The position numbers were made by a program, and so were the translations under genes. From a virus (Duplodnaviria; Caudoviricetes), in IMG/VR virus record IMGVR_UViG_3300042197_002821, positions 1 through 56,144 of that record: DNA of 56,144 nt, one strand, 5' to 3'. This document shows positions 1 to 56,144 of the stretch, piece after piece. How positions within the stretch are numbered: the stretch's first letter is position 1; each line of letters begins with the position of its first letter. Under the pieces are notes generated by a model. That model saw nothing but the letters and a program-made list of their open reading frames with translations. It was not told the origin of the DNA and made no database searches.

Positions 1-51
1 ATCTGCTAACATCAGGTAGCAAGAGGATAGTAAACCGTGCTATCACTTAAT

Positions 52-126
52 GGTTCCATAGTATATCGGTTAGTATAGCGCCCTGTCACGGCGCAGGGAC
101 GGGTTCGACTCCCGTTGGGACCGCCA
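52..126 (+). tRNA. tRNA-Asp(GUC)
   Basis: Cloverleaf; anticodon arm gcgcc-ct-GTC-ac-ggcgc; GGTTCGA T-loop; encoded CCA. Confidence 0.95.
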
Positions 127-135
127 AAGTTTCTT

Positions 136-211
<76 letters not shown>

Positions 212-218
212 ATTTTAT

Positions 219-294
219 GCACCATTCGTCTAGAGGCCTAGGACACCACCCTTTCACGGTGGGTACACCGGTTCGAATCCGGTATGGTGTACCA
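219..294 (+). tRNA. tRNA-Glu(UUC)
   Basis: ccacc-ct-TTC-ac-ggtgg; canonical T arm; CCA. Confidence 0.95.
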
Positions 295-302
295 TTTTTA
301 TC

Positions 303-377
303 GCGGGTATAATTCAGGGGTAGAATGTTTCCTTGCCAAGGAAAATGCCGTCGGTTCGAATCCGACTACCCGCTCCA
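303..377 (+). tRNA. tRNA-Gly(GCC)
   Basis: tttcc-tt-GCC-aa-ggaaa; gcgggta/tacccgc; U73 then CCA. Confidence 0.95.
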
Positions 378-383
378 AGTTTT

Positions 384-478
384 GCTCCCATAGCTTAATG
401 GTAAAGCTCCCGGCTTATATCCGGGCGATGCCTCTAGATGAGGGGATGATCTAGGTTCGAATCCTAGTGGGAGTACCA
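384..478 (+). tRNA. tRNA-Ile(UAU) with long variable arm
   Basis: cccgg-ct-TAT-at-ccggg; ~25-nt variable region containing cctc/gagg hairpin; gctccca/tgggagt; CCA. Confidence 0.8.
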
Positions 479-482
479 ATAT

Positions 483-558
483 GTATCCTTAGTGTTTAAC
501 GGCAGCACGACAGTCTCCAAAACTGCTAGTGGGGGTTCGAATCCCTCAGGGTACGCCA
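483..558 (+). tRNA. tRNA-Trp(CCA)
   Basis: cagt-ct-CCA-aa-actg; gtatcct/agggtac; CCA. Confidence 0.9.
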
Positions 559-568
559 AACAATTCAT

Positions 569-646
569 GCAACGGTGGCGGAGTGGCCCAACGCAAGAGT
601 CTGCAAAACTCTAACCCCGTGAGTTCGAATCTCACCCGTTGCTCCA
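569..646 (+). tRNA. tRNA-Cys(GCA)
   Basis: agagt-ct-GCA-aa-actct; U73 discriminator; CCA. Confidence 0.95.
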
Positions 647-651
647 AACAT

Positions 652-739
652 GGAAGAGTGGTCGAGTGGTCTATGGCTCTAGTCTTGAAAACTAGCGGCT
701 CGCGAGGGTCCGTGGGTTCGAATCCCACCTCTTCCTCCA
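652..739 (+). tRNA. tRNA-Ser(UGA)
   Basis: ctagt-ct-TGA-aa-actag; long variable arm; ggaagag/ctcttcc; CCA. Confidence 0.93.
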
Positions 740-762
740 ATTTTATTTCTAGGAGATTTATC

Positions 763-810
763 ATGACTGATTCAGAAATTTGGAAGTTTATTAAAAACAA
801 CTATCAATAG
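763..810 (+). CDS. 15-aa mini-ORF MTDSEIWKFIKNNYQ (possibly a truncated gene)
   Basis: Strong AGGAG SD upstream of ATG; stop overlaps the next tRNA. Confidence 0.35.
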   Translation: MTDSEIWKFIKNNYQ

Positions 811-885
811 CCACATAGCTCAGTCGGTTAGAGCACCATGTTGATAACGCGGGGGTCGTTGGTTCGAATCCTAGTTCCCCTGCCA
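809..885 (+). pseudogene. Chimeric/degenerate tRNA-Ile(GAU)
   Basis: Normal D arm and GAT anticodon, but acceptor agccaca/ttcccct has 4 of 7 mismatches and T stem gttgg/cctag is broken. Confidence 0.7.
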
Positions 886-889
886 AAGA

Positions 890-974
890 GTTCCGATCAT
901 CGCAGTGAGTGCAGCCGGCCGCCTATAAGGTTAGGGATGATCGTGCCGTCGCGGGTAAGCGGTGCCTCGGGAAC
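890..974 (+). ncRNA. Candidate structured RNA between tRNAs
   Basis: GC-rich spacer; gttcc/ggaac closing stem; cgatcatc/gatgatcg stem; not a cloverleaf. Confidence 0.4.
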
Positions 975-976
975 AT

Positions 977-1051
977 CGGTCCGTAGCTCAGTGGAAGAGT
1001 TCTGGTCTTCGAAACCAGCAGTCGGGAGTTCGAATCTCTCCGGACCGGCCA
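977..1051 (+). tRNA. tRNA-Arg(UCG)
   Basis: ctggt-ct-TCG-aa-accag; cggtccg/cggaccg; CCA. Confidence 0.92.
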
Positions 1052-1070
1052 AACATAAAAGGAGAATCTT

Positions 1071-1274
1071 ATGAAACTCGTGATGTTTAGAAATCGTGTC
1101 AATGGCGAGCGATTCGTCTGCGAAGATGTTCGTGCCGTTGAAGTCATAGACGGTGTGGAATATCTCACGGTACATCGCCCCAATGAACAGAGATCGTTTA
1201 AGATGCGCAGAGATGCGCTGGAGAAAGATACCGCCGTGGTGAAAGGGATATCACGAAACTTTGCGAAGGTTTAG
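1071..1274 (+). CDS. Hypothetical protein, 67 aa; 3' end overlaps a tRNA
   Basis: AGGAG SD, ATG, globular-looking sequence. Confidence 0.75.
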   Translation: MKLVMFRNRVNGERFVCEDVRAVEVIDGVEYLTVHRPNEQRSFKMRRDALEKDTAVVKGISRNFAKV

Positions 1275-1304
1275 TTTTAGGTTCGAGTCCTAACGGGGGT
1301 GCCA
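1230..1304 (+). tRNA. tRNA-Arg(GCG)
   Basis: aaact-tt-GCG-aa-ggttt; T arm ttagg-ttcgagt-cctaa; accgccg/cgggggt with one G-G mismatch; CCA. Confidence 0.75.
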
Positions 1305-1310
1305 AACGAT

Positions 1311-1386
1311 GCAGGGGATAGTGTACCGGTGCGCACAACTGTCTGTGAAACAGTAAGATAGGGTTCAACTCCCGTCCACCTGCCCA
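1311..1386 (+). tRNA. tRNA-His(GUG), somewhat degenerate
   Basis: actgt-ct-GTG-aa-acagt; G-1:C73 arrangement; mismatches in acceptor and T stems. Confidence 0.7.
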
Positions 1387-1388
1387 AA

Positions 1389-1464
1389 CCTGCTTTTGTA
1401 GATATGGTTATTACGCCGGTCTGAAGAGCCGGAGAACTCCGATCGTAACGGAGAGGCGGGACCA
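1389..1464 (+). tRNA. tRNA-Phe(GAA) with non-canonical T loop
   Basis: ccggt-ct-GAA-ga-gccgg; T arm ctccg-ATCGTAA-cggag; cctgctt/aggcggg; CCA. Confidence 0.75.
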
Positions 1465-1470
1465 AATATT

Positions 1471-1542
1471 GCCCCTGCAGATGGAGCTGTGCCAGGCCTT
1501 CTAAGCCAGGTTATGAGGGTTCGAATCCTTCCGGGGGCGCCA
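1471..1542 (+). tRNA. tRNA-Arg(UCU) with reduced D arm
   Basis: ggc-ct-TCT-aa-gcc; D region only cag-atggag-ctg; gcccctg/cgggggc; CCA. Confidence 0.7.
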
Positions 1543-1550
1543 TATAATCG

Positions 1551-1579
1551 TTGACTGAATACGAGAACGAATATATAAT
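1551..1579 (+). promoter_or_regulatory. sigma70-type promoter
   Basis: TTGACT-17-TATAAT upstream of tRNA-Leu. Confidence 0.85.
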
Positions 1580-1595
1580 AGACAAAGTTAGTAAC

Positions 1596-1678
1596 GCCCC
1601 GGTGGTGGAATGGTAGACACGCTGGTCTTAGAAGCCAGTGCCAAAAGCGTGAGAGTTCGAGTCTCTCCTGGGGCACCA
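1596..1678 (+). tRNA. tRNA-Leu(UAG)
   Basis: ctggt-ct-TAG-aa-gccag; variable arm; A73; CCA. Confidence 0.95.
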
Positions 1679-1684
1679 AAATAT

Positions 1685-1777
1685 GGAGCATTGACCGAGA
1701 GGCTTAAGGTACTTTCCTGCTAAGAAAGAGTCTGGTGATAAACTGGACCGTTGGTTCGAATCCAACATGCTCCGCCA
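1685..1777 (+). tRNA. tRNA-Ser(GCU)
   Basis: ctttc-ct-GCT-aa-gaaag; long variable arm; G73; CCA. Confidence 0.95.
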
Positions 1778-1794
1778 ACAAGAAAGGAAAGACC

Positions 1795-1878
1795 ATGACT
1801 AGAAAAGTTGTTGACAATATTGGATTCTTTTGTTTGGGTATCGTGTCTTATCATTTAATTTTAAGTTTCGGAGTGTAG
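1795..1878 (+). CDS. 27-aa hydrophobic mini-ORF MTRKVVDNIGFFCLGIVSYHLILSFGV
   Basis: AAGGA SD before ATG; stop lies inside the 5' end of tRNA-Pro. Confidence 0.35.
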   Translation: MTRKVVDNIGFFCLGIVSYHLILSFGV

Positions 1879-1945
1879 GTCAGCCTGGTAGACCGCTGCG
1901 TTTGGGACGCAGATGTCGCGAGTTCAAATCTTGCCACTCCGACCA
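1869..1945 (+). tRNA. tRNA-Pro(UGG)
   Basis: ctgcg-tt-TGG-ga-cgcag; cggagtg/cactccg; CCA. Confidence 0.95.
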
Positions 1946-1953
1946 GTTTTATC

Positions 1954-2029
1954 GCGCGGTTAGCTCAGTTGGTAGAGCTTCTCGCTTACACCGAGGAGGT
2001 CGGCGGTTCGAGTCCGTCACCGCGCACCA
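1954..2029 (+). tRNA. tRNA-Val(UAC)
   Basis: tctcg-ct-TAC-ac-cgagg; CCA. Confidence 0.95.
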
Positions 2030-2052
2030 GATTAAATTATAAGTATTATCAA

Positions 2053-2126
2053 GCCCCATTAGCATGAAGGTCGTGCAGCCGCCTTGTAAGCGGCAGGTGA
2101 TAGTTCAATTCTGTCATGGGGCACCA
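2053..2126 (+). tRNA. tRNA-Thr(UGU)
   Basis: gccgc-ct-TGT-aa-gcggc; gccccat/atggggc; CCA. Confidence 0.92.
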
Positions 2127-2134
2127 AGTTTTAA

Positions 2135-2208
2135 GCGGCGGTCGTATAATGGTAATACCCTAGCCTTCCAAGCTAGAGCCGCGGGTTCGATTCCCGCTCG
2201 CCGCTCCA
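2135..2208 (+). tRNA. tRNA-Gly(UCC)
   Basis: ctagc-ct-TCC-aa-gctag; U73; CCA. Confidence 0.95.
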
Positions 2209-2215
2209 AAGATAT

Positions 2216-2291
2216 CCGCCCTTAGCTCAGGGGACAGAGCAACAGCCTTCTAAGCTGTGGGTCGCACGTTCGATTCGTGCAGGGCGGGCCA
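2216..2291 (+). tRNA. tRNA-Arg(UCU)
   Basis: acagc-ct-TCT-aa-gctgt; ccgccct/agggcgg; CCA. Confidence 0.95.
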
Positions 2292-2306
2292 GTTTTATCA
2301 AAATGA

Positions 2307-2335
2307 TTTACAATCCGAGTTTTATATCTTATAAT
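2307..2335 (+). promoter_or_regulatory. sigma70-type promoter
   Basis: TTTACA-17-TATAAT upstream of rpoZ. Confidence 0.75.
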
Positions 2336-2356
2336 AAACGAAATAGGAAAACATCA

Positions 2357-2560
2357 ATGGCGAGAATTACTTCAGAAAAAGCTGTAGAGATCATGGGCAA
2401 TAAATTCGAGTTGATCCTAGTGGCAGCGGCCAGAGCCAGAGAACTAGCTCGAGGAAGTAGACCTCTAGTAGAATCCACCAATGGTACGGTAGTCACGGCT
2501 CTCAGAGAAATCGAAGCAGGAAAGATAGACAAGAAAGAATACCTAAGGAAAAGAAAATGA
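2357..2560 (+). CDS. rpoZ: RNA polymerase omega subunit
   Basis: MARIT...[17 protein letters not shown]...[11 protein letters not shown] omega signature; AGGA SD before ATG 2357. Confidence 0.92.
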
Positions 2561-3120
2561 AAATCAGCCTCAGAAAAGCCAACGCCATCCAGACATCGAT
2601 CAACGATGCGGTCCGTGCCCTAAGCTTCGAGACCACCGTGCGGATCAACGAATTCGAAAATCCCGAGCAGAAAATCTCAGAGGCACGAGCGGAATTCAAT
2701 CGCAATTTGGATAGAAAGATCGATCTGGATCTAGTATTGTACAGCATCCGCAAATCAGTGGGCGCTGCCAATCACACATCAGGCATCGACGGTCGTCTAG
2801 CCGATGTGGCCAGGATCGAAAAACAGATCCAACTGCTGACTGGGTTTTCCAAAGACCGAGTCAGAGAGTCTGCGTCAGTGATCTCAGGTAAACTGGAAAA
2901 GATCAAAGCTCGCAAAGAAGATTCTTTCTACGGGCGCGAAGCAGAAATCGCTACATCGATCTTTGACCGAGCGGATGTTACCAGATTCAAAGAGTCATTG
3001 GCTGCCCTGCGCAAAGAAAAACAGCGCATCCAGGACGAGATCCTTGAGCTCAATGTCCGCACTGAGATCACCCTCAGCGATGACGAAGTGGCCATACTCA
3101 AGGTAGACGGCATCGTTTGA
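2557..3120 (+). CDS. Coiled-coil protein resembling the DIP1984 family
   Basis: Helical 187 aa; [11 protein letters not shown] and C-terminal [17 protein letters not shown] pattern, compared from memory with DIP1984 proteins. Confidence 0.6.
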
Positions 3121-3125
3121 TTTCG

Positions 3126-3199
3126 TGCGGGATATTGAAATGGCATCATGGAGGTCTCATAAGCCTCCGTTCCTGGTTCGACTCCGGGTCCCGCTACCA
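3126..3199 (+). tRNA. tRNA(CAU), Met or Ile2; 1:72 mismatch
   Basis: gaggt-ct-CAT-aa-gcctc; tgcggga/tcccgct; CCA; lacks the three G-C anticodon-stem pairs of fMet. Confidence 0.85.
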
Positions 3200-3233
3200 G
3201 TTTTGCCAGTTTCGTAAAACTGGCCGGTGACAT

Positions 3234-3467
3234 GGGGGGTAGATGAGGATAGACACACCGTGTTTGGCCAAAAAGCCAAAGACACCTTTGACGACTGCGA
3301 CTGAAAATCGCGACGTGCTTGTGTGCGCCGATTCATACCTAACATAGATTGTCATTTGCTGATCGGAAATAGGCAGGCCTCTGTGGATTGTAGATTGAGG
3401 TTTGTTTGGGGAGTTTCTCGATGAGAGCTCCTGCTTGCATGTTGTCCGGTCTATTACTTGACCCTCC
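3234..3467 (+). ncRNA. Candidate ~235-nt structured RNA
   Basis: Ends pair (ggggggt/accctcc; gatagac/gtctatt); several internal hairpins; no credible ORF. Confidence 0.6.
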
Positions 3468-3486
3468 TTGGATCCGTTCATAACCG

Positions 3487-3515
3487 TTGACAACTCCTTA
3501 AAAAGATCATATACT
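3487..3515 (+). promoter_or_regulatory. sigma70-type promoter
   Basis: TTGACA-17-TATACT. Confidence 0.85.
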
Positions 3516-3521
3516 CAGTGT

Positions 3522-3624
3522 GTGACCGTAAGCAAACGGGGAAAGCTCTACGTCGTTAATCAGCGATGTCAGGAAGGGACTAGGCCATTGGCCGTCTTTG
3601 GGGGTTCGAGGCCCTCCGGTCACA
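3522..3624 (+). ncRNA. tRNA-like RNA without a canonical anticodon loop
   Basis: gtgaccg/cggtcac acceptor, D-like arm, ggggg-ttcgagg-ccctc T arm, extended middle arms, no CCA. Confidence 0.65.
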
Positions 3625-3628
3625 GTAG

Positions 3629-3703
3629 CTCTCCGTAGTTCAATGGATAGAACAAGACACTCCTAAGGTTTAGATCCTGGTTCGATTCCGGGCGGAGAGG
3701 CCA
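3629..3703 (+). tRNA. tRNA-Arg(CCU)
   Basis: ct-CCT-aa loop; ctctccg/cggagag; CCA. Confidence 0.88.
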
Positions 3704-3735
3704 CCCAATTTTATTTTTCGAGAAAGGAGGCGAAT

Positions 3736-4344
3736 ATGCCCTCAGTTTGGCTAGTATCAGACACGCACTTTGGTCACGCTGGTGTATGTCGCTTCACTAG
3801 GAATGACGGCGTGACCAAACTTCGTCCCTGGACTGATCCAGATGAAATGGACGAAGCCATGATCGCTGCTTGGAACGATCGTGTACGCCCGAACGACAAA
3901 GTCTATCACCTAGGCGATGTCGTGATTAACAGGAAAGCTATGAAGACATTGGGCCGCCTTAACGGCGACAAGGTGCTTATCCGTGGCAATCACGATATCT
4001 TTCGTGACGACGAATATCGCCAATACTTCCGTGAACTCCGTGCCTACCATGTGATGAATGGCATGATCTTGAGCCATATTCCCGTCCACGAAGCCAGCTT
4101 GGGTCGATTTGGGGTTAACATCCACGGACATCTGCATGCCAATCGTGTATTAAAGGCTCGTGGTATCGATGCCCGGACAGGAGAAACTCTGTACAGCGAT
4201 GAAGTCGACCCTCGTTATCACTGCGTCTGTGTGGAACAAACTCCGGACTTCGCGCCCATACTGTTCGAAAATGTCATAAAGAGGATCCAAGCCGAAGGTG
4301 GGCAAGTTGGATTCCGGAATGGCAATGGACCGGTTGTTGACTAA
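3736..4344 (+). CDS. Calcineurin-like metallophosphoesterase
   Basis: SDTHFGH, LGD, GNHD, SHIP, HGHLH motifs. Confidence 0.9.
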   Translation: MPSVWLVSDTHFGHAGVCRFTRNDGVTKLRPWTDPDEMDEAMIAAWNDRVRPNDKVYHLGDVVINRKAMKTLGRLNGDKVLIRGNHDIFRDDEYRQYFRELRAYHVMNGMILSHIPVHEASLGRFGVNIHGHLHANRVLKARGIDARTGETLYSDEVDPRYHCVCVEQTPDFAPILFENVIKRIQAEGGQVGFRNGNGPVVD

Positions 4345-4394
4345 TTAAATAGGTAGTATAATACACTTATGCTACCTATTTCAAAGGAGAAAAA

Positions 4395-4535
4395 ATGGCC
4401 GCAGCTTCAGGAAATAAAAAAACCCATACCACTGTTTTTAAAAGGACCAGCCAAGGTGGCCGGCGTCCTAAAACCAGCACGATGAACAAGAATCAATCAC
4501 GGAGTTTTAAATCTTATAGAGGACAGGGGCGATAA
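4395..4535 (+). CDS. 46-aa basic peptide ending KSYRGQGR (absent from ORF track)
   Basis: AAGGAG SD; MAAASGNKKTHTTVFKRTSQGGRRPKTSTMNKNQSRSFKSYRGQGR; stop overlaps next ATG. Confidence 0.75.
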   Translation: MAAASGNKKTHTTVFKRTSQGGRRPKTSTMNKNQSRSFKSYRGQGR

Positions 4536-5071
4536 TGGCCATGCATTTGATGGTAGATCTAGAGACTCTAGATACCAAAGTTTCAGCCACCGTACTGACC
4601 CTAGGTGCCGTGAAGTTCGATCCATTCAGCGACAGTGACATGAAAGAACTATATCTCAGGGTGGACATCGACAGCCAAGACAGTCTAGGTTGCACGGTTT
4701 CTGAAGATACCATCAAATGGTGGAAGAACCAAAACACTGATATCATGGAAGAAGCATTCAACCCCAGAGATCGCATACCAGTCCAAGAAGCCATGAACCA
4801 GTTCCATAGTTTCGCTTGGAACTGCGATCAGTTTTGGAGCCATGGATCTAGCTTCGACCTAATGATACTACAAAACATCTACGACCGACTAGGACGGACC
4901 TATCCTTGGAATTTCTGGCAGCTCAGAGATACCCGAACTCTATTTGATCTCGCAGAGCCAGAGATGCCGCAGGACAGCAAGCATAACGCCCTGGAAGACG
5001 CACGGAGACAAGCTGTGGGTGTGAGAAATTGCTTCCGTAAACTAAACTACAAAGGAAAAAAATGGAACTAG
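4535..5071 (+). CDS. DEDDh 3'-5' exonuclease (DexA/Rv2179c-like)
   Basis: MVDLETL, FD, RDTRT, HNALEDA motifs. Confidence 0.88.
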   Translation: MAMHLMVDLETLDTKVSATVLTLGAVKFDPFSDSDMKELYLRVDIDSQDSLGCTVSEDTIKWWKNQNTDIMEEAFNPRDRIPVQEAMNQFHSFAWNCDQFWSHGSSFDLMILQNIYDRLGRTYPWNFWQLRDTRTLFDLAEPEMPQDSKHNALEDARRQAVGVRNCFRKLNYKGKKWN

Positions 5072-5280
5072 AGGATCTCTATCAATCGTATTGGCAAATC
5101 CACAACGAAAAAATACTGGAAGCATCTCCTCTGGAACTTGCCGCTGTACTGGTGTCTCAGGGGTTAACTATCTATAAGACAGTGCTAGACGCGGAGGAAT
5201 ACGACAACATCGTAGACAACATCAGCGACATGCGCGATCGTATTAAAAAAATCAGCGTAGAAGGCGGTACGTTCCAATGA
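5062..5280 (+). CDS. Hypothetical protein
   Basis: SD; overlaps both neighbours in an operon. Confidence 0.75.
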   Translation: MELEDLYQSYWQIHNEKILEASPLELAAVLVSQGLTIYKTVLDAEEYDNIVDNISDMRDRIKKISVEGGTFQ

Positions 5281-5603
5281 AACCAGCACAGGGAATAATG
5301 AAAACCGGAGACTATAGCGACGCTAAATCTTTCCGCGTAGCCTGTGAATGTACCGATCCCAGGCACGATGTTAATGCTTGGATAGAGATAGACAGTGATC
5401 GAGAAGTCAGTGAGATAACTCTGGGATTTTACGTAGAAACCCAAACACCATTTTGGAAAGAAGGATTTAATCGTTTTAAGGCCGCATGGGATCTATTGGT
5501 CAAAGGCAGCCATAGCAGTGAGCATCATCTAGTGTTAAATCGCAGTTCGGCAGAAAACTTCGCACAGGCAATAACCGACTCTATAAAGGAAATCGAACAA
5601 TGA
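5277..5603 (+). CDS. Hypothetical protein
   Basis: ATGA coupling; CxC...H motif. Confidence 0.75.
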   Translation: MKPAQGIMKTGDYSDAKSFRVACECTDPRHDVNAWIEIDSDREVSEITLGFYVETQTPFWKEGFNRFKAAWDLLVKGSHSSEHHLVLNRSSAENFAQAITDSIKEIEQ

Positions 5604-6244
5604 CAACGTCCCAAGAAAAAGCAGAACTCTTAGAAGCTATTAAAGCAGAAAAACATCGCTACGAGATACATCTCACCGGCTATGGCGGGGAGATCGTCTT
5701 GGGTCGTATCACCAAAGAACAGTACGAATTCTGGAAGGACCGAGAAGACCTCGACGAGTTCACTGGTGACTGGGACAACGAAATGGAGATCCCCGAAGAG
5801 ATGAAAATGTTTTCCAGCGGTAACTGGTACGAGTGCGATGATCTCGCACACGAAAACGGCTGTGAATTTTCTAACGCCTGCTGGGTCACTGTTTATGACG
5901 AAGACAACAACGAAGTTTTTACCTGCCCATTAGATTACAACGAATTAGAAAATCGCGGAGTTTTCGTAGAAGGTATAGCCAATGACGAATACCGAGTGCA
6001 ATGGGATTCTGATGCCAAGCATTATTTCTTTGGACAGAACTTCGAAAAAGGCACGTTCCAGACCTACGAAGTAGAAGACTACAAATTCGATCCTGCCAAG
6101 CTCAACTTCCGAGTCAACGATATCGAAGGTTGGACCTTGGTCACTGGCGTCAGCTACATGAGCCAAGAACTAGACGATACCGGGGGGTACTCTACTACCG
6201 GTAAGAGCTGTGAATACCGAGTTTATGCTGTGGACGATGAATAA
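5600..6244 (+). CDS. Acidic hypothetical protein
   Basis: 214-aa ORF, ATGA coupling. Confidence 0.8.
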   Translation: MTTSQEKAELLEAIKAEKHRYEIHLTGYGGEIVLGRITKEQYEFWKDREDLDEFTGDWDNEMEIPEEMKMFSSGNWYECDDLAHENGCEFSNACWVTVYDEDNNEVFTCPLDYNELENRGVFVEGIANDEYRVQWDSDAKHYFFGQNFEKGTFQTYEVEDYKFDPAKLNFRVNDIEGWTLVTGVSYMSQELDDTGGYSTTGKSCEYRVYAVDDE

Positions 6245-6761
6245 GCCGTCCTCTAGCCCAGACCGACATACCTTCCAAAAACAGGGTTATGTCAAACGCT
6301 GTGAAGAAACGGGTGAGTCACCCAACCAAGATTATCTAGACATGTTTTCTAAGATCTTGGAAGATCAAAAACACAAGTTCGATGATCCCAAGGACAGAGA
6401 AAACAATCTCGAGTATGATCTTCTAACCACAGACTGGATCCTAGAAAAAGTACGAGGTAGCGACAGCTACGCACAGAATCTCTATGCGGCACTGTGCAAC
6501 ACAAAATGGCAGAACAAGGCCGTGTGGCCCACTCTAAAAGAACAAAAGTGGGGCTGTTCTTGGAGATACGCAGGTGGCATCATCGCAGACATGCAGGAAA
6601 AAGGTGATTACATCAACTGGTATTGTTCTGGCATCGGCGGGGGTTTAGGTAATGGCGATGAAGATAATACCAAGGGCTATGTCAGTGAGGGCACAGTCAC
6701 TGATGAGATCGAGAGTGATTTGGATCGCTTGGGCTGGACGATCAGTCCATGCAAAGATTAA
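6237..6761 (+). CDS. Hypothetical phage protein
   Basis: ORF with YAQNLYAALCN and SWRYAGG segments; ATG 6237 overlaps upstream stop. Confidence 0.8.
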   Translation: MNKPSSSPDRHTFQKQGYVKRCEETGESPNQDYLDMFSKILEDQKHKFDDPKDRENNLEYDLLTTDWILEKVRGSDSYAQNLYAALCNTKWQNKAVWPTLKEQKWGCSWRYAGGIIADMQEKGDYINWYCSGIGGGLGNGDEDNTKGYVSEGTVTDEIESDLDRLGWTISPCKD

Positions 6762-6788
6762 AATAGGGGCTTAGGCCCCTATTTTTTT
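6761..6788 (+). terminator. Intrinsic terminator
   Basis: aaataggggc-ttag-gcccctattt followed by a T run. Confidence 0.85.
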
Positions 6789-6801
6789 GGCCATAGTTCC
6801 G

Positions 6802-6808
6802 ATAAATA
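6802..6808 (+). promoter_or_regulatory. T4-like late promoter motif ATAAATA
   Basis: Same motif precedes virion-type genes at 19570, 24187, 34255, 41174, 47954 and 54221. Confidence 0.6.
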
Positions 6809-6828
6809 TTGTAAAACAAGGAGCAGCT

Positions 6829-7743
6829 ATGGCTTTCGTACCGCTTAGTCTAGGTAATTTCAACACCAGCAAAGAACCTTTATCGACGTCTCTGACCAAG
6901 ATCAACGACATGATCGAAGAACTATACACGTTCAGCGAAGAGGGCGACCTCGGTTCGATCAGCCAAAACATCGTGCCCGACCAGGACGATATCAGAGATC
7001 TTGGCAGCATAGACAAAAAGTGGCGCAGCTTATATGTCAGCGGTAACACTATCTATCTGGGCAACTCAGAAATCAGTGTGGACAGCCAAGGAAATCTTTC
7101 AGTGAACGGTGAATCTATCGCTGCTACTACCTGGGAAAACGTTCTAGGAAGACCCGAGGTACCTACCAGTATTTTCGACTTAGATGTCCCGGCAATAATT
7201 ATCAGACCCGGTTTTCTCAAATATGATGGCAGCAGTCTAAGTTGGGTCGAGCTATCTACTGTGGCAGAATCTGGTAGCTACAACGATCTCACTGACAAGC
7301 CAACTATCCCAGCAGACATCAGTGACCTCACTGATTCCGGAAATCTATTAGGACAGCAACCTTCCCGTGTCACTGTATCAGCGACCACAGGTCCTTTATT
7401 TCAAAACCAAACTGGAAATATAAGTATCACTGGATTTAAATCTTACGCGATACTAAAAATCACCACTGAGCTGCCCTCATGGGTAAGGATCTATTCAGAT
7501 CAGGCAGCAAGGACCGCTGATGCATCTCGCACTGAAAATCAAGATCCTGCTCCAGGTGCTGGCGTTATAGCTGAAGTCATAACCACAGGTCCAGGAGAAC
7601 AAACCGTACTGATGACTCCTTCGGTGATAGGTTTTAACAACGAAGCAGCTGGCACTAATGTGATTCCTGTAGCAGTTACCAACAAAGGCACAGGGTTAGC
7701 TACTATACAAGTAACACTGACATTGATCAAGCTAGAAGACTGA
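6829..7743 (+). CDS. Virion structural / tail-fibre-like protein
   Basis: KINDMIEELY N-terminus, DLGSIDKKWRSLY and GSYNDLTDKPTIP fibre-type motifs; AAGGAG SD. Confidence 0.7.
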   Translation: MAFVPLSLGNFNTSKEPLSTSLTKINDMIEELYTFSEEGDLGSISQNIVPDQDDIRDLGSIDKKWRSLYVSGNTIYLGNSEISVDSQGNLSVNGESIAATTWENVLGRPEVPTSIFDLDVPAIIIRPGFLKYDGSSLSWVELSTVAESGSYNDLTDKPTIPADISDLTDSGNLLGQQPSRVTVSATTGPLFQNQTGNISITGFKSYAILKITTELPSWVRIYSDQAARTADASRTENQDPAPGAGVIAEVITTGPGEQTVLMTPSVIGFNNEAAGTNVIPVAVTNKGTGLATIQVTLTLIKLED

Positions 7744-7745
7744 GC

Positions 7746-9389
7746 ATGTCTGAAACCAAAGAATATATCGTCACTCTACATCGCAGAGAAGATCTCGAGC
7801 AGTTCTATGAGGACATGGAAACTCCTGGTGGTGATCTATGCATACCAGATCGCAGAGTAGACATAGCTGTACGAAGACCATCGAGTCGTAACACACATTA
7901 TTATCTCACAGATGAAGAAGCCAGCAATCTCAGGGCTGATCCTAGAGTGGCAGCCGTCGAAGTACGTCCCGAACAACAGGGTATAGAAAGGAAACCTTCC
8001 TATACACAAACGTCTGACGACTGGGATAAAGCAAGCACAGCAAGCAGCCTAGACAAGAACTGGGGCCTGCTGAGATGCGTAGAAGGTCAACAAAGGACCA
8101 ATTGGGGCTCCAACGGTACCGCTAATCAATCAGGAACCGTGGCTCTCCCGACTCAGGGAAAAAACGTCGATGTGGTCATAGTTGACGGAATGATAGATCC
8201 TGCCCATCCTGAATTCGCTGTCAACGCCGATGGTACTGGCGGGACCAGAGTCGTTCAGTATAATTGGTTCCAGCACAATCCCGCTGTCTCGGGAACGGCA
8301 GCTGGCAACTATATCTATACCCCGTATATAGATGGCAGTGACCCCGATCGCACAGACGACAACAATCACGGACAACACGTCGCGGGCACTGTAGCCGGAA
8401 ACACACAAGGTTGGGCCAGACAGGCCAATATCTATAATATCAATCCATACAGCACTGATATCAACAGCGTAGATGATTTATTAATAATGGATTACGTAAG
8501 AGAGTTCCATAACAATAAGCCTGTAAATCCCTCTACGGGAAGAAGGAATCCTACTATCTGCAATCACAGCTGGGGATATTTCTATACATTTCCTATCAGC
8601 GGAGTCACTGGAATATTTTTCCAAGGAGTTTATACAGCTGGCCCGTTCACTGAAGCTGAGCTACGGTCCTACGGTGTCTATACTTTCGTATCGAATGGTA
8701 TCACTGTGTTTACTGCACCGGCGAGATATCCAGCGTTTGATGCAGACATGCAAGATGCCATAGATGATGGTGTCATACAAGTCGGAGCAGCCGGAAACAG
8801 CTACATGAAAATGGACATCAATGGTGGCATAGATTTTGATAATCTAGTAGTTTGGAGCGACGGCATTTCTAATTTTGGAATATATTATCACGAAGGTGGT
8901 AGTCCGACTTCTGCCAGCAATGTAATCTGCGTAGGCGCAGTCGGTGCGCTGGCCAACGAGACCAAAGCTTCTTTCAGTAACTGCGGACCTCGAGTCGATA
9001 TATATGCTCCTGGGCAGTGGATCATGAGCAGCCTACATACCGGCAGCGTACAGGATCCTAGAAACTCTTCTTATGTCAACGGAAAGTATCAAGGAACCAG
9101 CATGGCCAGCCCACAGGTCTGCGGAGTATTAGCCTGTGCCTTGGAAACCTATCCTAGCATGACACAATCGCAGTGCCGAGACTATATATTTGCCTATAGC
9201 AAACAGTCTCAGGTCACAGACACTGGCGGGTCTTACACTGATTTCACTTCCTTACAAGGATCTGCTAACAGATATCTGTTCTATTACAAAGAACGCGACG
9301 TCGTTGGAAACATCTATCCAAAAGTCAACTATTCATTACGGGCTAGTTCTTCCGTAAAATATCCCCGAGTTCGGATAAGAAGGTCTTGA
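7746..9389 (+). CDS. Subtilisin-like S8 serine protease with propeptide
   Basis: VVIVDG (Asp), NHGQHVAGTVAG (His), AAGN oxyanion, GTSMASPQV (Ser). Confidence 0.93.
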   Translation: MSETKEYIVTLHRREDLEQFYEDMETPGGDLCIPDRRVDIAVRRPSSRNTHYYLTDEEASNLRADPRVAAVEVRPEQQGIERKPSYTQTSDDWDKASTASSLDKNWGLLRCVEGQQRTNWGSNGTANQSGTVALPTQGKNVDVVIVDGMIDPAHPEFAVNADGTGGTRVVQYNWFQHNPAVSGTAAGNYIYTPYIDGSDPDRTDDNNHGQHVAGTVAGNTQGWARQANIYNINPYSTDINSVDDLLIMDYVREFHNNKPVNPSTGRRNPTICNHSWGYFYTFPISGVTGIFFQGVYTAGPFTEAELRSYGVYTFVSNGITVFTAPARYPAFDADMQDAIDDGVIQVGAAGNSYMKMDINGGIDFDNLVVWSDGISNFGIYYHEGGSPTSASNVICVGAVGALANETKASFSNCGPRVDIYAPGQWIMSSLHTGSVQDPRNSSYVNGKYQGTSMASPQVCGVLACALETYPSMTQSQCRDYIFAYSKQSQVTDTGGSYTDFTSLQGSANRYLFYYKERDVVGNIYPKVNYSLRASSSVKYPRVRIRRS

Positions 9390-9414
9390 CAAATACTTTG
9401 GATTTTGTTAATAT
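9386..9414 (+). promoter_or_regulatory. sigma70-type promoter, leaderless arrangement
   Basis: TTGACA-17-TAATAT then 6 nt then ATG 9421. Confidence 0.75.
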
Positions 9415-9420
9415 AAACCA

Positions 9421-9591
9421 ATGATTAAAAATATCTACCTCGTAGAAGAACTCTTCCAGGATATTCCCGAAGATCCGGACAATGTCCTGTTTACCATTCC
9501 GCCGGAAGTCTGTGAACACCTGGGATGGCAACCTGGAGACGCTCTACACATCGAAGCCAATCAAGGATCGATAGTCATCAAAAAAGCATGA
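9421..9591 (+). CDS. AbrB/MazE/SpoVT-like small DNA-binding protein, 56 aa (absent from ORF track)
   Basis: [56 protein letters not shown]; IP..V...LGW.PGD motif; ATGA-coupled to infA. Confidence 0.75.
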
Positions 9592-9806
9592 GCAAACGCG
9601 ACGACCTCTTAGAGATGCAGGGTGCAGTCACCGAAGTCTTGCCAAATAATATGTTTCGGGTAAAGATAGAAACTGGAAACGAAATAATCTGTTATACCAA
9701 CGGACGTCTACGCCAAAACAAGATCAAGATCATCCTAGGCGATTCAGTTCGGATAGAGATGTCGGTCTACGATCTCACAAAAGGTAGAATCACTTACCGC
9801 CTTTAA
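9588..9806 (+). CDS. infA: Translation initiation factor IF-1
   Basis: [17 protein letters not shown]...[30 protein letters not shown]. Confidence 0.95.
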
Positions 9807-9808
9807 GG

Positions 9809-9837
9809 TTGACAAACAATCTATTCTAATATACTAT
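9809..9837 (+). promoter_or_regulatory. sigma70-type promoter
   Basis: TTGACA-17-TACTAT. Confidence 0.7.
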
Positions 9838-9891
9838 AGAGAAACGCATACGTTGTGCGTAAATTTTTAGCAAAACTGGAAAGGAACCAAA

Positions 9892-11052
9892 ATGCTACAA
9901 TTACAGACCAACGGCGTATTTGGCATGTCCTCTTACGCTCATACGAAAAATTCTCGTTTTTCGAATACTCAAAGTAACATTAAAACCATACAACAGCGAT
10001 GGTCCGAAACTTACAATGCAATGACCCCTAGTATGCAGGCTGTTGTAGATAATGCATTATCCGCAGCGATAGCCGAATTTCGTAGACGAAATCCCAATAT
10101 AACCAAATGGGAACACCTGCCTCTAGCAGAAGCCAAATCAGTACCGATGAATTCTATCAAGATTGACGGTACTATGCAAAGGCAATTAGATATTTTTTGG
10201 GTATTGAAAATTCTCAACCATTTTTTAGCTACTATGGTTGTACCTATACAAGTATACCGGCCAGATCCCTGTGTTGACGAGTATCTAGGTTGGGACGGTC
10301 AACACACACTTATTTTGTTGTGGCTGATCGCTACTCAAATCATGGGTGAGAATCCGGACGAAGTTCTAGTTCCTGTGAACTTATACCAGAGTTCATTGAA
10401 GGCAGAGATGCGGAGTAACTTTATCAGCCTCAACTCTAAGGAAGGAAAGAAACAACTGGATTTGATTGATATATTTGAACAGCAGGTGTTTGGTGTTAGG
10501 GTCGATGGTAGCACTAATCCGTTGTGGATAGAAGCTGAGCTCAAGCAGCAACAGATTGAAAAATTTGGGCTGTTCGTAACCGCTAAAAAATTCGGTGACG
10601 ATGATCAGCCAGGTGCTATCAGTCGTTTACAAGAAATCAACAAGCTCAATGCAGAATCAGTAGGTTGGCTCTGTGAATATCTGTCATTGTCAACTCAGTT
10701 GGCTCGGCCGGTAGAAGAGAAGGAAATGGTCATGATGGCACATTTCTTTGACCGATGCAGGTTAGCTGGTGTCGATGTAAATTCTATATATATCGCTGAC
10801 CTCTATAATGTAAATCAGCAATTATTCGACTGTGACTTTAGCCCTATGGGTGCATTTTGGGTCAAAGCCGGCTTGGCCTATGCTAACTGGCATTTCATCA
10901 ACTCGAATGGTATTAGCAGTCCTAGATTTAATAAAGAACCAGTACATGGATTTCCATTCTTTATCGCACAATTGAGCAAGAGTTTTGGGCATGCAGTACC
11001 AAGGTCAGATTCTAAAAGTGAATTCTATCCCGATGCGAAGGATCTGTTCTAA
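9892..11052 (+). CDS. ParB/Srx-fold DGQH-motif protein
   Basis: ID...QRQLD and WDGQHT motifs in the N-terminal half. Confidence 0.65.
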   Translation: MLQLQTNGVFGMSSYAHTKNSRFSNTQSNIKTIQQRWSETYNAMTPSMQAVVDNALSAAIAEFRRRNPNITKWEHLPLAEAKSVPMNSIKIDGTMQRQLDIFWVLKILNHFLATMVVPIQVYRPDPCVDEYLGWDGQHTLILLWLIATQIMGENPDEVLVPVNLYQSSLKAEMRSNFISLNSKEGKKQLDLIDIFEQQVFGVRVDGSTNPLWIEAELKQQQIEKFGLFVTAKKFGDDDQPGAISRLQEINKLNAESVGWLCEYLSLSTQLARPVEEKEMVMMAHFFDRCRLAGVDVNSIYIADLYNVNQQLFDCDFSPMGAFWVKAGLAYANWHFINSNGISSPRFNKEPVHGFPFFIAQLSKSFGHAVPRSDSKSEFYPDAKDLF

Positions 11053-11501
11053 TGCGAGACATGATTTGGGATCAAACTAAATCTCTAGCCCAAATGAAAA
11101 AAGAACAGGGCAAGACCTGTAACGTTCCGAGCTGTGGTAAACCTCTAACCCATATGCAAGGTCCTGGGTCAGAAGTTCTCTGTCGTGAACACCAACTTAA
11201 ACTTGTTGAATACGGTGGAGCAGGTAAAATTAATCGACTACATACTCTACATCGTAAATGGGTATGCGACGATTGTGGGGTAGATGTATCGGAACAAGTT
11301 AGACTGAAGTATCCCACATTAGAAGACCCTATATTGTTTAATAGATTGTGCCGCAATCGTGTTATTGGCGACCATCAAATTAGACAAGCAGACGGCGGCG
11401 ACGATTCTGAAGGAAATATTCGGTCTCTATGTTTAAATTGTAATTCGGACAAAACTATCTTAAACGAAGACTATAAGAAATCTAAAATTAAAACAGATTA
11501 A
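11052..11501 (+). CDS. Zn-binding HNH endonuclease
   Basis: CxxC pairs; DHQIRQADGGDDSEGNIRSLCLNCNSDKT. Confidence 0.85.
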   Translation: MRDMIWDQTKSLAQMKKEQGKTCNVPSCGKPLTHMQGPGSEVLCREHQLKLVEYGGAGKINRLHTLHRKWVCDDCGVDVSEQVRLKYPTLEDPILFNRLCRNRVIGDHQIRQADGGDDSEGNIRSLCLNCNSDKTILNEDYKKSKIKTD

Positions 11502-11539
11502 CAATTATATAAACTAAATATCATGAAAGGAGAAATAAA

Positions 11540-11614
11540 ATGGCAAAATGGCGAGCACATCATCCCCGTTCAATCCGAGCTACTGCTCGTAGAGTACTCA
11601 AAAAACGCAAGTAA
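11540..11614 (+). CDS. 24-aa basic peptide MAKWRAHHPRSIRATARRVLKKRK (absent from ORF track)
   Basis: Strong AAGGAG SD; isolated ORF between genes. Confidence 0.65.
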   Translation: MAKWRAHHPRSIRATARRVLKKRK

Positions 11615-11617
11615 TCG

Positions 11618-11647
11618 TTGACAAACTGCACAGGCTCCTGTTATACT
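11618..11647 (+). promoter_or_regulatory. sigma70-type promoter
   Basis: TTGACA-18-TATACT with TG extension. Confidence 0.7.
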
Positions 11648-11671
11648 AGTCTATATTATAACAGGAGCCTG
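11631..11671. repeat. Perfect 15-bp inverted repeat
   Basis: caggctcctgttata / tataacaggagcctg, 11-nt loop. Confidence 0.9.
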
Positions 11672-11673
11672 GA

Positions 11674-11904
11674 ATGAAAGTAGTCAGCATCGAAGATAAG
11701 ACCAGCAAAAAACGCAAGGCCGAACTGCTAGAGATTTTGGCTGCGATCCGCGATCGCGTCGAAAATGGTGAGATACAGGAGTTCGTGGCAGCCAGCATCG
11801 ATAATGAAGGTGATGTCCAGATACATGCCTGCATCAAAGACATGATCGGTGGTGTTGGAATGTTCGAAATGGGAAAACAAATACTCATCAATCAAGAAAC
11901 CTAA
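11674..11904 (+). CDS. Hypothetical protein
   Basis: AGGAG SD, 76 aa. Confidence 0.75.
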   Translation: MKVVSIEDKTSKKRKAELLEILAAIRDRVENGEIQEFVAASIDNEGDVQIHACIKDMIGGVGMFEMGKQILINQET

Positions 11905-11913
11905 GGGGCGGCA

Positions 11914-12612
11914 GTGGGTAAATCAGAGCGATACACAGACACTAAACACAGTCTCGCCGTGGCCTGTGCCATATTCCGTATCAAAGGTTACAGCAATACC
12001 TATACCTACAAAGACGGCGAAGGCACTGCCTATACCAACAAGGACATGTTGACCTATGCCCTTTATCCTGAATTATCTCCAAAAAATTATCTCTTAGATT
12101 TTTCTCCCACTGAGCAGGACAGAGAATCTGCCGAAGCCATCGTGAAATACTATCGCAGATTATCCTTTGGTATCATCGGGGACAACATCGTTGATTATCT
12201 AAGGAAAGTGTTTTCCGTGTCGCAGAGTGAACGGGTAGCGTTCTCAGATCTCGGAGTGCTGGCCAGCATACCACAGAGTTATCAAAGAGAGCAGACAGCC
12301 AAAGAGGTCAAATCGCAGATCAAAGACACAGTAAAGGAACATCTCGGACAGGAAGGACAGCCGATCACCGTGACTATCAGGTACCTATCCGCTAGGTACG
12401 TGCCCAATCTAAACTGTTTTGCGCACGAAGCCATCACTGATACCAATCATTTGGTAGGTTTTCTCAATAAAATATCTCTAGGGGAAGCGGGCCAGACACA
12501 GCGGATCAAAGGCCGAGTGAAAAGGCATGGAGTCAACTATAACACCAAAACTCCAGAAACACAGCTCAATTATGTCAAAGTATTAGAAACTATGGTGATC
12601 ACAGATGAATAA
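11914..12612 (+). CDS. Hypothetical protein
   Basis: 232-aa ORF overlapping the ligase start. Confidence 0.75.
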   Translation: MGKSERYTDTKHSLAVACAIFRIKGYSNTYTYKDGEGTAYTNKDMLTYALYPELSPKNYLLDFSPTEQDRESAEAIVKYYRRLSFGIIGDNIVDYLRKVFSVSQSERVAFSDLGVLASIPQSYQREQTAKEVKSQIKDTVKEHLGQEGQPITVTIRYLSARYVPNLNCFAHEAITDTNHLVGFLNKISLGEAGQTQRIKGRVKRHGVNYNTKTPETQLNYVKVLETMVITDE

Positions 12613-13921
12613 GCCTTGGGAAGTAATCAAAGAACTGGAATCTGATAACAGCCGATTGGCCAAAGAAGCCATCTTGTTACGAGAAGCAGAAGCTGGCAAC
12701 AGTGAACTCTTCCAAGGACTGCGCCTGGCTCTCGACCCCATGATCACCTTTGGTCTCAAACAGATCCCAGAAAAGTCTGATGAAGATGGCCCTGGCATGT
12801 CTTGGGACAGTTTCTCTCTAGCAGTTACAGGATTCGTTAATCGACAGGTCACTGGCAACACAGCCAGAGATATGGTACAGACCATGATGAAGTCTGCTAC
12901 TCGCGACCAATGGCAGCATTGGTACCGAAGAATTTTGATCAAAGACATGCGGGCAGGGTTTGGAGATAAGAGCGTGAACAAAGCAGTGGCCAAGCGCTGG
13001 CCCGAATATATGGTGCCTATCTTCGGTTGTCAGCTGGCACACGACAGCAACAATCACGAATCAAAGACTGTGGGTAAAAAACGACTGGAAGTAAAATTAG
13101 ATGGCGTGCGTGTGATCACTATAGTCTATCCTGAAGGACGAGTAGATCAGTTCAGTCGCAATGGCAAAGAATTGGTAAACTTCGAGCATATCAAAAACCA
13201 GTTGGCCGAAAATGCCAGTACCTTTAGTGAACCTATGGTCCTCGATGGGGAAGTGATGAGCTCCAGCTTCCAGGATCTCATGCGTTCTGTGCATCGTAAA
13301 TATGATGTAGATGCCTCTGATGCTGTGCTCTATCTCTTCGACGCACTACCTCTTCGAGACTTCGAAACAGGGTATTGTGGAACGACCCAGAAAGATCGTT
13401 CGGCCTGGCTGAACGGGTGGTACGAAACTAAGTTGAAAAAATCTATGGCCAGTGTCAGCTGCCTAGATCATGCCATCGTAAATCTAGACACCGACGAAGG
13501 ACAGAATCTTTTTAGGATGTACAACAAGAGTGCTATAGAAAATGGATATGAGGGTCTGGTGCTTAAAGACCTTGATGCTCCCTACGAATGTAAAAGGACA
13601 ACGTCATGGTTGAAATTAAAACCGGTTATCGAAGTCACACTAGGAGTCGATGATGTGGAAGAAGGCACGGGACGTAATGTTGGACGACTGGGCGCCCTGG
13701 TTTGCTCCGGACAAGACGACGGGAAGCAAATTACCGTCAATGTTGGTAGTGGCTTCAGCGACAGTGATAGAGATCAGTTTTGGAGCAACCGTGATCTACT
13801 TGTTGGTCAACTTGTAGAAGTGAGAGCAGATGCTGTCACCCAAAATCAAGATGGATCATACAGCCTTAGATTTCCGAGGTTCCTACGCTTCCGAGGATTC
13901 GAAGTCGGTGAAAAGATCTAG
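12605..13921 (+). CDS. ATP-dependent DNA ligase
   Basis: KLDGVR, SRNG, LDGE, EGLVLK, WLKLKP, SLRFPRF motifs. Confidence 0.95.
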   Translation: MNKPWEVIKELESDNSRLAKEAILLREAEAGNSELFQGLRLALDPMITFGLKQIPEKSDEDGPGMSWDSFSLAVTGFVNRQVTGNTARDMVQTMMKSATRDQWQHWYRRILIKDMRAGFGDKSVNKAVAKRWPEYMVPIFGCQLAHDSNNHESKTVGKKRLEVKLDGVRVITIVYPEGRVDQFSRNGKELVNFEHIKNQLAENASTFSEPMVLDGEVMSSSFQDLMRSVHRKYDVDASDAVLYLFDALPLRDFETGYCGTTQKDRSAWLNGWYETKLKKSMASVSCLDHAIVNLDTDEGQNLFRMYNKSAIENGYEGLVLKDLDAPYECKRTTSWLKLKPVIEVTLGVDDVEEGTGRNVGRLGALVCSGQDDGKQITVNVGSGFSDSDRDQFWSNRDLLVGQLVEVRADAVTQNQDGSYSLRFPRFLRFRGFEVGEKI

Positions 13922-13922
13922 A

Positions 13923-14744
13923 ATGAAGTATCTAGCTATCTCTCTGCTGTTCATCTCGGCCTCGGTCCAAGCTAAATTACCCAGCACGATGATCTACGAT
14001 CAAAGCAAAGACGACATCGTAGAATGCCGAGAATGCAACATACCGAGGTCCATAGCCAGTCTGACCAAAGTGATGACAGCCATAGTGGCCTTGGAACACA
14101 ACAGCGATCTCAGCCAACCAATCAAAGTTGGTGCAGGATCTAAGATCCCACCGGGCATCACGACCCGTGGGGATCTATTTGCTGCCATGCTGGTGCGCAG
14201 TGATAACAAAGCCGCAGAGATACTGGCCGAAGATTACCCCGGAGGAAGGAAAGCTTTCATCCGTGCCATGAATGCCAAAGCTCGATCCTTGGGCATGGAA
14301 TTCACTAAGTTCGTAGATCCCTCGGGACTCAGCGCAGGAAACATAGCTAAAATCGGAGAATTGATCATCTTAGTCAAAGTAGCTGCTCTACAACCTATCA
14401 TCGCAGATACCAGTGTCTTATCTCAAGTAGAGGTCAAGAATAAAAAGTATAAGGTGCTGTTAGATAACACCAATAAGATGCTGATCGCAGACTTCGACGA
14501 AATCAAATTTTCCAAGACGGGATTTACCAGTGCCGCAGGTTGGAACGTAGCCATGATCCTGGAACGAGACGGACGGAGATTCGTGGTCATCGTCATGGGT
14601 GCCCGAGATAAAGTAGAAAGATACAACCTAGCCAAATCCATGATACATCGACACTTCGCAGAAATCGAATACGAGATACAACAAGAGATAGAAAAGGAAA
14701 AAAATAAATCCGTTTGGGAAAAGATCTTAGATTGGTTCAGATGA
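13923..14744 (+). CDS. Peptidase S11 (D-Ala-D-Ala carboxy/endopeptidase, PBP7-like) with signal peptide
   Basis: SLTK (SxxK), SDN, KTG motifs; MKYLAISLLFISASVQA signal. Confidence 0.92.
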   Translation: MKYLAISLLFISASVQAKLPSTMIYDQSKDDIVECRECNIPRSIASLTKVMTAIVALEHNSDLSQPIKVGAGSKIPPGITTRGDLFAAMLVRSDNKAAEILAEDYPGGRKAFIRAMNAKARSLGMEFTKFVDPSGLSAGNIAKIGELIILVKVAALQPIIADTSVLSQVEVKNKKYKVLLDNTNKMLIADFDEIKFSKTGFTSAAGWNVAMILERDGRRFVVIVMGARDKVERYNLAKSMIHRHFAEIEYEIQQEIEKEKNKSVWEKILDWFR

Positions 14745-15025
14745 CACATAAGATCGTCAACGGCCGCATAGAAGAAACGAGGACTATCACCGTACATGAG
14801 TTTAGGCTAGGAGACGTCGAAGATCCAGATCTCTATGCCGCAGAACCGTTGCTAAAATGGCAGGAAAGCGAAAAAGGAAAATGGGTCATGGAGAACGCTG
14901 TGGAAACTCCCAGTTGGCATAGGATGATCGATCATGCATCTATGGGCTATCAATATTGTATACGTGCCAAACTACAAGGCCCCGCCCTGACCTTTTACCT
15001 GCTCAAATGGGGCGACACTGCTTGA
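14741..15025 (+). CDS. Hypothetical phage protein
   Basis: ATGA coupling; GDVEDPDLYAAEP segment. Confidence 0.75.
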   Translation: MTHKIVNGRIEETRTITVHEFRLGDVEDPDLYAAEPLLKWQESEKGKWVMENAVETPSWHRMIDHASMGYQYCIRAKLQGPALTFYLLKWGDTA

Positions 15026-15050
15026 CATCCAAGCAATAAACCAGTACAAT
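15022..15050 (+). promoter_or_regulatory. sigma70-type promoter, leaderless arrangement
   Basis: TTGACA-17-TACAAT then 6 nt then ATG 15057. Confidence 0.8.
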
Positions 15051-15056
15051 AATCAG

Positions 15057-15866
15057 ATGAAGATACAGATAGTTTCAGACCTACACCTAGAGTTTTCGGA
15101 CGTAAACATCAAGAATCAGGGAGACACTGATGTCTTAATCTTGGCTGGAGATGTCCTAGTAGCGGACAAATTATTTCGTCACAACAGCGAAACTGGGCAG
15201 AAGTTCCGTGATTTCCTGAGCCGAGTCAGCTTCCAATTTCCCCACGTGGTCTATGTCGCTGGCAATCACGAATTCTACGGAGGCGGACATTTCTACGGGA
15301 CCGTGGATGCTCTGAGATCATGGTGTGCTAATAACTACGGCAATGTCTATTTCTTAGAAGATGAAACCAAACTCATCGACGATGTCATGTTCGTGGGCGG
15401 CACTCTTTGGACCGACATGAACAAAGGAGATCCATTGACCGTCATGCACTGCAATGATCGTATGAACGATTACAGGGCTATCAAAAACGATCGCAAGGGC
15501 TATACCGCGATACGTCCCATAGATACCGTAGAAAGACACGAGCGCACCAAGCAATATTTCCGTATAGTCATCGACGGTGCCGCAGAAGATCAAAAGATCG
15601 TCGTGGTAGGGCATCATACACCCAGCCATACCAGCATCGCCGAACACTATCGAGACGAGCACCTAATGAATGGTGCTTATCACAATCGATTAGAAGATTT
15701 CATCCTAGATCGCCCCAAGATCAAGCTCTGGGTGCATGGTCATACTCACTGGGCTTTCGACTACATGATCGGAGACACTAGGGTAGTCTGCAATCCTCGC
15801 GGCTACGACAGCGACAAATTCAAAGAGAACACCGGTTGGGATCCCGCGAAGGTCTTCGAAGTATGA
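15057..15866 (+). CDS. Calcineurin-like metallophosphoesterase
   Basis: SDLHLE, AGD, GNHE, HH.P, HGHTH, NPRGY. Confidence 0.92.
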   Translation: MKIQIVSDLHLEFSDVNIKNQGDTDVLILAGDVLVADKLFRHNSETGQKFRDFLSRVSFQFPHVVYVAGNHEFYGGGHFYGTVDALRSWCANNYGNVYFLEDETKLIDDVMFVGGTLWTDMNKGDPLTVMHCNDRMNDYRAIKNDRKGYTAIRPIDTVERHERTKQYFRIVIDGAAEDQKIVVVGHHTPSHTSIAEHYRDEHLMNGAYHNRLEDFILDRPKIKLWVHGHTHWAFDYMIGDTRVVCNPRGYDSDKFKENTGWDPAKVFEV

Positions 15867-16183
15867 ACAAAAAAGAGCTGTTCGAACAGATCAAGGGTAT
15901 TAGGCATATAGTGATAAACACTGATTGGGGCGGTTTCGGACTGTCTGACGAAGCTTGGGACCGCTATAAATCTATGGCAGGTATAGACGATGAAGATTTC
16001 AGTCAGTACGACATCCCCAGAGATGACGCCTATTTGGTACAGATCGTGAGAGAAATGGGCGAAGACGCTAACAGCGAATATGCCAAGTTAAAGATCGTGG
16101 AAATCCCCGGAGATGTAGATTGGCAGATCGGCGAATACGATGGTCGCGAGTGGGTCGCTGAAAAACACAGGAGGTGGGACTAA
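15863..16183 (+). CDS. Hypothetical phage protein
   Basis: IVIN..WGGFGLS and EYDG.EW segments; coupled. Confidence 0.8.
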   Translation: MNKKELFEQIKGIRHIVINTDWGGFGLSDEAWDRYKSMAGIDDEDFSQYDIPRDDAYLVQIVREMGEDANSEYAKLKIVEIPGDVDWQIGEYDGREWVAEKHRRWD

Positions 16184-16605
16184 TGAAGATAGGTCTGAGT
16201 CTTAGCCGATGCGTTCTTGATATCTACGAAGGCAAAATTGATACACAGGACATCTTAGTAGTTATAGCCCGAACAGATTTCGATCCGGAAAATGATCAGC
16301 AATGGTCGAACATCTGGAATGGTTATCGCAGCCGATCTGGTTGGAGCAATCCAGAATGGTACGGCATACCCGACGAAGATGAACCCAAGGTTCGGAATAT
16401 CTGCGTGGGCCTAAAAAAAGACGGAAAGTTACACCAACCTCGCCAGTTTGGTGCCCATCCACCGCGATTAAGTTATGCTTGGCTAGATACATTTGCTCCA
16501 CGAGAGGAAATCGCAAAAAACCCTGCTACGGTCAAGGCCTGGGAAAAATATAAAATGCTGGCCGGGTTGTCTACAGATATTAAAACAGTAAAGGATGATT
16601 TTTAA
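16183..16605 (+). CDS. Hypothetical protein
   Basis: TAATG coupling at both ends. Confidence 0.8.
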   Translation: MKIGLSLSRCVLDIYEGKIDTQDILVVIARTDFDPENDQQWSNIWNGYRSRSGWSNPEWYGIPDEDEPKVRNICVGLKKDGKLHQPRQFGAHPPRLSYAWLDTFAPREEIAKNPATVKAWEKYKMLAGLSTDIKTVKDDF

Positions 16606-16958
16606 TGATCGATGCACTATCCTCCAAAGGAAAATACACCTACATACATGGCGGGCATCTCGGTTCTAGACCTAATATCAGCCCTGGTTCTTCGGGTGCG
16701 GGCATGCTTAGATACAATCCTAACACCTGCCAGATCGAAGTCAATGATGGAAATATCTGGATGAAATTTCCTGATTCTACGCCGGTCGTGGGGCTCACTG
16801 ACGAGGCCGAGGCTGCCATAGATTGGGCCGTTAAAAAGATGCGCGAGGAACAGCGCACAGAAGAGTTCTGCCAGCGATATCCGGCACTGAAAAAAGCCAA
16901 GGATAACTACGAATTAATCCTAAACATCATAAAGGACGAAAATGAAAACCAGATTTGA
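16605..16958 (+). CDS. Hypothetical protein
   Basis: Coupled ORF, 117 aa. Confidence 0.75.
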   Translation: MIDALSSKGKYTYIHGGHLGSRPNISPGSSGAGMLRYNPNTCQIEVNDGNIWMKFPDSTPVVGLTDEAEAAIDWAVKKMREEQRTEEFCQRYPALKKAKDNYELILNIIKDENENQI

Positions 16959-17169
16959 GGAAGTCTGTAAAGTGACCTGTGAGGACAACGATCGAGTCGT
17001 AGACGCAGATGTACTAGATTTCAGAGAAGAAAAGATGCTGATCGTCAGTTTAAATAAAAGCATCAAATTAACCATGCCATGGAACGGAAAGATCTACGAA
17101 GGCAAGCTCGCAGGTAAAAGTTTCGTTTCACAGGGGCCAAAAGGATACACTTACAAGGAAGGTAGATAA
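16942..17169 (+). CDS. Hypothetical protein
   Basis: AAGGA SD, coupled to clpP. Confidence 0.75.
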
Positions 17170-17762
17170 TGCCAAATCTAGTACCAGTAGTAGTAGAATC
17201 AACCAACAAAGGCGAACGTGCCTACGATATCTATTCGAGGCTGTTAAAAGATCGGGTAGTCATGCTAGACGGTGCCGTAGAAGAACACAGCGCCAGCTTA
17301 TTGGTCAGCCAATTATTGTTCTTAGAATCAGAAAGCTCTGAAAAAGATATCTATCTTTACATCAACAGTCCCGGGGGTATCATAACCTCAGGCATGGCCA
17401 TCTACGACACCATGCAGTTTATTGGACCAGATGTCTGCACCATCGTCATGGGACAGGCCTGTTCTATGGGCAGTTTCCTAGCACAGGCTGGAGCCCCTGG
17501 GAAACGTTGGATGTTGCCCAATGCCAGGCACATGATACACCAACCCAGTGGAGGTGCTCGAGGTATGGCCTCTGACATCGAAATCAGCTACAACGAGATC
17601 ATGTTTTGGAAACGTCGACTCACTGAGCTATATGTCAAACACAACACCGCGGGCAAGACCTATGGGGATTTCGAGAGAGATATGGATCGAGATACCTTCA
17701 TGAGCGCAGACGCTGCTCTAGCCTATGGTCTGGTAGACAAAATCATCGAACGGAGAGAATAA
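17169..17762 (+). CDS. clpP: ATP-dependent Clp protease proteolytic subunit
   Basis: [39 protein letters not shown]. Confidence 0.96.
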
Positions 17763-18088
17763 TGGAAAACATAGATCAGATCAAAGAAGTCAGCGACCTA
17801 GTCGACTTTAAAGGAGATTGGTACAAGACCGCCAACGAAGAAGAACGAAAGATGTTCCGAGAGTGGTTGCTAGGAGTGCTGAAGATGCATTCTCCAGTAT
17901 CAGTTTCGTTTACCAAAGCAGATGGTGCTATCAGAGATATGAACTGCACTCTCAAAGAAGACATCGCACCAAAAGTAGAAAATCCAAAAATTTCGGATAC
18001 TCTATGCACGGTTTGGGACACAGACCTTTCTGCTTGGCGTAGTTTTAAGTTTGAGAATATTAGGTCTATAAATTTTACCATAGGATGA
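17762..18088 (+). CDS. SH3/WYL-like beta-barrel protein
   Basis: VSFTKADG.IRDM.CT...VWD....WRSFK pattern. Confidence 0.7.
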   Translation: MENIDQIKEVSDLVDFKGDWYKTANEEERKMFREWLLGVLKMHSPVSVSFTKADGAIRDMNCTLKEDIAPKVENPKISDTLCTVWDTDLSAWRSFKFENIRSINFTIG

Positions 18089-18363
18089 AACCAGAATTTC
18101 GGGTAGATCGTCGAGGACAGTACTGGACCGTTGAGATATTTTATCTAGATCCCGACGAAGGATCTCTGCTCTACGGGTTCGAAGAACCCTTCAACGAAGC
18201 CACTTATCAGAGCATACAGAAATGGTGTCACGATAATTTCAAGACTTGGCTCTACCCAAAACGAGTCCGCAGGATGAGCTTCATGCAGTTCTACTTCGCG
18301 TCCAAACGTGATTTGGACTGGTTTATACTGCACTGGAGCGGGGTTGACATCTCGGCTTTTTGA
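18085..18363 (+). CDS. Hypothetical protein
   Basis: ATGA coupling. Confidence 0.7.
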   Translation: MKPEFRVDRRGQYWTVEIFYLDPDEGSLLYGFEEPFNEATYQSIQKWCHDNFKTWLYPKRVRRMSFMQFYFASKRDLDWFILHWSGVDISAF

Positions 18364-18372
18364 GCATATAAT
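18344..18372 (+). promoter_or_regulatory. sigma70-type promoter
   Basis: TTGACA-17-TATAAT. Confidence 0.85.
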
Positions 18373-18400
18373 TATAATATACAGTTAACTAGGAGCAGAA

Positions 18401-19573
18401 ATGGCTACGAAAACTAAACGGCGGATCCAAAATCATGCGATAAAGAAAGCCAAAGATACCGCGCCTAATTGGACGGGCTGCGAAACTTGGAGCGATGATC
18501 AGTTCCATAAATTCTTTAAAGATTCTATGGACTATTACAGATTAGAAAAATCGGCCAAAGATCTCAAACCCGAAGTTCTGCGTTGGATGAGCGACAATGA
18601 CTATACCAACGAACAGATAAAGGGTTTCAAAGATACCAAAGACAACCGCTGTTCTAGTACCGTAGGATCCATCGCTGCCAATCTCAATCGGGGAATGACT
18701 GCTCAACGAGATGGGTTCAATCAAGGACGAGATACCAGCGAATGGCTAAAGAAAGAAATCGCTGGCATCCTCGAAGCTGGTAAAGACGACTTCGAACCCG
18801 AACCCGACACTGAAAAGACTGTGTCAGCTCCCGTGATATCCATCCAAGATAGGATGAAAGAAGCGGCAGCACGTATGGTCGAGGACATCGAAGATGCCTT
18901 AGAAAACTTCCGCAGTGATCCAGAAGCGTTTGATCCAAAACAGTTTAAGGTTCTTAATCTCCTCAAGGGCAAACAGGCCAAAGCCGCACATTCAAGGATC
19001 ATCAAGGGATTCTACGAGTTTGAGCTGGCCGAATTAGAAGAACTAGCATCAGGAGGCGCAGACGAACAGCTTAAGGAAGGTTACAGCCATCTTCCAAGGA
19101 AGCATGTCAAAAAGCTGATCGAGTTTTATAAAGAGATCGAATCTGCCTGCGATATGTTGGCCCAAGAGCAGAAAGTCAATCGTAAACCCAGGGCTAAGAA
19201 AGCACAGCCTAAAGAAAAGGTAGTGGCTAAGATCAAATATCTTAAAACGCACGAACCTCTGAAACTGGTATCCATCAATCCCACAGATATCATCGGTGCC
19301 AAGGAACTTTGGATCTATAATGTCAAGACGAGAAAATTAGGCAAGTATGTATCCGCTGAATATCAAGAGCTAGGTGTCAAGGGCGCATCGATCATCAACT
19401 TCGATGGGAATCGTAGCACACAGAAAACCCTTAGGAAGCCCGAGGAAAAGATCAAAGAGTTCAAGGCCGCAGGTAAAGTACAACTCAGGAAGTTCTTGGA
19501 AGATATCAATTCAGTAGAGTCAAAGATGAACGGCAGATTAAATGAACAGACAATCTTGCTAAAGGTCCAATAA
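18401..19573 (+). CDS. Hypothetical phage protein, 390 aa, basic C-terminal domain
   Basis: AGGAG SD, own promoter, long ORF. Confidence 0.85.
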   Translation: MATKTKRRIQNHAIKKAKDTAPNWTGCETWSDDQFHKFFKDSMDYYRLEKSAKDLKPEVLRWMSDNDYTNEQIKGFKDTKDNRCSSTVGSIAANLNRGMTAQRDGFNQGRDTSEWLKKEIAGILEAGKDDFEPEPDTEKTVSAPVISIQDRMKEAAARMVEDIEDALENFRSDPEAFDPKQFKVLNLLKGKQAKAAHSRIIKGFYEFELAELEELASGGADEQLKEGYSHLPRKHVKKLIEFYKEIESACDMLAQEQKVNRKPRAKKAQPKEKVVAKIKYLKTHEPLKLVSINPTDIIGAKELWIYNVKTRKLGKYVSAEYQELGVKGASIINFDGNRSTQKTLRKPEEKIKEFKAAGKVQLRKFLEDINSVESKMNGRLNEQTILLKVQ

Positions 19574-19583
19574 ATATGTTGCT

Positions 19584-19892
19584 ATGGACCAAAAAGATCT
19601 CGACCAAATCCAGTACCAGGCCAAATTATGGAACCTATACAGCATAGGTTCCCCTCTGTTGCTGATCCTGTTCGTTGTGGTTTTACATATTTTTGATGCC
19701 CTGCATTATAATTTCTTGTTTTGGGTCTCTATCGGTGTGTTCGGAATAAGTTCAATAGTATGGTGGATCTGGGCTGTAGTTACTATCATGAAACTAACCG
19801 AGACCTTAAAAAAAGCCGACGAAAATTTCGTGATCATTCTAGAAGAAATAAAAAAGATAAAGATCAACAATGCTGGTAGCGGGCAACGGTGA
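19584..19892 (+). CDS. Membrane protein with two TM helices
   Basis: Two hydrophobic stretches; follows ATAAATA. Confidence 0.75.
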   Translation: MDQKDLDQIQYQAKLWNLYSIGSPLLLILFVVVLHIFDALHYNFLFWVSIGVFGISSIVWWIWAVVTIMKLTETLKKADENFVIILEEIKKIKINNAGSGQR

Positions 19893-20427
19893 AAGCCGGC
19901 GAGGTTTAGATCTACCTTTCAACACGATCGGCTGTAATGCTGTGTTCAGAGATCACAGTCTAAGCGACTTCGTCTGTATAGATCCGACGATCCTAGACGA
20001 ATGCTTAAAATCTCCTAACACCGCTCAGTCTATGATCCACACCAAAAAAGAATGGATCCGGTTTTTCAAAGACTCGAGGTTAGCACCTTTACCCGAAGTA
20101 CAGAATCAAGATCCAAAAGCACATAGTCGATTTTGGAGTTCTGGTTGTTATGCTTTACTGATAGCCGCTACCGTATCCAAAAAAATAGACGTCGTTGGCT
20201 TTGATCTCTATTCGGGCAACATCTACAAAGACACGCAGGGTTATTCTCCGTCTACATTAGATCCACCGAATCCACAGGCATGGATATATCAGATATCTAC
20301 GATCATCAAGGACAACGAAGATAAGTACTTTACGTTCTATAATCGATCAGATTGGATCATTCCGGAAAGTTGGAAATTGGCAAATGTTTTTTTCGAATCT
20401 CTTGATGTTTTCAACGGTCGACGCTAG
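19870..20427 (+). CDS. Putative sugar/nucleotide-transfer protein (sialyltransferase/MptE-like N-terminus)
   Basis: LVAGNGESR, IGCNA, SSG..AL..A, VGFDL motifs. Confidence 0.55.
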   Translation: MLVAGNGESRRGLDLPFNTIGCNAVFRDHSLSDFVCIDPTILDECLKSPNTAQSMIHTKKEWIRFFKDSRLAPLPEVQNQDPKAHSRFWSSGCYALLIAATVSKKIDVVGFDLYSGNIYKDTQGYSPSTLDPPNPQAWIYQISTIIKDNEDKYFTFYNRSDWIIPESWKLANVFFESLDVFNGRR

Positions 20428-20430
20428 AAT
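20402..20430 (+). promoter_or_regulatory. sigma70-type promoter for queD
   Basis: TTGATG-17-TAGAAT. Confidence 0.6.
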
Positions 20431-20436
20431 AATGTT

Positions 20437-20484
20437 AGTGGACTCCCATGGCATTCATCCCACTTTAAATATTCTGCATGTCAT
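20437..20484 (+). promoter_or_regulatory. preQ1-I-like riboswitch candidate
   Basis: AGTGG...CATCCCACT-TTAAATA; loop atggca can pair with downstream tgtcat; sits in queD leader. Confidence 0.5.
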
Positions 20485-20516
20485 CAAACTTGCTCATTTA
20501 TTAAAGGAGACTAGAG

Positions 20517-21041
20517 ATGGCAAATTACGTATCAACAAAAACATATGGCAATGACCGAGGTCTTTCATGCTGCTTCCGTCAATGGCGTAGCACTCACAGT
20601 CATTGCAGCCTATTGCATGGTTATAGCATTGGCATTCGTCTTGTATTTGAGTCTACTACCCTTGATGATCGCAATTGGGTTATGGACTTCGGTGGATTAA
20701 AGGCATTCAAAGACTGGAGCGAATGGCAGTTTGATCACACCTTTATAGTTGCAGAAGATGATCCTCATTTAGGAATGTTTAAAAACATGGCGGCATTAGG
20801 TCTACAAGACCAAGGCGGCGTCTGCGATCTGCGAATCGTAGAAGCCGTGGGCTGTGAAAAATTCGCAGAACTGGCGTATCGAACGATGGCTGAAATCCTA
20901 GAAGCTTATCAACAAGGCAGAGGTTGGACACATCCGGACGGTCGTGTGTTCGAAGCACGTTACCCTGTAGGACAAGGTGTGAGACTGCGTTCAGCAGAAG
21001 TGTTCGAGCACGAAGGTAACTCCGCGATCTACGAAGCATGA
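20517..21041 (+). CDS. queD: 6-carboxy-5,6,7,8-tetrahydropterin synthase (QueD/PTPS family)
   Basis: HCSLLHGYS, WVMDFGGLK, FDHT, GCEKFAE, EVFEHEGNSA. Confidence 0.9.
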   Translation: MANYVSTKTYGNDRGLSCCFRQWRSTHSHCSLLHGYSIGIRLVFESTTLDDRNWVMDFGGLKAFKDWSEWQFDHTFIVAEDDPHLGMFKNMAALGLQDQGGVCDLRIVEAVGCEKFAELAYRTMAEILEAYQQGRGWTHPDGRVFEARYPVGQGVRLRSAEVFEHEGNSAIYEA

Positions 21042-21229
21042 ACAGTCTAGAAAAGATATGGGCACGGGCCACAGGGCACCTTATGGGGCACACAGACGAC
21101 GATCGTCCGGATGTGCCCATCCTCACTGTTCGAGAAGCCCGGGTGGCTTTGTTCCTAAAAACTTTCTGGGTGGTCATACATGTCGTTACCTGTTTCTTCA
21201 TCATCGCTAATGTAATCAGGCACTGGTAA
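21038..21229 (+). CDS. Small membrane protein
   Basis: C-terminal TM segment, coupled. Confidence 0.7.
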   Translation: MNSLEKIWARATGHLMGHTDDDRPDVPILTVREARVALFLKTFWVVIHVVTCFFIIANVIRHW

Positions 21230-21918
21230 TGATCAATGTACTCTGCCTTAAACACGGAAAAAAATACGGGCCAGAATATGTAAACAATCTCTATAGCATG
21301 GTAGAGAGACATTTAACTCTGCCTCATAGATTTGTCTGCTTCACTGAAAACACCAACGGCTTAAACGAAAAAATCGATGTCATCGACTTGCCCGTTGACG
21401 GGGGCTACAAAGGTTGGTGGTGGAAGCCTTATACATTTAAACGAGATCATTTCTCCCGAGATGATATTAATCTATTCATAGATCTCGACATGGTCATAGT
21501 GAAAAATATAGACAAGATATTCAATCATCGACCGGGAAAATTCATAGGGCTCGAGGATCCAGGTAGGGCATGGGGCAGGAAAAACCGGCTAGGCTCTGCG
21601 GTAATGCGCTGGCCCAGTGGCGCTTATTCTGATATATGGGAAAAGCTTACTCCCAGCGTTATGACTAAATTCAGAGGGGACCAAGATTGGATCTTTAGCC
21701 TGTACCAAAAAGAACTAGAATTCTATCCCGAGAAATGGATAATGAGCTACAAATGGGAAGTAAGAAAAAAACAAGAGATATCAGGATTCGGTGAAAACGC
21801 TAGGTTCAAAGAAAAGAAAAACGTAGACCTAGATTCGGAGACTATGATACTGGCCTTCCACGGCCATCCACAACCACATCAAGTCGAAGATCCGATCATA
21901 GTCAATAACTGGCGCTGA
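21229..21918 (+). CDS. GT-A fold glycosyltransferase
   Basis: CLKHGKKY, GWWWK, FIDLD (DxD), GDQDW, FHGHPQPH. Confidence 0.8.
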   Translation: MINVLCLKHGKKYGPEYVNNLYSMVERHLTLPHRFVCFTENTNGLNEKIDVIDLPVDGGYKGWWWKPYTFKRDHFSRDDINLFIDLDMVIVKNIDKIFNHRPGKFIGLEDPGRAWGRKNRLGSAVMRWPSGAYSDIWEKLTPSVMTKFRGDQDWIFSLYQKELEFYPEKWIMSYKWEVRKKQEISGFGENARFKEKKNVDLDSETMILAFHGHPQPHQVEDPIIVNNWR

Positions 21919-22745
21919 ATCGAACCTTCTTCGAGCTCTTTCAGAGACCATTCAGTATGGCAGATATCTCTGAACCATTGATTTCTATCTGGTCGCCGAG
22001 GTGACTCTATTTCTTCGAATTCTGAACTCATTGGGCGTGCTAGACTTTTAGGGCCGACTACAGCAGGAGTTCCTCTTATTATCGATTCGACGCCTGGGCT
22101 GCTAGAATAGTTCACTGTTACGAATGTGTTTTCGAGAGCTTGATAGAAATCGTCAGATTCGTTTACGGCCTTAGCCGGAGAATGGACGACGTTTTTAAAC
22201 CTACTGACTATGTCGTTCGAAATACGATTCCGAGGGTGGGATCTTAGCACTATTTTCCTGTCCGAAAATTTCCTAATATCTGTGATCGTGTTTTCGATGT
22301 AGCTGCGGAGATCTTCTCTGTCGGCCCATTGCTGGCTGGTATGATGCTGTGTGCAGAGCAGTATATGGTCTCCAATCTCAGACCAATCCAGCATTTTCAG
22401 GCCTAGCTGTTCCGGACGACAAGGATTCCTTTCGGTGATATAGTCGTAGCAGCCTAGATTGATACCATTTAAGCCCACTCTAAACAATTTTCCCCTGTTC
22501 AAAGTTCCAGATTCCAGCACTATCACGGGCTTGCTCGCTTTCCGGAATCTATCCCATATTAGTTTATTTTGGGACATCTTTCCGCGCCAAAGCACAGACC
22601 AAATCACAGCGATGTCTGCGTCCATGATGTTGCTTTGGATAATCGCACCGTTTTTCGACAGGCCTTTCTTAAAAGCATCGAACACTGGCTGGCTGCCTAT
22701 GGCTCCATACTGCTCAAACAAAGATATCCTTAAAGATTGACCCAT
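21879..22745 (-). CDS. Putative glycosyltransferase / capsule-modification (KpsS-like) protein
   Basis: VIVLESG, LLCTQ, VLRSHPR, VNYSSSPGVESIIRGTP motifs. Confidence 0.6.
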   Translation of the reverse strand: MGQSLRISLFEQYGAIGSQPVFDAFKKGLSKNGAIIQSNIMDADIAVIWSVLWRGKMSQNKLIWDRFRKASKPVIVLESGTLNRGKLFRVGLNGINLGCYDYITERNPCRPEQLGLKMLDWSEIGDHILLCTQHHTSQQWADREDLRSYIENTITDIRKFSDRKIVLRSHPRNRISNDIVSRFKNVVHSPAKAVNESDDFYQALENTFVTVNYSSSPGVESIIRGTPAVVGPKSLARPMSSEFEEIESPRRPDRNQWFRDICHTEWSLKELEEGSIQRQLLTMIGSST

Positions 22746-22765
22746 AGCTTTATATATGCTATAAT
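22737..22765 (+). promoter_or_regulatory. sigma70-type promoter, leaderless arrangement
   Basis: TTGACC-17-TATAAT with TG extension, then 6 nt then ATG 22772. Confidence 0.8.
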
Positions 22766-22771
22766 ACATCT

Positions 22772-23836
22772 ATGGACAATATCAAACGAATTGGTTTCGC
22801 TTGCAAATGGATCGATCATCCCGGGCAAGTAGATGGTATCAAACCCAAAGACGACTGTAAGAAATACAATACAGGATCTACCACAGTGGCCTGGCTAAAC
22901 AGACAGACTAGAGATATCGCTGAACAAAAACTTTGGTCTCTGATGGAGCAGAACATCGAATCTGTTCGCAAACTAGTAACCAAGGTAGGTGAGCAGGATC
23001 GACATCTTAGGATGGTACGTCTCGGCAGCGATATCTTACCTGTTTACACAGAATCTACCTGGCGCTATTTTTGGCAGTTGCCCGATGTCCAAGCACACGC
23101 AGAACGAGCATTTGCCGAAGTAGGTAGAGTGGCCAGAGATAGAGATGTACGTCTCAGTTTCCATCCCGGGCAGTTCACTGTGCTGGCCAGCGAGAATCCG
23201 GATATCGTAAATAGAAGCATAGAGGAGTTCGAATATCATGTGGATATGGCCCGCTGGATGGGATACGGCAGACAGTTTCAAGACTTCAAGATCAACGTAC
23301 ATATCGCAGGCCGCAAAGGTCCGCAGGGTATCAAAGATGTACTCGGACGTCTTTCTCCCGAAGCCCGAAACACCATTACCATCGAAAACGACGAAATCAG
23401 CTGGGGCATCGATGCCAGCATCGAGCTCGTCGAACACTGCGCTCTCGTACTTGATTTACACCATCACTGGATCCATAGTGGAGAATACATTCAACCTACC
23501 GACGATAGATTTAACCGTATAGTTGATTCTTGGCGGGGTGTAAGACCTGTTATACATTATTCCGTGAGCCGCGAGGATCTACTCACTGATCATCATAAAG
23601 ATACCTTGCCCGACTTACCTCGATTGTTAGATTCGGGGTATAAGAAAGGAAAACTCAGAGCGCATTCAGACTTTTACTGGAACAGCAAGTCTAACGAATG
23701 GGCCCTGAGCTTCTGGGATCACACAGATATCATGTGTGAGTCAAAGGCTAAGAACTTGGCCAGTTTCGCACTCTACGAACAGGCCAAATCCTCGATCACG
23801 CCTTTGGTTTACGACCGCGAGTTGTTGCTTTCTTAA
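22772..23836 (+). CDS. uvsE: UV-damage endonuclease (UvsE/UVDE)
   Basis: RIGFAC, RLSFHPGQF.VLAS, IENDE, LDLHHH, HYS, AHSD, DIMCESKAK. Confidence 0.93.
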   Translation: MDNIKRIGFACKWIDHPGQVDGIKPKDDCKKYNTGSTTVAWLNRQTRDIAEQKLWSLMEQNIESVRKLVTKVGEQDRHLRMVRLGSDILPVYTESTWRYFWQLPDVQAHAERAFAEVGRVARDRDVRLSFHPGQFTVLASENPDIVNRSIEEFEYHVDMARWMGYGRQFQDFKINVHIAGRKGPQGIKDVLGRLSPEARNTITIENDEISWGIDASIELVEHCALVLDLHHHWIHSGEYIQPTDDRFNRIVDSWRGVRPVIHYSVSREDLLTDHHKDTLPDLPRLLDSGYKKGKLRAHSDFYWNSKSNEWALSFWDHTDIMCESKAKNLASFALYEQAKSSITPLVYDRELLLS

Positions 23837-24098
23837 CTGCGGTTTTAGCTTTGACCGCTGCTTTTTTAGCACCGGCTTTAGCCTTGGTAGCCGCGACTTT
23901 GACATCAGCAGCGTCTACTTTACCGTCTTTGTTTAGATCAGCAGCAGTTTGGACTCCGCTTACTGCGTTGTCGACCGCAGTTTTAGCATCTGCTAGGTCG
24001 ATTTTCCCATCATTGTTGATGTCAAGGGTTTTCGATGATCTATTAAAATAGATCAAAGCAGCCACGACAACAACGATAGCAACTAAGATTAATTCCAT
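23796..24098 (-). CDS. Membrane-anchored protein with two DxNxDG Ca-binding loops and a Lys/Ala-rich tail
   Basis: N-terminal TM; DINNDGKIDLAD and DLNKDGKVDAAD; AAGGAG SD; ATAAATA on minus strand at 24123-24129. Confidence 0.8.
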   Translation of the reverse strand: MELILVAIVVVVAALIYFNRSSKTLDINNDGKIDLADAKTAVDNAVSGVQTAADLNKDGKVDAADVKVAATKAKAGAKKAAVKAKTAVKKATTRGRKPKA

Positions 24099-24186
24099 TT
24101 TGTGTCTCCTTGTGGGTAAAATTATTTATTGGTAAATATCTTAGCGGGCTTCGAAAATGGCCTGGAAAATCAAGATCAACCTTAAG

Positions 24187-24193
24187 ATAAATA
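24187..24193 (+). promoter_or_regulatory. T4-like late promoter motif ATAAATA
   Basis: Upstream of the structural operon. Confidence 0.65.
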
Positions 24194-24216
24194 CTTAAAA
24201 CAGCGGAGTCTACGGA

Positions 24217-27200
24217 ATGGCAAGACAAATTATCGACATCGGTCTAGAGGGCAACGACGGTACCGGTGACAGTTTACGAGAATCATTTAGGAAATCCAAC
24301 GAAAATTTCAGAGAGCTATATGCTATCTTTACCAAAGAGGGCGAGCTTTCTTTCTTAGATCTAGGTGATACTCCAGACAATTTTGACGGCGCTGCTAACA
24401 AACTCTTAGTAGTAAACTCCAACGAAGATTCTATAATTTTCAAAGAACTAGTGGAAGGTGACGGGATCAGATTCCAAGTCGATTCTACTAGTATCACGCT
24501 GATCTCTGAACCTATATCTAGACTCATAGATGACGGTCGACCAAGATTACAGACACATCTCAGCGCCAAAGGTAACGCCCTAGGCAACATCTCAGTGCCC
24601 ACAGCCGACAACGGACTGCTCACTGAGTACGTGATCACGCACCCAGACGAGCAAAGCATCGATATCAACAGTTTCGCTATCAACAAAGGATATGCTGATG
24701 ATCGATATGTAGATCGTGCGGGAGACTTGATCACGGGCAATATCAGGAGCACCATACAAGAAAGATCACTACCTGAATATAGGGTCATAGTTTCCTATAC
24801 CGCAGAAGGATTTTTAAACATCCCCAATCACCAACTGAGCGCCGCTGACGTCGATGGGGATCCTTGGATTTATTCCAGCACAGGTACTTCAGCGGCAGGC
24901 GTGGTCAACAACCAAACATATTATCTAAGAGTTGTAGGCGCTAATACACTGAGCCTACATACCGACGCCGCGGGCGCTCTCACCGGTACCGGCGCTAGAG
25001 TGATGAGTGGCGGCACGGGCACACAGAGCATAAAAGGCCAGTATTACAATCCTTTACTGCTAGGTAATTGGAATCCAGATGAGCTCATGACCAGGAATTA
25101 CATAGTGCGCCGACAGGGCGATGCTATGACTGGTCCATTGTATCTCAACGACCACCCGCCTCCACTTTCCGGATCTGGAACTCCCACAGGCATCGAGGAC
25201 CTACGTGCAGCCAGCAAATTTTACGTGGACAACTCCAGCTTTGCCAGCAAGGTCAACCTCTATGTTTCTACATCAGGATCTGATGATCAGCCATTTACTC
25301 CACCTGGACGAGAAGGTAGATCGCTGGCCTATGCTTTCGCTTCTGTGGGCAAGGCCTGCGGAGTAGCCGAAGAAATCATAAGAGACTCTGAGTGGGAACC
25401 AGGACCTTACAGACAGTTAATAGCATTTAACAGTGGTGCCAGCTATTCTACGCTGAAGGCTGTGCATACACCAACCAGTGCTTCAGTGCTACAGCCCGAC
25501 GATGGCGCATCAACGAGGATATTCTTTTCTAACAACAACGGCTCTAGGGTAGATCAAGGTGCTGCAGCCAATCAGGACATCGTACCTGGAAAACTGGTCA
25601 GAGGTGTGCTGTCAAACGCTCACGGATTCATAACCTATTATTATGGTGTCAGCACTGCAGCACAGATCAGCGCCGACGCTGGAGTTCAGAGCACTGACTA
25701 TCTAGATCTTAGAAACGTCAAGGGAACTTTCGCGGTAGCTAAAAATATCAACGGTGTTACTACTTGGAGTTTCGATGGAACAGTGATCACCGTGACCAGC
25801 GCGGGCCACGGTTTATATCCTGGACAGACTATAACCGTTTCTGGTGCGATCACGGCTTCTAACTCTCCCAACGGCACTTTCATCGTCGACACTGTGGTCA
25901 ATGCCAACACATTTACCTACAAAGTCGCCCAGGCACCGGGAGGTACCACCGCTTCGGGATCTCTAAACATACAGGTTCAAGGTGAAAATCTAGAATTCGC
26001 AGAGCCGGTCAAGATACAGCAGGTAACTGTGATCGTGGAAAGCGGTATCTACTACGAAGACTTTCCTATAAGATTGGCAGCCAACGTTTCTATCCTAGGC
26101 GATGAATATAGACGCTGCATAATCCGACCCAAAAACAGAGCAAGCCAGAGCCGTTGGGTCGACCTTTGGTTTTACAGAGATACCATGTTCGATGGCATGC
26201 ACATCGCTACAGCCGGAACACCATACACTAATCCACAGACCAACGAAGTAGACGGATACTATGGATATCATTACCTATCAGATCCTACAGATATAAATTC
26301 TACACCAAAAAACAACCAAGAGATAGATTGCTTCCTCTGCGGTGATGCTACCATCGTCCGCCAGATAACTGTGCAAGGGCAGGGCGGATTCATGATGGTC
26401 TTAGATCCAGAAACACAGATATTATCAAAGTCCCCTTACTGCCAACAGGGATCTAGTTTTTCTGGCAGCATAAACAAACAGAGATTCGCAGGCGGACAGT
26501 TTGTGGACGGTTTCACTGGGAACATGAACGCTGAAGTCTTAGAGGTTGTTGACACTGAAACTCTTAAAATAACAGGAATACCTAGACCTCCACAGGTGCC
26601 AACTTCGTACTTCGTCACAGGCCGTAGGTTTAAGATCAACGATTACACCCCTGCAAGTAACGGTGACGATAATGCTGCTGAAATACTAGAAATCAATAGA
26701 CAATTCATCATCGAGGAAGTTTCAGCATATATCGGTGCTCCAGTAACATCCAACGGTCTAGGCTTCGAGGATTACAACGAAGTCAAGTGCCGCAGAGACA
26801 TTGGATATCTCGTCGATGCTTTGGCTTTCGATCTTAGATATGGCGGCAACACACAGTCTATATTTGCTGCGAGAAAATATCATTATGGTGTCATAGAGAG
26901 ATTGCCCAGCGAGCAAGTTTCTTACACGAAGTCAGCATATCTACATCTAGCAGTTATCGCCAAAGATATAATAACCAATACCACTATATCAACCTCATAC
27001 CAAGGAATCATCGCCCAGAATAAAACGCTGACATCGGGCGATCCTTTGACTAGATCGCGCATCGATACCCTGATAACTTTGATCAACGATATCATCGAAA
27101 ACGGTGCCAGTGTCGCTCCCCAGATAGGAGAACAGAACTATGAGTATCCGACCTTCTCGCTGATCATAGATGCTGGCACACCCGTGCAATCAGCACCTCC

Positions 27201-30200
27201 CAGCATTATAACACTGTTGACCGCTGGTAACACTTCGATGCTGAGCAACGACTTTACCCAGGTCAACGATCTCGGCTATGGTCTAGTAGGCGTGAACAAT
27301 GCTCTAGTAGAAACCGTGTCAGTGTTCACCTACTACTGTCAAGCAGCTTTTTATGTGTCCAACGGTGCCCAAATACGATCACTGAACGGTTCTAGCTGCC
27401 AGGGTGTCTTCGGGCTAATAGCCGAAGGATCAGATCCCTTGGAAGTTCCAGACCAAGTGATCTTAAATGACGATACCGCACAGTACGCCAAGGTATTCAA
27501 GAGATTTTCTTACAGCAACGAAGGGGTTGTTGAAAAATTTGAGTTCATGATCGAAAATTTTGATTACATCCCCTACGACAGCGGATTTGTTGAGATCGAT
27601 CACGGGGGCATCATCGGAATCGCTGTCTATCCCGTATCGAATTACAGTGAAGCTTCCGCTGGTGTTGGGGAGCCGGGCGTAACCTATCCGGCAGGCAGCG
27701 TGTTAAGAGTTACCCTAACTATATCAAACATTGCAGGAATCACCAACGGCTTGGCTGCTGATCTCGTTGACGGCCAAAAGGTTTTGATCAGGAATGGTTC
27801 TCAGTTAAAATTCCGTAACGTCTTAGAAGTACGCCCAACTAGACCATCGACTGCACTGACATTAGTCGGTGATCCTGACACAAACATTGATCCAGCGACA
27901 GGAAGAGAAAATGCGCCAGTGTATCGAGTCATCGCTTATAATCTGAGAGATCCGTTAGGCAATGCTTTAAATCGATCACTGAATGTTATCGCAGCAAGTA
28001 ATACCAATCCTTTGGTATTGACTCTTTCAGCTAATCATGGATTCGCAGATGGAGATTACATCAAGCTCACTGGCTTGCAGACTTCCTGGAAAAGCATAGA
28101 ATACGATCCGCTGACCGACAACAGATACTATGTCAAAGTCACAGGCTACGATCCTGACACTGTCGCTGTATATACGAACTCGGCATTAACCAATGGTGTC
28201 AATAGCAGCTCTCTGCCTCTGTTTGCCGCACAGCAAACCGAATCTGTGACATTAAACTATGATATCGCGATCTTAGAAGCGGACGAACCTTACAAATACA
28301 TCGAAATAGATGTGCATCCCACTGCTTATCTACAGACCGAGGCAGCATCGGGATACATCACAGGCGGCTCTGGATCTAAAACATTGGGCAATACCGCAGG
28401 TGACACTTACATCGCTATACGACCTGTAACGGCTAATAGACTGATAAAACTGAGATTAGAAACTGCTCAGATGCTGTTTGGTTGGGATGGAAAAATACAT
28501 CGCATCATCGGACTAATCAAAGGTCCCGATAGCTACCTCGGTGATCAAGGCTATGATATCATAAGGATTTCAGACATTGGAGTCGACGGTAACCCTCTGC
28601 AGAATATAAATTCACCAGCTGGGGGTGCTGGTCTCTATAGTGCAGTAAAAGCCGATCAGGAGATCAACGTAGGCCTGTCTAAAGGTGAAGCCGCAGAGGT
28701 CGTAGTTAATATCTCTACATGTAGGGCCACAGGTCATGATTTCTTAGACATCGGCACTGGCGGATATAATGAAACCAACTATCCAGAGAAGATCTACGGA
28801 GCACCGATCAATAAGGTTAATCCTGATGAGAGGATCGTTCTCGAAAAAACTCGAGGTCGAGTGTTCCATGCGTCCACTGACCAAAACGGATTCTTTAGAA
28901 TCGGAAGATTCTTCTCGGTAGATCAGGGCACTGGCGAAGTTACCATCGATGCTGGTCGCATATCGCTGACTGGAGTCACTGGCCTTAAATTCCGAAGTGG
29001 TGTTCGAGTCACAGAGTTTAGTGCCGACAGTACATTTGCTTCTGCAACTAACGAAAACGTAGCTACCATGCTGGCTGTGGAAAATTATATCGATGCCAGG
29101 CTAGGAAAAAATCGTAGCCAAGACCTATCGAACTCAAACATTGGTGGCGCCGGTTTCTTAGATGCTGACGGCATCGTTAATTACAGGGGAGGATCAGATC
29201 CGACCAACAAAAGACCATTAAATCTAGGAGGCGCTAGAATCGCTAACCTAGCCAATCCTATCAATCTACAGGATGCTGCTACTAAGTTTTATGTCGACGA
29301 TCAAGAACTGTCCGATGATCGAGTAGATACCACTACCGCTCCGGCCAAAGCCGCGAATGACGTCTTAGTTTGGAACGGCACTAAATGGGTTAATGCGGAA
29401 ACTGCCACTACTGGTGATATTGCTACATCGCTGAACGGCAAAGCGCTGGCCCTTAACATCAAATCTGGGGCGATCATCGACGGCGATGTTAATACCAACG
29501 CTGCTGTCACACAGACTAAATTAGACCTAAGGAACAGTCCTGTGTCTAGGGCCAATTCTTTAGTGGTCACAGCTACCAGCGGAAACGGCACCACGGCTAC
29601 GCTGAGTTTTGGCAATCAAAGCGAGCCGCCATTTTCGATAGGAAGTTATATACAAGTTTCCAATGTAGCACCTTCTGCGTATAACGGGACTTTCCAAGTC
29701 ACTGCATGTACACCGACTACTGTATCTTATACTTCTACGGCCACGGGAGGTATCGTATCACAGGGCACCGTAGCTGCACAGAAAGGTATAGCAGCATTTA
29801 ACAGCGTAGAATTTAACAGCACCTCTGGTTGGATATCTTTACGGGACAACGGTATAGCTAAGAGCAAACTCGATCTAATCGGGCCACAAACTGTGCTAGG
29901 AAATAAAAGCCCGCCCGGGGGCGAAAGATTGGCACCCGCAGAGATCTCATTCTCAGACATCATAGCAGGAGGAGGTGCTGTTTCGAGAAGCGAATTCACA
30001 TCAAACGGTGCGATGACCGTATCTATCGATCAGGGCACTAGTATTAGGACTTTCAGCGTAACTGGAATATCGATATCGTCGAGCAGTGCTGGTAATAAAC
30101 TAGTGCAGAGAAATTCCAACGGTAAAGGCAGTGTCACGGTTCTACAGTTAAACGATAAAGATGCTCTGCTGCATGGTAGTGACAGCGATATCAAATTGAT

Positions 30201-30867
30201 ATCCCCCGATGGCGTGTACACGCTGCTCACTGGTAAAGGTACTAACAGCACAAATGCTGAATTGACTCTGCACGGAAATACCACTGTCAACGGAAATATA
30301 ACTGCTAATGGTGCTGTTACTAATATAAGTTGTGGGAATCAAGTTTCAGGAAAAATCGGATCTTTCTCTGAAAGTGTCAAGACTGCCAATCTCTTAGCTC
30401 GAGATTCTGGCGGAAATACTAATAACAACACCTTAGGAACGATACAAGGATATTGGTCCTTGACTGATGGTTCTAGATTAGAGGCTACCTATGCCGACTT
30501 AGCTGAATATTACGAAGCGGATAAAGTCTACGAAATCGGAACAGTTCTAGTGTTCGGCGGCGAAAAGGAAGTCACAGTTACCAGCAACCACGAAGATCGC
30601 AGAGTCGCGGGAGTCGTATCGGAACACGCTGCATTCATCATGAATCAACAATGTCCTGGCATCAAGATCTGTATAGCACTACAAGGTCGTGTTCCGGTAA
30701 AAGTCATAGGCAGAGTGCGCAAAGGCGATATGCTGGTAGCTGCGGCGAGACCTGGATATGCCATAGTCAGCCACGATCCGAAACTAGGATCTGTGATAGG
30801 CAAGTCTCTAGAAAACAAAGACACGCTAGACGATGGTATGGTAGAAGTTTCTGTAGGTAAAATGTAA
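24217..30867 (+). CDS. Large baseplate/tail-fibre protein with probable C-terminal chaperone domain
   Basis: IDIG..GNDGTGDSLRESF.K.NENF.ELY (gp9/gp10-like N-terminus); repeated HG...G..I beta domains; DAATKFYVD; YADLAEYYEAD. Confidence 0.85.
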   Translation: MARQIIDIGLEGNDGTGDSLRESFRKSNENFRELYAIFTKEGELSFLDLGDTPDNFDGAANKLLVVNSNEDSIIFKELVEGDGIRFQVDSTSITLISEPISRLIDDGRPRLQTHLSAKGNALGNISVPTADNGLLTEYVITHPDEQSIDINSFAINKGYADDRYVDRAGDLITGNIRSTIQERSLPEYRVIVSYTAEGFLNIPNHQLSAADVDGDPWIYSSTGTSAAGVVNNQTYYLRVVGANTLSLHTDAAGALTGTGARVMSGGTGTQSIKGQYYNPLLLGNWNPDELMTRNYIVRRQGDAMTGPLYLNDHPPPLSGSGTPTGIEDLRAASKFYVDNSSFASKVNLYVSTSGSDDQPFTPPGREGRSLAYAFASVGKACGVAEEIIRDSEWEPGPYRQLIAFNSGASYSTLKAVHTPTSASVLQPDDGASTRIFFSNNNGSRVDQGAAANQDIVPGKLVRGVLSNAHGFITYYYGVSTAAQISADAGVQSTDYLDLRNVKGTFAVAKNINGVTTWSFDGTVITVTSAGHGLYPGQTITVSGAITASNSPNGTFIVDTVVNANTFTYKVAQAPGGTTASGSLNIQVQGENLEFAEPVKIQQVTVIVESGIYYEDFPIRLAANVSILGDEYRRCIIRPKNRASQSRWVDLWFYRDTMFDGMHIATAGTPYTNPQTNEVDGYYGYHYLSDPTDINSTPKNNQEIDCFLCGDATIVRQITVQGQGGFMMVLDPETQILSKSPYCQQGSSFSGSINKQRFAGGQFVDGFTGNMNAEVLEVVDTETLKITGIPRPPQVPTSYFVTGRRFKINDYTPASNGDDNAAEILEINRQFIIEEVSAYIGAPVTSNGLGFEDYNEVKCRRDIGYLVDALAFDLRYGGNTQSIFAARKYHYGVIERLPSEQVSYTKSAYLHLAVIAKDIITNTTISTSYQGIIAQNKTLTSGDPLTRSRIDTLITLINDIIENGASVAPQIGEQNYEYPTFSLIIDAGTPVQSAPPSIITLLTAGNTSMLSNDFTQVNDLGYGLVGVNNALVETVSVFTYYCQAAFYVSNGAQIRSLNGSSCQGVFGLIAEGSDPLEVPDQVILNDDTAQYAKVFKRFSYSNEGVVEKFEFMIENFDYIPYDSGFVEIDHGGIIGIAVYPVSNYSEASAGVGEPGVTYPAGSVLRVTLTISNIAGITNGLAADLVDGQKVLIRNGSQLKFRNVLEVRPTRPSTALTLVGDPDTNIDPATGRENAPVYRVIAYNLRDPLGNALNRSLNVIAASNTNPLVLTLSANHGFADGDYIKLTGLQTSWKSIEYDPLTDNRYYVKVTGYDPDTVAVYTNSALTNGVNSSSLPLFAAQQTESVTLNYDIAILEADEPYKYIEIDVHPTAYLQTEAASGYITGGSGSKTLGNTAGDTYIAIRPVTANRLIKLRLETAQMLFGWDGKIHRIIGLIKGPDSYLGDQGYDIIRISDIGVDGNPLQNINSPAGGAGLYSAVKADQEINVGLSKGEAAEVVVNISTCRATGHDFLDIGTGGYNETNYPEKIYGAPINKVNPDERIVLEKTRGRVFHASTDQNGFFRIGRFFSVDQGTGEVTIDAGRISLTGVTGLKFRSGVRVTEFSADSTFASATNENVATMLAVENYIDARLGKNRSQDLSNSNIGGAGFLDADGIVNYRGGSDPTNKRPLNLGGARIANLANPINLQDAATKFYVDDQELSDDRVDTTTAPAKAANDVLVWNGTKWVNAETATTGDIATSLNGKALALNIKSGAIIDGDVNTNAAVTQTKLDLRNSPVSRANSLVVTATSGNGTTATLSFGNQSEPPFSIGSYIQVSNVAPSAYNGTFQVTACTPTTVSYTSTATGGIVSQGTVAAQKGIAAFNSVEFNSTSGWISLRDNGIAKSKLDLIGPQTVLGNKSPPGGERLAPAEISFSDIIAGGGAVSRSEFTSNGAMTVSIDQGTSIRTFSVTGISISSSSAGNKLVQRNSNGKGSVTVLQLNDKDALLHGSDSDIKLISPDGVYTLLTGKGTNSTNAELTLHGNTTVNGNITANGAVTNISCGNQVSGKIGSFSESVKTANLLARDSGGNTNNNTLGTIQGYWSLTDGSRLEATYADLAEYYEADKVYEIGTVLVFGGEKEVTVTSNHEDRRVAGVVSEHAAFIMNQQCPGIKICIALQGRVPVKVIGRVRKGDMLVAAARPGYAIVSHDPKLGSVIGKSLENKDTLDDGMVEVSVGKM

Positions 30868-30877
30868 GGAGTCAAAC

Positions 30878-31552
30878 ATGGCATTACAAGTCATAGATCT
30901 AGGAACACAGGCCAACGACGGAACCGGTGACGACCTACGGACCGCATTCGAAAAAGTCATAGCTAATTTTGAGTATCTCGAAGGACTACTGACTGCACCA
31001 GTTACCGCAGCCAACCTCGGAGCATATACTGATCAAGGTGTATTCAAAGAAAAAATCGATAATGTGCTGTATTTTAAAACCGTCGTGGGCGACGATAATA
31101 TCGAAGTGCAGTCCACAGACAATGAATTATTGATAGGGCTAGCCGATGACATAGATTTCAGAGATGGTGATCTTTCTAATGTTGGAAATATAAATCTCAA
31201 AGGAACTATAACGGCCGCGCAGACCAGTCAGGGATATTTTGGCCCTACCAGCGGAGTCCATGTTGGCGTCGTCAACGGTACCGTCTATGCTCCCTTAGGT
31301 ACATTTGGTCTACAGGGTGATGTAGTAGGAAGAAATCCTAATGTAGGTAATCTAGTCCAAGATTATCAACCAGCAAAAGTGGATGGTGTCGCTGTCAAAG
31401 ATCTTTATGCTACTGTACATAGTTTCGATTTTGGCAGCATCGTCGATGAACTAGCTAACCCCATACAGTATATACTATCACAGATAGGTATGGATCTAGG
31501 AACTATAACCAGTCCGTCAAACATTAAGATCGATGCTGGCGGAATAATCTAA
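30878..31552 (+). CDS. Baseplate/fibre-associated protein
   Basis: Same ANDGTGDDLRTAFEKV..NF N-terminus. Confidence 0.8.
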   Translation: MALQVIDLGTQANDGTGDDLRTAFEKVIANFEYLEGLLTAPVTAANLGAYTDQGVFKEKIDNVLYFKTVVGDDNIEVQSTDNELLIGLADDIDFRDGDLSNVGNINLKGTITAAQTSQGYFGPTSGVHVGVVNGTVYAPLGTFGLQGDVVGRNPNVGNLVQDYQPAKVDGVAVKDLYATVHSFDFGSIVDELANPIQYILSQIGMDLGTITSPSNIKIDAGGII

Positions 31553-31561
31553 GAGACCGCG

Positions 31562-34258
31562 ATGTCTGATATATGGCGCTTTGAGTCAGGTTACAATCTA
31601 GGAACTCTACAAGAAAGAAGGAAAGTAGAGCTAGTATTACCTCTGGCCAATGAATCTCTCAACAAAGAATTGAGATTTTCTGTGATAGCAGGCAATCTAC
31701 CATCGGGTTTAGTATTAGAGGAAAATAAAATCGTAGGAGTTCCTCTAGAAGTAGTAAGGCCAACAACATCAACCTTCGTGATACGTGCCCAAGAAATGTC
31801 AGCGATCGGGCCTTTGATGATCGAAGACCGCACATACAGCCTAACCGTGGAAGGGTTCGATGTTCCAGAATGGCGAACTCCAGCTGGGCCATTGTCTCTC
31901 AACGGCACTCAAAAATTATTCATCCTAGACAATACCTATGTGGATTTTAAACTATCTGCCGTGGACAGAGATTTGCCGGCAGGTGATTTCCTAGAATATT
32001 TTATCGCCGACGGCAACGGCAGTCTACCGGATGGGTTGACTTTATATCCCGATGGTTCTATCAAAGGCACCATCGATCCTATATTAGCCTTAGATGTTTC
32101 TGCACAAGAAGCATTTTTTGACGGCATACGCTACGATTCTCAACCCTACGATTTCGCCGAGCTACCTGCCACAGGTGCGGATACCTACCCATACGACACA
32201 GTACCTTATGGTTATAATGTTAGGGTACGGACACCAAAAAAACTCAATCGCAACTACCAATTCATAGTAACGGTATCCGATGGTGAAAATCTAGTCAATC
32301 GCACTTTCAGTGTTTATGTAGTCGGTGACGACTTCTTGAGAGCAGACAATACGATCATGCGTGTGGGCACCGGTGTTTTCACTTCTGATAACACTTACCT
32401 AAGAGCGCCAGTCTGGTTAACTCCTAATAATTTAGGTGTGAGGAGAGCTGACAATTATGTGACTGTTTTCTTAGATGTGCTAGATGCTAATCCAGATCTA
32501 GGACCAGTGGTCTATAATCTGCAGGAAAAAAATAGAGATAACACTGACAGTCGTCTACCAGAAGGACTATTCTTAGATCAAAGCAACGGGGAAATATTTG
32601 GATTCATCCCCTACCAGCCAGCGGTGACCAGAGAATATCGATTCACTGTCACTGCCAACAAATATGATGTCACTGCTATATCACAGGTAGAAGTGGCTGT
32701 CAGAGTCTATGAAAATGCTAATATAGGACAGACCTATTTAAAGATATATCCGCTGATCGCAGAAGATGTTGCTCTCATAATCTTTGATTTCCTGCGGCTG
32801 GGCAACTATTCCTACCAAGTGAGAAGCTATGAAGATCGCGATCCTGCTACACAATTACCTTATAACGGATTCGCATTTCTGAGACTAGACCGTTCTCTGA
32901 TCTTAGACATACCTGCAGAGTATGTGATATCTAAAACTTTTTATACCACCAATGTAGAAGGCAGCACAACCAGCGCCAGCAAAGAGTTTTACATCTCTAC
33001 GATCGGAGAAGTAGACAGCGTAATCAAATATCTAACAGCGCCGGAATTAGAACCTCTGAGAAGCAATTTCGCTAGCACACTATCAGTAAAAGCAGAGTCA
33101 TCAGTGCCCAAAGCTGTGATGACATACAGGATAACCAAAGGCAGACTTCCCCCAGGGCTAGAGTTAAAAGTCACTGGGGAAATTACGGGAAAGACTGCGC
33201 AATTCGGTACACCATCTAATCCAGGTCTGACGCTGATAGATACCAAAGAAACTACCTTCGACGGTGGTCTGACCACGTTCGATCGGGAATACAAAGTTTC
33301 TATCCTAGCACAGGATCAGTTCAGACTCAGTGGTATTACCAGAGAGTTTACTGTAAAAGTGCTAGACTCAGATGATCGACTTTATAGCAGTATCTATGCT
33401 AGACCTTATCAAAGACTGGACAAGCGATACCTATGGCAGAACTTTATCAGCGATATGAGTATATTCACCCCTGATAAAATCTACAGAGCCAGCGATCCAG
33501 CATACGGTGTACAAGACAGTCTCAAGATGTTGATCTATCCTGGTATAGAAACCACAGAGATAGGAAAGTTAATAACCGCATTTAACACTAATGCTAAGAA
33601 GAAGAGATTTCGGCTCGGCGCAGCAAAAAAGGCCGTGGCTAAAAAACAGGGCACAGACGATGTCATCTATGAAGTGATCTACATAGAAGTTATGGATCCT
33701 TACCAGAATACCAAGGGCACGATATCTGAAAAGATCAAGCTTAATAAAAACATCAATTCTCCGGTACTGGTAAATCAGTCAAACTATGATAAGATCAATG
33801 GCGATCCTGGCACATCAGCAAACATCAGCAAACAAAACCTAGACGAGCTAGGGAGATTCCGTCCTATAAACGAGGCTTTAAAAATCAGCAGCCGAGCTGT
33901 GAATATCAGCGGAAAAGATCAAGAATATCTTTATCCTACAACCGTAGAACACATGAGATCCAATCTAGAAAAGATACAGATCGCAGACGGAATCAGTATT
34001 TCTATAGAAAACGAATATTTGCCGTTATGGATGAAAACTCCGCAGAGTAGGAGCCAGGCTGCTACAGGATTTATAAAAGCGATCCCTATATGTTATTGCA
34101 ATCCCGGTGACGGTGATTACATATTAGAAAACATCGAAAATTCGGGATTCGACTTTTCAGAGCTAGATTACGAAATCGATAGATTGATCGTTGATGCTAC
34201 TATGGAAAACAGCCAGGAACAGTTTATAAAGTTCAATAGCCAGCAGTATAATGTATAA
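31562..34258 (+). CDS. Virion protein with repeated Ig-like domains
   Basis: Repeats GNLPSGL, GSLPDGL, SRLPEGL, GRLPPGL followed by G.I.G. Confidence 0.8.
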   Translation: MSDIWRFESGYNLGTLQERRKVELVLPLANESLNKELRFSVIAGNLPSGLVLEENKIVGVPLEVVRPTTSTFVIRAQEMSAIGPLMIEDRTYSLTVEGFDVPEWRTPAGPLSLNGTQKLFILDNTYVDFKLSAVDRDLPAGDFLEYFIADGNGSLPDGLTLYPDGSIKGTIDPILALDVSAQEAFFDGIRYDSQPYDFAELPATGADTYPYDTVPYGYNVRVRTPKKLNRNYQFIVTVSDGENLVNRTFSVYVVGDDFLRADNTIMRVGTGVFTSDNTYLRAPVWLTPNNLGVRRADNYVTVFLDVLDANPDLGPVVYNLQEKNRDNTDSRLPEGLFLDQSNGEIFGFIPYQPAVTREYRFTVTANKYDVTAISQVEVAVRVYENANIGQTYLKIYPLIAEDVALIIFDFLRLGNYSYQVRSYEDRDPATQLPYNGFAFLRLDRSLILDIPAEYVISKTFYTTNVEGSTTSASKEFYISTIGEVDSVIKYLTAPELEPLRSNFASTLSVKAESSVPKAVMTYRITKGRLPPGLELKVTGEITGKTAQFGTPSNPGLTLIDTKETTFDGGLTTFDREYKVSILAQDQFRLSGITREFTVKVLDSDDRLYSSIYARPYQRLDKRYLWQNFISDMSIFTPDKIYRASDPAYGVQDSLKMLIYPGIETTEIGKLITAFNTNAKKKRFRLGAAKKAVAKKQGTDDVIYEVIYIEVMDPYQNTKGTISEKIKLNKNINSPVLVNQSNYDKINGDPGTSANISKQNLDELGRFRPINEALKISSRAVNISGKDQEYLYPTTVEHMRSNLEKIQIADGISISIENEYLPLWMKTPQSRSQAATGFIKAIPICYCNPGDGDYILENIENSGFDFSELDYEIDRLIVDATMENSQEQFIKFNSQQYNV

Positions 34259-34261
34259 ATA
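34254..34261 (+). promoter_or_regulatory. T4 late promoter consensus TATAAATA
   Basis: Exact match upstream of 34280. Confidence 0.7.
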
Positions 34262-34279
34262 GCACATAGAGGATAAAAA

Positions 34280-36484
34280 ATGGCCAGCAACATCAATTAC
34301 GAAGACATCGACGAGAGTTTCCCCCGAACGGGCGTAGATAACCCCAGCCAGGGATTCCGTGATAACTTTTCTGTGATCAAGGACAGTTTCCAGACTGCCA
34401 AAGAAGAGATATCTACACTGCAATCGACCACTGCTAAGATCAACGATGAAAACGATTTCAACGGTAACATCATCAAGCAGGCCAAGTTCGTAAACTGCGT
34501 ACAAGAATCTTTCACTAGAACAACTCCTAGTACCGCAGATCAAATCGTAGATTTCATCAATGGTAGTTATCAAGAATTTAGATTAGATAAAAACACAAAT
34601 TTCGTGTTAGAAGGTTGGCCACAGTCAGACGGATATGCTTCCCTGAGAATAGCACTGTTTTCGACCACTGATGTTTCTCACGTAGCTACATTCAGGATAA
34701 ACGGTTCTGGTACTATATCCTATGATCAAGAAACCACATACACCGAAGTTGGACAATCTGGTGGACAAACAGTACAGGTCGTTACTAGAGGTATGTCATC
34801 GAGTCAACTGATCGGTCCCGACATCAAAGTCTACGAATTTTGGACCAAAACTAATGGCAGCCTAGTATATGCTAGATACCTGGGTATATATAATCCTTCG
34901 GCGCCTAGTTCAGCTGGTAATAGCGCTTTAAGCACCACGGCTTTGTCAGTTACTGGCACAGCCACTATTGCAGACACTATGACTCTTTCAAAGTCCACGG
35001 GAACTTCTCTGGATGTCAAGGGTGACTCTGTGTTCGAAAAAGATGTGGTCATCGAAGGTAATCTCGTAGTACAAGGAACAGCGTCTGCTTCGCTGACTGG
35101 TGTAACAGTGGCCAGTCTGGATGCCATCGGCGATGTCGAAATATCTAATCCCGGCCAAGGAGATACACTGAGATATGATTCGAATACGCAAAAATGGTCC
35201 AATCTATCTACAGGCAACGTGATTAATTTCACTGTTACTATCGACGACGACGGATCAGGTAACCAACCGGTATTTTATTTTGATAATGCAAAATTACAGG
35301 ACAACCTAGGGAATCAAACAACTATAACTTTCGAAAAAGATACTACTTATAGATTTAATACTACAGATCCTAGTAATCAAAATAAGACTTTAAAGTTCTC
35401 TACAACACCAGATATATTAAATCCTACAAGCATAACTCCTTATACTACCCTAGTATCTAATATCGGAATAGCAGGAACTTCAGGATCATACACAGAAATA
35501 ATAGTCACAGAAGATACCCCCAGTCCTTTATACTTTTACGCACAAGAACCTGCAGGAGTTGATACTTCACTTTATGGTGCGGCTTACCCGATCTCTGTAA
35601 ACAATGGCGACGTTAAAGTTATCAATAAAAAATATAAGTCTATCGGTAATCAAAGGATATCAGTCGATACTTCTGTGATTGGCCCAGTGACCATCGTTCT
35701 TCCTAGTGTCGCTGAATCAACTGCAGGAATGTATGTCACTGTAATAGATAATGGCAACGCTGCTACAAATAATATCACTATCGATAGGAATGGTGGTACT
35801 ATCAATGGTGCTGCTGTAAACAAGATCATCAATATAAATTACAACTCTTTAACATTGATCAGCGACGGTGGTGGTAAATGGAGCGTCGCAGATCCATTGG
35901 TCAATGGCGGTATAGTTCAAGATACCACTGATTCGGCGACTGCGACTACAGGTGCTTTACAGATTCGTGGCGGAGTTGGTATATCTAAAAAACTCAATGT
36001 CGGCGACGACGCTAATGTTGCTGGAGCATTAAATGTTGCAGAAAAAATAACTCTAGGTGTCAACGAACACAACAATCAAGGAACTTTTGATCTTACTAAG
36101 TCTGCGGCGTACTCATTTGTTTCAGGATCTGAGACCGGAATATTACCAGCGGGCGAAGATGGTCAGGTCTTTATCATCGGAATGATTGGCGCAGGTTCTT
36201 TAGAAGTGCAGGTAGTGAATTCTGCATGGAACAACGGATCAGCTGGAATAATCATGTTTGATCGAGCGGGGCAATCAGCTACAATGATGTATATGGGAGG
36301 TAGATGGTTCTGCATCGGCAGCAATGGATGTAGGTTTGGTTCACCTGGAAATGCTGCCGGCGCAACTACTGGCAACAGCTTAGACGACCTATTAAATGTA
36401 CAATTCGTAAGCCCAGTGACTATCGGACAGACCTTAAAGTGGAACGGATTAAACTGGACTAATGGTGTTGATTTAACGGAATAA
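34280..36484 (+). CDS. Tail-fibre-like structural protein
   Basis: SQGFRDNF N-terminus; TTGALQIRGGVGISKKL; LDDLLNV...LKWNG..WTN motifs. Confidence 0.8.
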   Translation: MASNINYEDIDESFPRTGVDNPSQGFRDNFSVIKDSFQTAKEEISTLQSTTAKINDENDFNGNIIKQAKFVNCVQESFTRTTPSTADQIVDFINGSYQEFRLDKNTNFVLEGWPQSDGYASLRIALFSTTDVSHVATFRINGSGTISYDQETTYTEVGQSGGQTVQVVTRGMSSSQLIGPDIKVYEFWTKTNGSLVYARYLGIYNPSAPSSAGNSALSTTALSVTGTATIADTMTLSKSTGTSLDVKGDSVFEKDVVIEGNLVVQGTASASLTGVTVASLDAIGDVEISNPGQGDTLRYDSNTQKWSNLSTGNVINFTVTIDDDGSGNQPVFYFDNAKLQDNLGNQTTITFEKDTTYRFNTTDPSNQNKTLKFSTTPDILNPTSITPYTTLVSNIGIAGTSGSYTEIIVTEDTPSPLYFYAQEPAGVDTSLYGAAYPISVNNGDVKVINKKYKSIGNQRISVDTSVIGPVTIVLPSVAESTAGMYVTVIDNGNAATNNITIDRNGGTINGAAVNKIININYNSLTLISDGGGKWSVADPLVNGGIVQDTTDSATATTGALQIRGGVGISKKLNVGDDANVAGALNVAEKITLGVNEHNNQGTFDLTKSAAYSFVSGSETGILPAGEDGQVFIIGMIGAGSLEVQVVNSAWNNGSAGIIMFDRAGQSATMMYMGGRWFCIGSNGCRFGSPGNAAGATTGNSLDDLLNVQFVSPVTIGQTLKWNGLNWTNGVDLTE

Positions 36485-36486
36485 TC

Positions 36487-36720
36487 ATGTTCCATCCATT
36501 GTCTGAAGATTATAGCCAGCTCAAAGATGCTGAGATCGAAAACAGGATACAAGATCTCAGCAAAAAATATTTTCAGGCTACTAACCCTGCTGTGCAGTAT
36601 CAGATCACTCTGTTTTTAGATATCTACAAATCGGAACTGGCAGCGAGAAGAGCCAAAGTCTGGCAGGAAGAATACCAAAAACGCGACACAGATCTTGACA
36701 GTTTAATCAAAATCGATTAA
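36487..36720 (+). CDS. Hypothetical protein
   Basis: Coupled ORF, 77 aa. Confidence 0.75.
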   Translation: MFHPLSEDYSQLKDAEIENRIQDLSKKYFQATNPAVQYQITLFLDIYKSELAARRAKVWQEEYQKRDTDLDSLIKID

Positions 36721-36723
36721 ACT
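36695..36723 (+). promoter_or_regulatory. sigma70-type promoter, leaderless arrangement
   Basis: TTGACA-17-TAAACT then 6 nt then ATG 36730. Confidence 0.75.
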
Positions 36724-36729
36724 AGCAGT

Positions 36730-37224
36730 ATGAAAATCGACGAGTACGGGCTTGCCGTCTATGATTCTCAGGATCTGATCACTTTCCTTTATCAGGGAAA
36801 AGACTTCTCCGATGTGTTAGTCAACGGCGACGATCCCGAAATCAGACAATATATCGAGCATATAGGTCAACTGAACATCTATAAAGATCCGGGCATTTCT
36901 ATAAACGACTTTGACAAGATACTGCAGTCGAATTGGTGGATGCCTGAAGAATACAAGACTCTAGACATAGAGGGATATCTAATCAGCGTCTGTCCAAAAC
37001 AAAATTATCAGCGCATGAAAGATGAACTAGAAGAATTTAGATCTAGAGGAATGATCGATTTACTAAGATGGCTAAAGTATTTCACAGACACTTGTAGGAA
37101 AAACAACGTAGTCTGGGGTGTAGGACGAGGATCCAGTGTCTCGAGCTACCTGCTCTTTTTGCTAGGAATACACAAGATAGACAGCATAAAATATAATTTA
37201 GACTGGCGCGATTTCTTGAGATAA
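36730..37224 (+). CDS. Fragment of DNA polymerase III alpha (split DnaE-like)
   Basis: R...EL, WGVGRGSSVSSYLLFLLGIHKIDSIKYNL...FLR; ends before the catalytic PDxDxD. Confidence 0.85.
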   Translation: MKIDEYGLAVYDSQDLITFLYQGKDFSDVLVNGDDPEIRQYIEHIGQLNIYKDPGISINDFDKILQSNWWMPEEYKTLDIEGYLISVCPKQNYQRMKDELEEFRSRGMIDLLRWLKYFTDTCRKNNVVWGVGRGSSVSSYLLFLLGIHKIDSIKYNLDWRDFLR

Positions 37225-37249
37225 GTACACATATTAAGGAGATGTTAAA

Positions 37250-37477
37250 ATGGTACAACCAGAAAAACCTAAAAAAATCTACAGATCTGCCAACGGAAAG
37301 ATCGTAGACATGGATTTACTACGACAACGCAATGAGCTTACTCCTGCTGCGGGGAACGTGCGAGTAAATGCACGCGGCGACGAACTAGGGCCAGGTGGTA
37401 AAATCGTTCGTAAAAGAGAAGAAATACTCAAAGATTTTTATGCAGAAGCCGAGAAAAAGGCTGGAAAGGTAAAATAA
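37250..37477 (+). CDS. Hypothetical phage protein
   Basis: AAGGAG SD; GNVRVNARGDELGPGGKIV. Confidence 0.8.
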   Translation: MVQPEKPKKIYRSANGKIVDMDLLRQRNELTPAAGNVRVNARGDELGPGGKIVRKREEILKDFYAEAEKKAGKVK

Positions 37478-37816
37478 ATGGCAGTTAGAGGAAACATCAA
37501 ACCCTTGGGCAAGAAAGTCATGGTCTCGGAAATGAACTTTGGAGAACAGAGGACTCTAGGCGGTTTAATCATACCCGGTGATGACGGCAGAGATTTTGGA
37601 GTGCATCCACGCTGGGGTCGTGTGCTAGCCAAAGGTCCGGACAACGTAGACGAGTATTCGGTAGGTGATTGGGTCCTAGTCGAGCACGGTCGTTGGACAC
37701 GAGGTATCAAATACGTGCCCGAAGACCAGGAAGAAGAGATCACCATAAGGATGATCGATCACGAAGCCGTGATGATGTGGAGCGATGAAGAGCCCAAATC
37801 GGCGGTGCTGGCATGA
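37478..37816 (+). CDS. groES: Co-chaperonin GroES-like
   Basis: IKPLGKKVMV, TLGGLIIP, G.VLAKGP, VGDWVL. Confidence 0.85.
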   Translation: MAVRGNIKPLGKKVMVSEMNFGEQRTLGGLIIPGDDGRDFGVHPRWGRVLAKGPDNVDEYSVGDWVLVEHGRWTRGIKYVPEDQEEEITIRMIDHEAVMMWSDEEPKSAVLA

Positions 37817-38184
37817 CCAATCCATTCCAAGATCAAGCTACATTCATGGCAGCCTGCGATCAAACCGTGGGCGAAAAAAATACCAGACAGTACGAAATGT
37901 ACTATAAACTGATCAAAGAAGAAGTCGCTGAGCTCATGCAGGCCCATAATCAAAACGATCGCATAGAACAGCTTGATGCTCTCATAGACATCCTAGTAGT
38001 CACTGTAGGTGCTATCCACAGCATGGGCGCAGATGGGGAAGGTGCTTGGAACGAAGTAATGCGAACGAATTTCGCTAAAATCAATCCAGATACCAAAAAA
38101 GTTATAAAACGGGGAGATGGAAAAGTTCTAAAGCCAGAAGGTTGGCAGCCACCGTCTCTGGAAAAGTATCTGCTCAAAGACTAA
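37813..38184 (+). CDS. MazG-like NTP pyrophosphohydrolase
   Basis: LIKEEVAEL, DALIDILVV, EV.RTN.AK, DGKVLKP.GW.PP. Confidence 0.88.
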   Translation: MTNPFQDQATFMAACDQTVGEKNTRQYEMYYKLIKEEVAELMQAHNQNDRIEQLDALIDILVVTVGAIHSMGADGEGAWNEVMRTNFAKINPDTKKVIKRGDGKVLKPEGWQPPSLEKYLLKD

Positions 38185-38192
38185 AAATCCCA

Positions 38193-38220
38193 TTGACTTT
38201 TCTTAAATTTAGTGTAAAAT
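38193..38220 (+). promoter_or_regulatory. sigma70-type promoter, leaderless arrangement
   Basis: TTGACT-16-TAAAAT then 6 nt then ATG 38227. Confidence 0.65.
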
Positions 38221-38226
38221 CTAACT

Positions 38227-38631
38227 ATGTTCACACCACTACGCGATGACCTTATGGTCCAACAGCAGATCTCCAACGCATGGGAACATATGGTTGGGGT
38301 CATCATGCTGAATCAAACTGGAAGGAAGCCCGTAAAGACCTGCTTACCAGAATTTCTGTATTGGTTCCCTAATCCCCATGTGTTCCTAGACGCTGACGAA
38401 AATTTCGTCAAAACTATCATAGCTCCCTTGGGCATGGTCAATGTTCGATACAAGAGATTGATTGGTATGACCAAAGACTTTATGACCTGGGACGGCAGAG
38501 ATGCCACGGCGCTGTATGGTATCGGAAAATACGGTTCAGACAGCTATGAGATCTTTTTCAAACAGAATTATGCTGTAGAACCTACAGACAAAGAACTTAA
38601 ACGCTATCTAGAAGAGGAAATTTTTCAATGA
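38227..38631 (+). CDS. HhH-GPD DNA glycosylase, MBD4-like
   Basis: W..MV.VIMLNQT, PLG, LYGIGKYGSDSY.IF, P.DKEL..Y. Confidence 0.85.
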   Translation: MFTPLRDDLMVQQQISNAWEHMVGVIMLNQTGRKPVKTCLPEFLYWFPNPHVFLDADENFVKTIIAPLGMVNVRYKRLIGMTKDFMTWDGRDATALYGIGKYGSDSYEIFFKQNYAVEPTDKELKRYLEEEIFQ

Positions 38632-38873
38632 TAGAAATAATAACTATTTTTATTCCTGTCGCAATAATTTGCAGAGACTTGTCTGTGAAAAACTGTGAAA
38701 TGATACAGTATCAAGGTTATTTCCACAGTGAACAAGAATGCCGAAATATCATCGATACTACATTTATGTCTAAATTACTTTCTGAAGATCACGCCCATAT
38801 ATACATAGATACGCGGTGCGTAAGAACAGAGATTCGAGCTGTTGATAAAAAATATCTTCCTCAATCTATTTAA
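38628..38873 (+). CDS. Small Cys-containing hypothetical protein
   Basis: ATGA coupling; hydrophobic N-terminus. Confidence 0.6.
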   Translation: MIEIITIFIPVAIICRDLSVKNCEMIQYQGYFHSEQECRNIIDTTFMSKLLSEDHAHIYIDTRCVRTEIRAVDKKYLPQSI

Positions 38874-38932
38874 TAAGAATTCATGACTACTCCAGAAGAA
38901 CTTTTTCCGCAGACAGATAGAAGAGGAAGTAT

Positions 38933-39340
38933 ATGAAGACCGGTTTCACCTGCAGCACCTTTGATCTCTTCCACGCTGGGCATATCATGATGCTCAAGGA
39001 GGCTAAGACCAAATGCGACTATCTTATCGTAGGTTTGCAAACAGACCCAACCATCGATCGAGAATGGAAAAACACGCCAGTGCAATCAGTGTTCGAACGA
39101 TTCGTGCAGCTACAGGCCTGTAAGTATGTCGACGAAATCGTACCGTATGCCACAGAAAAAGAACTGCTGGATATCTTGCAATCATATCCCATAGATGTTA
39201 GAATACTAGGTGAAGAATACCTAGACAAACAATTTACAGGATTCGACCTGCCAATGGGCAAACATTTTAACAGAAGGCGACACAGTTTTTCCACCACAGA
39301 ACTGAGGCAGCGTGTGGTAGATGCGGAGAGTAAAAAATGA
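38933..39340 (+). CDS. Cytidylyltransferase (TagD-like)
   Basis: TFDLFHAGH (HxGH), LIVGLQTD, RRHSFSTT. Confidence 0.9.
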   Translation: MKTGFTCSTFDLFHAGHIMMLKEAKTKCDYLIVGLQTDPTIDREWKNTPVQSVFERFVQLQACKYVDEIVPYATEKELLDILQSYPIDVRILGEEYLDKQFTGFDLPMGKHFNRRRHSFSTTELRQRVVDAESKK

Positions 39341-40263
39341 AAGAATTATGGGTAGAAAAATATAGGCCGAAAACCCTAGATGGTTACGTGTTTAAAGATG
39401 AGCGCCAAAAGTCTCAGATCGAATCCTGGATCAAGGAAGGCGCAATTCCTCACCTACTGTTTTCTGGTAACGCCGGAGTGGGTAAAACTACTCTAGCTAA
39501 AATATTAGTCAACGAGCTAGGCGTACAAGACACAGACGTGCTCGTAGCTAATGCCAGTAAAGATGGTCGCAGGATTGAGTGGCTCAACGACAAGCTCACT
39601 GGATTCTGTCAGACCATGCCATTCGGCGAATTCAAAGTTGTGATCTTAGACGAAGCCGATTATCTTAATCCACAAAGCGTGCAACCTGCCCTGCGAAATC
39701 TCATGGAAGAATACAGTCACTCTGTGAGATTCATCCTTACCTGTAACTATCCCAATCGCATCATACCTGCACTTCACAGTCGTTGCCAGCAGATTCACGT
39801 CGAAAGGACCGATCTCACTGAATTTACCGCCCGAGCTGCTACTATTCTAGTACAGGAAGGCATCGAATTCGATCTCGACACATTGGATACCTATGTCAAA
39901 GGTACCTATTCCGACCTCAGAAAATGCATCAACAATATCCAGATGAACAGCCTAGATGGAAAATTGCATGCGCCAGACGCTGACAGCGTCAGCACTGATT
40001 ATAGGGTAGAAATGGTAGAACTGTTCAAGAAAAACAAAATCGCGGATGCTAGGAAATTGCTGTGTAGCCAAGCCAGACCTGAAGAGATGGAGGACATCTA
40101 TCGATGGATGTATGACAATGTCAGCCTCTTTGGCAAGGATGAGGCTGCACAGGATCAAGCAGTATTGATCATCAAACAGGGCCTAGTCGATCATACACTG
40201 GTCGCAGATGCTGAAATAAATCTAGCAGCCACCCTGATAAGATTGGCTAGGAACCTCGAATAA
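39337..40263 (+). CDS. Clamp-loader ATPase (RFC small subunit / gp44-like)
   Basis: WVEKYRP, GNAGVGKTT, DEAD, SRC motifs. Confidence 0.93.
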   Translation: MKELWVEKYRPKTLDGYVFKDERQKSQIESWIKEGAIPHLLFSGNAGVGKTTLAKILVNELGVQDTDVLVANASKDGRRIEWLNDKLTGFCQTMPFGEFKVVILDEADYLNPQSVQPALRNLMEEYSHSVRFILTCNYPNRIIPALHSRCQQIHVERTDLTEFTARAATILVQEGIEFDLDTLDTYVKGTYSDLRKCINNIQMNSLDGKLHAPDADSVSTDYRVEMVELFKKNKIADARKLLCSQARPEEMEDIYRWMYDNVSLFGKDEAAQDQAVLIIKQGLVDHTLVADAEINLAATLIRLARNLE

Positions 40264-40264
40264 C

Positions 40265-40290
40265 CTCTCAGCTAGTCTTCTAGCTGAGAG
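40265..40290. terminator. Hairpin between convergent genes, likely bidirectional terminator
   Basis: ctctcagctag-tctt-ctagctgagag then tttt. Confidence 0.75.
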
Positions 40291-40305
40291 TTTTAAATAC
40301 TTCTG

Positions 40306-41043
40306 TCAGTCACCGTAGAGTTCTAGGACCTCCTTGACGGCTTCATGCCGTTCGATGTCACCAGTTTCGAATTCCACGATGTCGAGACAATCTAGATTGC
40401 GGTCTTCTAGCTTCCTGCAAAAATCTATGAGACCGTTATCTTCTAATCGATCTGCCTGTCGCAGATCTCCAGTCACGACCATCTTAGAGCCTTCACCGAG
40501 ACGAGTTAACAGCATTTTCATCTGGTTGGGCGTAGCGTTCTGCATTTCGTCGGCAATGATATAAGATTTCTTAAACGTACGACCCCTCATGTACGCTAAA
40601 GGGCTGATCTCGATCACTCCCTCACGGATCATATTTTCGATGTCTCTAGAATAGTAATAATCTGATAGAACATCGAAAATCGGGCGAGTCCAGGGCTCCA
40701 TCTTTTCCTGTAACGTTCCCGGAAGGAATCCATGATCTTCATCCACCGAAACAGCAGGTCTAGTCACTATGATTTTATCTATCGCTCCTTCTTTGAGAAG
40801 CTTAACGCCGACTTGGCACGCTATCAGTGTTTTACCTGTGCCAGCGGGACCAATCGCGAAAACTATGTTTTTGGACTGATCTAATAATTTATGTAGATAT
40901 TTGTGCTGATTGCTGTTACGGGGAGCAACATGTACATGTTGTTTTTTCTGTGGAAGTAATGTTTGATTTGTGTGCCTAAAATTCTGATACTCTACGACGC
41001 TTAAATCTGCTTTAAAACGCTTCTTGGCTCTCTTTGTCGTCAT
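40306..41043 (-). CDS. phoH: PhoH-family ATPase
   Basis: GPAGTGKT, TRPAV, GFLPG, YMRGRTF, DEMQN, GD..Q.D; AAGGAG SD before ATG 41043. Confidence 0.95.
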   Translation of the reverse strand: MTTKRAKKRFKADLSVVEYQNFRHTNQTLLPQKKQHVHVAPRNSNQHKYLHKLLDQSKNIVFAIGPAGTGKTLIACQVGVKLLKEGAIDKIIVTRPAVSVDEDHGFLPGTLQEKMEPWTRPIFDVLSDYYYSRDIENMIREGVIEISPLAYMRGRTFKKSYIIADEMQNATPNQMKMLLTRLGEGSKMVVTGDLRQADRLEDNGLIDFCRKLEDRNLDCLDIVEFETGDIERHEAVKEVLELYGD

Positions 41044-41182
41044 TAACTGCTCTCCTTTTGAGGCGTAGGACGTCAAGTTGTCTATATCACAGTAGGACAA
41101 CTCAGAGAGGTCCTACCAAAATATTTAACAATCTAAGAAAAAATATAACTGATACTCTATCAAAACGGCAAAGATAAATAAA

Positions 41183-41737
41183 ATGTCACAGGAAAATCAA
41201 AAAATGCAAGACATTCTCGAGATCATCAAAAACGTAGATACCATCTACAACGATGAAAATTCTCTAAATATCCTCAAGGACTATGAAAGAGTCTTTGACG
41301 AGCTCGACCTTTATGTGTTCGAAAACTGGAGAGATGGTGAGCTAGTGGTCGGACCAAAGATGGATCGCCATTGGATCACTTGTAGTTTCATGTGGCCTAA
41401 AGAAAAGATGCCCAATCCCGAGGCCGCAAAAAGACTAGGCGAATATGGCTGCAATGTCAAATATATCAAAGACACGCTAATAAAGCCTAGGAAGATCAAG
41501 GACCCCGATGACATACGCCCGGGTACCAAGAAAGGCAAGCTAGACGAGTTTCCTATATGGATCGTAGAAATCGCCATGCCGAAGAAACTGGTCTTAGAGA
41601 TATTCAGAGGATATCACAGCAAGCTCATGGATGAGATAGAAACAGAAAAATCTGCGCCCGAGCTGCAAGCACCGCCTGAAGGAGAGATGGTACAGGATAT
41701 GGAAACCCCTGGAGGTGAACCAAATGCTGCTCAATGA
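41183..41737 (+). CDS. Hypothetical phage protein (start could be 41204)
   Basis: ORF following ATAAATA at 41174. Confidence 0.8.
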   Translation: MSQENQKMQDILEIIKNVDTIYNDENSLNILKDYERVFDELDLYVFENWRDGELVVGPKMDRHWITCSFMWPKEKMPNPEAAKRLGEYGCNVKYIKDTLIKPRKIKDPDDIRPGTKKGKLDEFPIWIVEIAMPKKLVLEIFRGYHSKLMDEIETEKSAPELQAPPEGEMVQDMETPGGEPNAAQ

Positions 41738-42458
41738 GGACAGCCTACAAGCCGGTGATCTCAGAAATCTGTTGAGCCATATATTCGAAGTCGACCAATA
41801 CAAATCTAAGATGGGCGACGACAAGGATGTGGTCGTGTTGAGCTTCACCGTCGAGAGCGAGCATCCCGCTGACGACCTAGTGGACTTTGTCGAGAAGGGT
41901 TATCAGTTCGTCTTAGATGCTGACAAGAGTCCTGGAGAAATGCGCAACGGAAAATATAAAGTGTTCGTCGAAATAGAACGAGACAAACACATCTCAGAGA
42001 ATATCGAAAATCTCTTGTACGGAGTAGGTAAATTAGCTGGTATAGAAAATTTCAAGTTTAGGTACTATAAGAGCTTCAACAGCATCGAAGCCAACAAGAT
42101 CAATCTCGAAGAGACTATTCCCTCTGATCCAGTAAGCTATGAAACTACCATACAAGAAAGACAGCTAGAGAATTACGATAACTTTTTCTCGCAGAGCATG
42201 CTAGAAAGCCTAACTGTGATAGATGATGTCATAGAATTCAAGAAAGTTTTCGCCGAACCCTTAAAATTTAAAATACTGGAATCAGGCAAGACCAAGACTA
42301 TCCTAGAGTCGCTGACAGATAAGATCGCAGTAGACTACTATGATATGGCCGAAATCATGTTCCTAACCAAATACATCGGTAACTATAACATAACTAAGAT
42401 GGGTACAAAGTTCATGTTCGAACACAGAGATCATGCTGTGATAATGGAGAAAATATAA
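41724..42458 (+). CDS. Hypothetical phage protein
   Basis: GGAGG SD before ATG 41724. Confidence 0.8.
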   Translation: MLLNEDSLQAGDLRNLLSHIFEVDQYKSKMGDDKDVVVLSFTVESEHPADDLVDFVEKGYQFVLDADKSPGEMRNGKYKVFVEIERDKHISENIENLLYGVGKLAGIENFKFRYYKSFNSIEANKINLEETIPSDPVSYETTIQERQLENYDNFFSQSMLESLTVIDDVIEFKKVFAEPLKFKILESGKTKTILESLTDKIAVDYYDMAEIMFLTKYIGNYNITKMGTKFMFEHRDHAVIMEKI

Positions 42459-43084
42459 TGTCATTTACTTTCGATTTTAAAAAACAACATCTGCAAGCAT
42501 TGATAGGAAACAATCCTTATCTAGATTACTGGTACAATGCGCTGTGCCAAATACTGCCTGAATATGAGATCAACACACCAGAGCGTGTGGCAGCATGGTT
42601 GGCACAGTGCGCACACGAAAGTGGTTATTTTAAATTTCTCAAAGAAAATCTAAACTACAAGGCGGCCAGCCTGCGTAAAGTATTTCCTAAATATTTCCCC
42701 ACAGACGAGCTGGCAGCTCAATATGAAAAGAAACCAGAAAAGATCGCTAACAGAGTCTATGCCAATCGCATGGGCAACGGTGACGAGGCCAGCGGTGATG
42801 GATTCCGTTATCTAGGACGTGGTCTGATCCAGCTCACAGGCAAGAACAACTATACTATCTTCGCTGCCAGCATCGATACCCCTTTAGAAGAGATTCCAGA
42901 ATACTTACAGACTTTCGAGGGTGCTGTACAGAGCGCCTGCTGGTTCTGGGAACAGAACAATCTTAACAAATTCGCTGATAGCCGAGATATCGTAACCATG
43001 AGCAAACGTATCAACGGCGGAACCATCGGTATGGAAGATCGCATCATGAAATATGAAAAATGCCTTAAGATGTTTGGAGTCTAA
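42458..43084 (+). CDS. GH19-family endolysin
   Basis: AQCAHES, ENLNY, YLGRGLIQLTGKNNY, INGG. Confidence 0.92.
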   Translation: MSFTFDFKKQHLQALIGNNPYLDYWYNALCQILPEYEINTPERVAAWLAQCAHESGYFKFLKENLNYKAASLRKVFPKYFPTDELAAQYEKKPEKIANRVYANRMGNGDEASGDGFRYLGRGLIQLTGKNNYTIFAASIDTPLEEIPEYLQTFEGAVQSACWFWEQNNLNKFADSRDIVTMSKRINGGTIGMEDRIMKYEKCLKMFGV

Positions 43085-43086
43085 AG

Positions 43087-43587
43087 ATGTTTGGTATCGG
43101 TGGAATGATAAAAGCCATAGTAGCCCTGATAATCGTTGTTATACTAGCAGGCGGCATATATTATATCACCGGTCTACGTGCTGACCTAGCTGTCAGTGAA
43201 ATGAACAACAAAAAGCTAGAAGAAGGTATTCAGGCACAGCAGGCTCTCATGGAGCAAATGAAAGCTGACGTCGCACAGATACAGACTATCAATCAGGATC
43301 TGGCTAAAGAAGCAGATCGCCAACGTCAAGAAGTAGCACAGCTACAAAACAGATTTTCAGTAAATGCCAAAGGTGAGGCCAGAGACTTTGGTGCTCTAGC
43401 TGCTGAAAAACCCGAAGTAGTAGAACGTGCTGTAAATAGAGGAACTGCTCGAGCATTAAGATGTCTAGAACTAGCATCTGGTGCACCACACACAGAACAA
43501 GAACTACGTGCAACAACATCCAGTGAGATAAACCGTGAATGTCCAACACTTGCGAACCCCAATTATAAGCCTGCTCCTGGCCAGTAG
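43087..43587 (+). CDS. Inner-membrane spanin (Rz-like)
   Basis: N-terminal TM then coiled coil and Cys; follows endolysin. Confidence 0.75.
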   Translation: MFGIGGMIKAIVALIIVVILAGGIYYITGLRADLAVSEMNNKKLEEGIQAQQALMEQMKADVAQIQTINQDLAKEADRQRQEVAQLQNRFSVNAKGEARDFGALAAEKPEVVERAVNRGTARALRCLELASGAPHTEQELRATTSSEINRECPTLANPNYKPAPGQ

Positions 43588-43936
43588 CCTCACAGGCTGT
43601 GCCAGCTTTGGTAACCTCTTTGGAGAGAGGGTGAAACCTGTCGAGATACAGACCAAGGCAGTGGAACGAACGAGATTAGATATTCCTTTTCCTAATCCTG
43701 TGACAGCTAAACCCATCGAATGGATAATCATCACTCCAGAAAACGCCGATCAGATATGGGCCAAATTAAAAGAGTCAAACACTGACATCGTTTTATTAGG
43801 ATTAACAGATAATGGCTACGAACAATTATCTGTGACCATTGCAGAATTGAGAAACATGATCGCTGCACAGCGTCAGATCATCATCAAGTATAAAGAATAC
43901 TACGAGCCCGAAAAGAAAGAAGAAGCCAAGAAATGA
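43535..43936 (+). CDS. Outer-membrane lipoprotein spanin (Rz1-like)
   Basis: Lipobox LTGC; overlaps the i-spanin 3' end. Confidence 0.75.
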   Translation: MNVQHLRTPIISLLLASSLTGCASFGNLFGERVKPVEIQTKAVERTRLDIPFPNPVTAKPIEWIIITPENADQIWAKLKESNTDIVLLGLTDNGYEQLSVTIAELRNMIAAQRQIIIKYKEYYEPEKKEEAKK

Positions 43937-44151
43937 GCGAGGAATCGAAAAAGCTGTCTTGGTGGGCTCGACTTTTTAGATCGAGGGCCAAACTCACATA
44001 TTGGTTGGGCAACGATACTTACGTGGTAGAAGTCAGCAAATTCACAGAAAAAAAAGAAGACTGCATAGTGTTCGTCGATTACTATACGCAGAAAACAGTG
44101 ATGGTCAAATATAGTAGGCCTATAACCTATGTTTTAGAGCAGATCAAATGA
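43933..44151 (+). CDS. Hypothetical protein
   Basis: ATGA coupling. Confidence 0.7.
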   Translation: MSEESKKLSWWARLFRSRAKLTYWLGNDTYVVEVSKFTEKKEDCIVFVDYYTQKTVMVKYSRPITYVLEQIK

Positions 44152-44163
44152 CGGAGCGAAATC

Positions 44164-44562
44164 ATGGTACAGAAAAAACTTTGTCGAGAATCTAGATATA
44201 ATAAGTATGACAGCGACTGGGACGGAACAGTCAGCGACAACGAAATCGACAATGCACAAGAAATGCTAGAACTAGAATTAAGAGAAGAAAAAGCAGACGC
44301 ACACAGACGTATGGCCTGGATGGCCATGATTTCCATGATCGTGTTTACTATAATACTATTTCTTCCTGTGGTGTCTGAAAGCCGCGTAGCAGCCTTAGCT
44401 GATCTCCTCGGACTGTTTTATATCGCACAAGCAGGTGTAGTTGGAGCATATATGGGTGTTACTGCGTGGATGAGCAAAGGAAACATTTCAGTACCTGTGA
44501 GTAGGATGTCGGCTGCGCCTGCTCCCAAACGTGTACCTCAGGCAGCCGAACCAGAACTATAA
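44164..44562 (+). CDS. Two-TM membrane protein, holin candidate, with EF-hand-like loop
   Basis: DSDWDGTVSDNE; two TM segments; in lysis cassette. Confidence 0.6.
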   Translation: MVQKKLCRESRYNKYDSDWDGTVSDNEIDNAQEMLELELREEKADAHRRMAWMAMISMIVFTIILFLPVVSESRVAALADLLGLFYIAQAGVVGAYMGVTAWMSKGNISVPVSRMSAAPAPKRVPQAAEPEL

Positions 44563-44572
44563 GGAGCAACTC

Positions 44573-44803
44573 ATGAAAGCATTATTAGTAGGTATTTTCG
44601 CAGGTATGATGGCCGTTTCGTCCTATGCTGCTGAAGCTAAAAAAGAAGAGCCGGAAACTAAAAAAGTCTGTGTAGATGTACAGGGCAAAGATGGTAAACC
44701 TGTGATCGATCCAAAAACCAAGCAACCAAAGCAGAACTGCACCACGGTTAAAGTTCGTCAAAAGTTCGAAGGGACCAAGATCGAAGACGCCAAGAAAAAA
44801 TAA
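44573..44803 (+). CDS. Small secreted protein
   Basis: AAGGAG SD; signal peptide; two Cys. Confidence 0.75.
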   Translation: MKALLVGIFAGMMAVSSYAAEAKKEEPETKKVCVDVQGKDGKPVIDPKTKQPKQNCTTVKVRQKFEGTKIEDAKKK

Positions 44804-44805
44804 TC

Positions 44806-44856
44806 TTGACATCACTGGAAAGGTATAGTATAATTACAGTATACTATACCTTTTTT
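44806..44856 (+). promoter_or_regulatory. sigma70 promoter overlapping a terminator-like hairpin
   Basis: TTGACA-17-TATAAT; aaggtatagtata/tatactatacctt then T run. Confidence 0.75.
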
Positions 44857-44861
44857 AATCT

Positions 44862-45674
44862 ATGACAGACTATTATCAGATATTAGGAGTTAACAGGAAT
44901 TCTTCACAGGATGATATCAAAAAAGCCTATCGAAAATTGGCTGCTAAACATCATCCGGACCGAGGAGGTGACACTGCCTCTTTCCAAAAAATACAAGAAG
45001 CCTATGATATCCTAGGCAACGACCAAAAACGGCAGCAATATGATAATCCAATGCCCGAAATGCGCCAATTTCATTTCCATTCGGGTCCTGGCGGATTCGA
45101 TGATATATTTGCGCAGTTTGGGTTCGGTGGCATGCGCAGGCAACCACAGAAAAATCGCCACATAAACATCACTGTCCAAATGACGTTAGAGGAAGTGCTT
45201 ACTGGTAAATCAGTGGTCGGTAACATACAGCTACCATCTGGAAGAGATCAATACATCGAACTGCAGATTCCGGCAGGTGTAAAAAACGGAGATAATATAA
45301 GATTTGGTGGGCTGGGCGATGACAGCATCCCCGGTCTTCCTCGAGGTGATTTAGTCGCAGTGATCAGAGAGCTGCCGCATGAAAAATTCGTGAGGAACGG
45401 AGCAGACATTATCACTACCGTAAAAACCAATATACTCGATATCATCGTCGGCGGTACCATAAAAGTAGAAACCTTGGATAAGAAAATCTTAGAAGTAACC
45501 GTACCGCAGAATTTTTCAGTAGACGGCAACCTCTGCTGCGGAGGCCACGGATTACCTGCGGTCAATTCAGCAAGGCGGGGGAATCTCTATATAAATCTCA
45601 GTTTGTCTAATCCAAAGCTGTCCCCCGAAGATGTAGAAGTGCTAAAAGCCATAAAGAAAAAATACTCAACATAA
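44862..45674 (+). CDS. DnaJ-class (CbpA-like) co-chaperone
   Basis: DYYQILGV, HPD, G/F region, C-terminal domain, no Zn finger. Confidence 0.92.
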   Translation: MTDYYQILGVNRNSSQDDIKKAYRKLAAKHHPDRGGDTASFQKIQEAYDILGNDQKRQQYDNPMPEMRQFHFHSGPGGFDDIFAQFGFGGMRRQPQKNRHINITVQMTLEEVLTGKSVVGNIQLPSGRDQYIELQIPAGVKNGDNIRFGGLGDDSIPGLPRGDLVAVIRELPHEKFVRNGADIITTVKTNILDIIVGGTIKVETLDKKILEVTVPQNFSVDGNLCCGGHGLPAVNSARRGNLYINLSLSNPKLSPEDVEVLKAIKKKYST

Positions 45675-45685
45675 TAGGAAAAACC

Positions 45686-47929
45686 ATGGTAGAACCCAGT
45701 GATCAACTTACCTCAGTATTCGAAAAAGCCGTCAGTGACTGCAAAAAACTAGACCACGAATACGTAACTCTAGAACATCTGATCTTTGCGATGTTCTGCG
45801 AAGAAAAGTTCTACGACCTAATATCTAACTTTGGTGCCGATGCCGATTATATCAAAGTTTCCCTAGAACACTATCTAAAAAACAATCTCACTGAGATCAA
45901 GATCGCAGAACCTACTAAGAATTTCAAACCCAAGAAAACACAGGCCGTAGAACGTGTGCTTAACCGAGCGTTCACGCAGGTCCTGTTCAGTGGCCGGCAG
46001 AACATAGAGTTGGTAGATGTGTTCCTAGCGGCTCTCAGCGAAAAGAGATCATACGCTGTCTACTATGTTACCAAAGGCGGCATAGACAAAGATAAGTTTG
46101 CTGAGTTCATCAACTCAGAAGCACCTGACGAGGAAATGCCAGCCAATGACTCACAGTTGGAAAAAGCTCTCAAAGAATACACTACCAATCTCAACGAACA
46201 GACCAAGAAGAACAAGATCGATCCAGTGATCGGACGATCGGAGGAGCTAGAACAGATCGCGCTGGGACTTGGACGTAGGACCAAGAACAACGTCCTGCTA
46301 GTTGGCGATCCTGGTGTAGGTAAAACTGCGATCGCAGAAGGTCTGGCCTATAACATCGTCAATGGCAATGTTCCTAACTTCCTCAAAGAATACACCGTTT
46401 ATAATCTCGATATCAGCAGCATGTTGGCCGGTTCTAAATATCGAGGAGACTTCGAAGAACGTTTCAAGATCGTGCTAAAAGCTCTGCAGACCAAAGGCAA
46501 AACTGTGCTGTTCATCGACGAAGCCCATATGATCTCCGGTGCAGGCGCAGGAGGTGGCAACAGTTCCAACGATCTAGCCAACATGATGAAGCCTGCACTG
46601 AGCAAAGGCAACATCAAAGTAGTGGCATCTACTACCTGGGAAGAATATCGCAAATATTTCGAAAAAGATCGTGCCCTGATGCGCAGATTCCAAAGGATCA
46701 CGGTAGACGAACCGTCACCAGAAATGAGCATTGAGATCCTCAGAGGCATCAAAAAATACTACGAGGATCATCACAAAGTAGAAATCACCGACGAAGCTAT
46801 CCAATCGGCGGTAAAACTGTCAGTGAAATACATGAACGATAAAAAACTACCCGACAAGGCCATCGATTTGATCGATGTAGCCTGTTCTAGGTTTAATATC
46901 AAAGACAGCGATACTCGTGTGATCGGTACCCAGGAAGTGCAGTTTGAGCTCAGTAAAATGGTCAAACTGCCCGAAGAAACTATCAAGGAAAAAGAAAGCA
47001 ACAATCTCGCAGGATTAGATAAGAACCTCAAGAGCGAAGTCTACGGGCAAGATGAAGCCATCGATGAAGTCGTAGACAAGATATTAGTAGCTCAAGCAGG
47101 ACTGAAACCCGAAAACAAACCCATTGGTAGCTTCGTGTTTATGGGCCCCACTGGTGTTGGTAAGACTGAAGCTGCCAAGCAGATTTCTAAGCATCTTGGT
47201 ATTCCTATGATACGTTTCGATATGAGCGAATATCAAGAGAAGCACTCAGTGTCGAAATTGATCGGTAGTCCTCCGGGCTATGTGGGCTTCGAAGAAAACG
47301 CAGGATTGCTGATCACGAAATTGCAGGAAAATCCACACTGCGTTCTACTGCTAGATGAGATAGAGAAAAGCCATCCTGATGTCAGTACCATCCTTTTACA
47401 GTTGATGGACAATGGTTTCGTCACTGGCAGCAATGGCAAAGTCGCAGATGCCCGAAACGTGATATTGATCATGACCACAAACCTAGGCGCATCAGAGGCT
47501 GAGAAGCTAAAGATTGGCTTCGGCAATCAGGAAAACGAATACGAAGACAAAGAAATCAAGAAATTCTTTGCACCAGAATTCCGCAATCGCTTAGACGGAG
47601 TGATCAGATTCGGCAGCCTCAGCAAAGAAACTATGATCAAGATCGTGGGCAAATTCCTCGTCGAGCTCAAAGAACAGATCAAAGACAAAGAAATCAAGAT
47701 CAAGATCGACAACGATGCCATCGATTACCTCGTAGACAAAGGATTCGATCGCAAGATGGGTGCAAGACCTCTGCAACGGGTCATAGACAAAGAAATCAAG
47801 CGTCCTTTGAGCAAAATGATGCTGTTCGGAGACTTGAAAAATGGCGGGAAGCTGTCGATAAACGTGTCTAATGATGGTTTAGAACTGATCACTGAACCAA
47901 AAGAGGATCTAGTTTCCGAAAGCAACTGA
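45686..47929 (+). CDS. clpA: ATP-dependent Clp protease ATPase subunit ClpA
   Basis: Clp N domain; two AAA+ modules (GDPGVGKT, GPTGVGKT); IGF loop; no M domain. Confidence 0.92.
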   Translation: MVEPSDQLTSVFEKAVSDCKKLDHEYVTLEHLIFAMFCEEKFYDLISNFGADADYIKVSLEHYLKNNLTEIKIAEPTKNFKPKKTQAVERVLNRAFTQVLFSGRQNIELVDVFLAALSEKRSYAVYYVTKGGIDKDKFAEFINSEAPDEEMPANDSQLEKALKEYTTNLNEQTKKNKIDPVIGRSEELEQIALGLGRRTKNNVLLVGDPGVGKTAIAEGLAYNIVNGNVPNFLKEYTVYNLDISSMLAGSKYRGDFEERFKIVLKALQTKGKTVLFIDEAHMISGAGAGGGNSSNDLANMMKPALSKGNIKVVASTTWEEYRKYFEKDRALMRRFQRITVDEPSPEMSIEILRGIKKYYEDHHKVEITDEAIQSAVKLSVKYMNDKKLPDKAIDLIDVACSRFNIKDSDTRVIGTQEVQFELSKMVKLPEETIKEKESNNLAGLDKNLKSEVYGQDEAIDEVVDKILVAQAGLKPENKPIGSFVFMGPTGVGKTEAAKQISKHLGIPMIRFDMSEYQEKHSVSKLIGSPPGYVGFEENAGLLITKLQENPHCVLLLDEIEKSHPDVSTILLQLMDNGFVTGSNGKVADARNVILIMTTNLGASEAEKLKIGFGNQENEYEDKEIKKFFAPEFRNRLDGVIRFGSLSKETMIKIVGKFLVELKEQIKDKEIKIKIDNDAIDYLVDKGFDRKMGARPLQRVIDKEIKRPLSKMMLFGDLKNGGKLSINVSNDGLELITEPKEDLVSESN

Positions 47930-47953
47930 TTTGCGAGCTAGGCATATAATAGC

Positions 47954-47960
47954 ATAAATA
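47954..47960 (+). promoter_or_regulatory. Late promoter motif ATAAATA within a start-codon-occluding hairpin
   Basis: tagcataaa/tttatgcta and taggca/tgccta arms cover ATG 47983. Confidence 0.65.
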
Positions 47961-47982
47961 ATTTGTTAACAGGGTTTATGCT

Positions 47983-48339
47983 ATGCCTACTTTCAAAGAA
48001 CTATTCGAAAATCTAAGCAGACCAGAAAATTGGTTGGAAGAAACCTATCACGGCGACGATTTTCATCTGATCTACGGTGAGATCGAAGAGACCCTAGAGG
48101 AAGCTGAATACCGAGGACGTAAAGTTTCCCTAGGGAAGCCCATGCAGGGCGATGTCAAAAAATTCAAAGTCTATGTACGCAACCCTCAAGGGAATGTAGT
48201 CAAGGTTAATTTTGGTGATCCTAACATGAAGATCAAGAAAAGCGATCCGGCTCGAAGAAAATCTTTTCGCGCTCGACACAACTGCGACAATCCCGGTCCT
48301 CGAACCAAGGCTCGTTATTGGAGCTGTCGCAAATGGTGA
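47983..48339 (+). CDS. Probable internal head protein (acidic leader, basic C-terminal domain)
   Basis: MPTFKELFE start; VNFG, RRKSFRARH.C, ARYWSC.KW. Confidence 0.75.
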   Translation: MPTFKELFENLSRPENWLEETYHGDDFHLIYGEIEETLEEAEYRGRKVSLGKPMQGDVKKFKVYVRNPQGNVVKVNFGDPNMKIKKSDPARRKSFRARHNCDNPGPRTKARYWSCRKW

Positions 48340-48343
48340 TATC

Positions 48344-48685
48344 ATGCTGCTAAGAGAATTCATAAATTTAAAAGAATTAGAAGACGTAGATCTCTGTGAC
48401 GATCTGCAGGTATTCATGCGCAACGATCCGTTGTTCTATAGAAAAATATTTTATCCAGAGATCGTTAAAGTCAGAGACAGGATAAAATCCGGAAAAAGAT
48501 GCGAGGAAACCTGTTTCAGAAACTGTGTCGATCGAGCTGCAGATGCTTACTGCGAAAAATTCAAAGTATCAACCAATCCGATCAGTGTGTTTACTGAAGT
48601 AGATCGAGACAAAGTCGCTAGACAGATTTTCGCCAAAGAGCGAGACAACATCATCAAAGGCCGATATGACAGGAGTGAAGGATGA
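48344..48685 (+). CDS. Hypothetical, probable internal head protein
   Basis: MLLREFINLKE start. Confidence 0.7.
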   Translation: MLLREFINLKELEDVDLCDDLQVFMRNDPLFYRKIFYPEIVKVRDRIKSGKRCEETCFRNCVDRAADAYCEKFKVSTNPISVFTEVDRDKVARQIFAKERDNIIKGRYDRSEG

Positions 48686-49413
48686 TCATTTCCGAAGGTG
48701 GTAACGTAATACAGGGAGCAGTTCCTTTAAACAAAGCTGACTTTCCTCTAGTGATGGCCAATCTCGAAAAGATCTTGCCTAAAGGTTTGAATCTCTATCC
48801 TATCGGTTCCGCAGGCAAAAAAGAAGTCAGTTCTGACATAGACGCTTTGATTGATGCTGAAGAGCTGATGGCTGCTTTTCCTGCCAAAGAATTAAAGTTC
48901 AGTCGCAAAGAACTAGAAGACTATTTCAAGGCCAAGGGACTGCAGGCTGCGAGAACAGGTGTCAGCGTGCATGTGGGAATTTCCATCGGCGATACTGATA
49001 AGTTAGTACAAGTAGATCTCATGGCTGTAGAAAAGGCAGCAGCCGCACAGCCATTGCACATGCATGACTATGATGATCCTACCATGAAGGGCGGTACTCT
49101 GCATGCCATGTGGGCCGACCTCGCTAATCTCAGCAGCGTAGAAGGTCATCCTAGCCTGATGATGAGTCCCTACAAAGGACTAGTAGATAGGCAGACCAAA
49201 CAGTTGGTCACCGGCGATAAAGATGAGATAGCCAAGATAATCATAGGACCCACTGCTTCTGCTGCCGACATGGGCAATCCTAAGAAAGTCCTAGCAGCCC
49301 TGCGCAACTATCCAAAGAAGTATCATGAAATCAAAAACAAGTATTTTCCCGACATGCAGGAAGGTACCAATGTTTGGTTCCGGCAGATGATCAACATAGC
49401 GAGCGTGAAATGA
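48682..49413 (+). CDS. Pol-beta-superfamily nucleotidyltransferase-like protein
   Basis: IGSAGKKEVSSDIDALID (GS...DxD) and VQVDLM third Asp. Confidence 0.7.
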   Translation: MIISEGGNVIQGAVPLNKADFPLVMANLEKILPKGLNLYPIGSAGKKEVSSDIDALIDAEELMAAFPAKELKFSRKELEDYFKAKGLQAARTGVSVHVGISIGDTDKLVQVDLMAVEKAAAAQPLHMHDYDDPTMKGGTLHAMWADLANLSSVEGHPSLMMSPYKGLVDRQTKQLVTGDKDEIAKIIIGPTASAADMGNPKKVLAALRNYPKKYHEIKNKYFPDMQEGTNVWFRQMINIASVK

Positions 49414-50576
49414 GAGCTCGAGAATTCATTCTCAGAGAAGCTGCGCCAGCTATTGGTAGGAAATACCAGCACATAGAAGATCTAGTTTTTACCAATGGCA
49501 GCGACGGTGGAATACATGCCGCTGAGAGACTGCGGTCAATGGCTGGTCAAAGTGGTACCATAGAACTGAAATGGGACGGCAGCCCTGTGGTCTATTGGGG
49601 TCGGACCGAAGATGGTCAATTCATGCTGATACCTAAGAACGCCTGGGAATATCTCAAGCGAGGCAAGACTGAGTTAGATGGTGGAATCAAAACAGCAATG
49701 GCCGAACCCGGAGACATCAGCAAGTTCATCCTCGGCACTGGTAAGCCGCCCGAGAACAAAGAAGCCGAAGTCAAAAGAAAACAGTATGCCCAACAACTAG
49801 CCAGCTTGTGGCCATATTTCGAAAAAGCCAGTCCTCCAGATGGATTCATCGAAGGCGGGCTATTATTCTATCCTGGAACTAAACCGGATGGCTCCACTGC
49901 AGCAGCCGTGTTAAATCAAGAAACAGGCGAGTACGAATTTACTCCCAATATCACTACGTTCCATATACATCGAGATTCTGATCTAGGTAAAAGGATAGCC
50001 AAAGCTAAGATCATGATAGCAGCTACAGGATATTACAAAAATCTAGGCAGCTCCGAGGAAACTAGATATCCTGGTGCGCAGGGATTATCTACTAATGACG
50101 TCATAGTACAGGGCACTACCTACGTAGAAAAGGCTCCTGAGATCGACGACAGGCTAGTAGATCAAGCCGAGCAATACATAGAACAGAATGCCGCTGTCAT
50201 AGATCAGTTCCTAGCGCCTAAACCTGGATTGAGCAAACCTGGAGAAATACTCTATAAGTTTTACAATCAGAACAAACGTGTAGCTGGTGTCAAAGAAAAA
50301 TTCCGTGCATGGGCCGCAGAAAATTTGTCTGCTGGACAGGCCAACAAAGTAATAGCAGACAAAGGATTAGACGTAGTATTAAATGCCGTGGAAATGTTGA
50401 CGACTGCTAAAATGGATATGATCAAGAAGATCAGTTCCGGAACACATGGCGGAGTTAGGCAGACCAAACCCGAGGGATATGTGCAGGCGCATCCAGGCGG
50501 TAAGTTTAAGAAAGATATTCCAGGTCAGTTCGTCAAAGCCATCGATCAAGATACATGGGCACCAAGGAAAGAATAA
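49410..50576 (+). CDS. RNA-ligase-like covalent nucleotidyltransferase
   Basis: Motif I ELKWDGSP, III-like FIEGG, IV EGYV, V FVKAI. Confidence 0.65.
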   Translation: MRAREFILREAAPAIGRKYQHIEDLVFTNGSDGGIHAAERLRSMAGQSGTIELKWDGSPVVYWGRTEDGQFMLIPKNAWEYLKRGKTELDGGIKTAMAEPGDISKFILGTGKPPENKEAEVKRKQYAQQLASLWPYFEKASPPDGFIEGGLLFYPGTKPDGSTAAAVLNQETGEYEFTPNITTFHIHRDSDLGKRIAKAKIMIAATGYYKNLGSSEETRYPGAQGLSTNDVIVQGTTYVEKAPEIDDRLVDQAEQYIEQNAAVIDQFLAPKPGLSKPGEILYKFYNQNKRVAGVKEKFRAWAAENLSAGQANKVIADKGLDVVLNAVEMLTTAKMDMIKKISSGTHGGVRQTKPEGYVQAHPGGKFKKDIPGQFVKAIDQDTWAPRKE

Positions 50577-50577
50577 C

Positions 50578-51234
50578 ATGTTTATAAGAGAACTATTCGA
50601 AAAAATATCCAGAACCGGTCAAGGTGATACCGCAGTAGTAGGTTGGGGTCGAGGTATGGGGCACAAGGGACACATGATGTTGGCCAGCTCCGTGATCACA
50701 CAGGCTAAAAAATCTAACGGAGATCCTTACTTCGTCGTTAGCAGGACCGTTGGTAAAGATGATCCACTGACCGCCGATGAAAAGATCGCTATCTATAAAA
50801 AAGTTTTTCCTAAACAGGGACATATATTCCAAGCAGCCAGCGACGAGATACCTGATCTAACAAAAGTATTATCCAACCTAAATCAACAAGGTTATAAAAA
50901 TGCTATAGTAGTCTTAGGTGCGGATCAGGTCAAAGCCTTCCAATATCTAAAACAATACAATGGTAAACCTAACAAAAAAGGTGAGATACCTTTTGATTTT
51001 GATAATCTAGAAGTTATCAGCAGGCAGGAAACTGGAGATCCTTCAGCAGGTGAAGAGGGGCCAAGGGCTACTCCGCTAAGGAACATCTTAAACGATCCTA
51101 CCGTATCTCCCGAAGAACAGTTCAAAGCATGGAGAGATGCCATGAGTCCTGAACTCAGTGACGACGAAGTTAGAGCACTTATGGCCAAGGCCAAAGAGAG
51201 AATGGCTCAATTCGCTGCACCTAAGAAAAAATAG
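50578..51234 (+). CDS. HIGH-motif (cytidylyltransferase/NMNAT-like) nucleotidyltransferase
   Basis: WGRGMGHKGH, DPLT..EK, VVLGADQ, ATPLR. Confidence 0.7.
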   Translation: MFIRELFEKISRTGQGDTAVVGWGRGMGHKGHMMLASSVITQAKKSNGDPYFVVSRTVGKDDPLTADEKIAIYKKVFPKQGHIFQAASDEIPDLTKVLSNLNQQGYKNAIVVLGADQVKAFQYLKQYNGKPNKKGEIPFDFDNLEVISRQETGDPSAGEEGPRATPLRNILNDPTVSPEEQFKAWRDAMSPELSDDEVRALMAKAKERMAQFAAPKKK

Positions 51235-51235
51235 C

Positions 51236-51454
51236 ATGGACGAGCTCGATCGTATCAAGAAGTTAGCGGGCGTCAGCGAATTCAAAGGTTGGCAACCAGT
51301 GGCCACAGAAAACATTTCACATACTGGCACAGAAAAACATCGTCTTGAGCGAGAAATGAACATACGACCCGGTGATCTGGATTGGTTTAAGCTATGGTTC
51401 AGCCGGCCGTATTGGTTGGGCTTCCCACCTAAGTTTCGAGGTAGAAAGGCATGA
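51236..51454 (+). CDS. Small hypothetical head-associated protein
   Basis: MDELDRIKKLAGVSE start; same L.RI..L.G motif ends ORF 54248. Confidence 0.7.
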   Translation: MDELDRIKKLAGVSEFKGWQPVATENISHTGTEKHRLEREMNIRPGDLDWFKLWFSRPYWLGFPPKFRGRKA

Positions 51455-52758
51455 AGATCTCCGAGGTCGTCAACGAAGCAAAGAGAAAGAGACGGAGAAA
51501 GCGTGTTAAAGGTGCTGCCTACGGTCCGGGACCATTTGGCATGTACGGTACTGCCGTAGGCTATAGCGGAGCCGGTGGTGGTGGTGCAGGTGTTGCTGTA
51601 GGTGAGGCAGCCTATCCAGGAAATCTAGGAGCAATGGAACTAGCAGCTTTCTTCAAGAAAGCTACTCCACAACAAAAGGCCCTGTTAAAAAAATTCATAG
51701 AAGAAAAAAACAGTCGTTCAGCTTGGGCATTGATCAAAAAAATCACAGGCACTGAACTAGTAGGCAAAGAGTTTAACGAGGGAGAATACGTACAAGTAAC
51801 TTTAGATAACGGTGAAAAGAAATATCTACGTACTTTCGGAAAAAGAAACAAAGACATAATCAATTATTTTCGCAAGCTAGGACACCAAGTAGCCTGCATC
51901 GATAATCAATGCCCCCCATCAATAAAAGAAGATAACTTAGACGAAGGGTGGCGAGATTGGATAGCAGGTGCTGCGTTAGGTGCCGGTGTCGCTTTAAGCG
52001 GGCCTGCAGCAGCTGACGTAGAAAGAGTACAGGTACAAAAGGGTGATACCGTATATTCTATAGCTAAAGCGTTTAGTACTACCCCGCAGGTCATACAAAA
52101 ACTAAACAAACTAGATAAAAATTTTACGGTCAAACCTGGTCAAGAAATCAAAGTACCGAAATGGCCTGAAGTCAAAGAACCAGAGAAAAAGAAGCCAGAG
52201 AAAAAGAAGTCAGAGAAAAAACTCGATGTTAGTAAAACACTGACAGGTACCATGCACGAAGCTATATTAATCAGAGAAGCTAACCGTGCGGGAATAACCG
52301 ATCCGGTAGAACTAGCAGCGTTATTGTCACAGGCCGCTCACGAAAGCCATGATTTTAAATCTATGGTAGAATATGGCGGGAGCTTAGATTTTAAAAAGTA
52401 TGATCCTAAATATGCTCCCAAGAAGGCACGAGCTTTAGGAAATACCAAAGTGGGCGATGGTGCTAGATACAAAGGTCGAGGATACATACAGCTTACTGGT
52501 CGTTACAATTATAAACGTGCCGGTGAGGCTCTAGGCTTGCCTTTAGAAGCTAAACCAGAACTAGCAGAAAAACCAGAAATAGCTGCGAAAATAGCAGTAT
52601 GGTTTTGGAAGCAGCGTGTACAACCAAACGTGAATAATTTTGATGATGTTAGATCTGTGACCAAGCCTATAAATCCAGGCCTGGCTGGACTACAGGATAG
52701 AAAAGTAGCTTTCCAAGATTTCATAAACTTTACAAAATCTCTAGGAAGATCTATATGA
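51451..52758 (+). CDS. Modular protein ending in LysM + GH19 glycoside hydrolase
   Basis: VQKGDTVYSIAK...PGQEIKVP LysM; AAHES, YKGRGYIQLTGRYNY GH19. Confidence 0.85.
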   Translation: MKISEVVNEAKRKRRRKRVKGAAYGPGPFGMYGTAVGYSGAGGGGAGVAVGEAAYPGNLGAMELAAFFKKATPQQKALLKKFIEEKNSRSAWALIKKITGTELVGKEFNEGEYVQVTLDNGEKKYLRTFGKRNKDIINYFRKLGHQVACIDNQCPPSIKEDNLDEGWRDWIAGAALGAGVALSGPAAADVERVQVQKGDTVYSIAKAFSTTPQVIQKLNKLDKNFTVKPGQEIKVPKWPEVKEPEKKKPEKKKSEKKLDVSKTLTGTMHEAILIREANRAGITDPVELAALLSQAAHESHDFKSMVEYGGSLDFKKYDPKYAPKKARALGNTKVGDGARYKGRGYIQLTGRYNYKRAGEALGLPLEAKPELAEKPEIAAKIAVWFWKQRVQPNVNNFDDVRSVTKPINPGLAGLQDRKVAFQDFINFTKSLGRSI

Positions 52759-52955
52759 AAGTACGTGAAATAATTTCCGAAAACTTTGCGGATGGCAAAG
52801 TAAAGGGCAAGAGCCGTCCTGGTAGAGTTAAAAAATCAGGGGCTAGTTGTAAAGGTTCTGTAACAGATCTTAGAGCTCGTGCTAAGAAATACGGTGGCGA
52901 AAAAGGAAAGATGTATCATTGGTGTGCTAATATGAAAGGCGGTAAGAATAAATAA
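52755..52955 (+). CDS. Small basic probable internal head protein
   Basis: MKVREIISE start; Lys/Gly-rich. Confidence 0.7.
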   Translation: MKVREIISENFADGKVKGKSRPGRVKKSGASCKGSVTDLRARAKKYGGEKGKMYHWCANMKGGKNK

Positions 52956-52961
52956 CATATT

Positions 52962-54224
52962 ATGAAAATCAACGACATCATTTTAGAAAAAGCTGCTGCT
53001 AAACCTAGGAATTTCGTGGCTAAAAATGCCGGGAAAACTACCTCTGGTGCTGGCAAACATAAAGATAGAAAGAAAGCCGCAAAACAGGGAGATGTAAAAC
53101 ACAAAGGCAAGGTGATGGCGGAAGGCTCAGAGGATGATATAGAAGATACACGACAATGGAGAGATGCTATCGCTTTGGCCAAATCACAAAAGGCGATCCG
53201 TCAGGCTCGATATGGCAAAGATCAGAAATTTTATGCTGATGGAACGCCAGTGACCCCCGAGGAAGTTGCTCGCAGAGCCGCAGAAAGAAAAGCCAAAAAG
53301 AAAGGTGTGGCGGAAGGCATCAGTGTAGTTGATCAAGACTATGACTTAGATCAAATCATTTTAACCTTAGATATCGAAGGTCGGAGAGTATCATTTACCT
53401 ATACTGACTATGACGAAAACTTTGAAAACGCAGAACGTCGAGATGTGTTTGATCAACTACAGGAAAAATCATGGTATAAGGGTTTAGATCATCCTACTAA
53501 AATGGAGATCTTAGATGCTGCCTACAAGGCTATAAGAGGTGAAGAACCCAGCGAATACAAACCTAGAGTTGATGATGAGCCGTTAGACATAGACGAAGGG
53601 GTCTCGGAAGGCAGCGACTGGGGCGAACCTAGAGAGATACTGAAAGATGTTCTACAGACTTTGGAGCGTGAAGTAGAGTGGCCATTGACCGAGGTAATGG
53701 ATCCTAGAGAAGTACGCCAACTATTGGCACCTATCATAAAAGCAGTAAATGATAAAATGATGAGTATGAAAGAAGCACAAGACGACTGGGGCGGTATGAG
53801 CCACAGAGAATTCAAGCGTAAAGAATTACAGCATGAACTAGGACATGAAGACGATCCGGAATTTCAAAGACAGATGCGGGAAAAAGATCGCGGGCCCTGG
53901 TACATCAAAATCGACGGTCGTATTTACAAGCAGAAGGGCCAACCTAAAGCGTTTGACTGGAAAAAAGGTGCTAACAACTATGCATTGGCTATGGTAAAAA
54001 ATCAGCCTGCTCTCAAAAGTAAGATATTGTTAACTAAAAATCTCAGCGACGATGTTGCAGAAACTGCCACCACAGGATCTATGTCATCGGGTGATTTTTC
54101 TGTTGGTGCTGTATATCCTAACAAAAAGGGCAAGACCTACAAGAACAAAGACGGTACCACTAAAAATGCCCTGGATATCAAAGGTGGTAATTTATTAACT
54201 GGTGGCAGCATCGCCAAACGATAA
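52962..54224 (+). CDS. Modular polyprotein-like head protein with repeated V-A/S-E-G junctions
   Basis: MKINDIILE start; VMAEG, GVAEG, GVSEG, DVAET. Confidence 0.8.
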   Translation: MKINDIILEKAAAKPRNFVAKNAGKTTSGAGKHKDRKKAAKQGDVKHKGKVMAEGSEDDIEDTRQWRDAIALAKSQKAIRQARYGKDQKFYADGTPVTPEEVARRAAERKAKKKGVAEGISVVDQDYDLDQIILTLDIEGRRVSFTYTDYDENFENAERRDVFDQLQEKSWYKGLDHPTKMEILDAAYKAIRGEEPSEYKPRVDDEPLDIDEGVSEGSDWGEPREILKDVLQTLEREVEWPLTEVMDPREVRQLLAPIIKAVNDKMMSMKEAQDDWGGMSHREFKRKELQHELGHEDDPEFQRQMREKDRGPWYIKIDGRIYKQKGQPKAFDWKKGANNYALAMVKNQPALKSKILLTKNLSDDVAETATTGSMSSGDFSVGAVYPNKKGKTYKNKDGTTKNALDIKGGNLLTGGSIAKR

Positions 54225-54247
54225 ATACAGTATAACGGAGTTTAGAC

Positions 54248-55216
54248 ATGCCAGATTTACCAAAACAACAAGAACCTCAGATGCAGATGCAACTGAGCGT
54301 GCCGCAAGATGATCACGAAGGGCAGATGGCCCGCGCCGATTTATACAGAGCTGCTAAACATGCTATGAAGCTGTTCGAGATGATACAAGAAGGCCAAGAA
54401 CTAGAAGGATGGGTGCAGGCCAAGATCACAAAATCTGCAGACTATCTCGATTCGGTTTTCCACTACATGGAATATCAGATGAAATTTGGCGACGGTGCTA
54501 GGGCTAGCAGCGTTGATGACATCACTGGCGAAGCACAGGTCGCGAGAGAAAAAGAAGTGTCCGAAGAGGACGATGAAAAAATGGAGAGCAACATGAACTA
54601 TGATCAAAAACTCAAGGCACTTCTAGAAAGCGCCAAGAAAAAACAAGAAGAAAAGAAACCTGCTAAAAAAGTCGCAGAAAAAAAACCGGCCAAGAAAGAA
54701 GTCAAGACCGACGAAGCACTGGACATGAATCTAGTCAAGGCTGCGCAGAAAGGCCAAGCAGGCAAGCCTATCGGTAAGCCAGATGCCGAGAGCGACAAGA
54801 ACATTAAAAAGAAATACGGTTATCGTTCCGACGGCGAGCCTTCGGAGAAAGAAGACGAAGTAGGCAAGCAAGACCGCCCAGGCCGTAAGCGCAAGACCAA
54901 AGAAAGCATGGTCAAGGCAGTGATCAAGCGTGTAGTAGAAGCCAACAAACCCGATGTCAACAAAGACGGTATTCCTGACTATGCTCAAGACGGCAAAGGT
55001 GCCAAAGATCTAGGCAAAGGCAAGACGCCCGCAAACAAAGGCGGGGAGAAAAAAACTGCCAAAGGTATGACTGCTGCCCAGAAAAAATTACCTCCTGGAT
55101 TACAGAAAGCCATCGCTAAAAAGAAAGGTGCCAGCGAAAGCACAGTTTCCGCTAAGAAAGTAATGGCAGAATCTGTAGAACTAAATCGCATCAAGATGCT
55201 GAGTGGACTGAAATAA
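54248..55216 (+). CDS. Highly charged head/scaffold-like protein
   Basis: ATAAATA at 54221; DHEG.MA, LEGWVQAKITK; Lys-rich; ends ELNRIKMLSGLK. Confidence 0.75.
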   Translation: MPDLPKQQEPQMQMQLSVPQDDHEGQMARADLYRAAKHAMKLFEMIQEGQELEGWVQAKITKSADYLDSVFHYMEYQMKFGDGARASSVDDITGEAQVAREKEVSEEDDEKMESNMNYDQKLKALLESAKKKQEEKKPAKKVAEKKPAKKEVKTDEALDMNLVKAAQKGQAGKPIGKPDAESDKNIKKKYGYRSDGEPSEKEDEVGKQDRPGRKRKTKESMVKAVIKRVVEANKPDVNKDGIPDYAQDGKGAKDLGKGKTPANKGGEKKTAKGMTAAQKKLPPGLQKAIAKKKGASESTVSAKKVMAESVELNRIKMLSGLK

Positions 55217-55217
55217 A

Positions 55218-56144
55218 ATGGATATGAAGAAAATACTACAGGTCATAGACGGTGCTGTTAAACGGCCTGTAGTAGATTCTAGTGACATGAAACGATTTGT
55301 CAGTATCGTGGCTGAGAACAATGTTGCCGAGACTGCGAAATTGTCTGCCCAAGTAAAGCAAGGTGTGGGGGAAGATAGAGATCTCGGCGAACAGCGGTAC
55401 AAATTCCAGAGAATAAAATTCCGGGGTACGGACCATGACATCGGAGAAGAGCGATATGTTTTCGTTATCGACGGTAATCCAGAGGTTTTCAATTTCGCAA
55501 GTGATGAAGACAACCCGAACCCCGATAGTCCCAGTTTTGAAGAAATCTTAGCACGGGTGCAGAGAAGCGGGGCAGTGGCACATCATCGAATCACGCCTGC
55601 GGAACAACAGGCCATTGCCAAGAAGATCGCGGCCGAACGCCAGCGGTATCTAGATCAACGCCGGTCGGGTGTGGCGGAAGGCTTCTCTAACGATATGTCT
55701 ACCGAAGATATGATTGCGTATCTCCGACAACATCACGATAAGAATCTACACCCTGATTACATCAATCATCTAACAACGACCAACAGCAAGTTTGTCTTAA
55801 AAAAAATCCCATTGTCTTCTATTAAAACTGAATTGTCAGGATTGGATCGAGCAAAGGTAGAACAATACAAGCAAATGGATTTCAGCAAGGCTCCTCCTAT
55901 TGTAGTAGGCAGTGATGGTAATATCCTGGATGGTTATCATAGAGCCACAGTGGCAAAAGCATTGGGTATTCCTACTATCAAAGCCTATGTTGGCATAAAA
56001 GGTCAACAAGATGTCCAGGAAGGCGTCCCACAACCAGGAAAGTCTTCAGGAAAGCCTATATCTTGGATCTCACCTGAAAGAGTGATTACAAAATATTTGA
56101 CACTGAATGAGATTCTAAATTCTGTACAAGGAATTCCTTATTAT
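55218..56144 (+). CDS. Modular polyprotein-like protein containing a ParB/Srx module; runs off the window (absent from ORF track)
   Basis: Open frame from ATG 55218 to the end; QGVGED, SGVAEG, QDVQEG junctions; PPIVV...ILDGYHR. Confidence 0.8.
   Translation, partial: MDMKKILQVIDGAVKRPVVDSSDMKRFVSIVAENNVAETAKLSAQVKQGVGEDRDLGEQRYKFQRIKFRGTDHDIGEERYVFVIDGNPEVFNFASDEDNPNPDSPSFEEILARVQRSGAVAHHRITPAEQQAIAKKIAAERQRYLDQRRSGVAEGFSNDMSTEDMIAYLRQHHDKNLHPDYINHLTTTNSKFVLKKIPLSSIKTELSGLDRAKVEQYKQMDFSKAPPIVVGSDGNILDGYHRATVAKALGIPTIKAYVGIKGQQDVQEGVPQPGKSSGKPISWISPERVITKYLTLNEILNSVQGIPYY

Follow-up and report, generated by a model that had tools for sequence, protein, structure and literature searches.

The plus strand of the window, which is the whole 56,144-nt stretch analysed here (IMG/VR virus record IMGVR_UViG_3300042197_002821), carries at positions 3200-3479 a discrete folded RNA of about 270 nt, the fold of which, as the comparison of related sequences shows, is under selective maintenance. 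In its unpaired tracts the RNA displays UUG triplets repeated with a period of 7 nt, and it is accompanied by the gene of a 187-aa protein. The carriers of this pair are large freshwater phages; those known are mostly IMG/VR contigs of 4-400 kb, many of them fragments, with tRNA genes close by. We infer that the protein binds the RNA, and we consider it slightly less than evenly probable that the two form a dedicated ribonucleoprotein in which the protein reads the UUG heptads. The region is organised as follows:

2307-2335, plus strand: promoter-like TTTACA-17-TATAAT (sequence)
2357-2560, plus strand: small RNA polymerase omega (Rpb6)-like gene, first of the operon (Pfam PF01192, E 5.6e-15)
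2557-3120, plus strand: gene of the 187-aa all-helical protein, predicted DIP1984/DUF6847-like fold (ORF, AF2)
3126-3199, plus strand: tRNA-Met (CAT) (ARAGORN; Rfam tRNA, 46 bits)
3200-3479, plus strand: structured RNA, made up of a 5' hairpin and a closed multi-helix core (profile and covariance-model matches)

When the window was searched with a covariance model built on the core of the RNA, positions 3230-3471 matched with 177.6 bits (E 1.6e-48). The RNA is present in a single copy, the only further match to the core model reaching 6.4 bits. Either a consensus sigma-70 promoter or a tRNA 3' end defines where the RNA begins. Indeed, among 78 distinct cores, 41 have a 12/12 TTGACA-16/17-TATAAT promoter with the -10 box ending just before AGUUUUG, and 58 have a promoter score of 9/12 or better. 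In the window, the encoded 3' CCA of tRNA-Met directly abuts the first base of the RNA, and a tRNA ends at most 15 nt before the RNA in 20 of the instances listed that were found by the RNA motif alone. Because consensus promoters or tRNA ends sit at the same 5' point, the RNA is taken as a discrete molecule. The plus strand was assigned since G-U pairs are frequent on it, as at the first P2 pair, which is GU in 52 of 64 sequences. Taken by itself, the window sequence is weak evidence for an RNA (the MFE z-score of 3200-3486 is -2.0 on the plus strand and -1.3 on the minus strand), and the weight comes from the relatives. One sequencing run, presumed to be of RNA but possibly of DNA, gave contigs of a relative over 2306-2976 and 3073-3397; these contigs show no ends.

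The RNA family is absent from Rfam 15. A search of 8 kb with E up to 1 gave no family match within 3200-3520, a 441-nt search found none at E up to 10, and in four related loci the gathering score was reached by tRNAs only. The original prediction of a non-coding structured block outside the described Rfam families is borne out by these searches and by covariation in 64 sequences. A conserved ORF was looked for in 14 sequences and none was found; the database records examined hold no annotation of the RNA. Among candidate identities, tmRNA was excluded by ARAGORN, and RNase P, SRP, 6S and hammerhead RNAs, considered through their conserved motifs, were dropped as Rfam gave no match. The AUG at 3243 was also rejected as a start codon: it is AUU, AAG or ACG in many relatives, and hairpin length shifts the frame. 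Few large non-coding RNAs have a fold that is strongly backed by comparative evidence, and each so far has opened a line of work. A 2023 catalogue (PMC10690425) reports 8495 short viral RNA candidates from IMG/VR; because these measure 29-151 nt, at most pieces of the phage RNA may be among them.

The fold was evaluated in alignment A2 (64 sequences, less than 93% identical), in which 38 consensus pairs were scored. Of the cells in these pairs, 95.9% are paired vs. 31-45% in controls with the partner slid over 1-3 columns; double compensatory changes occur in 31 of the 38 pairs, and no measure of covariation was reached by shuffled alignments (0/500). In the divergent set A6 (15 sequences), the alignment of which was fitted to the model, 92.3% of cells are paired vs. 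42-47% after sliding, with double changes in 34 of 35 pairs. The helices tested, those other than the variable hairpin at 3410-3431, retain their pairing through compensatory changes. The elements of the RNA are:

3205-3224, plus strand: H0, 5' hairpin of 8 bp with loop CGUA (sequence)
3232-3240, plus strand: P1, outer closing helix, 5' strand; partner 3461-3469 (covariation)
3241-3247, plus strand: conserved internal loop AGAUGAG, facing ACUUG at 3456-3460 (invariant residues)
3248-3254, plus strand: P2, inner closing helix, 5' strand; partner 3449-3455 (covariation)
3260-3285, plus strand: P3 hairpin (covariation in A1 and A6)
3297-3311, plus strand: P4 hairpin with a 7-nt loop (covariation)
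3317-3378, plus strand: P5 (3317-3322/3373-3378) enclosing P6 (3328-3331/3363-3366) (covariation, model alignment)
3346-3359, plus strand: heptad sites 1 and 2 (G 3351, 3358), in the P6 loop (sequence)
3378-3405, plus strand: heptad sites 3-6, NNNUUGN four times, with invariant G 3383, 3390, 3397 and 3404 (alignment)
3408-3431, plus strand: variable hairpin within the heptad array (variable distance from site 6 to site 7)
3432-3445, plus strand: heptad sites 7 and 8 (G 3437, 3444) (invariant in 64/64, spacing 7 in 64/64)
3449-3469, plus strand: near-invariant motif GUCUAUUACUUGAC, containing the 3' sides of helices P2 and P1 (alignment, covariation)

In H0, pairing between 3205-3212 (GCCAGTTT) and 3217-3224 (AAACTGGC) is perfect, and both sides change at 7/7 pairs in A2. 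The core is closed by P1, where GGGGGGT (3234-3240) complements ACCCTCC (3461-3467); in A2, 96.9% of its cells are paired, with both-side changes at 9/9 pairs. Next to it, the G, A, A and G of the internal loop AGAUGAG are invariant in 64 sequences. In P2, GATAGAC (3248-3254) complements GTCTATT (3449-3455); all its cells (100%) are paired and the helix is mostly conserved, with double changes in 1/7 pairs in A2 and in 7/7 in A6. Both sides change at 4/4 pairs of P3 in A6, and double changes affect 5/6 pairs of P5 and 4/4 pairs of P6 in A2. The loop of P4 reads CUGAAAA in the window and CUUGAAA in most relatives. The 5' hairpin, the two closing helices, the internal hairpins and the heptamers lie where they had originally been placed; the nested helices P5 and P6 had been overlooked. 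The 3' strand of P6 might instead pair with UCCRGUC close to P2; this candidate pairing tracks P6 in the common types and fails in at least five divergent sequences.

The other conserved feature is the array of heptads. Eight UG dinucleotides, mostly within UUG and located in unpaired tracts, are invariant in 64/64 sequences of A2, and every heptad step measures exactly 7 nt in 62-64 of the 64 sequences. At sites 3-6 the G is invariant (64/64) and the three steps measure 7 nt in 63, 64 and 64 of the 64 sequences. The distance from site 6 to site 7 ranges from 7 to 35 nt; it is exactly 7 in 4/64, which gives six contiguous heptads, and six consecutive UUGNNNN units are also kept in a divergent subfamily. 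The window contains a single stretch that fits a TTG pattern of four heptads with one mismatch, and 36 of 100 shuffled sequences contain this pattern as well. The 7-nt periodic units first noticed at 3346-3359 and 3385-3405 are indeed present; three further sites (G 3383, 3437 and 3444) had escaped notice.

The RNA and the gene of the 187-aa protein were found together whichever of the two served as the seed. In the protein-seeded set (the best 80 of 243 viral loci), the RNA lies on the same strand in 79/80 loci. Three gene orders occur: the RNA is upstream in 54/79, 35-206 nt behind the gene in 15/79 and at least 445 nt behind it in 10/79. The sole locus devoid of the RNA stops 321 nt past the gene. 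That homologous genes are accompanied by a similar RNA, as the original prediction required, is borne out. In the other direction, the motif GUCUAUUACUUGAC alone retrieved at least 118 viral stretches. Among the matches listed, 115 RNA-seeded instances were counted, 108 of which have the same-strand gene, the remaining seven lying at locus ends; four chance matches to the motif have neither the RNA nor the gene. In the 108 instances listed, the RNA is upstream on the same strand in 99 and ends at most 80 nt before the start codon in 58; gaps of 23-36 nt are found in relatives. The pair is kept in L011 and L019, where no tRNA is present within 3 kb. Since the proteins encoded at RNA-bearing loci are 42-57% identical to that of the window (98% within its own cluster), inherited synteny accounts for part of this linkage, a point against a ribonucleoprotein.

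These positions bear on an alternative that we regard as unlikely, namely that the RNA acts in cis as a 5' leader or operator, controlling translation of, or read-through into, the 187-aa gene (in some loci preceded by the omega-like gene), for instance by autoregulation involving the protein or in response to a ligand. The upstream location, both in the RNA-seeded instances listed (99/108) and in the best-80 protein-seeded loci (54/79), agrees with a leader, which explains the 58 short distances to the start codon as well as a ribonucleoprotein does, a point that counts against the latter. Moreover, a second promoter between RNA and gene has a perfect -10 box in only 14 of 78 cores and, because a good second promoter is found in this minority only, co-transcription is likely in the rest. 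However, the gene precedes the RNA in the window and in 25/79 protein-seeded loci, where the sequence and fold of the RNA are nevertheless kept. In those loci the RNA cannot be the leader of the gene, since it follows it; the constant position directly upstream expected of a leader is not observed. A tRNA also intervenes between gene and RNA in the window and in several class-C loci inspected, and the coincidence of the RNA 5' end with a tRNA 3' end in 20 instances listed rather suits a processed stand-alone RNA. Finally, inspection of A2 by eye revealed no conserved pairing with the ribosome binding site.

The RNA could also act in trans on a host factor, with the 187-aa gene being only a conserved neighbour. 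It would then be a sponge for an abundant host protein that binds single-stranded RNA, or a decoy in tRNA or RNA-polymerase biology. We give this reading a low probability, comparable to that of a leader. The perfect host-type promoter is in line with it, as is the location within tRNA arrays, tRNAs being found in 111 of 118 loci among the matches listed (1164 altogether). Other orphan phage RNAs, GOLLD, ROOL and the stable RNAs of the T4 tRNA cluster, also adjoin tRNA genes. Like them, the RNA described here is phage-borne, sits in or beside tRNA clusters and has a complex fold, which here covaries; it is much smaller than GOLLD or ROOL, matches none of their Rfam models, has a constant protein neighbour and carries the heptad motif. 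In our own reading, the P4 loop CUUGAAA has the size of an anticodon loop with U at position 2, and the non-basic character of the 187-aa protein would also fit a trans-acting RNA. Against a mere neighbourhood, the adjacency of RNA and gene outlasts three gene orders and the loss of nearby tRNAs, whereas that of the omega-like gene does not. The RNA is separated from the 187-aa gene by 81-400 nt in 41 of the RNA-seeded loci listed, and in L133, one such locus that was inspected, an omega-like homologue occupies the gap. Such a homologue is present in 71/143 loci; in 39 protein-gene instances its end lies no more than 40 nt before the 187-aa gene. Adjoining in these 39 only and missing from about half of the loci, the omega-like gene was rejected as a third fixed member; its synteny with the pair is loose.

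The AF2 model of the 187-aa protein is all-helical, with a mean pLDDT of 91.7. Its top match among 350,542 PDB chains is 3KDQ (probability 1.00, E 7e-3, TM 0.44/0.53, rmsd 10 A), from C. diphtheriae, which we take to be locus DIP1984. Among named proteins, the closest likeness is to Atlas models of DUF6847-bearing clusters (TM 0.52-0.63). From these models the protein is predicted to have the DIP1984/DUF6847 fold. The resemblance to DIP1984 proposed in the original prediction thus holds for the predicted fold (3KDQ and the DIP1984/DUF6847 clusters) but not for HMM membership. The window protein has no match to Pfam PF20935 or NCBIfam NF038048 at E up to 1, and a family search of the window record for DIP1984/DUF6847 gave 0 matches. 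One of 17 members matched NF038048 (E 0.0042) and one of 17 matched PF20935 (E 0.0053), both far below the cut-offs. The protein is also some 35 residues longer than DIP1984/DUF6847 proteins, which (PF20935, NF038048) are annotated "septicolysin" as well. At least 2967 homologues (clusters) exist, none functionally named, and all but one are "hypothetical protein" or unnamed. The accessible parts of the literature on DIP1984, septicolysin and 3KDQ yielded nothing on function, and a literature search for DUF6847 found no publication.

The protein is predicted to be a homodimer, in keeping with the earlier suggestion of an oligomer on periodic sites. The homodimer score is 0.71 vs. 0.01 for the best control, with a partner pLDDT of 89 and runs that agree in at least 97% of contacts. 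The mark for this score is reached by 20/30 solved one-chain pairs and by 1/23 solved single chains, and likeness to 3KDQ may account for the pass.

In the dedicated ribonucleoprotein that we favour, a homodimer of the DIP1984/DUF6847 fold would bind along the UUG array, with one binding surface per 7 nt, and the helices would keep the array accessible and in phase. Transcription from a perfect host-type promoter would supply the RNA early and in excess. The RNA would then serve either as a scaffold on which the protein oligomerises or to keep the protein inactive until needed, by a logic akin to that of repeated-site sponge RNAs or of HutP/TRAP-type periodic triplet operators. More tentatively, the pair could represent a new class of phage ribonucleoprotein, in which a protein of this fold assembles in a 7-nt register along a UUG array held by RNA; such assembly is likened to that of nucleocapsid proteins, which count nucleotides. 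Counting against a ribonucleoprotein, the protein is not basic (pI 5.6-8.8 in 17 members) and family-profile searches find no known RNA-binding domain in it. If true, the proposal would provide a large orphan superfamily of phages, plasmids and bacteria with its first function, namely sequence-periodic RNA binding, and would reveal a new phage RNA, abundant and early, that lies within tRNA arrays. It bears on why large phages retain these arrays and on what else the arrays express. The leads are unusual, a strictly periodic motif together with a constant protein neighbour from a family that bears no functional name, and one binding test could assign a function to RNA and protein together.

Two known systems are instructive. 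CsrB and RsmZ are sponge or scaffold RNAs with repeated GGA motifs in hairpin loops, bound by dimeric CsrA. The phage RNA resembles them as a folded RNA with a strong promoter, many short unpaired copies of a motif and a candidate dimer as partner. It differs in that the motif is UUG with a strict 7-nt period and that the partner is a helical phage protein encoded by a neighbouring gene; neither sequence nor Rfam models relate the phage RNA to CsrB and RsmZ. HutP reads NAG triplets with 4-nt spacers and TRAP reads GAG/UAG repeats; both are ring-shaped, beta-rich proteins, and the short leaders that they bind govern termination in a single operon. What the array shares with these operators is a conserved triplet that recurs in single-stranded RNA at a fixed short interval, which at 7 nt equals that of HutP. 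In contrast, the array is here enclosed in a closed fold of about 235 nt, can sit behind the gene and goes with a helical protein.

The pair is very probably not a type III toxin-antitoxin system, although such a likeness had been proposed; that the RNA is an antitoxin neutralising a toxic protein is very improbable. The promoter-RNA-protein order of most loci and the short repeated units do recall ToxIN, CptIN and TenpIN. However, the tandem repeats of 34-36 nt are missing, TRF finding no tandem array at a score of 30 or more in 3150-3550 and the units measuring only 7 nt. The protein is all-helical, with 3KDQ as its best PDB match and no ToxN/AbiQ/CptN-type match in Pfam, NCBIfam or PHROG. 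No terminator-like site separates the RNA from its neighbours, none being found on the plus strand over 2557-3736. The likeness therefore fails on repeat structure, toxin fold and terminator. Furthermore, a motif scan located the RNA in viral contigs, and a 21-nt motif of the RNA had 0 exact matches in the bacterial and archaeal genome collection, the usual home of such systems. Least probable of all is that there is no RNA gene and that the block is a minus-strand small protein gene (a 99-aa ORF, 3194-3493, spans it in the window) or a region with a regulatory role as DNA (hexamers resembling promoters lie on either side of it and extend into it), since that ORF is not conserved and has no family match, the longest frames vary in strand, frame and length among 14 relatives, length changes among relatives are located in hairpins, and it is for the plus strand specifically that the G-U pairs and compensatory changes are seen.

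Behind the RNA, the window continues with another unit:

3487-3515, plus strand: promoter-like TTGACA-17-TATACT, start of the next unit, outside the RNA (sequence)
3522-3624, plus strand: tRNA-shaped element with a long variable arm (Rfam tRNA 23.4 bits, cut-off 29 bits)
3629-3703, plus strand: tRNA-Arg (CCT), downstream of the tRNA-shaped element

The element at 3522-3624 has a cloverleaf-like fold (z -2.3) and is conserved in five aligned relatives; the promoter-like site is conserved jointly with it.

Distant homologues of the 187-aa protein occur in cultured phages. That of Pseudomonas phage PA5oct, 26% identical, leaves no room for an adjacent RNA, and the covariance model, run with filters off, found no RNA beside the PA5oct or Brevundimonas phage homologues; ncRNA003 of PA5oct, 4 kb from the homologue, does not match the RNA model either. 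In the PA5oct record, the homologue bears an ESI-MS/MS note. Because this mark denotes virion proteins in the PA5oct paper, it suggests a structural rather than an RNA-binding role. Both this note and the negative searches beside the distant homologues count against the ribonucleoprotein reading. In three Brevundimonas phages, the gene is followed by an unannotated gap of about 312 nt, 94% identical among them. In these three near-identical sequences, the gap has a closed predicted fold (z -3.1) and contains two copies of a 14-nt unit in which UG recurs every 7 nt.

The helices and heptads (UUG-type 7-nt units) that the original prediction described for this structured RNA (window 3200-3479, + strand) were all found on the sequence where it had placed them, and the core (3230-3471) has the predicted size, about 235 nt from P1 to P1. 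The RNA, whose helices are named H0 and P1 to P6, and its neighborhood are organized as follows.

Features of the RNA and its surroundings (window coordinates)
2307-2335: promoter-like site, upstream of the omega-like gene
2357-2560, +: RNA polymerase omega (Rpb6)-like gene (Pfam Rpb6, E 5.6e-15), before the 187-aa gene
2557-3120, +: 187-aa gene, after the omega-like gene
3126-3199, +: tRNA-Met, between the 187-aa gene and the RNA block
3205-3224: H0 hairpin
3232-3240 with 3461-3469: P1
Between P1 and P2: invariant internal loop, AGAUGAG facing ACUUG
3248-3254 with 3449-3455: P2
Inside the closed core: P3 and P4 hairpins, and P5 enclosing P6
3408-3431: variable hairpin splitting an unpaired array
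3487-3515: TTGACA-17-TATACT site, 3' of the RNA block
3' of that site: tRNA-shaped element, then tRNA-Arg, then phosphoesterase gene

Taken alone, the helices and heptamers of the window are unremarkable. The block has a fold z-score of -2.0, and shuffling the window 100 times reproduced a four-heptad TTG pattern in 36 cases. The case rests on comparison with relatives. RNAalifold, applied to 14 distinct sequences, predicted 42 pairs, and compensatory changes occur at 30 of these. The main alignment retains 64 of 86 distinct sequences, those at least 93% identical to one already kept being dropped. It contains 38 consensus pairs in seven helices; 95.9% of the cells are paired vs. 31-45% in controls with the 3' partner slid 1-3 columns, and both sides have changed at 31 of the 38 pairs. 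On each of five measures, none of 500 shuffles matched the observed value. A divergent set of 15 sequences, biased toward the model because it was aligned to it, is 92.3% paired vs. 42-47% after sliding, with double changes at 34 of 35 pairs. Length variation among relatives falls in hairpins. G-U pairs are frequent on the + strand (52 of 64 sequences at the first pair of P2, for example). On the opposite strand they would turn into A-C mismatches, which places the RNA on the + strand. No conserved open frame was found across the relatives compared.

The heptads are the most conserved feature of the RNA family and, of its features, the hardest to account for by folding alone. A G is invariant in the 64 sequences at 3351, 3358, 3383, 3390, 3397, 3404, 3437, and 3444, preceded by an invariant or near-invariant U, usually UU. 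The 7-nt spacing within heptad groups is kept in 62, 63, 64, 64, and 64 of 64 sequences. The distance from the sixth to the seventh site varies from 7 to 35 nt and is set by the intervening hairpin; in the four of 64 sequences that have no hairpin it is exactly 7 nt, so that six heptads fall in one register. The divergent subfamily follows the same pattern, with, for instance, six consecutive UUGNNNN.

There is good support for a new family of structured RNAs, one tied to this protein family. The protein-RNA pair had been put forward as undescribed, and three Rfam searches returned no described family matching the RNA; neither Rfam 15 nor a literature search yielded an account of the RNA. Fragments of the RNA may be present in a 2023 catalogue of IMG/VR RNA candidates, which range from 29 to 151 nt in length (PMC10690425).

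The tie to the 187-aa gene appears from either starting point. Scanning viral contigs with the protein as seed recovered 21 loci, with proteins 43-52% identical to that of the window. A profile search found the block in 18 of them, a broader profile added L011 and L019 (both confirmed by the covariance model), and L012, the last of the 21, breaks off 321 nt past the gene. Among the best 80 of 243 protein-seeded loci, 79 carry the RNA on the same strand (RNA matches of 49-236 bits), as expected if it accompanies homologous genes; the single miss is the truncated contig L012. The RNA lies upstream of the gene in 54 of these best 80, 35-206 nt behind it in 15, and at least 445 nt behind it in 10; a tRNA stands between gene and RNA in the window and in several of the last group. 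Conversely, an 18-nt motif from the 3' part of the RNA matched at least 118 viral stretches. Of the 118 matches listed, 114 contain the RNA, complete or truncated where the locus ends; the other four, with neither RNA nor protein gene, are chance matches. A 21-nt version had no exact match in the bacterial and archaeal genome collection. The matches listed comprise 115 RNA instances, in which the start codon of the gene follows the P1 end within 80 nt in 58 (mostly 23-36 nt) and after 81-400 nt in 41 (at the one such locus inspected, L133, an omega-like gene fills the gap). The gene is upstream of the RNA in nine and was not seen in seven, all of them sitting where the locus ends on the side in question. 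RNA and gene also stay paired at L011 and L019, which have no tRNA within 3 kb. The omega-like gene, by comparison, adjoins the 187-aa gene in just 39 protein-gene instances, and about half of the loci lack it. The RNA-seeded and protein-seeded sets share contigs and cover one protein clade (42-57% identity to the window protein, 98% within its own cluster). That RNA and gene stay adjacent in three gene orders suggests, without proving it, that RNA and protein are functionally coupled. One related locus, L077, has two RNA copies (3543-3812 and 6064-6342), each with a 187-aa gene of its own behind it; the whole pair is therefore duplicated.

A perfect TTGACA-16/17-TATAAT promoter, with its -10 box ending just before AGUUUUG, precedes 41 of 78 distinct cores, and 58 of 78 score at least 9/12. 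Most remaining cores, including that of the window, begin directly after a tRNA, which ends at most 15 nt before the RNA in 20 instances. That two routes, promoter or tRNA, lead to the same 5' end would argue for a discrete RNA molecule. On the 3' side, no terminator-like site follows the RNA on the + strand, and none lies on that strand between 2557 and 3736. The conserved 3' motif includes TTGAC, followed by a matching perfect -10 box in just 14 of 78 cores.

The likeness of the protein to the DIP1984 family is suggested by its predicted fold and falls below threshold in profile searches. No family in Pfam, NCBIfam, or PHROG exceeded threshold, NF038048 and PF20935 each being matched by one of 17 members at E about 0.005. 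The AF2 model is confident (pLDDT 91.7) and nearly all-helical, and its best match among 350,542 PDB chains is 3KDQ, an uncharacterized C. diphtheriae protein (probability 1.00, E 7e-3, TM just 0.44/0.53); ESM Atlas matches point the same way. The family counts 2967 members or more, and no functional name is attached to any of them, all but one being "hypothetical protein" or unnamed. Modeling supports a homodimer: the prediction scored 0.71 vs. 0.01 for the best control. Of 30 proteins solved as one-chain pairs, 20 reached this mark, against one of 23 solved as single chains. Contact agreement between runs was at least 97% and partner pLDDT 89. This pass may owe something to likeness to 3KDQ. 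The pI is close to neutral; several basic positions are conserved among members.

How RNA and protein might work together is more tentative. The strict 7-nt period beside a helical protein predicted to be dimeric makes it most economical to suppose that the two would form a particle in which the protein reads the heptads, a reading that we favor while rating it somewhat short of probable. The commonest gene order would suit a cis-acting leader; this conflicts with the order in the window itself, and we consider such a role unlikely. Equally unlikely is a stand-alone RNA directed at a host factor: promoter and tRNA setting agree with it, and the constant protein neighbor is left unexplained. 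The type III toxin-antitoxin likeness first proposed is very improbable, three features that define such systems being missing. A coding or DNA-level element, contradicted by the covariation, is hardly credible.

Both Brevundimonas jumbo phages and the group of Pseudomonas phage PA5oct have distant homologues (25-29% identity). In PA5oct, no gap adjoins the homologue, whose record bears an ESI-MS/MS note, a mark that the PA5oct paper gives to virion proteins. In three Brevundimonas phages, roughly 312 nt with no annotation follow the homologue (L142 3598-3910, L143 2098-2408, L144 2098-2411; 94% identity). This conserved gap is predicted to fold into a closed structure (z -3.1), and it contains a duplicated unit of 14 nt in which UG recurs at 7-nt steps. 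R1, the covariance model of the core, did not match it, and three near-identical sequences cannot show covariation; the gap may be an analogous RNA, as a lead only.

The window, a 56-kb fragment, comes from a virus record rated 16% complete by CheckV, and related contigs reach 212-400 kb. The first 3.7 kb of the window contain 22 tRNA genes, 20 of them densely packed on one strand at 1-2291, with consensus-like promoters inside the array (TTGACT-17-TATAAT at 1551-1579, for example) and an extra Rfam tRNA match at 815-875 (31.6 bits) missed by ARAGORN. The tRNA-Met lies 5 nt after the 187-aa gene stop; about 220-345 nt separate them in several relatives (L001-L013). Of 143 related loci, 71 carry an omega homologue, in many cases immediately ahead of the 187-aa gene; omega copies are generally unusual in phages. 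Among the downstream genes (3736-5071) are two for nucleic-acid-end enzymes, a calcineurin-like phosphoesterase (phrog_547, E 7e-48) and a 3'-5' exoribonuclease of the Rv2179c-like type (Pfam E 3.5e-40); both adjoin the tRNA array. Finally, window 3487-3626 is a conserved unit made up of its own TTGACA-17-TATACT site and a tRNA-shaped RNA of about 103 nt, whose acceptor stem has 7 bp and whose T arm carries GGTTCGA; its variable arm is long and its anticodon arm odd. It is not called by ARAGORN and scores 23.4 bits with the Rfam tRNA model (cut-off 29 bits); it is kept in five relatives, where the acceptor and T stems show compensatory changes and an encoded CCA forms the end.

What the first reader, a model, noticed from the sequence alone, without database searches (positions are those of the whole stretch)
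52962..56144. Cassette-built polyproteins: modules joined by a DNA-conserved GGTGTGGCGGAAGGC (G-V-A-E-G) junction
Seen: the identical 15-mer GGTGTGGCGGAAGGC at 53304-53318 and 55668-55682 in two different genes. In-frame variants occur at 53112-53126 (VMAEG), 53598-53612 (GVSEG), 54051-54065 (DVAET), 55362-55376 (GVGED) and 56010-56024 (DVQEG). They delimit unrelated modules of about 60-150 aa, and the 55377-55667 module looks more GC-rich than the next one. Synonymous positions are shared (GTG-GCG-GAA-GGC), which protein-level selection alone does not require. Known: T4-type prohead proteases cut after hydrophobic-x-Glu. Inference: one short sequence serves as both recombination joint and protease site, so the phage can shuffle small effector domains into packaged polyproteins that are cut into separate injected proteins. 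This is an integron-like effector array not matching any system I can name.
Basis: partly seen in the sequence, partly recalled or inferred. Interest (0 to 1): 0.85.

Follow-up and report, generated by a model that had tools for sequence, protein, structure and literature searches.

The report
Swap-and-cut linker in phage cargo polyproteins
Two genes of an uncultured giant T4-related lake phage chain unrelated small proteins together with one short linker whose DNA is frozen even at silent positions, where related phages swap modules and where the head protease probably cuts, although cutting has not been measured.

Summary
GGTGTGGCGGAAGGC lies in frame (G-V-A-E-G) at 53304 and 55668, and five weaker variants sit at the other module borders. 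Inside this window alone the repeat is no more than chance: 14 repeated 15-mers exist.

Related phages make it real:
- In unrelated protein contexts the same five codons recur, 24 of 33 exact, despite rare GTG and GCG codons.
- In public viral contigs 141 of 154 contexts are in frame in long ORFs.
- DNA identity between relatives jumps from about 25% to 93-100% exactly at the linker.
- Metagenome contigs join modules of the two window genes in other orders, in frame, at the linkers.

So the recombination joint is supported.

Cutting is inferred, from three things. The linker fits the gp21 rule of a cut after Glu. Stand-alone copies of the modules carry a capsid-targeting-like leader that ends in Glu in the same register. 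The window's nearest long relatives encode a T4-type head protease and a Gp23-family capsid protein.

No integrase was found. This scan met the same linker in at least eight other genomes. My literature searches found no description of it.

The parts
52948..52954 (+). ATAAATA, a T4-late-promoter-like heptamer 8 nt upstream of gene G
   Evidence: All 8 of 8 + strand copies in the window lie 9-30 nt upstream of an ORF start, including the 2216-aa tail-fibre gene; the - strand has 1 copy. That the T4 late promoter has this form is my recollection.
52962..54224 (+). Gene G, a 420-aa five-module polyprotein
   Evidence: ORF. Hits in relatives cover residues 1-57, 3-119, 1-363, 282-419 and 364-420.
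52962..53126 (+). Leader (MKINDIILE) plus a basic DUF7230-like head module, ending in the linker variant VMAEG (53112-53126)
   Evidence: Weak DUF7230 and phrog_1359 matches. In dozens of loci this module is followed by x-M/F/V-A-E-G/S and then by unrelated sequence.
53127..53303 (+). Module 2 of G
   Evidence: About 92% nucleotide identity to a module inside a 634-aa polyprotein of L015. The flanks beyond both linkers are unrelated.
53304..53318 (+). Canonical linker GGTGTGGCGGAAGGC (G-V-A-E-G)
53319..53597 (+). Module 3 of G
   Evidence: Found after other upstream modules in L003 and L007. A contig of run X5 joins it in frame to the leader of gene I (tables 5 and 5c).
53598..53612 (+). Linker variant GVSEG
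   Evidence: Loose ends of contigs at 53598-53612 in runs X1, X3 and X5 (table 7).
53613..54050 (+). Module 4 of G
   Evidence: Hits stop at residue 363. A contig of run X4 joins it in frame behind module 2 of gene I (table 5c).
54051..54065 (+). Linker variant DVAET
   Evidence: Aligns with the end of the leader M-K-I-K/R-E-I/L-F/L-E of stand-alone genes.
54063..54221 (+). Module 5 of G, a small basic peptide
   Evidence: In most relatives it is a separate gene of about 60 aa with its own leader.
54248..55216 (+). Gene H, a conserved Lys-rich protein with VMAES (55160-55174) ahead of a C-terminal L-x-R-I-K-x-L-S-G-L tail
   Evidence: 97 subject ORFs in the loci. The tail resembles the C-terminus of the scaffold proteins of G006 and G001. 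ATAAATA lies at 54221.
55218..56144 (+). Gene I, a polyprotein cut off by the end of the record
   Evidence: ORF. Hits cover residues 1-46/53, 55-158, 139-268, 151-260 and 266-309.
55362..55376 (+). Linker variant GVGED
   Evidence: Contigs differ before 55347 in runs X3 and X4.
55377..55667 (+). Module 2 of I, the GC-richer one
   Evidence: GC 0.526.
55668..55682 (+). Canonical linker GGTGTGGCGGAAGGC
   Evidence: Loose ends at 55664-55682 in runs X1, X3 and X4.
55683..56009 (+). Module 3 of I, with a ParB/sulfiredoxin-like fold
   Evidence: Model pLDDT 88. All the best PDB matches are ParB-N or sulfiredoxin, best E 6.8e-4. Weak tblastn match to DarB-like proteins. At least four different upstream neighbours. 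Stand-alone forms with leaders exist.
56010..56024 (+). Linker variant DVQEG
   Evidence: These residues have pLDDT below 50 in the model. Hits begin at residue 266.
52755..52955 (+). Gene F, leader MKVREIISE followed by a 57-aa basic module
   Evidence: The same module follows Q-Q-D-M-A-E or Q-Q-G-V-A-E inside polyproteins, in the same register (P0013; L127-L129).
50578..51234 (+). Gene D, leader MFIRELFE followed by a cytidylyltransferase-like enzyme
   Evidence: phrog_3041, E 7.9e-23. In L015 and L018 a homologue (66% identity) is the first module of a polyprotein with three canonical linkers.
47983..48339 (+). Gene with leader MPTFKELFE
   Evidence: Residues 32-118 follow GMAEG or GVSEG inside longer ORFs of L024 and L025. 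ATAAATA lies at 47954.

Best explanation
Genes G (52962-54224) and I (55218 to the end of the record) are head-cargo polyproteins of a giant T4-related freshwater phage.

Each chain has two kinds of part:
- a short N-terminal leader of the capsid-targeting type;
- several unrelated, separately folding modules joined by a linker (K/E/Q)-Q-G-V-A-E-G.

The linker does two jobs.

1. Swap (shown by comparison). Its DNA, about 20 nt with consensus NAG CAA GGT GTG GCG GAA GGC, is kept identical in unrelated contexts. It is the point where homologous recombination between co-infecting relatives swaps, adds or removes whole modules in frame. Because any exchange at it keeps the frame, new chains are viable at once.

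2. Cut (inferred). Its peptide, hydrophobic-x-Glu, is a site for the phage's gp21-type (Peptidase S77) prohead protease. One leader would carry the whole chain into the prohead, and the protease would then cut it after each Glu into separate small proteins. These would stay in the head and probably leave with the DNA.
For: Swap.
- Hits of G and I in 160 loci end at the motif positions.
- Among 149 canonical linker contexts there are 48 pairs with one flank alike and the other unrelated, against 1 pair with both flanks alike. 54 of the 149 contexts take part in such a pair.
- DNA identity changes from about 0.25 to 0.93-1.0 within the linker in three pairs. It does so on both sides of the window's module 2 compared with L015.
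- In metagenome contigs, 14 of the 24 listed loose ends lie within 6 nt of one of the seven linkers (77 more were not shown). Two contigs join modules of I to modules of G in frame at linkers.

Frozen DNA.
- In 33 GVAEG contexts fetched by protein similarity (plus the window) the codons are GGT 33, GTG 30, GCG 32, GAA 31 and GGC 26; 24 of 33 are exact. Family usage is GTG 12%, GCG 7% and GGC 32%.
- The identical-codon share between linkers is 0.857, against 0.42 expected. In 18 pairs it is 0.80 in the linker against 0.58 in the homologous flank.
- Two codons upstream, the third base is G whatever the residue: AAG 35, CAG 19, GAG 18 against AAA 13, GAA 11. The next codon is CAA in 101 of 154 contexts.
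- The motif occurs 44 times forward and 0 times reverse in 2.4 Mb of loci, and 23 of 23 unique contexts are in frame. In the viral-contig scan 141 of 154 contexts are in frame.

Cut.
- gp21 cuts after Glu at L/I-X-E, and a 10-residue targeting sequence suffices for packaging (PMC9026906, passages read).
- Five modules occur both behind a linker and as stand-alone genes behind a leader M-K/R-x-x-E-F/I-I/L-x-E that ends in Glu in the same register.
- Where linkers have diverged, Glu at P1 is the best-kept residue: 40% of 188 contexts, against a 4% background.
- The linker residues of the folded module have pLDDT below 50.
- The window's ClpA-like protein is 72, 70 and 61% identical to those of G006, G005 and G009. 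All three encode Peptidase_S77 above its cut-off, and G006 has a Gp23-family capsid protein (E 2.7e-83) in T4 gene order.
- Late-promoter-like ATAAATA precedes G, H and the tail-fibre gene.
- Leaders occur in 25 of 97 linker-bearing 5'-complete frames, against 196 of 2232 others.
Against: - No cut, packaging or ejection has been measured for any of these proteins.
- P3 of the linker is Val. The published T4 rule names Leu or Ile.
- The window is only 16% of a genome and holds no head genes. The protease is therefore inferred from relatives, and only 5 of 10 long records show it.
- G002 is rated 99% complete and has four exact linkers plus leader-bearing genes. It gave no S77, no match to the G001 protease or the G006 capsid protein, and no Gp23 family match. 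G003 behaved likewise.
- Gene I starts with a different N-terminus, not the leader pattern.
- 72 of 97 linker-bearing frames showed no leader by my strict pattern.
- In 186 of the 511 unique contexts classified no hydrophobic-x-Glu lay at the aligned border. Part of this is alignment slack.
- Homologues of genes A, B, C and E were never found beside a linker: 0 of 35, 32, 50 and 57 subjects.
- 15-20 nt is short for RecA-type recombination. The recombination mechanism itself is inferred.
Confidence: 0.6

Rival explanations
1. The linker is a recombination joint only. These are uncleaved multidomain 'polyvalent' proteins, G-V-A-E-G is merely a flexible spacer, and the chains act whole.
For: The recombination evidence stands without any cutting. 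Some polyvalent proteins are packaged unprocessed, for example the N4 virion RNA polymerase (PMC5512222, passage read). G002 and G003 carry linkers without a detectable S77 protease.
Against: A plain spacer does not explain why stand-alone modules carry a leader ending in Glu in the same register. It also does not explain why Glu is the best-kept residue in decayed linkers.
Confidence: 0.2
2. A dedicated, sequence-specific enzyme acts on the 20-nt site and moves cassettes, rather than general homologous recombination. The enzyme would be a nuclease of the homing type or a recombinase. This is the integron-like reading.
For: The conserved nucleotides extend beyond the conserved residues. The site has one orientation only. 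A homing-type HNH gene lies beside the capsid gene of G001 (the HNH reading rests on its visible H-x-x-P-x-S-x-G-G and H-x-x-x-H motifs, with no family search run).
Against: No tyrosine recombinase was found in the window or in 0 of 5 long relatives, one of them 99% complete. The site has no dyad symmetry, by my reading of the sequence. 4 of 5 relatives hold a RecA/UvsX-type recombinase. No enzyme gene was found linked to the cargo loci, though I did not search for one systematically.
Confidence: 0.1
3. The silent positions are kept for an RNA or translation function. Examples would be a pause at the rare GUG and GCG codons so that each module folds before the next is made, or a site for an RNA-binding factor.
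For: GTG and GCG are rare codons in these genes, 12% and 7%.
Against: Pausing does not explain the fixed choice between the common Gly codons: GGT 33 of 33 at the first Gly, GGC 26 of 33 at the last. Nor does it explain the G at the third base two codons upstream regardless of residue. The two window copies show no structure beyond shuffled controls, with z-scores of 0.12 and 0.84 and different folds. It also does not explain why homology breaks exactly there.
Confidence: 0.07
4. Chance repeat, or a recent local duplication, within this window.
For: 14 repeated 15-mers occur in the window.
Against: The same 15-mer recurs in frame in unrelated contexts in many other phage contigs. The flanks of the two window copies are unrelated.
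Confidence: 0.01

Closest known systems
T4 internal proteins IPI, IPII, IPIII and Alt: capsid-targeting sequence plus processing by prohead protease gp21 (PMC9026906, passages read)
   Same: A short N-terminal leader ending in hydrophobic-x-Glu. Diverse, poorly conserved cargo. A T4-type S77 protease and a Gp23-family capsid protein in the nearest relatives. The review itself suggests the targeting sequence lets T4-like phages load varied proteins.
   Different: Here several cargo proteins are chained in one gene, the site is repeated internally, and its DNA is frozen and serves as the exchange point. Targeting and cutting are untested here.
Polyvalent proteins of phages and conjugative elements (Iyer et al. 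2017, PMC5512222; passages read)
   Same: Multi-module phage proteins with high mosaicism. They include DdrB/DarB-like ParB domains and lysozymes near late genes and are thought to be delivered with the DNA.
   Different: That paper proposes built-in metallopeptidase domains for processing, and the word 'linker' occurs 0 times in its main text. No such peptidase or other Pfam family was found in G, H or I. The modules here are small, 55-151 aa.
[quoted passage not shown]
   Same: A short conserved DNA motif, repeated in hyperplastic regions of T4-type phages, at which recombination inserts, deletes and replaces genes. Mini-circles are proposed as vectors.
   Different: PeSLs are intergenic promoter-plus-terminator elements. 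The linker here lies inside reading frames, encodes protein, and shows no stem-loop.
Glycine-rich motifs of the T-even gp38 adhesin (PMC3157838, passages read)
   Same: Conserved in-frame motifs separating variable segments, at or near which genetic exchanges create chimeras.
   Different: Those motifs form the structural core of one domain of one protein and are not cleavage sites. Here the motif joins unrelated, independently occurring proteins.
Inner-body and ejection proteins of phiKZ-like phages (201phi2-1, phiKZ, SPN3US) cut after Glu (PMC9026906 passages; PMC5694885 and PMC10052503, listings only)
   Same: Many head-internal proteins of giant phages are cut after Glu, some into several fragments.
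   Different: The stated motif is S/A-X-E and the phage lineage differs. Neither a repeated linker nor a DNA-level joint appears in the passages and listings I read.

Membership tests
T4-type head cargo (internal proteins with capsid-targeting sequence) | N-terminal leader of about 10 residues ending in hydrophobic-x-Glu | tested here: met
   G begins MKINDIILE, F begins MKVREIISE and D begins MFIRELFE. Similar leaders sit on the genes at 47983, 48344, 49410 and 51451. Gene I does not fit the pattern.
T4-type head cargo (internal proteins with capsid-targeting sequence) | The phage encodes a gp21-type (Peptidase S77) prohead protease | tested here: inconclusive
   Not present in this 56-kb record, which is 16% of a genome. 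Present above cut-off in 5 of 10 long related records, including G006, G005 and G009, whose ClpA-like protein is 72, 70 and 61% identical to the window's. Absent from G002 (99% complete) and from G003.
T4-type head cargo (internal proteins with capsid-targeting sequence) | Cleavage after Glu, and presence of the mature protein in the capsid | not testable with these tools
   Needs virion proteomics or an in vitro cleavage assay.
Polyvalent proteins (Iyer et al. 2017) | Two to fifteen conflict-related domains in one phage polypeptide | tested here: inconclusive
   There are several modules, but only one has a recognisable fold: ParB/sulfiredoxin-like, pLDDT 88, best Foldseek E 6.8e-4. The other modules match no Pfam family at E up to 1.
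Polyvalent proteins (Iyer et al. 2017) | A built-in processing peptidase (zincin-like MPTase) or another anchor domain | tested here: not met
   No Pfam family beyond a weak DUF7230 match in G, and none in H or I. Gene I is truncated by the end of the record.
Integron | Tyrosine-recombinase integrase acting on attI and attC sites | tested here: not met
   PF00589 gave 0 matches in the window and in 0 of 5 long relatives, while 14 of 14 control genomes matched. The joint lies in a reading frame and has no hairpin.
PeSL regulatory cassettes | Intergenic promoter plus stem-loop terminator | tested here: not met
   All copies lie inside long open frames: 23 of 23 and 141 of 154. No stable structure was found.

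The most novel reading that the evidence does not exclude
The linker is the attachment site of a true in-frame cassette system.
- Recombination between two linkers of one gene releases a circular module carrying a single linker.
- That circle can re-enter any linker of any co-infecting phage, even across lineages with different head genes (G002 and G003).
- The 20-nt site is kept by selection on the cassettes themselves, perhaps with a dedicated enzyme.

The result would be a shared, inter-lineage pool of head-delivered proteins: a 'protein integron' whose joint is also the signal that cuts the products apart.
Probability: 0.15. Interest if true: 0.9.

Novelty: new variant of a known kind. Interest (0 to 1): 0.8.

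Why it matters
If the linker is both cut site and exchange site, it shows how giant phages can change the set of proteins they deliver with their DNA. Whole folded modules move in one in-frame step, with no need to evolve new targeting or new genes.

It is also a concrete case of the conserved 'linker' sequences long postulated to exist between phage modules (my recollection of the modular theory). Here they lie inside genes and are kept at the nucleotide level.

Two practical uses follow:
- The 15- to 20-mer is a search handle that pulls candidate head-cargo proteins out of metagenomes. Most of these are of unknown function, and some are likely counter-defence proteins.
- The leader-plus-linker grammar suggests a way to load several proteins into a T4-type capsid from one gene.

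Tried and rejected
- Megablast of 52962-56144 against cultured phages found nothing. tblastn of G found nothing. tblastn of I found only two weak DarB-like matches. No cultured relative of these genes is therefore in that collection.
- Pfam scans of single modules at E up to 1 gave only sub-threshold noise.
- The exact repeat cannot be treated as significant within the window alone, because 14 repeated 15-mers exist there.
- RNA hairpin at the linker: rejected.
- Phage tRNAs as the reason for the rare codons: the 22 tRNA genes include Val(tac), Gly(gcc), Gly(tcc) and Glu(ttc) but no Ala tRNA, so there is no link.
- Strict T4 late promoter TATAAATA: a single copy, at 34254. The 7-mer ATAAATA was informative instead.
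- Integrase: none found.
- Head genes in G002 and G003: no S77 protease, no capsid protein and no Gp23 match by four searches. This is unresolved. The tool notes that an empty answer without a positive control shows little; G006 served as the positive control only.
- Sequencing runs: no RNA holder was listed, so nothing can be said on expression.
- The joint 53318 to 55354 in run X1 has only 24 letters on its shorter side and reads out of frame, so I set it aside as unreliable.
- Summed contig depths differ several-fold between modules (table 2), but the tool warns that depth is a poor measure, so I did not use them.
- I did not run complex prediction, the search of protein representatives, the protein-atlas search or a second structure job.
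- Supplementary files of the papers were not consulted. Cleavage-site tables of T4-like and phiKZ-like phages in such files could refine the P3 rule.
Full report
**1. What is there**

The window is a whole IMG/VR virus record of 56,144 bp, rated 16% complete, which implies a genome of about 350 kb. GC is 0.449. It carries:
- 22 tRNA genes;
- a DNA ligase, a 2216-aa tail-fibre protein and a ClpA-like ATPase;
- from 47983 onwards, a run of + strand genes of mostly unknown function.

The finding covers three of these genes: G (52962-54224, 420 aa), H (54248-55216, 322 aa) and I (55218 to the end of the record, 309 aa, 3' open).

**2. The observation**

GGTGTGGCGGAAGGC is at 53304 and 55668 and nowhere else in the record. 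Both copies read G-V-A-E-G in frame, and their flanks are unrelated.

On its own, an exact 15-mer repeat in 56 kb means little: 14 repeated 15-mers occur here. The GC remark is correct (0.526 against 0.398).

**3. The modules are real**

A search of public viral contigs with G and I confirmed 186 and 137 related stretches respectively, of which the best 80 of each were kept. The matches cover blocks of the query whose ends fall at the motif positions.
- For G: residues 1-57, 3-119, 1-363, 282-419 and 364-420.
- For I: residues 1-46/53, 55-158, 139-268, 151-260 and 266-309.

BLASTP against all ORFs of the 160 loci gave the same clustering of alignment ends.

**4. The linker is conserved as DNA**

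Codon choice:
- In 262 unique related ORFs, GVAEG is the commonest pentapeptide of its type (36 occurrences). Codon usage there is GTG 12%, GCG 7%, GGC 32%, GGT 46% and GAA 84%.
- Take the 33 unique GVAEG contexts from loci that were fetched by protein similarity, so unbiased for the DNA, plus the window. Their codons are GGT 33, GTG 30, GCG 32, GAA 31 and GGC 26, and 24 of 33 are the exact 15-mer (22 of 33 by the context definition).
- Linkers from unrelated contexts share the same codon at 0.857 of positions, against 0.42 expected from usage. In 18 pairs that share one diverged homologous flank, the share is 0.80 in the linker against 0.58 in the flank.

Occurrence:
- In the 2.4 Mb of loci, the 15-mer occurs 44 times on the gene strand and never on the other. 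23 of 23 unique contexts are in frame.
Of 154 unique contexts, 141 have the G-V-A-E-G frame as the longest open frame, with up to six copies in one ORF.
- Of the 13 exceptions, 10 come from contigs with GC of 0.55 or more and look like chance hits.

Reach beyond the peptide:
- The codon before the motif is CAA in 101 of 154 contexts.
- The codon before that ends in G whatever it encodes (AAG 35, CAG 19, GAG 18 against AAA 13, GAA 11), which runs against the family's preference for GAA.
- This points to a nucleotide-level constraint over about 20 nt.

**5. Exchange happens at the linker**

- Among 149 canonical contexts, 48 pairs share one flank while the other flank is unrelated, and only 1 pair shares both. 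54 of the 149 contexts take part in such a one-sided pair.
- In three pairs whose shared flank is 93-100% identical, nucleotide identity falls to about 25% within the linker.
- The window's own module 2 (53127-53303) is about 92% identical to a module of a 634-aa polyprotein in L015. Identity ends at the linkers on both sides.
- The ParB-like module of I has at least four different upstream neighbours in relatives.

Contigs of four public freshwater and wastewater runs give independent support.
- 14 of the 24 listed loose ends lie within 6 nt of one of the seven linkers. The linkers and their margins cover about 5% of the stretch. 77 more loose ends were not shown.
- One contig of run X5 joins I's leader region through T-Q-K-G-V-A-E-G to G's module 3.
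- One contig of run X4 joins I's module 2 through Q-D-V-S-E-G to G's module 4.
- Both joints are in frame by my reading of the coordinates.

**6. Why a cut site is likely**

The published rule for T4 gp21 is a cut after Glu at L/I-X-E. A 10-residue N-terminal capsid-targeting sequence is enough to load foreign proteins into the head (PMC9026906, passages read).

Leaders in the window. Genes at 47983, 48344, 49410, 50578, 51451, 52755 and 52962 begin with M-x(2-4)-D/E-hydrophobic-hydrophobic-x-Glu.

Modules that occur in both forms, with the Glu in the same register:
- G's module 5 is a separate gene of about 60 aa behind M-K-I-K/R-E-I/L-F/L-E in most relatives.
- The window's stand-alone gene F follows Q-Q-D-M-A-E or Q-Q-G-V-A-E inside longer proteins.
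- The ParB-like module occurs alone behind four different leaders, once with leader and linker in tandem.
- Two further modules behave likewise.
- Gene D's homologue is the first module of the L015/L018 chain.

Other support:
- In decayed linkers Glu at P1 is the most conserved residue: 40% of 188 contexts, against a 4% background.
- In the AlphaFold model of the ParB-like module (pLDDT 88), the trailing linker residues fall below pLDDT 50.
- Leaders are enriched on linker-bearing frames: 25 of 97 against 196 of 2232.

**7. The protease**

The window lacks head genes. Its ClpA-like protein is 72, 70 and 61% identical to those of G006, G005 and G009, and all three encode Peptidase_S77 above cut-off.

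G006 shows the T4 gene order: portal, acidic protein, protease, scaffold, capsid protein. Its capsid protein matches the Gp23 family at E 2.7e-83.

In all, 5 of 10 long related records show the protease. Three of the five without it are only 28-41% complete.

**8. Results against the reading**

- G002 is rated 99% complete and has four exact linkers and typical leader-bearing cargo genes. It gave no S77, no capsid and no Gp23 match. G003 behaved likewise. Either their head genes are too diverged for these searches, or the linker also serves phages with another head module.
- P3 of the linker is Val rather than Leu or Ile.
- Gene I lacks the leader pattern.
- Homologues of genes A, B, C and E never lie beside a linker.
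- Nothing has been measured at the protein level.

**9. Mechanism of exchange**

No tyrosine recombinase was found in the window or in 0 of 5 long relatives. 4 of 5 relatives hold a RecA/UvsX-type recombinase. The linker forms no structure beyond shuffled controls.

I therefore favour general, phage-driven homologous recombination on a short identical stretch. The identity would be maintained because only chains with the canonical DNA can trade modules. A dedicated enzyme is not excluded.

**10. Function of the modules**

Only one module has a recognisable fold. I's module 3 resembles ParB-N and sulfiredoxin domains: best Foldseek E 6.8e-4, TM about 0.5, and all the top matches belong to that superfamily. 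It also matches DarB-like proteins weakly. The polyvalent-protein paper links DdrB-like ParB domains with late genes and head packaging (PMC5512222, passages).

'Effector' and 'injected' therefore remain inference.

**11. Prior knowledge**

- Full-text searches for the peptide found 4 unrelated papers.
- Searches for polyprotein plus prohead protease, for capsid-targeting sequence and for polyvalent proteins found no description of such a linker.
- The closest precedents are T4 internal proteins, polyvalent proteins, PeSL cassettes (PMC2839356, abstract) and gp38 glycine-rich motifs (PMC3157838, passages).
- Within this scan, the same linker had already been reported from at least eight other genomes, with the same reading and the same caveat that cutting is untested. 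I formed my reading before seeing those notes and tested their claims here on this window.

**12. Verdict**

The swap function is well supported, and the cut function is plausible but unproven. I class it as a new variant of known kinds (T4 head cargo plus motif-mediated shuffling), of high interest.

Noticed in passing
window 55175-55213 (C-terminus of H); window 51233-51454; L289 6059-7153; L286 9287-10381: A motif L-x-R-I/L-K/R-x-L-S/A-G-L ends gene H, just behind V-M-A-E-S. It also ends the scaffold proteins of G006 and G001, opens a small ORF at 51233 (M-D-E-L-D-R-I-K-K-L-A-G-V), and follows linkers inside polyproteins. There are 17 unique cases, 8 of them at ORF ends. It may be a second, scaffold-like head-targeting signal.
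   Followed up: partly
window 47983-52962: Seven consecutive-cluster genes start with a capsid-targeting-like leader. They include a LysM plus GH19 wall hydrolase with a Lys/Arg- and Gly-rich N-terminal extension (51451-52758), a cytidylyltransferase-like enzyme and a DUF6267 protein. They could all be head cargo. Only D, F and the 47983 gene were seen fused to linkers in relatives.
   Followed up: partly
window 6802, 19570, 24187, 34255, 41174, 47954, 52948, 54221: ATAAATA occurs 8 times on the + strand, each time 9-30 nt upstream of an ORF start, and once on the - strand. It is a likely late-promoter core.
   Followed up: partly
G002 (L290) and G003: Two giant phage records carry exact linkers and leader-bearing cargo genes but show no detectable T4-type protease or Gp23 capsid protein. 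The module pool may cross head lineages.
   Followed up: partly
window 52-3703: A block of 22 tRNA genes sits at the start of the record.
   Followed up: no
window 47544-47800: A 15- to 18-nt repeat occurs three times inside the 3' part of the ClpA-like gene, encoding repeated K-D-K-E-I-K.
   Followed up: no
window 53275-53619 and 55575-55689: In metagenome contigs the summed depth over G's module 3 and over the end of I's module 2 is several-fold higher than over their neighbours, in three or four runs (table 2). This would fit modules that are present in more genomes than their neighbours, but the tool warns that depth is unreliable.
   Followed up: no
L286 11670-12440: An HNH-type endonuclease-like ORF lies directly after the capsid gene of G001.
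   Followed up: no
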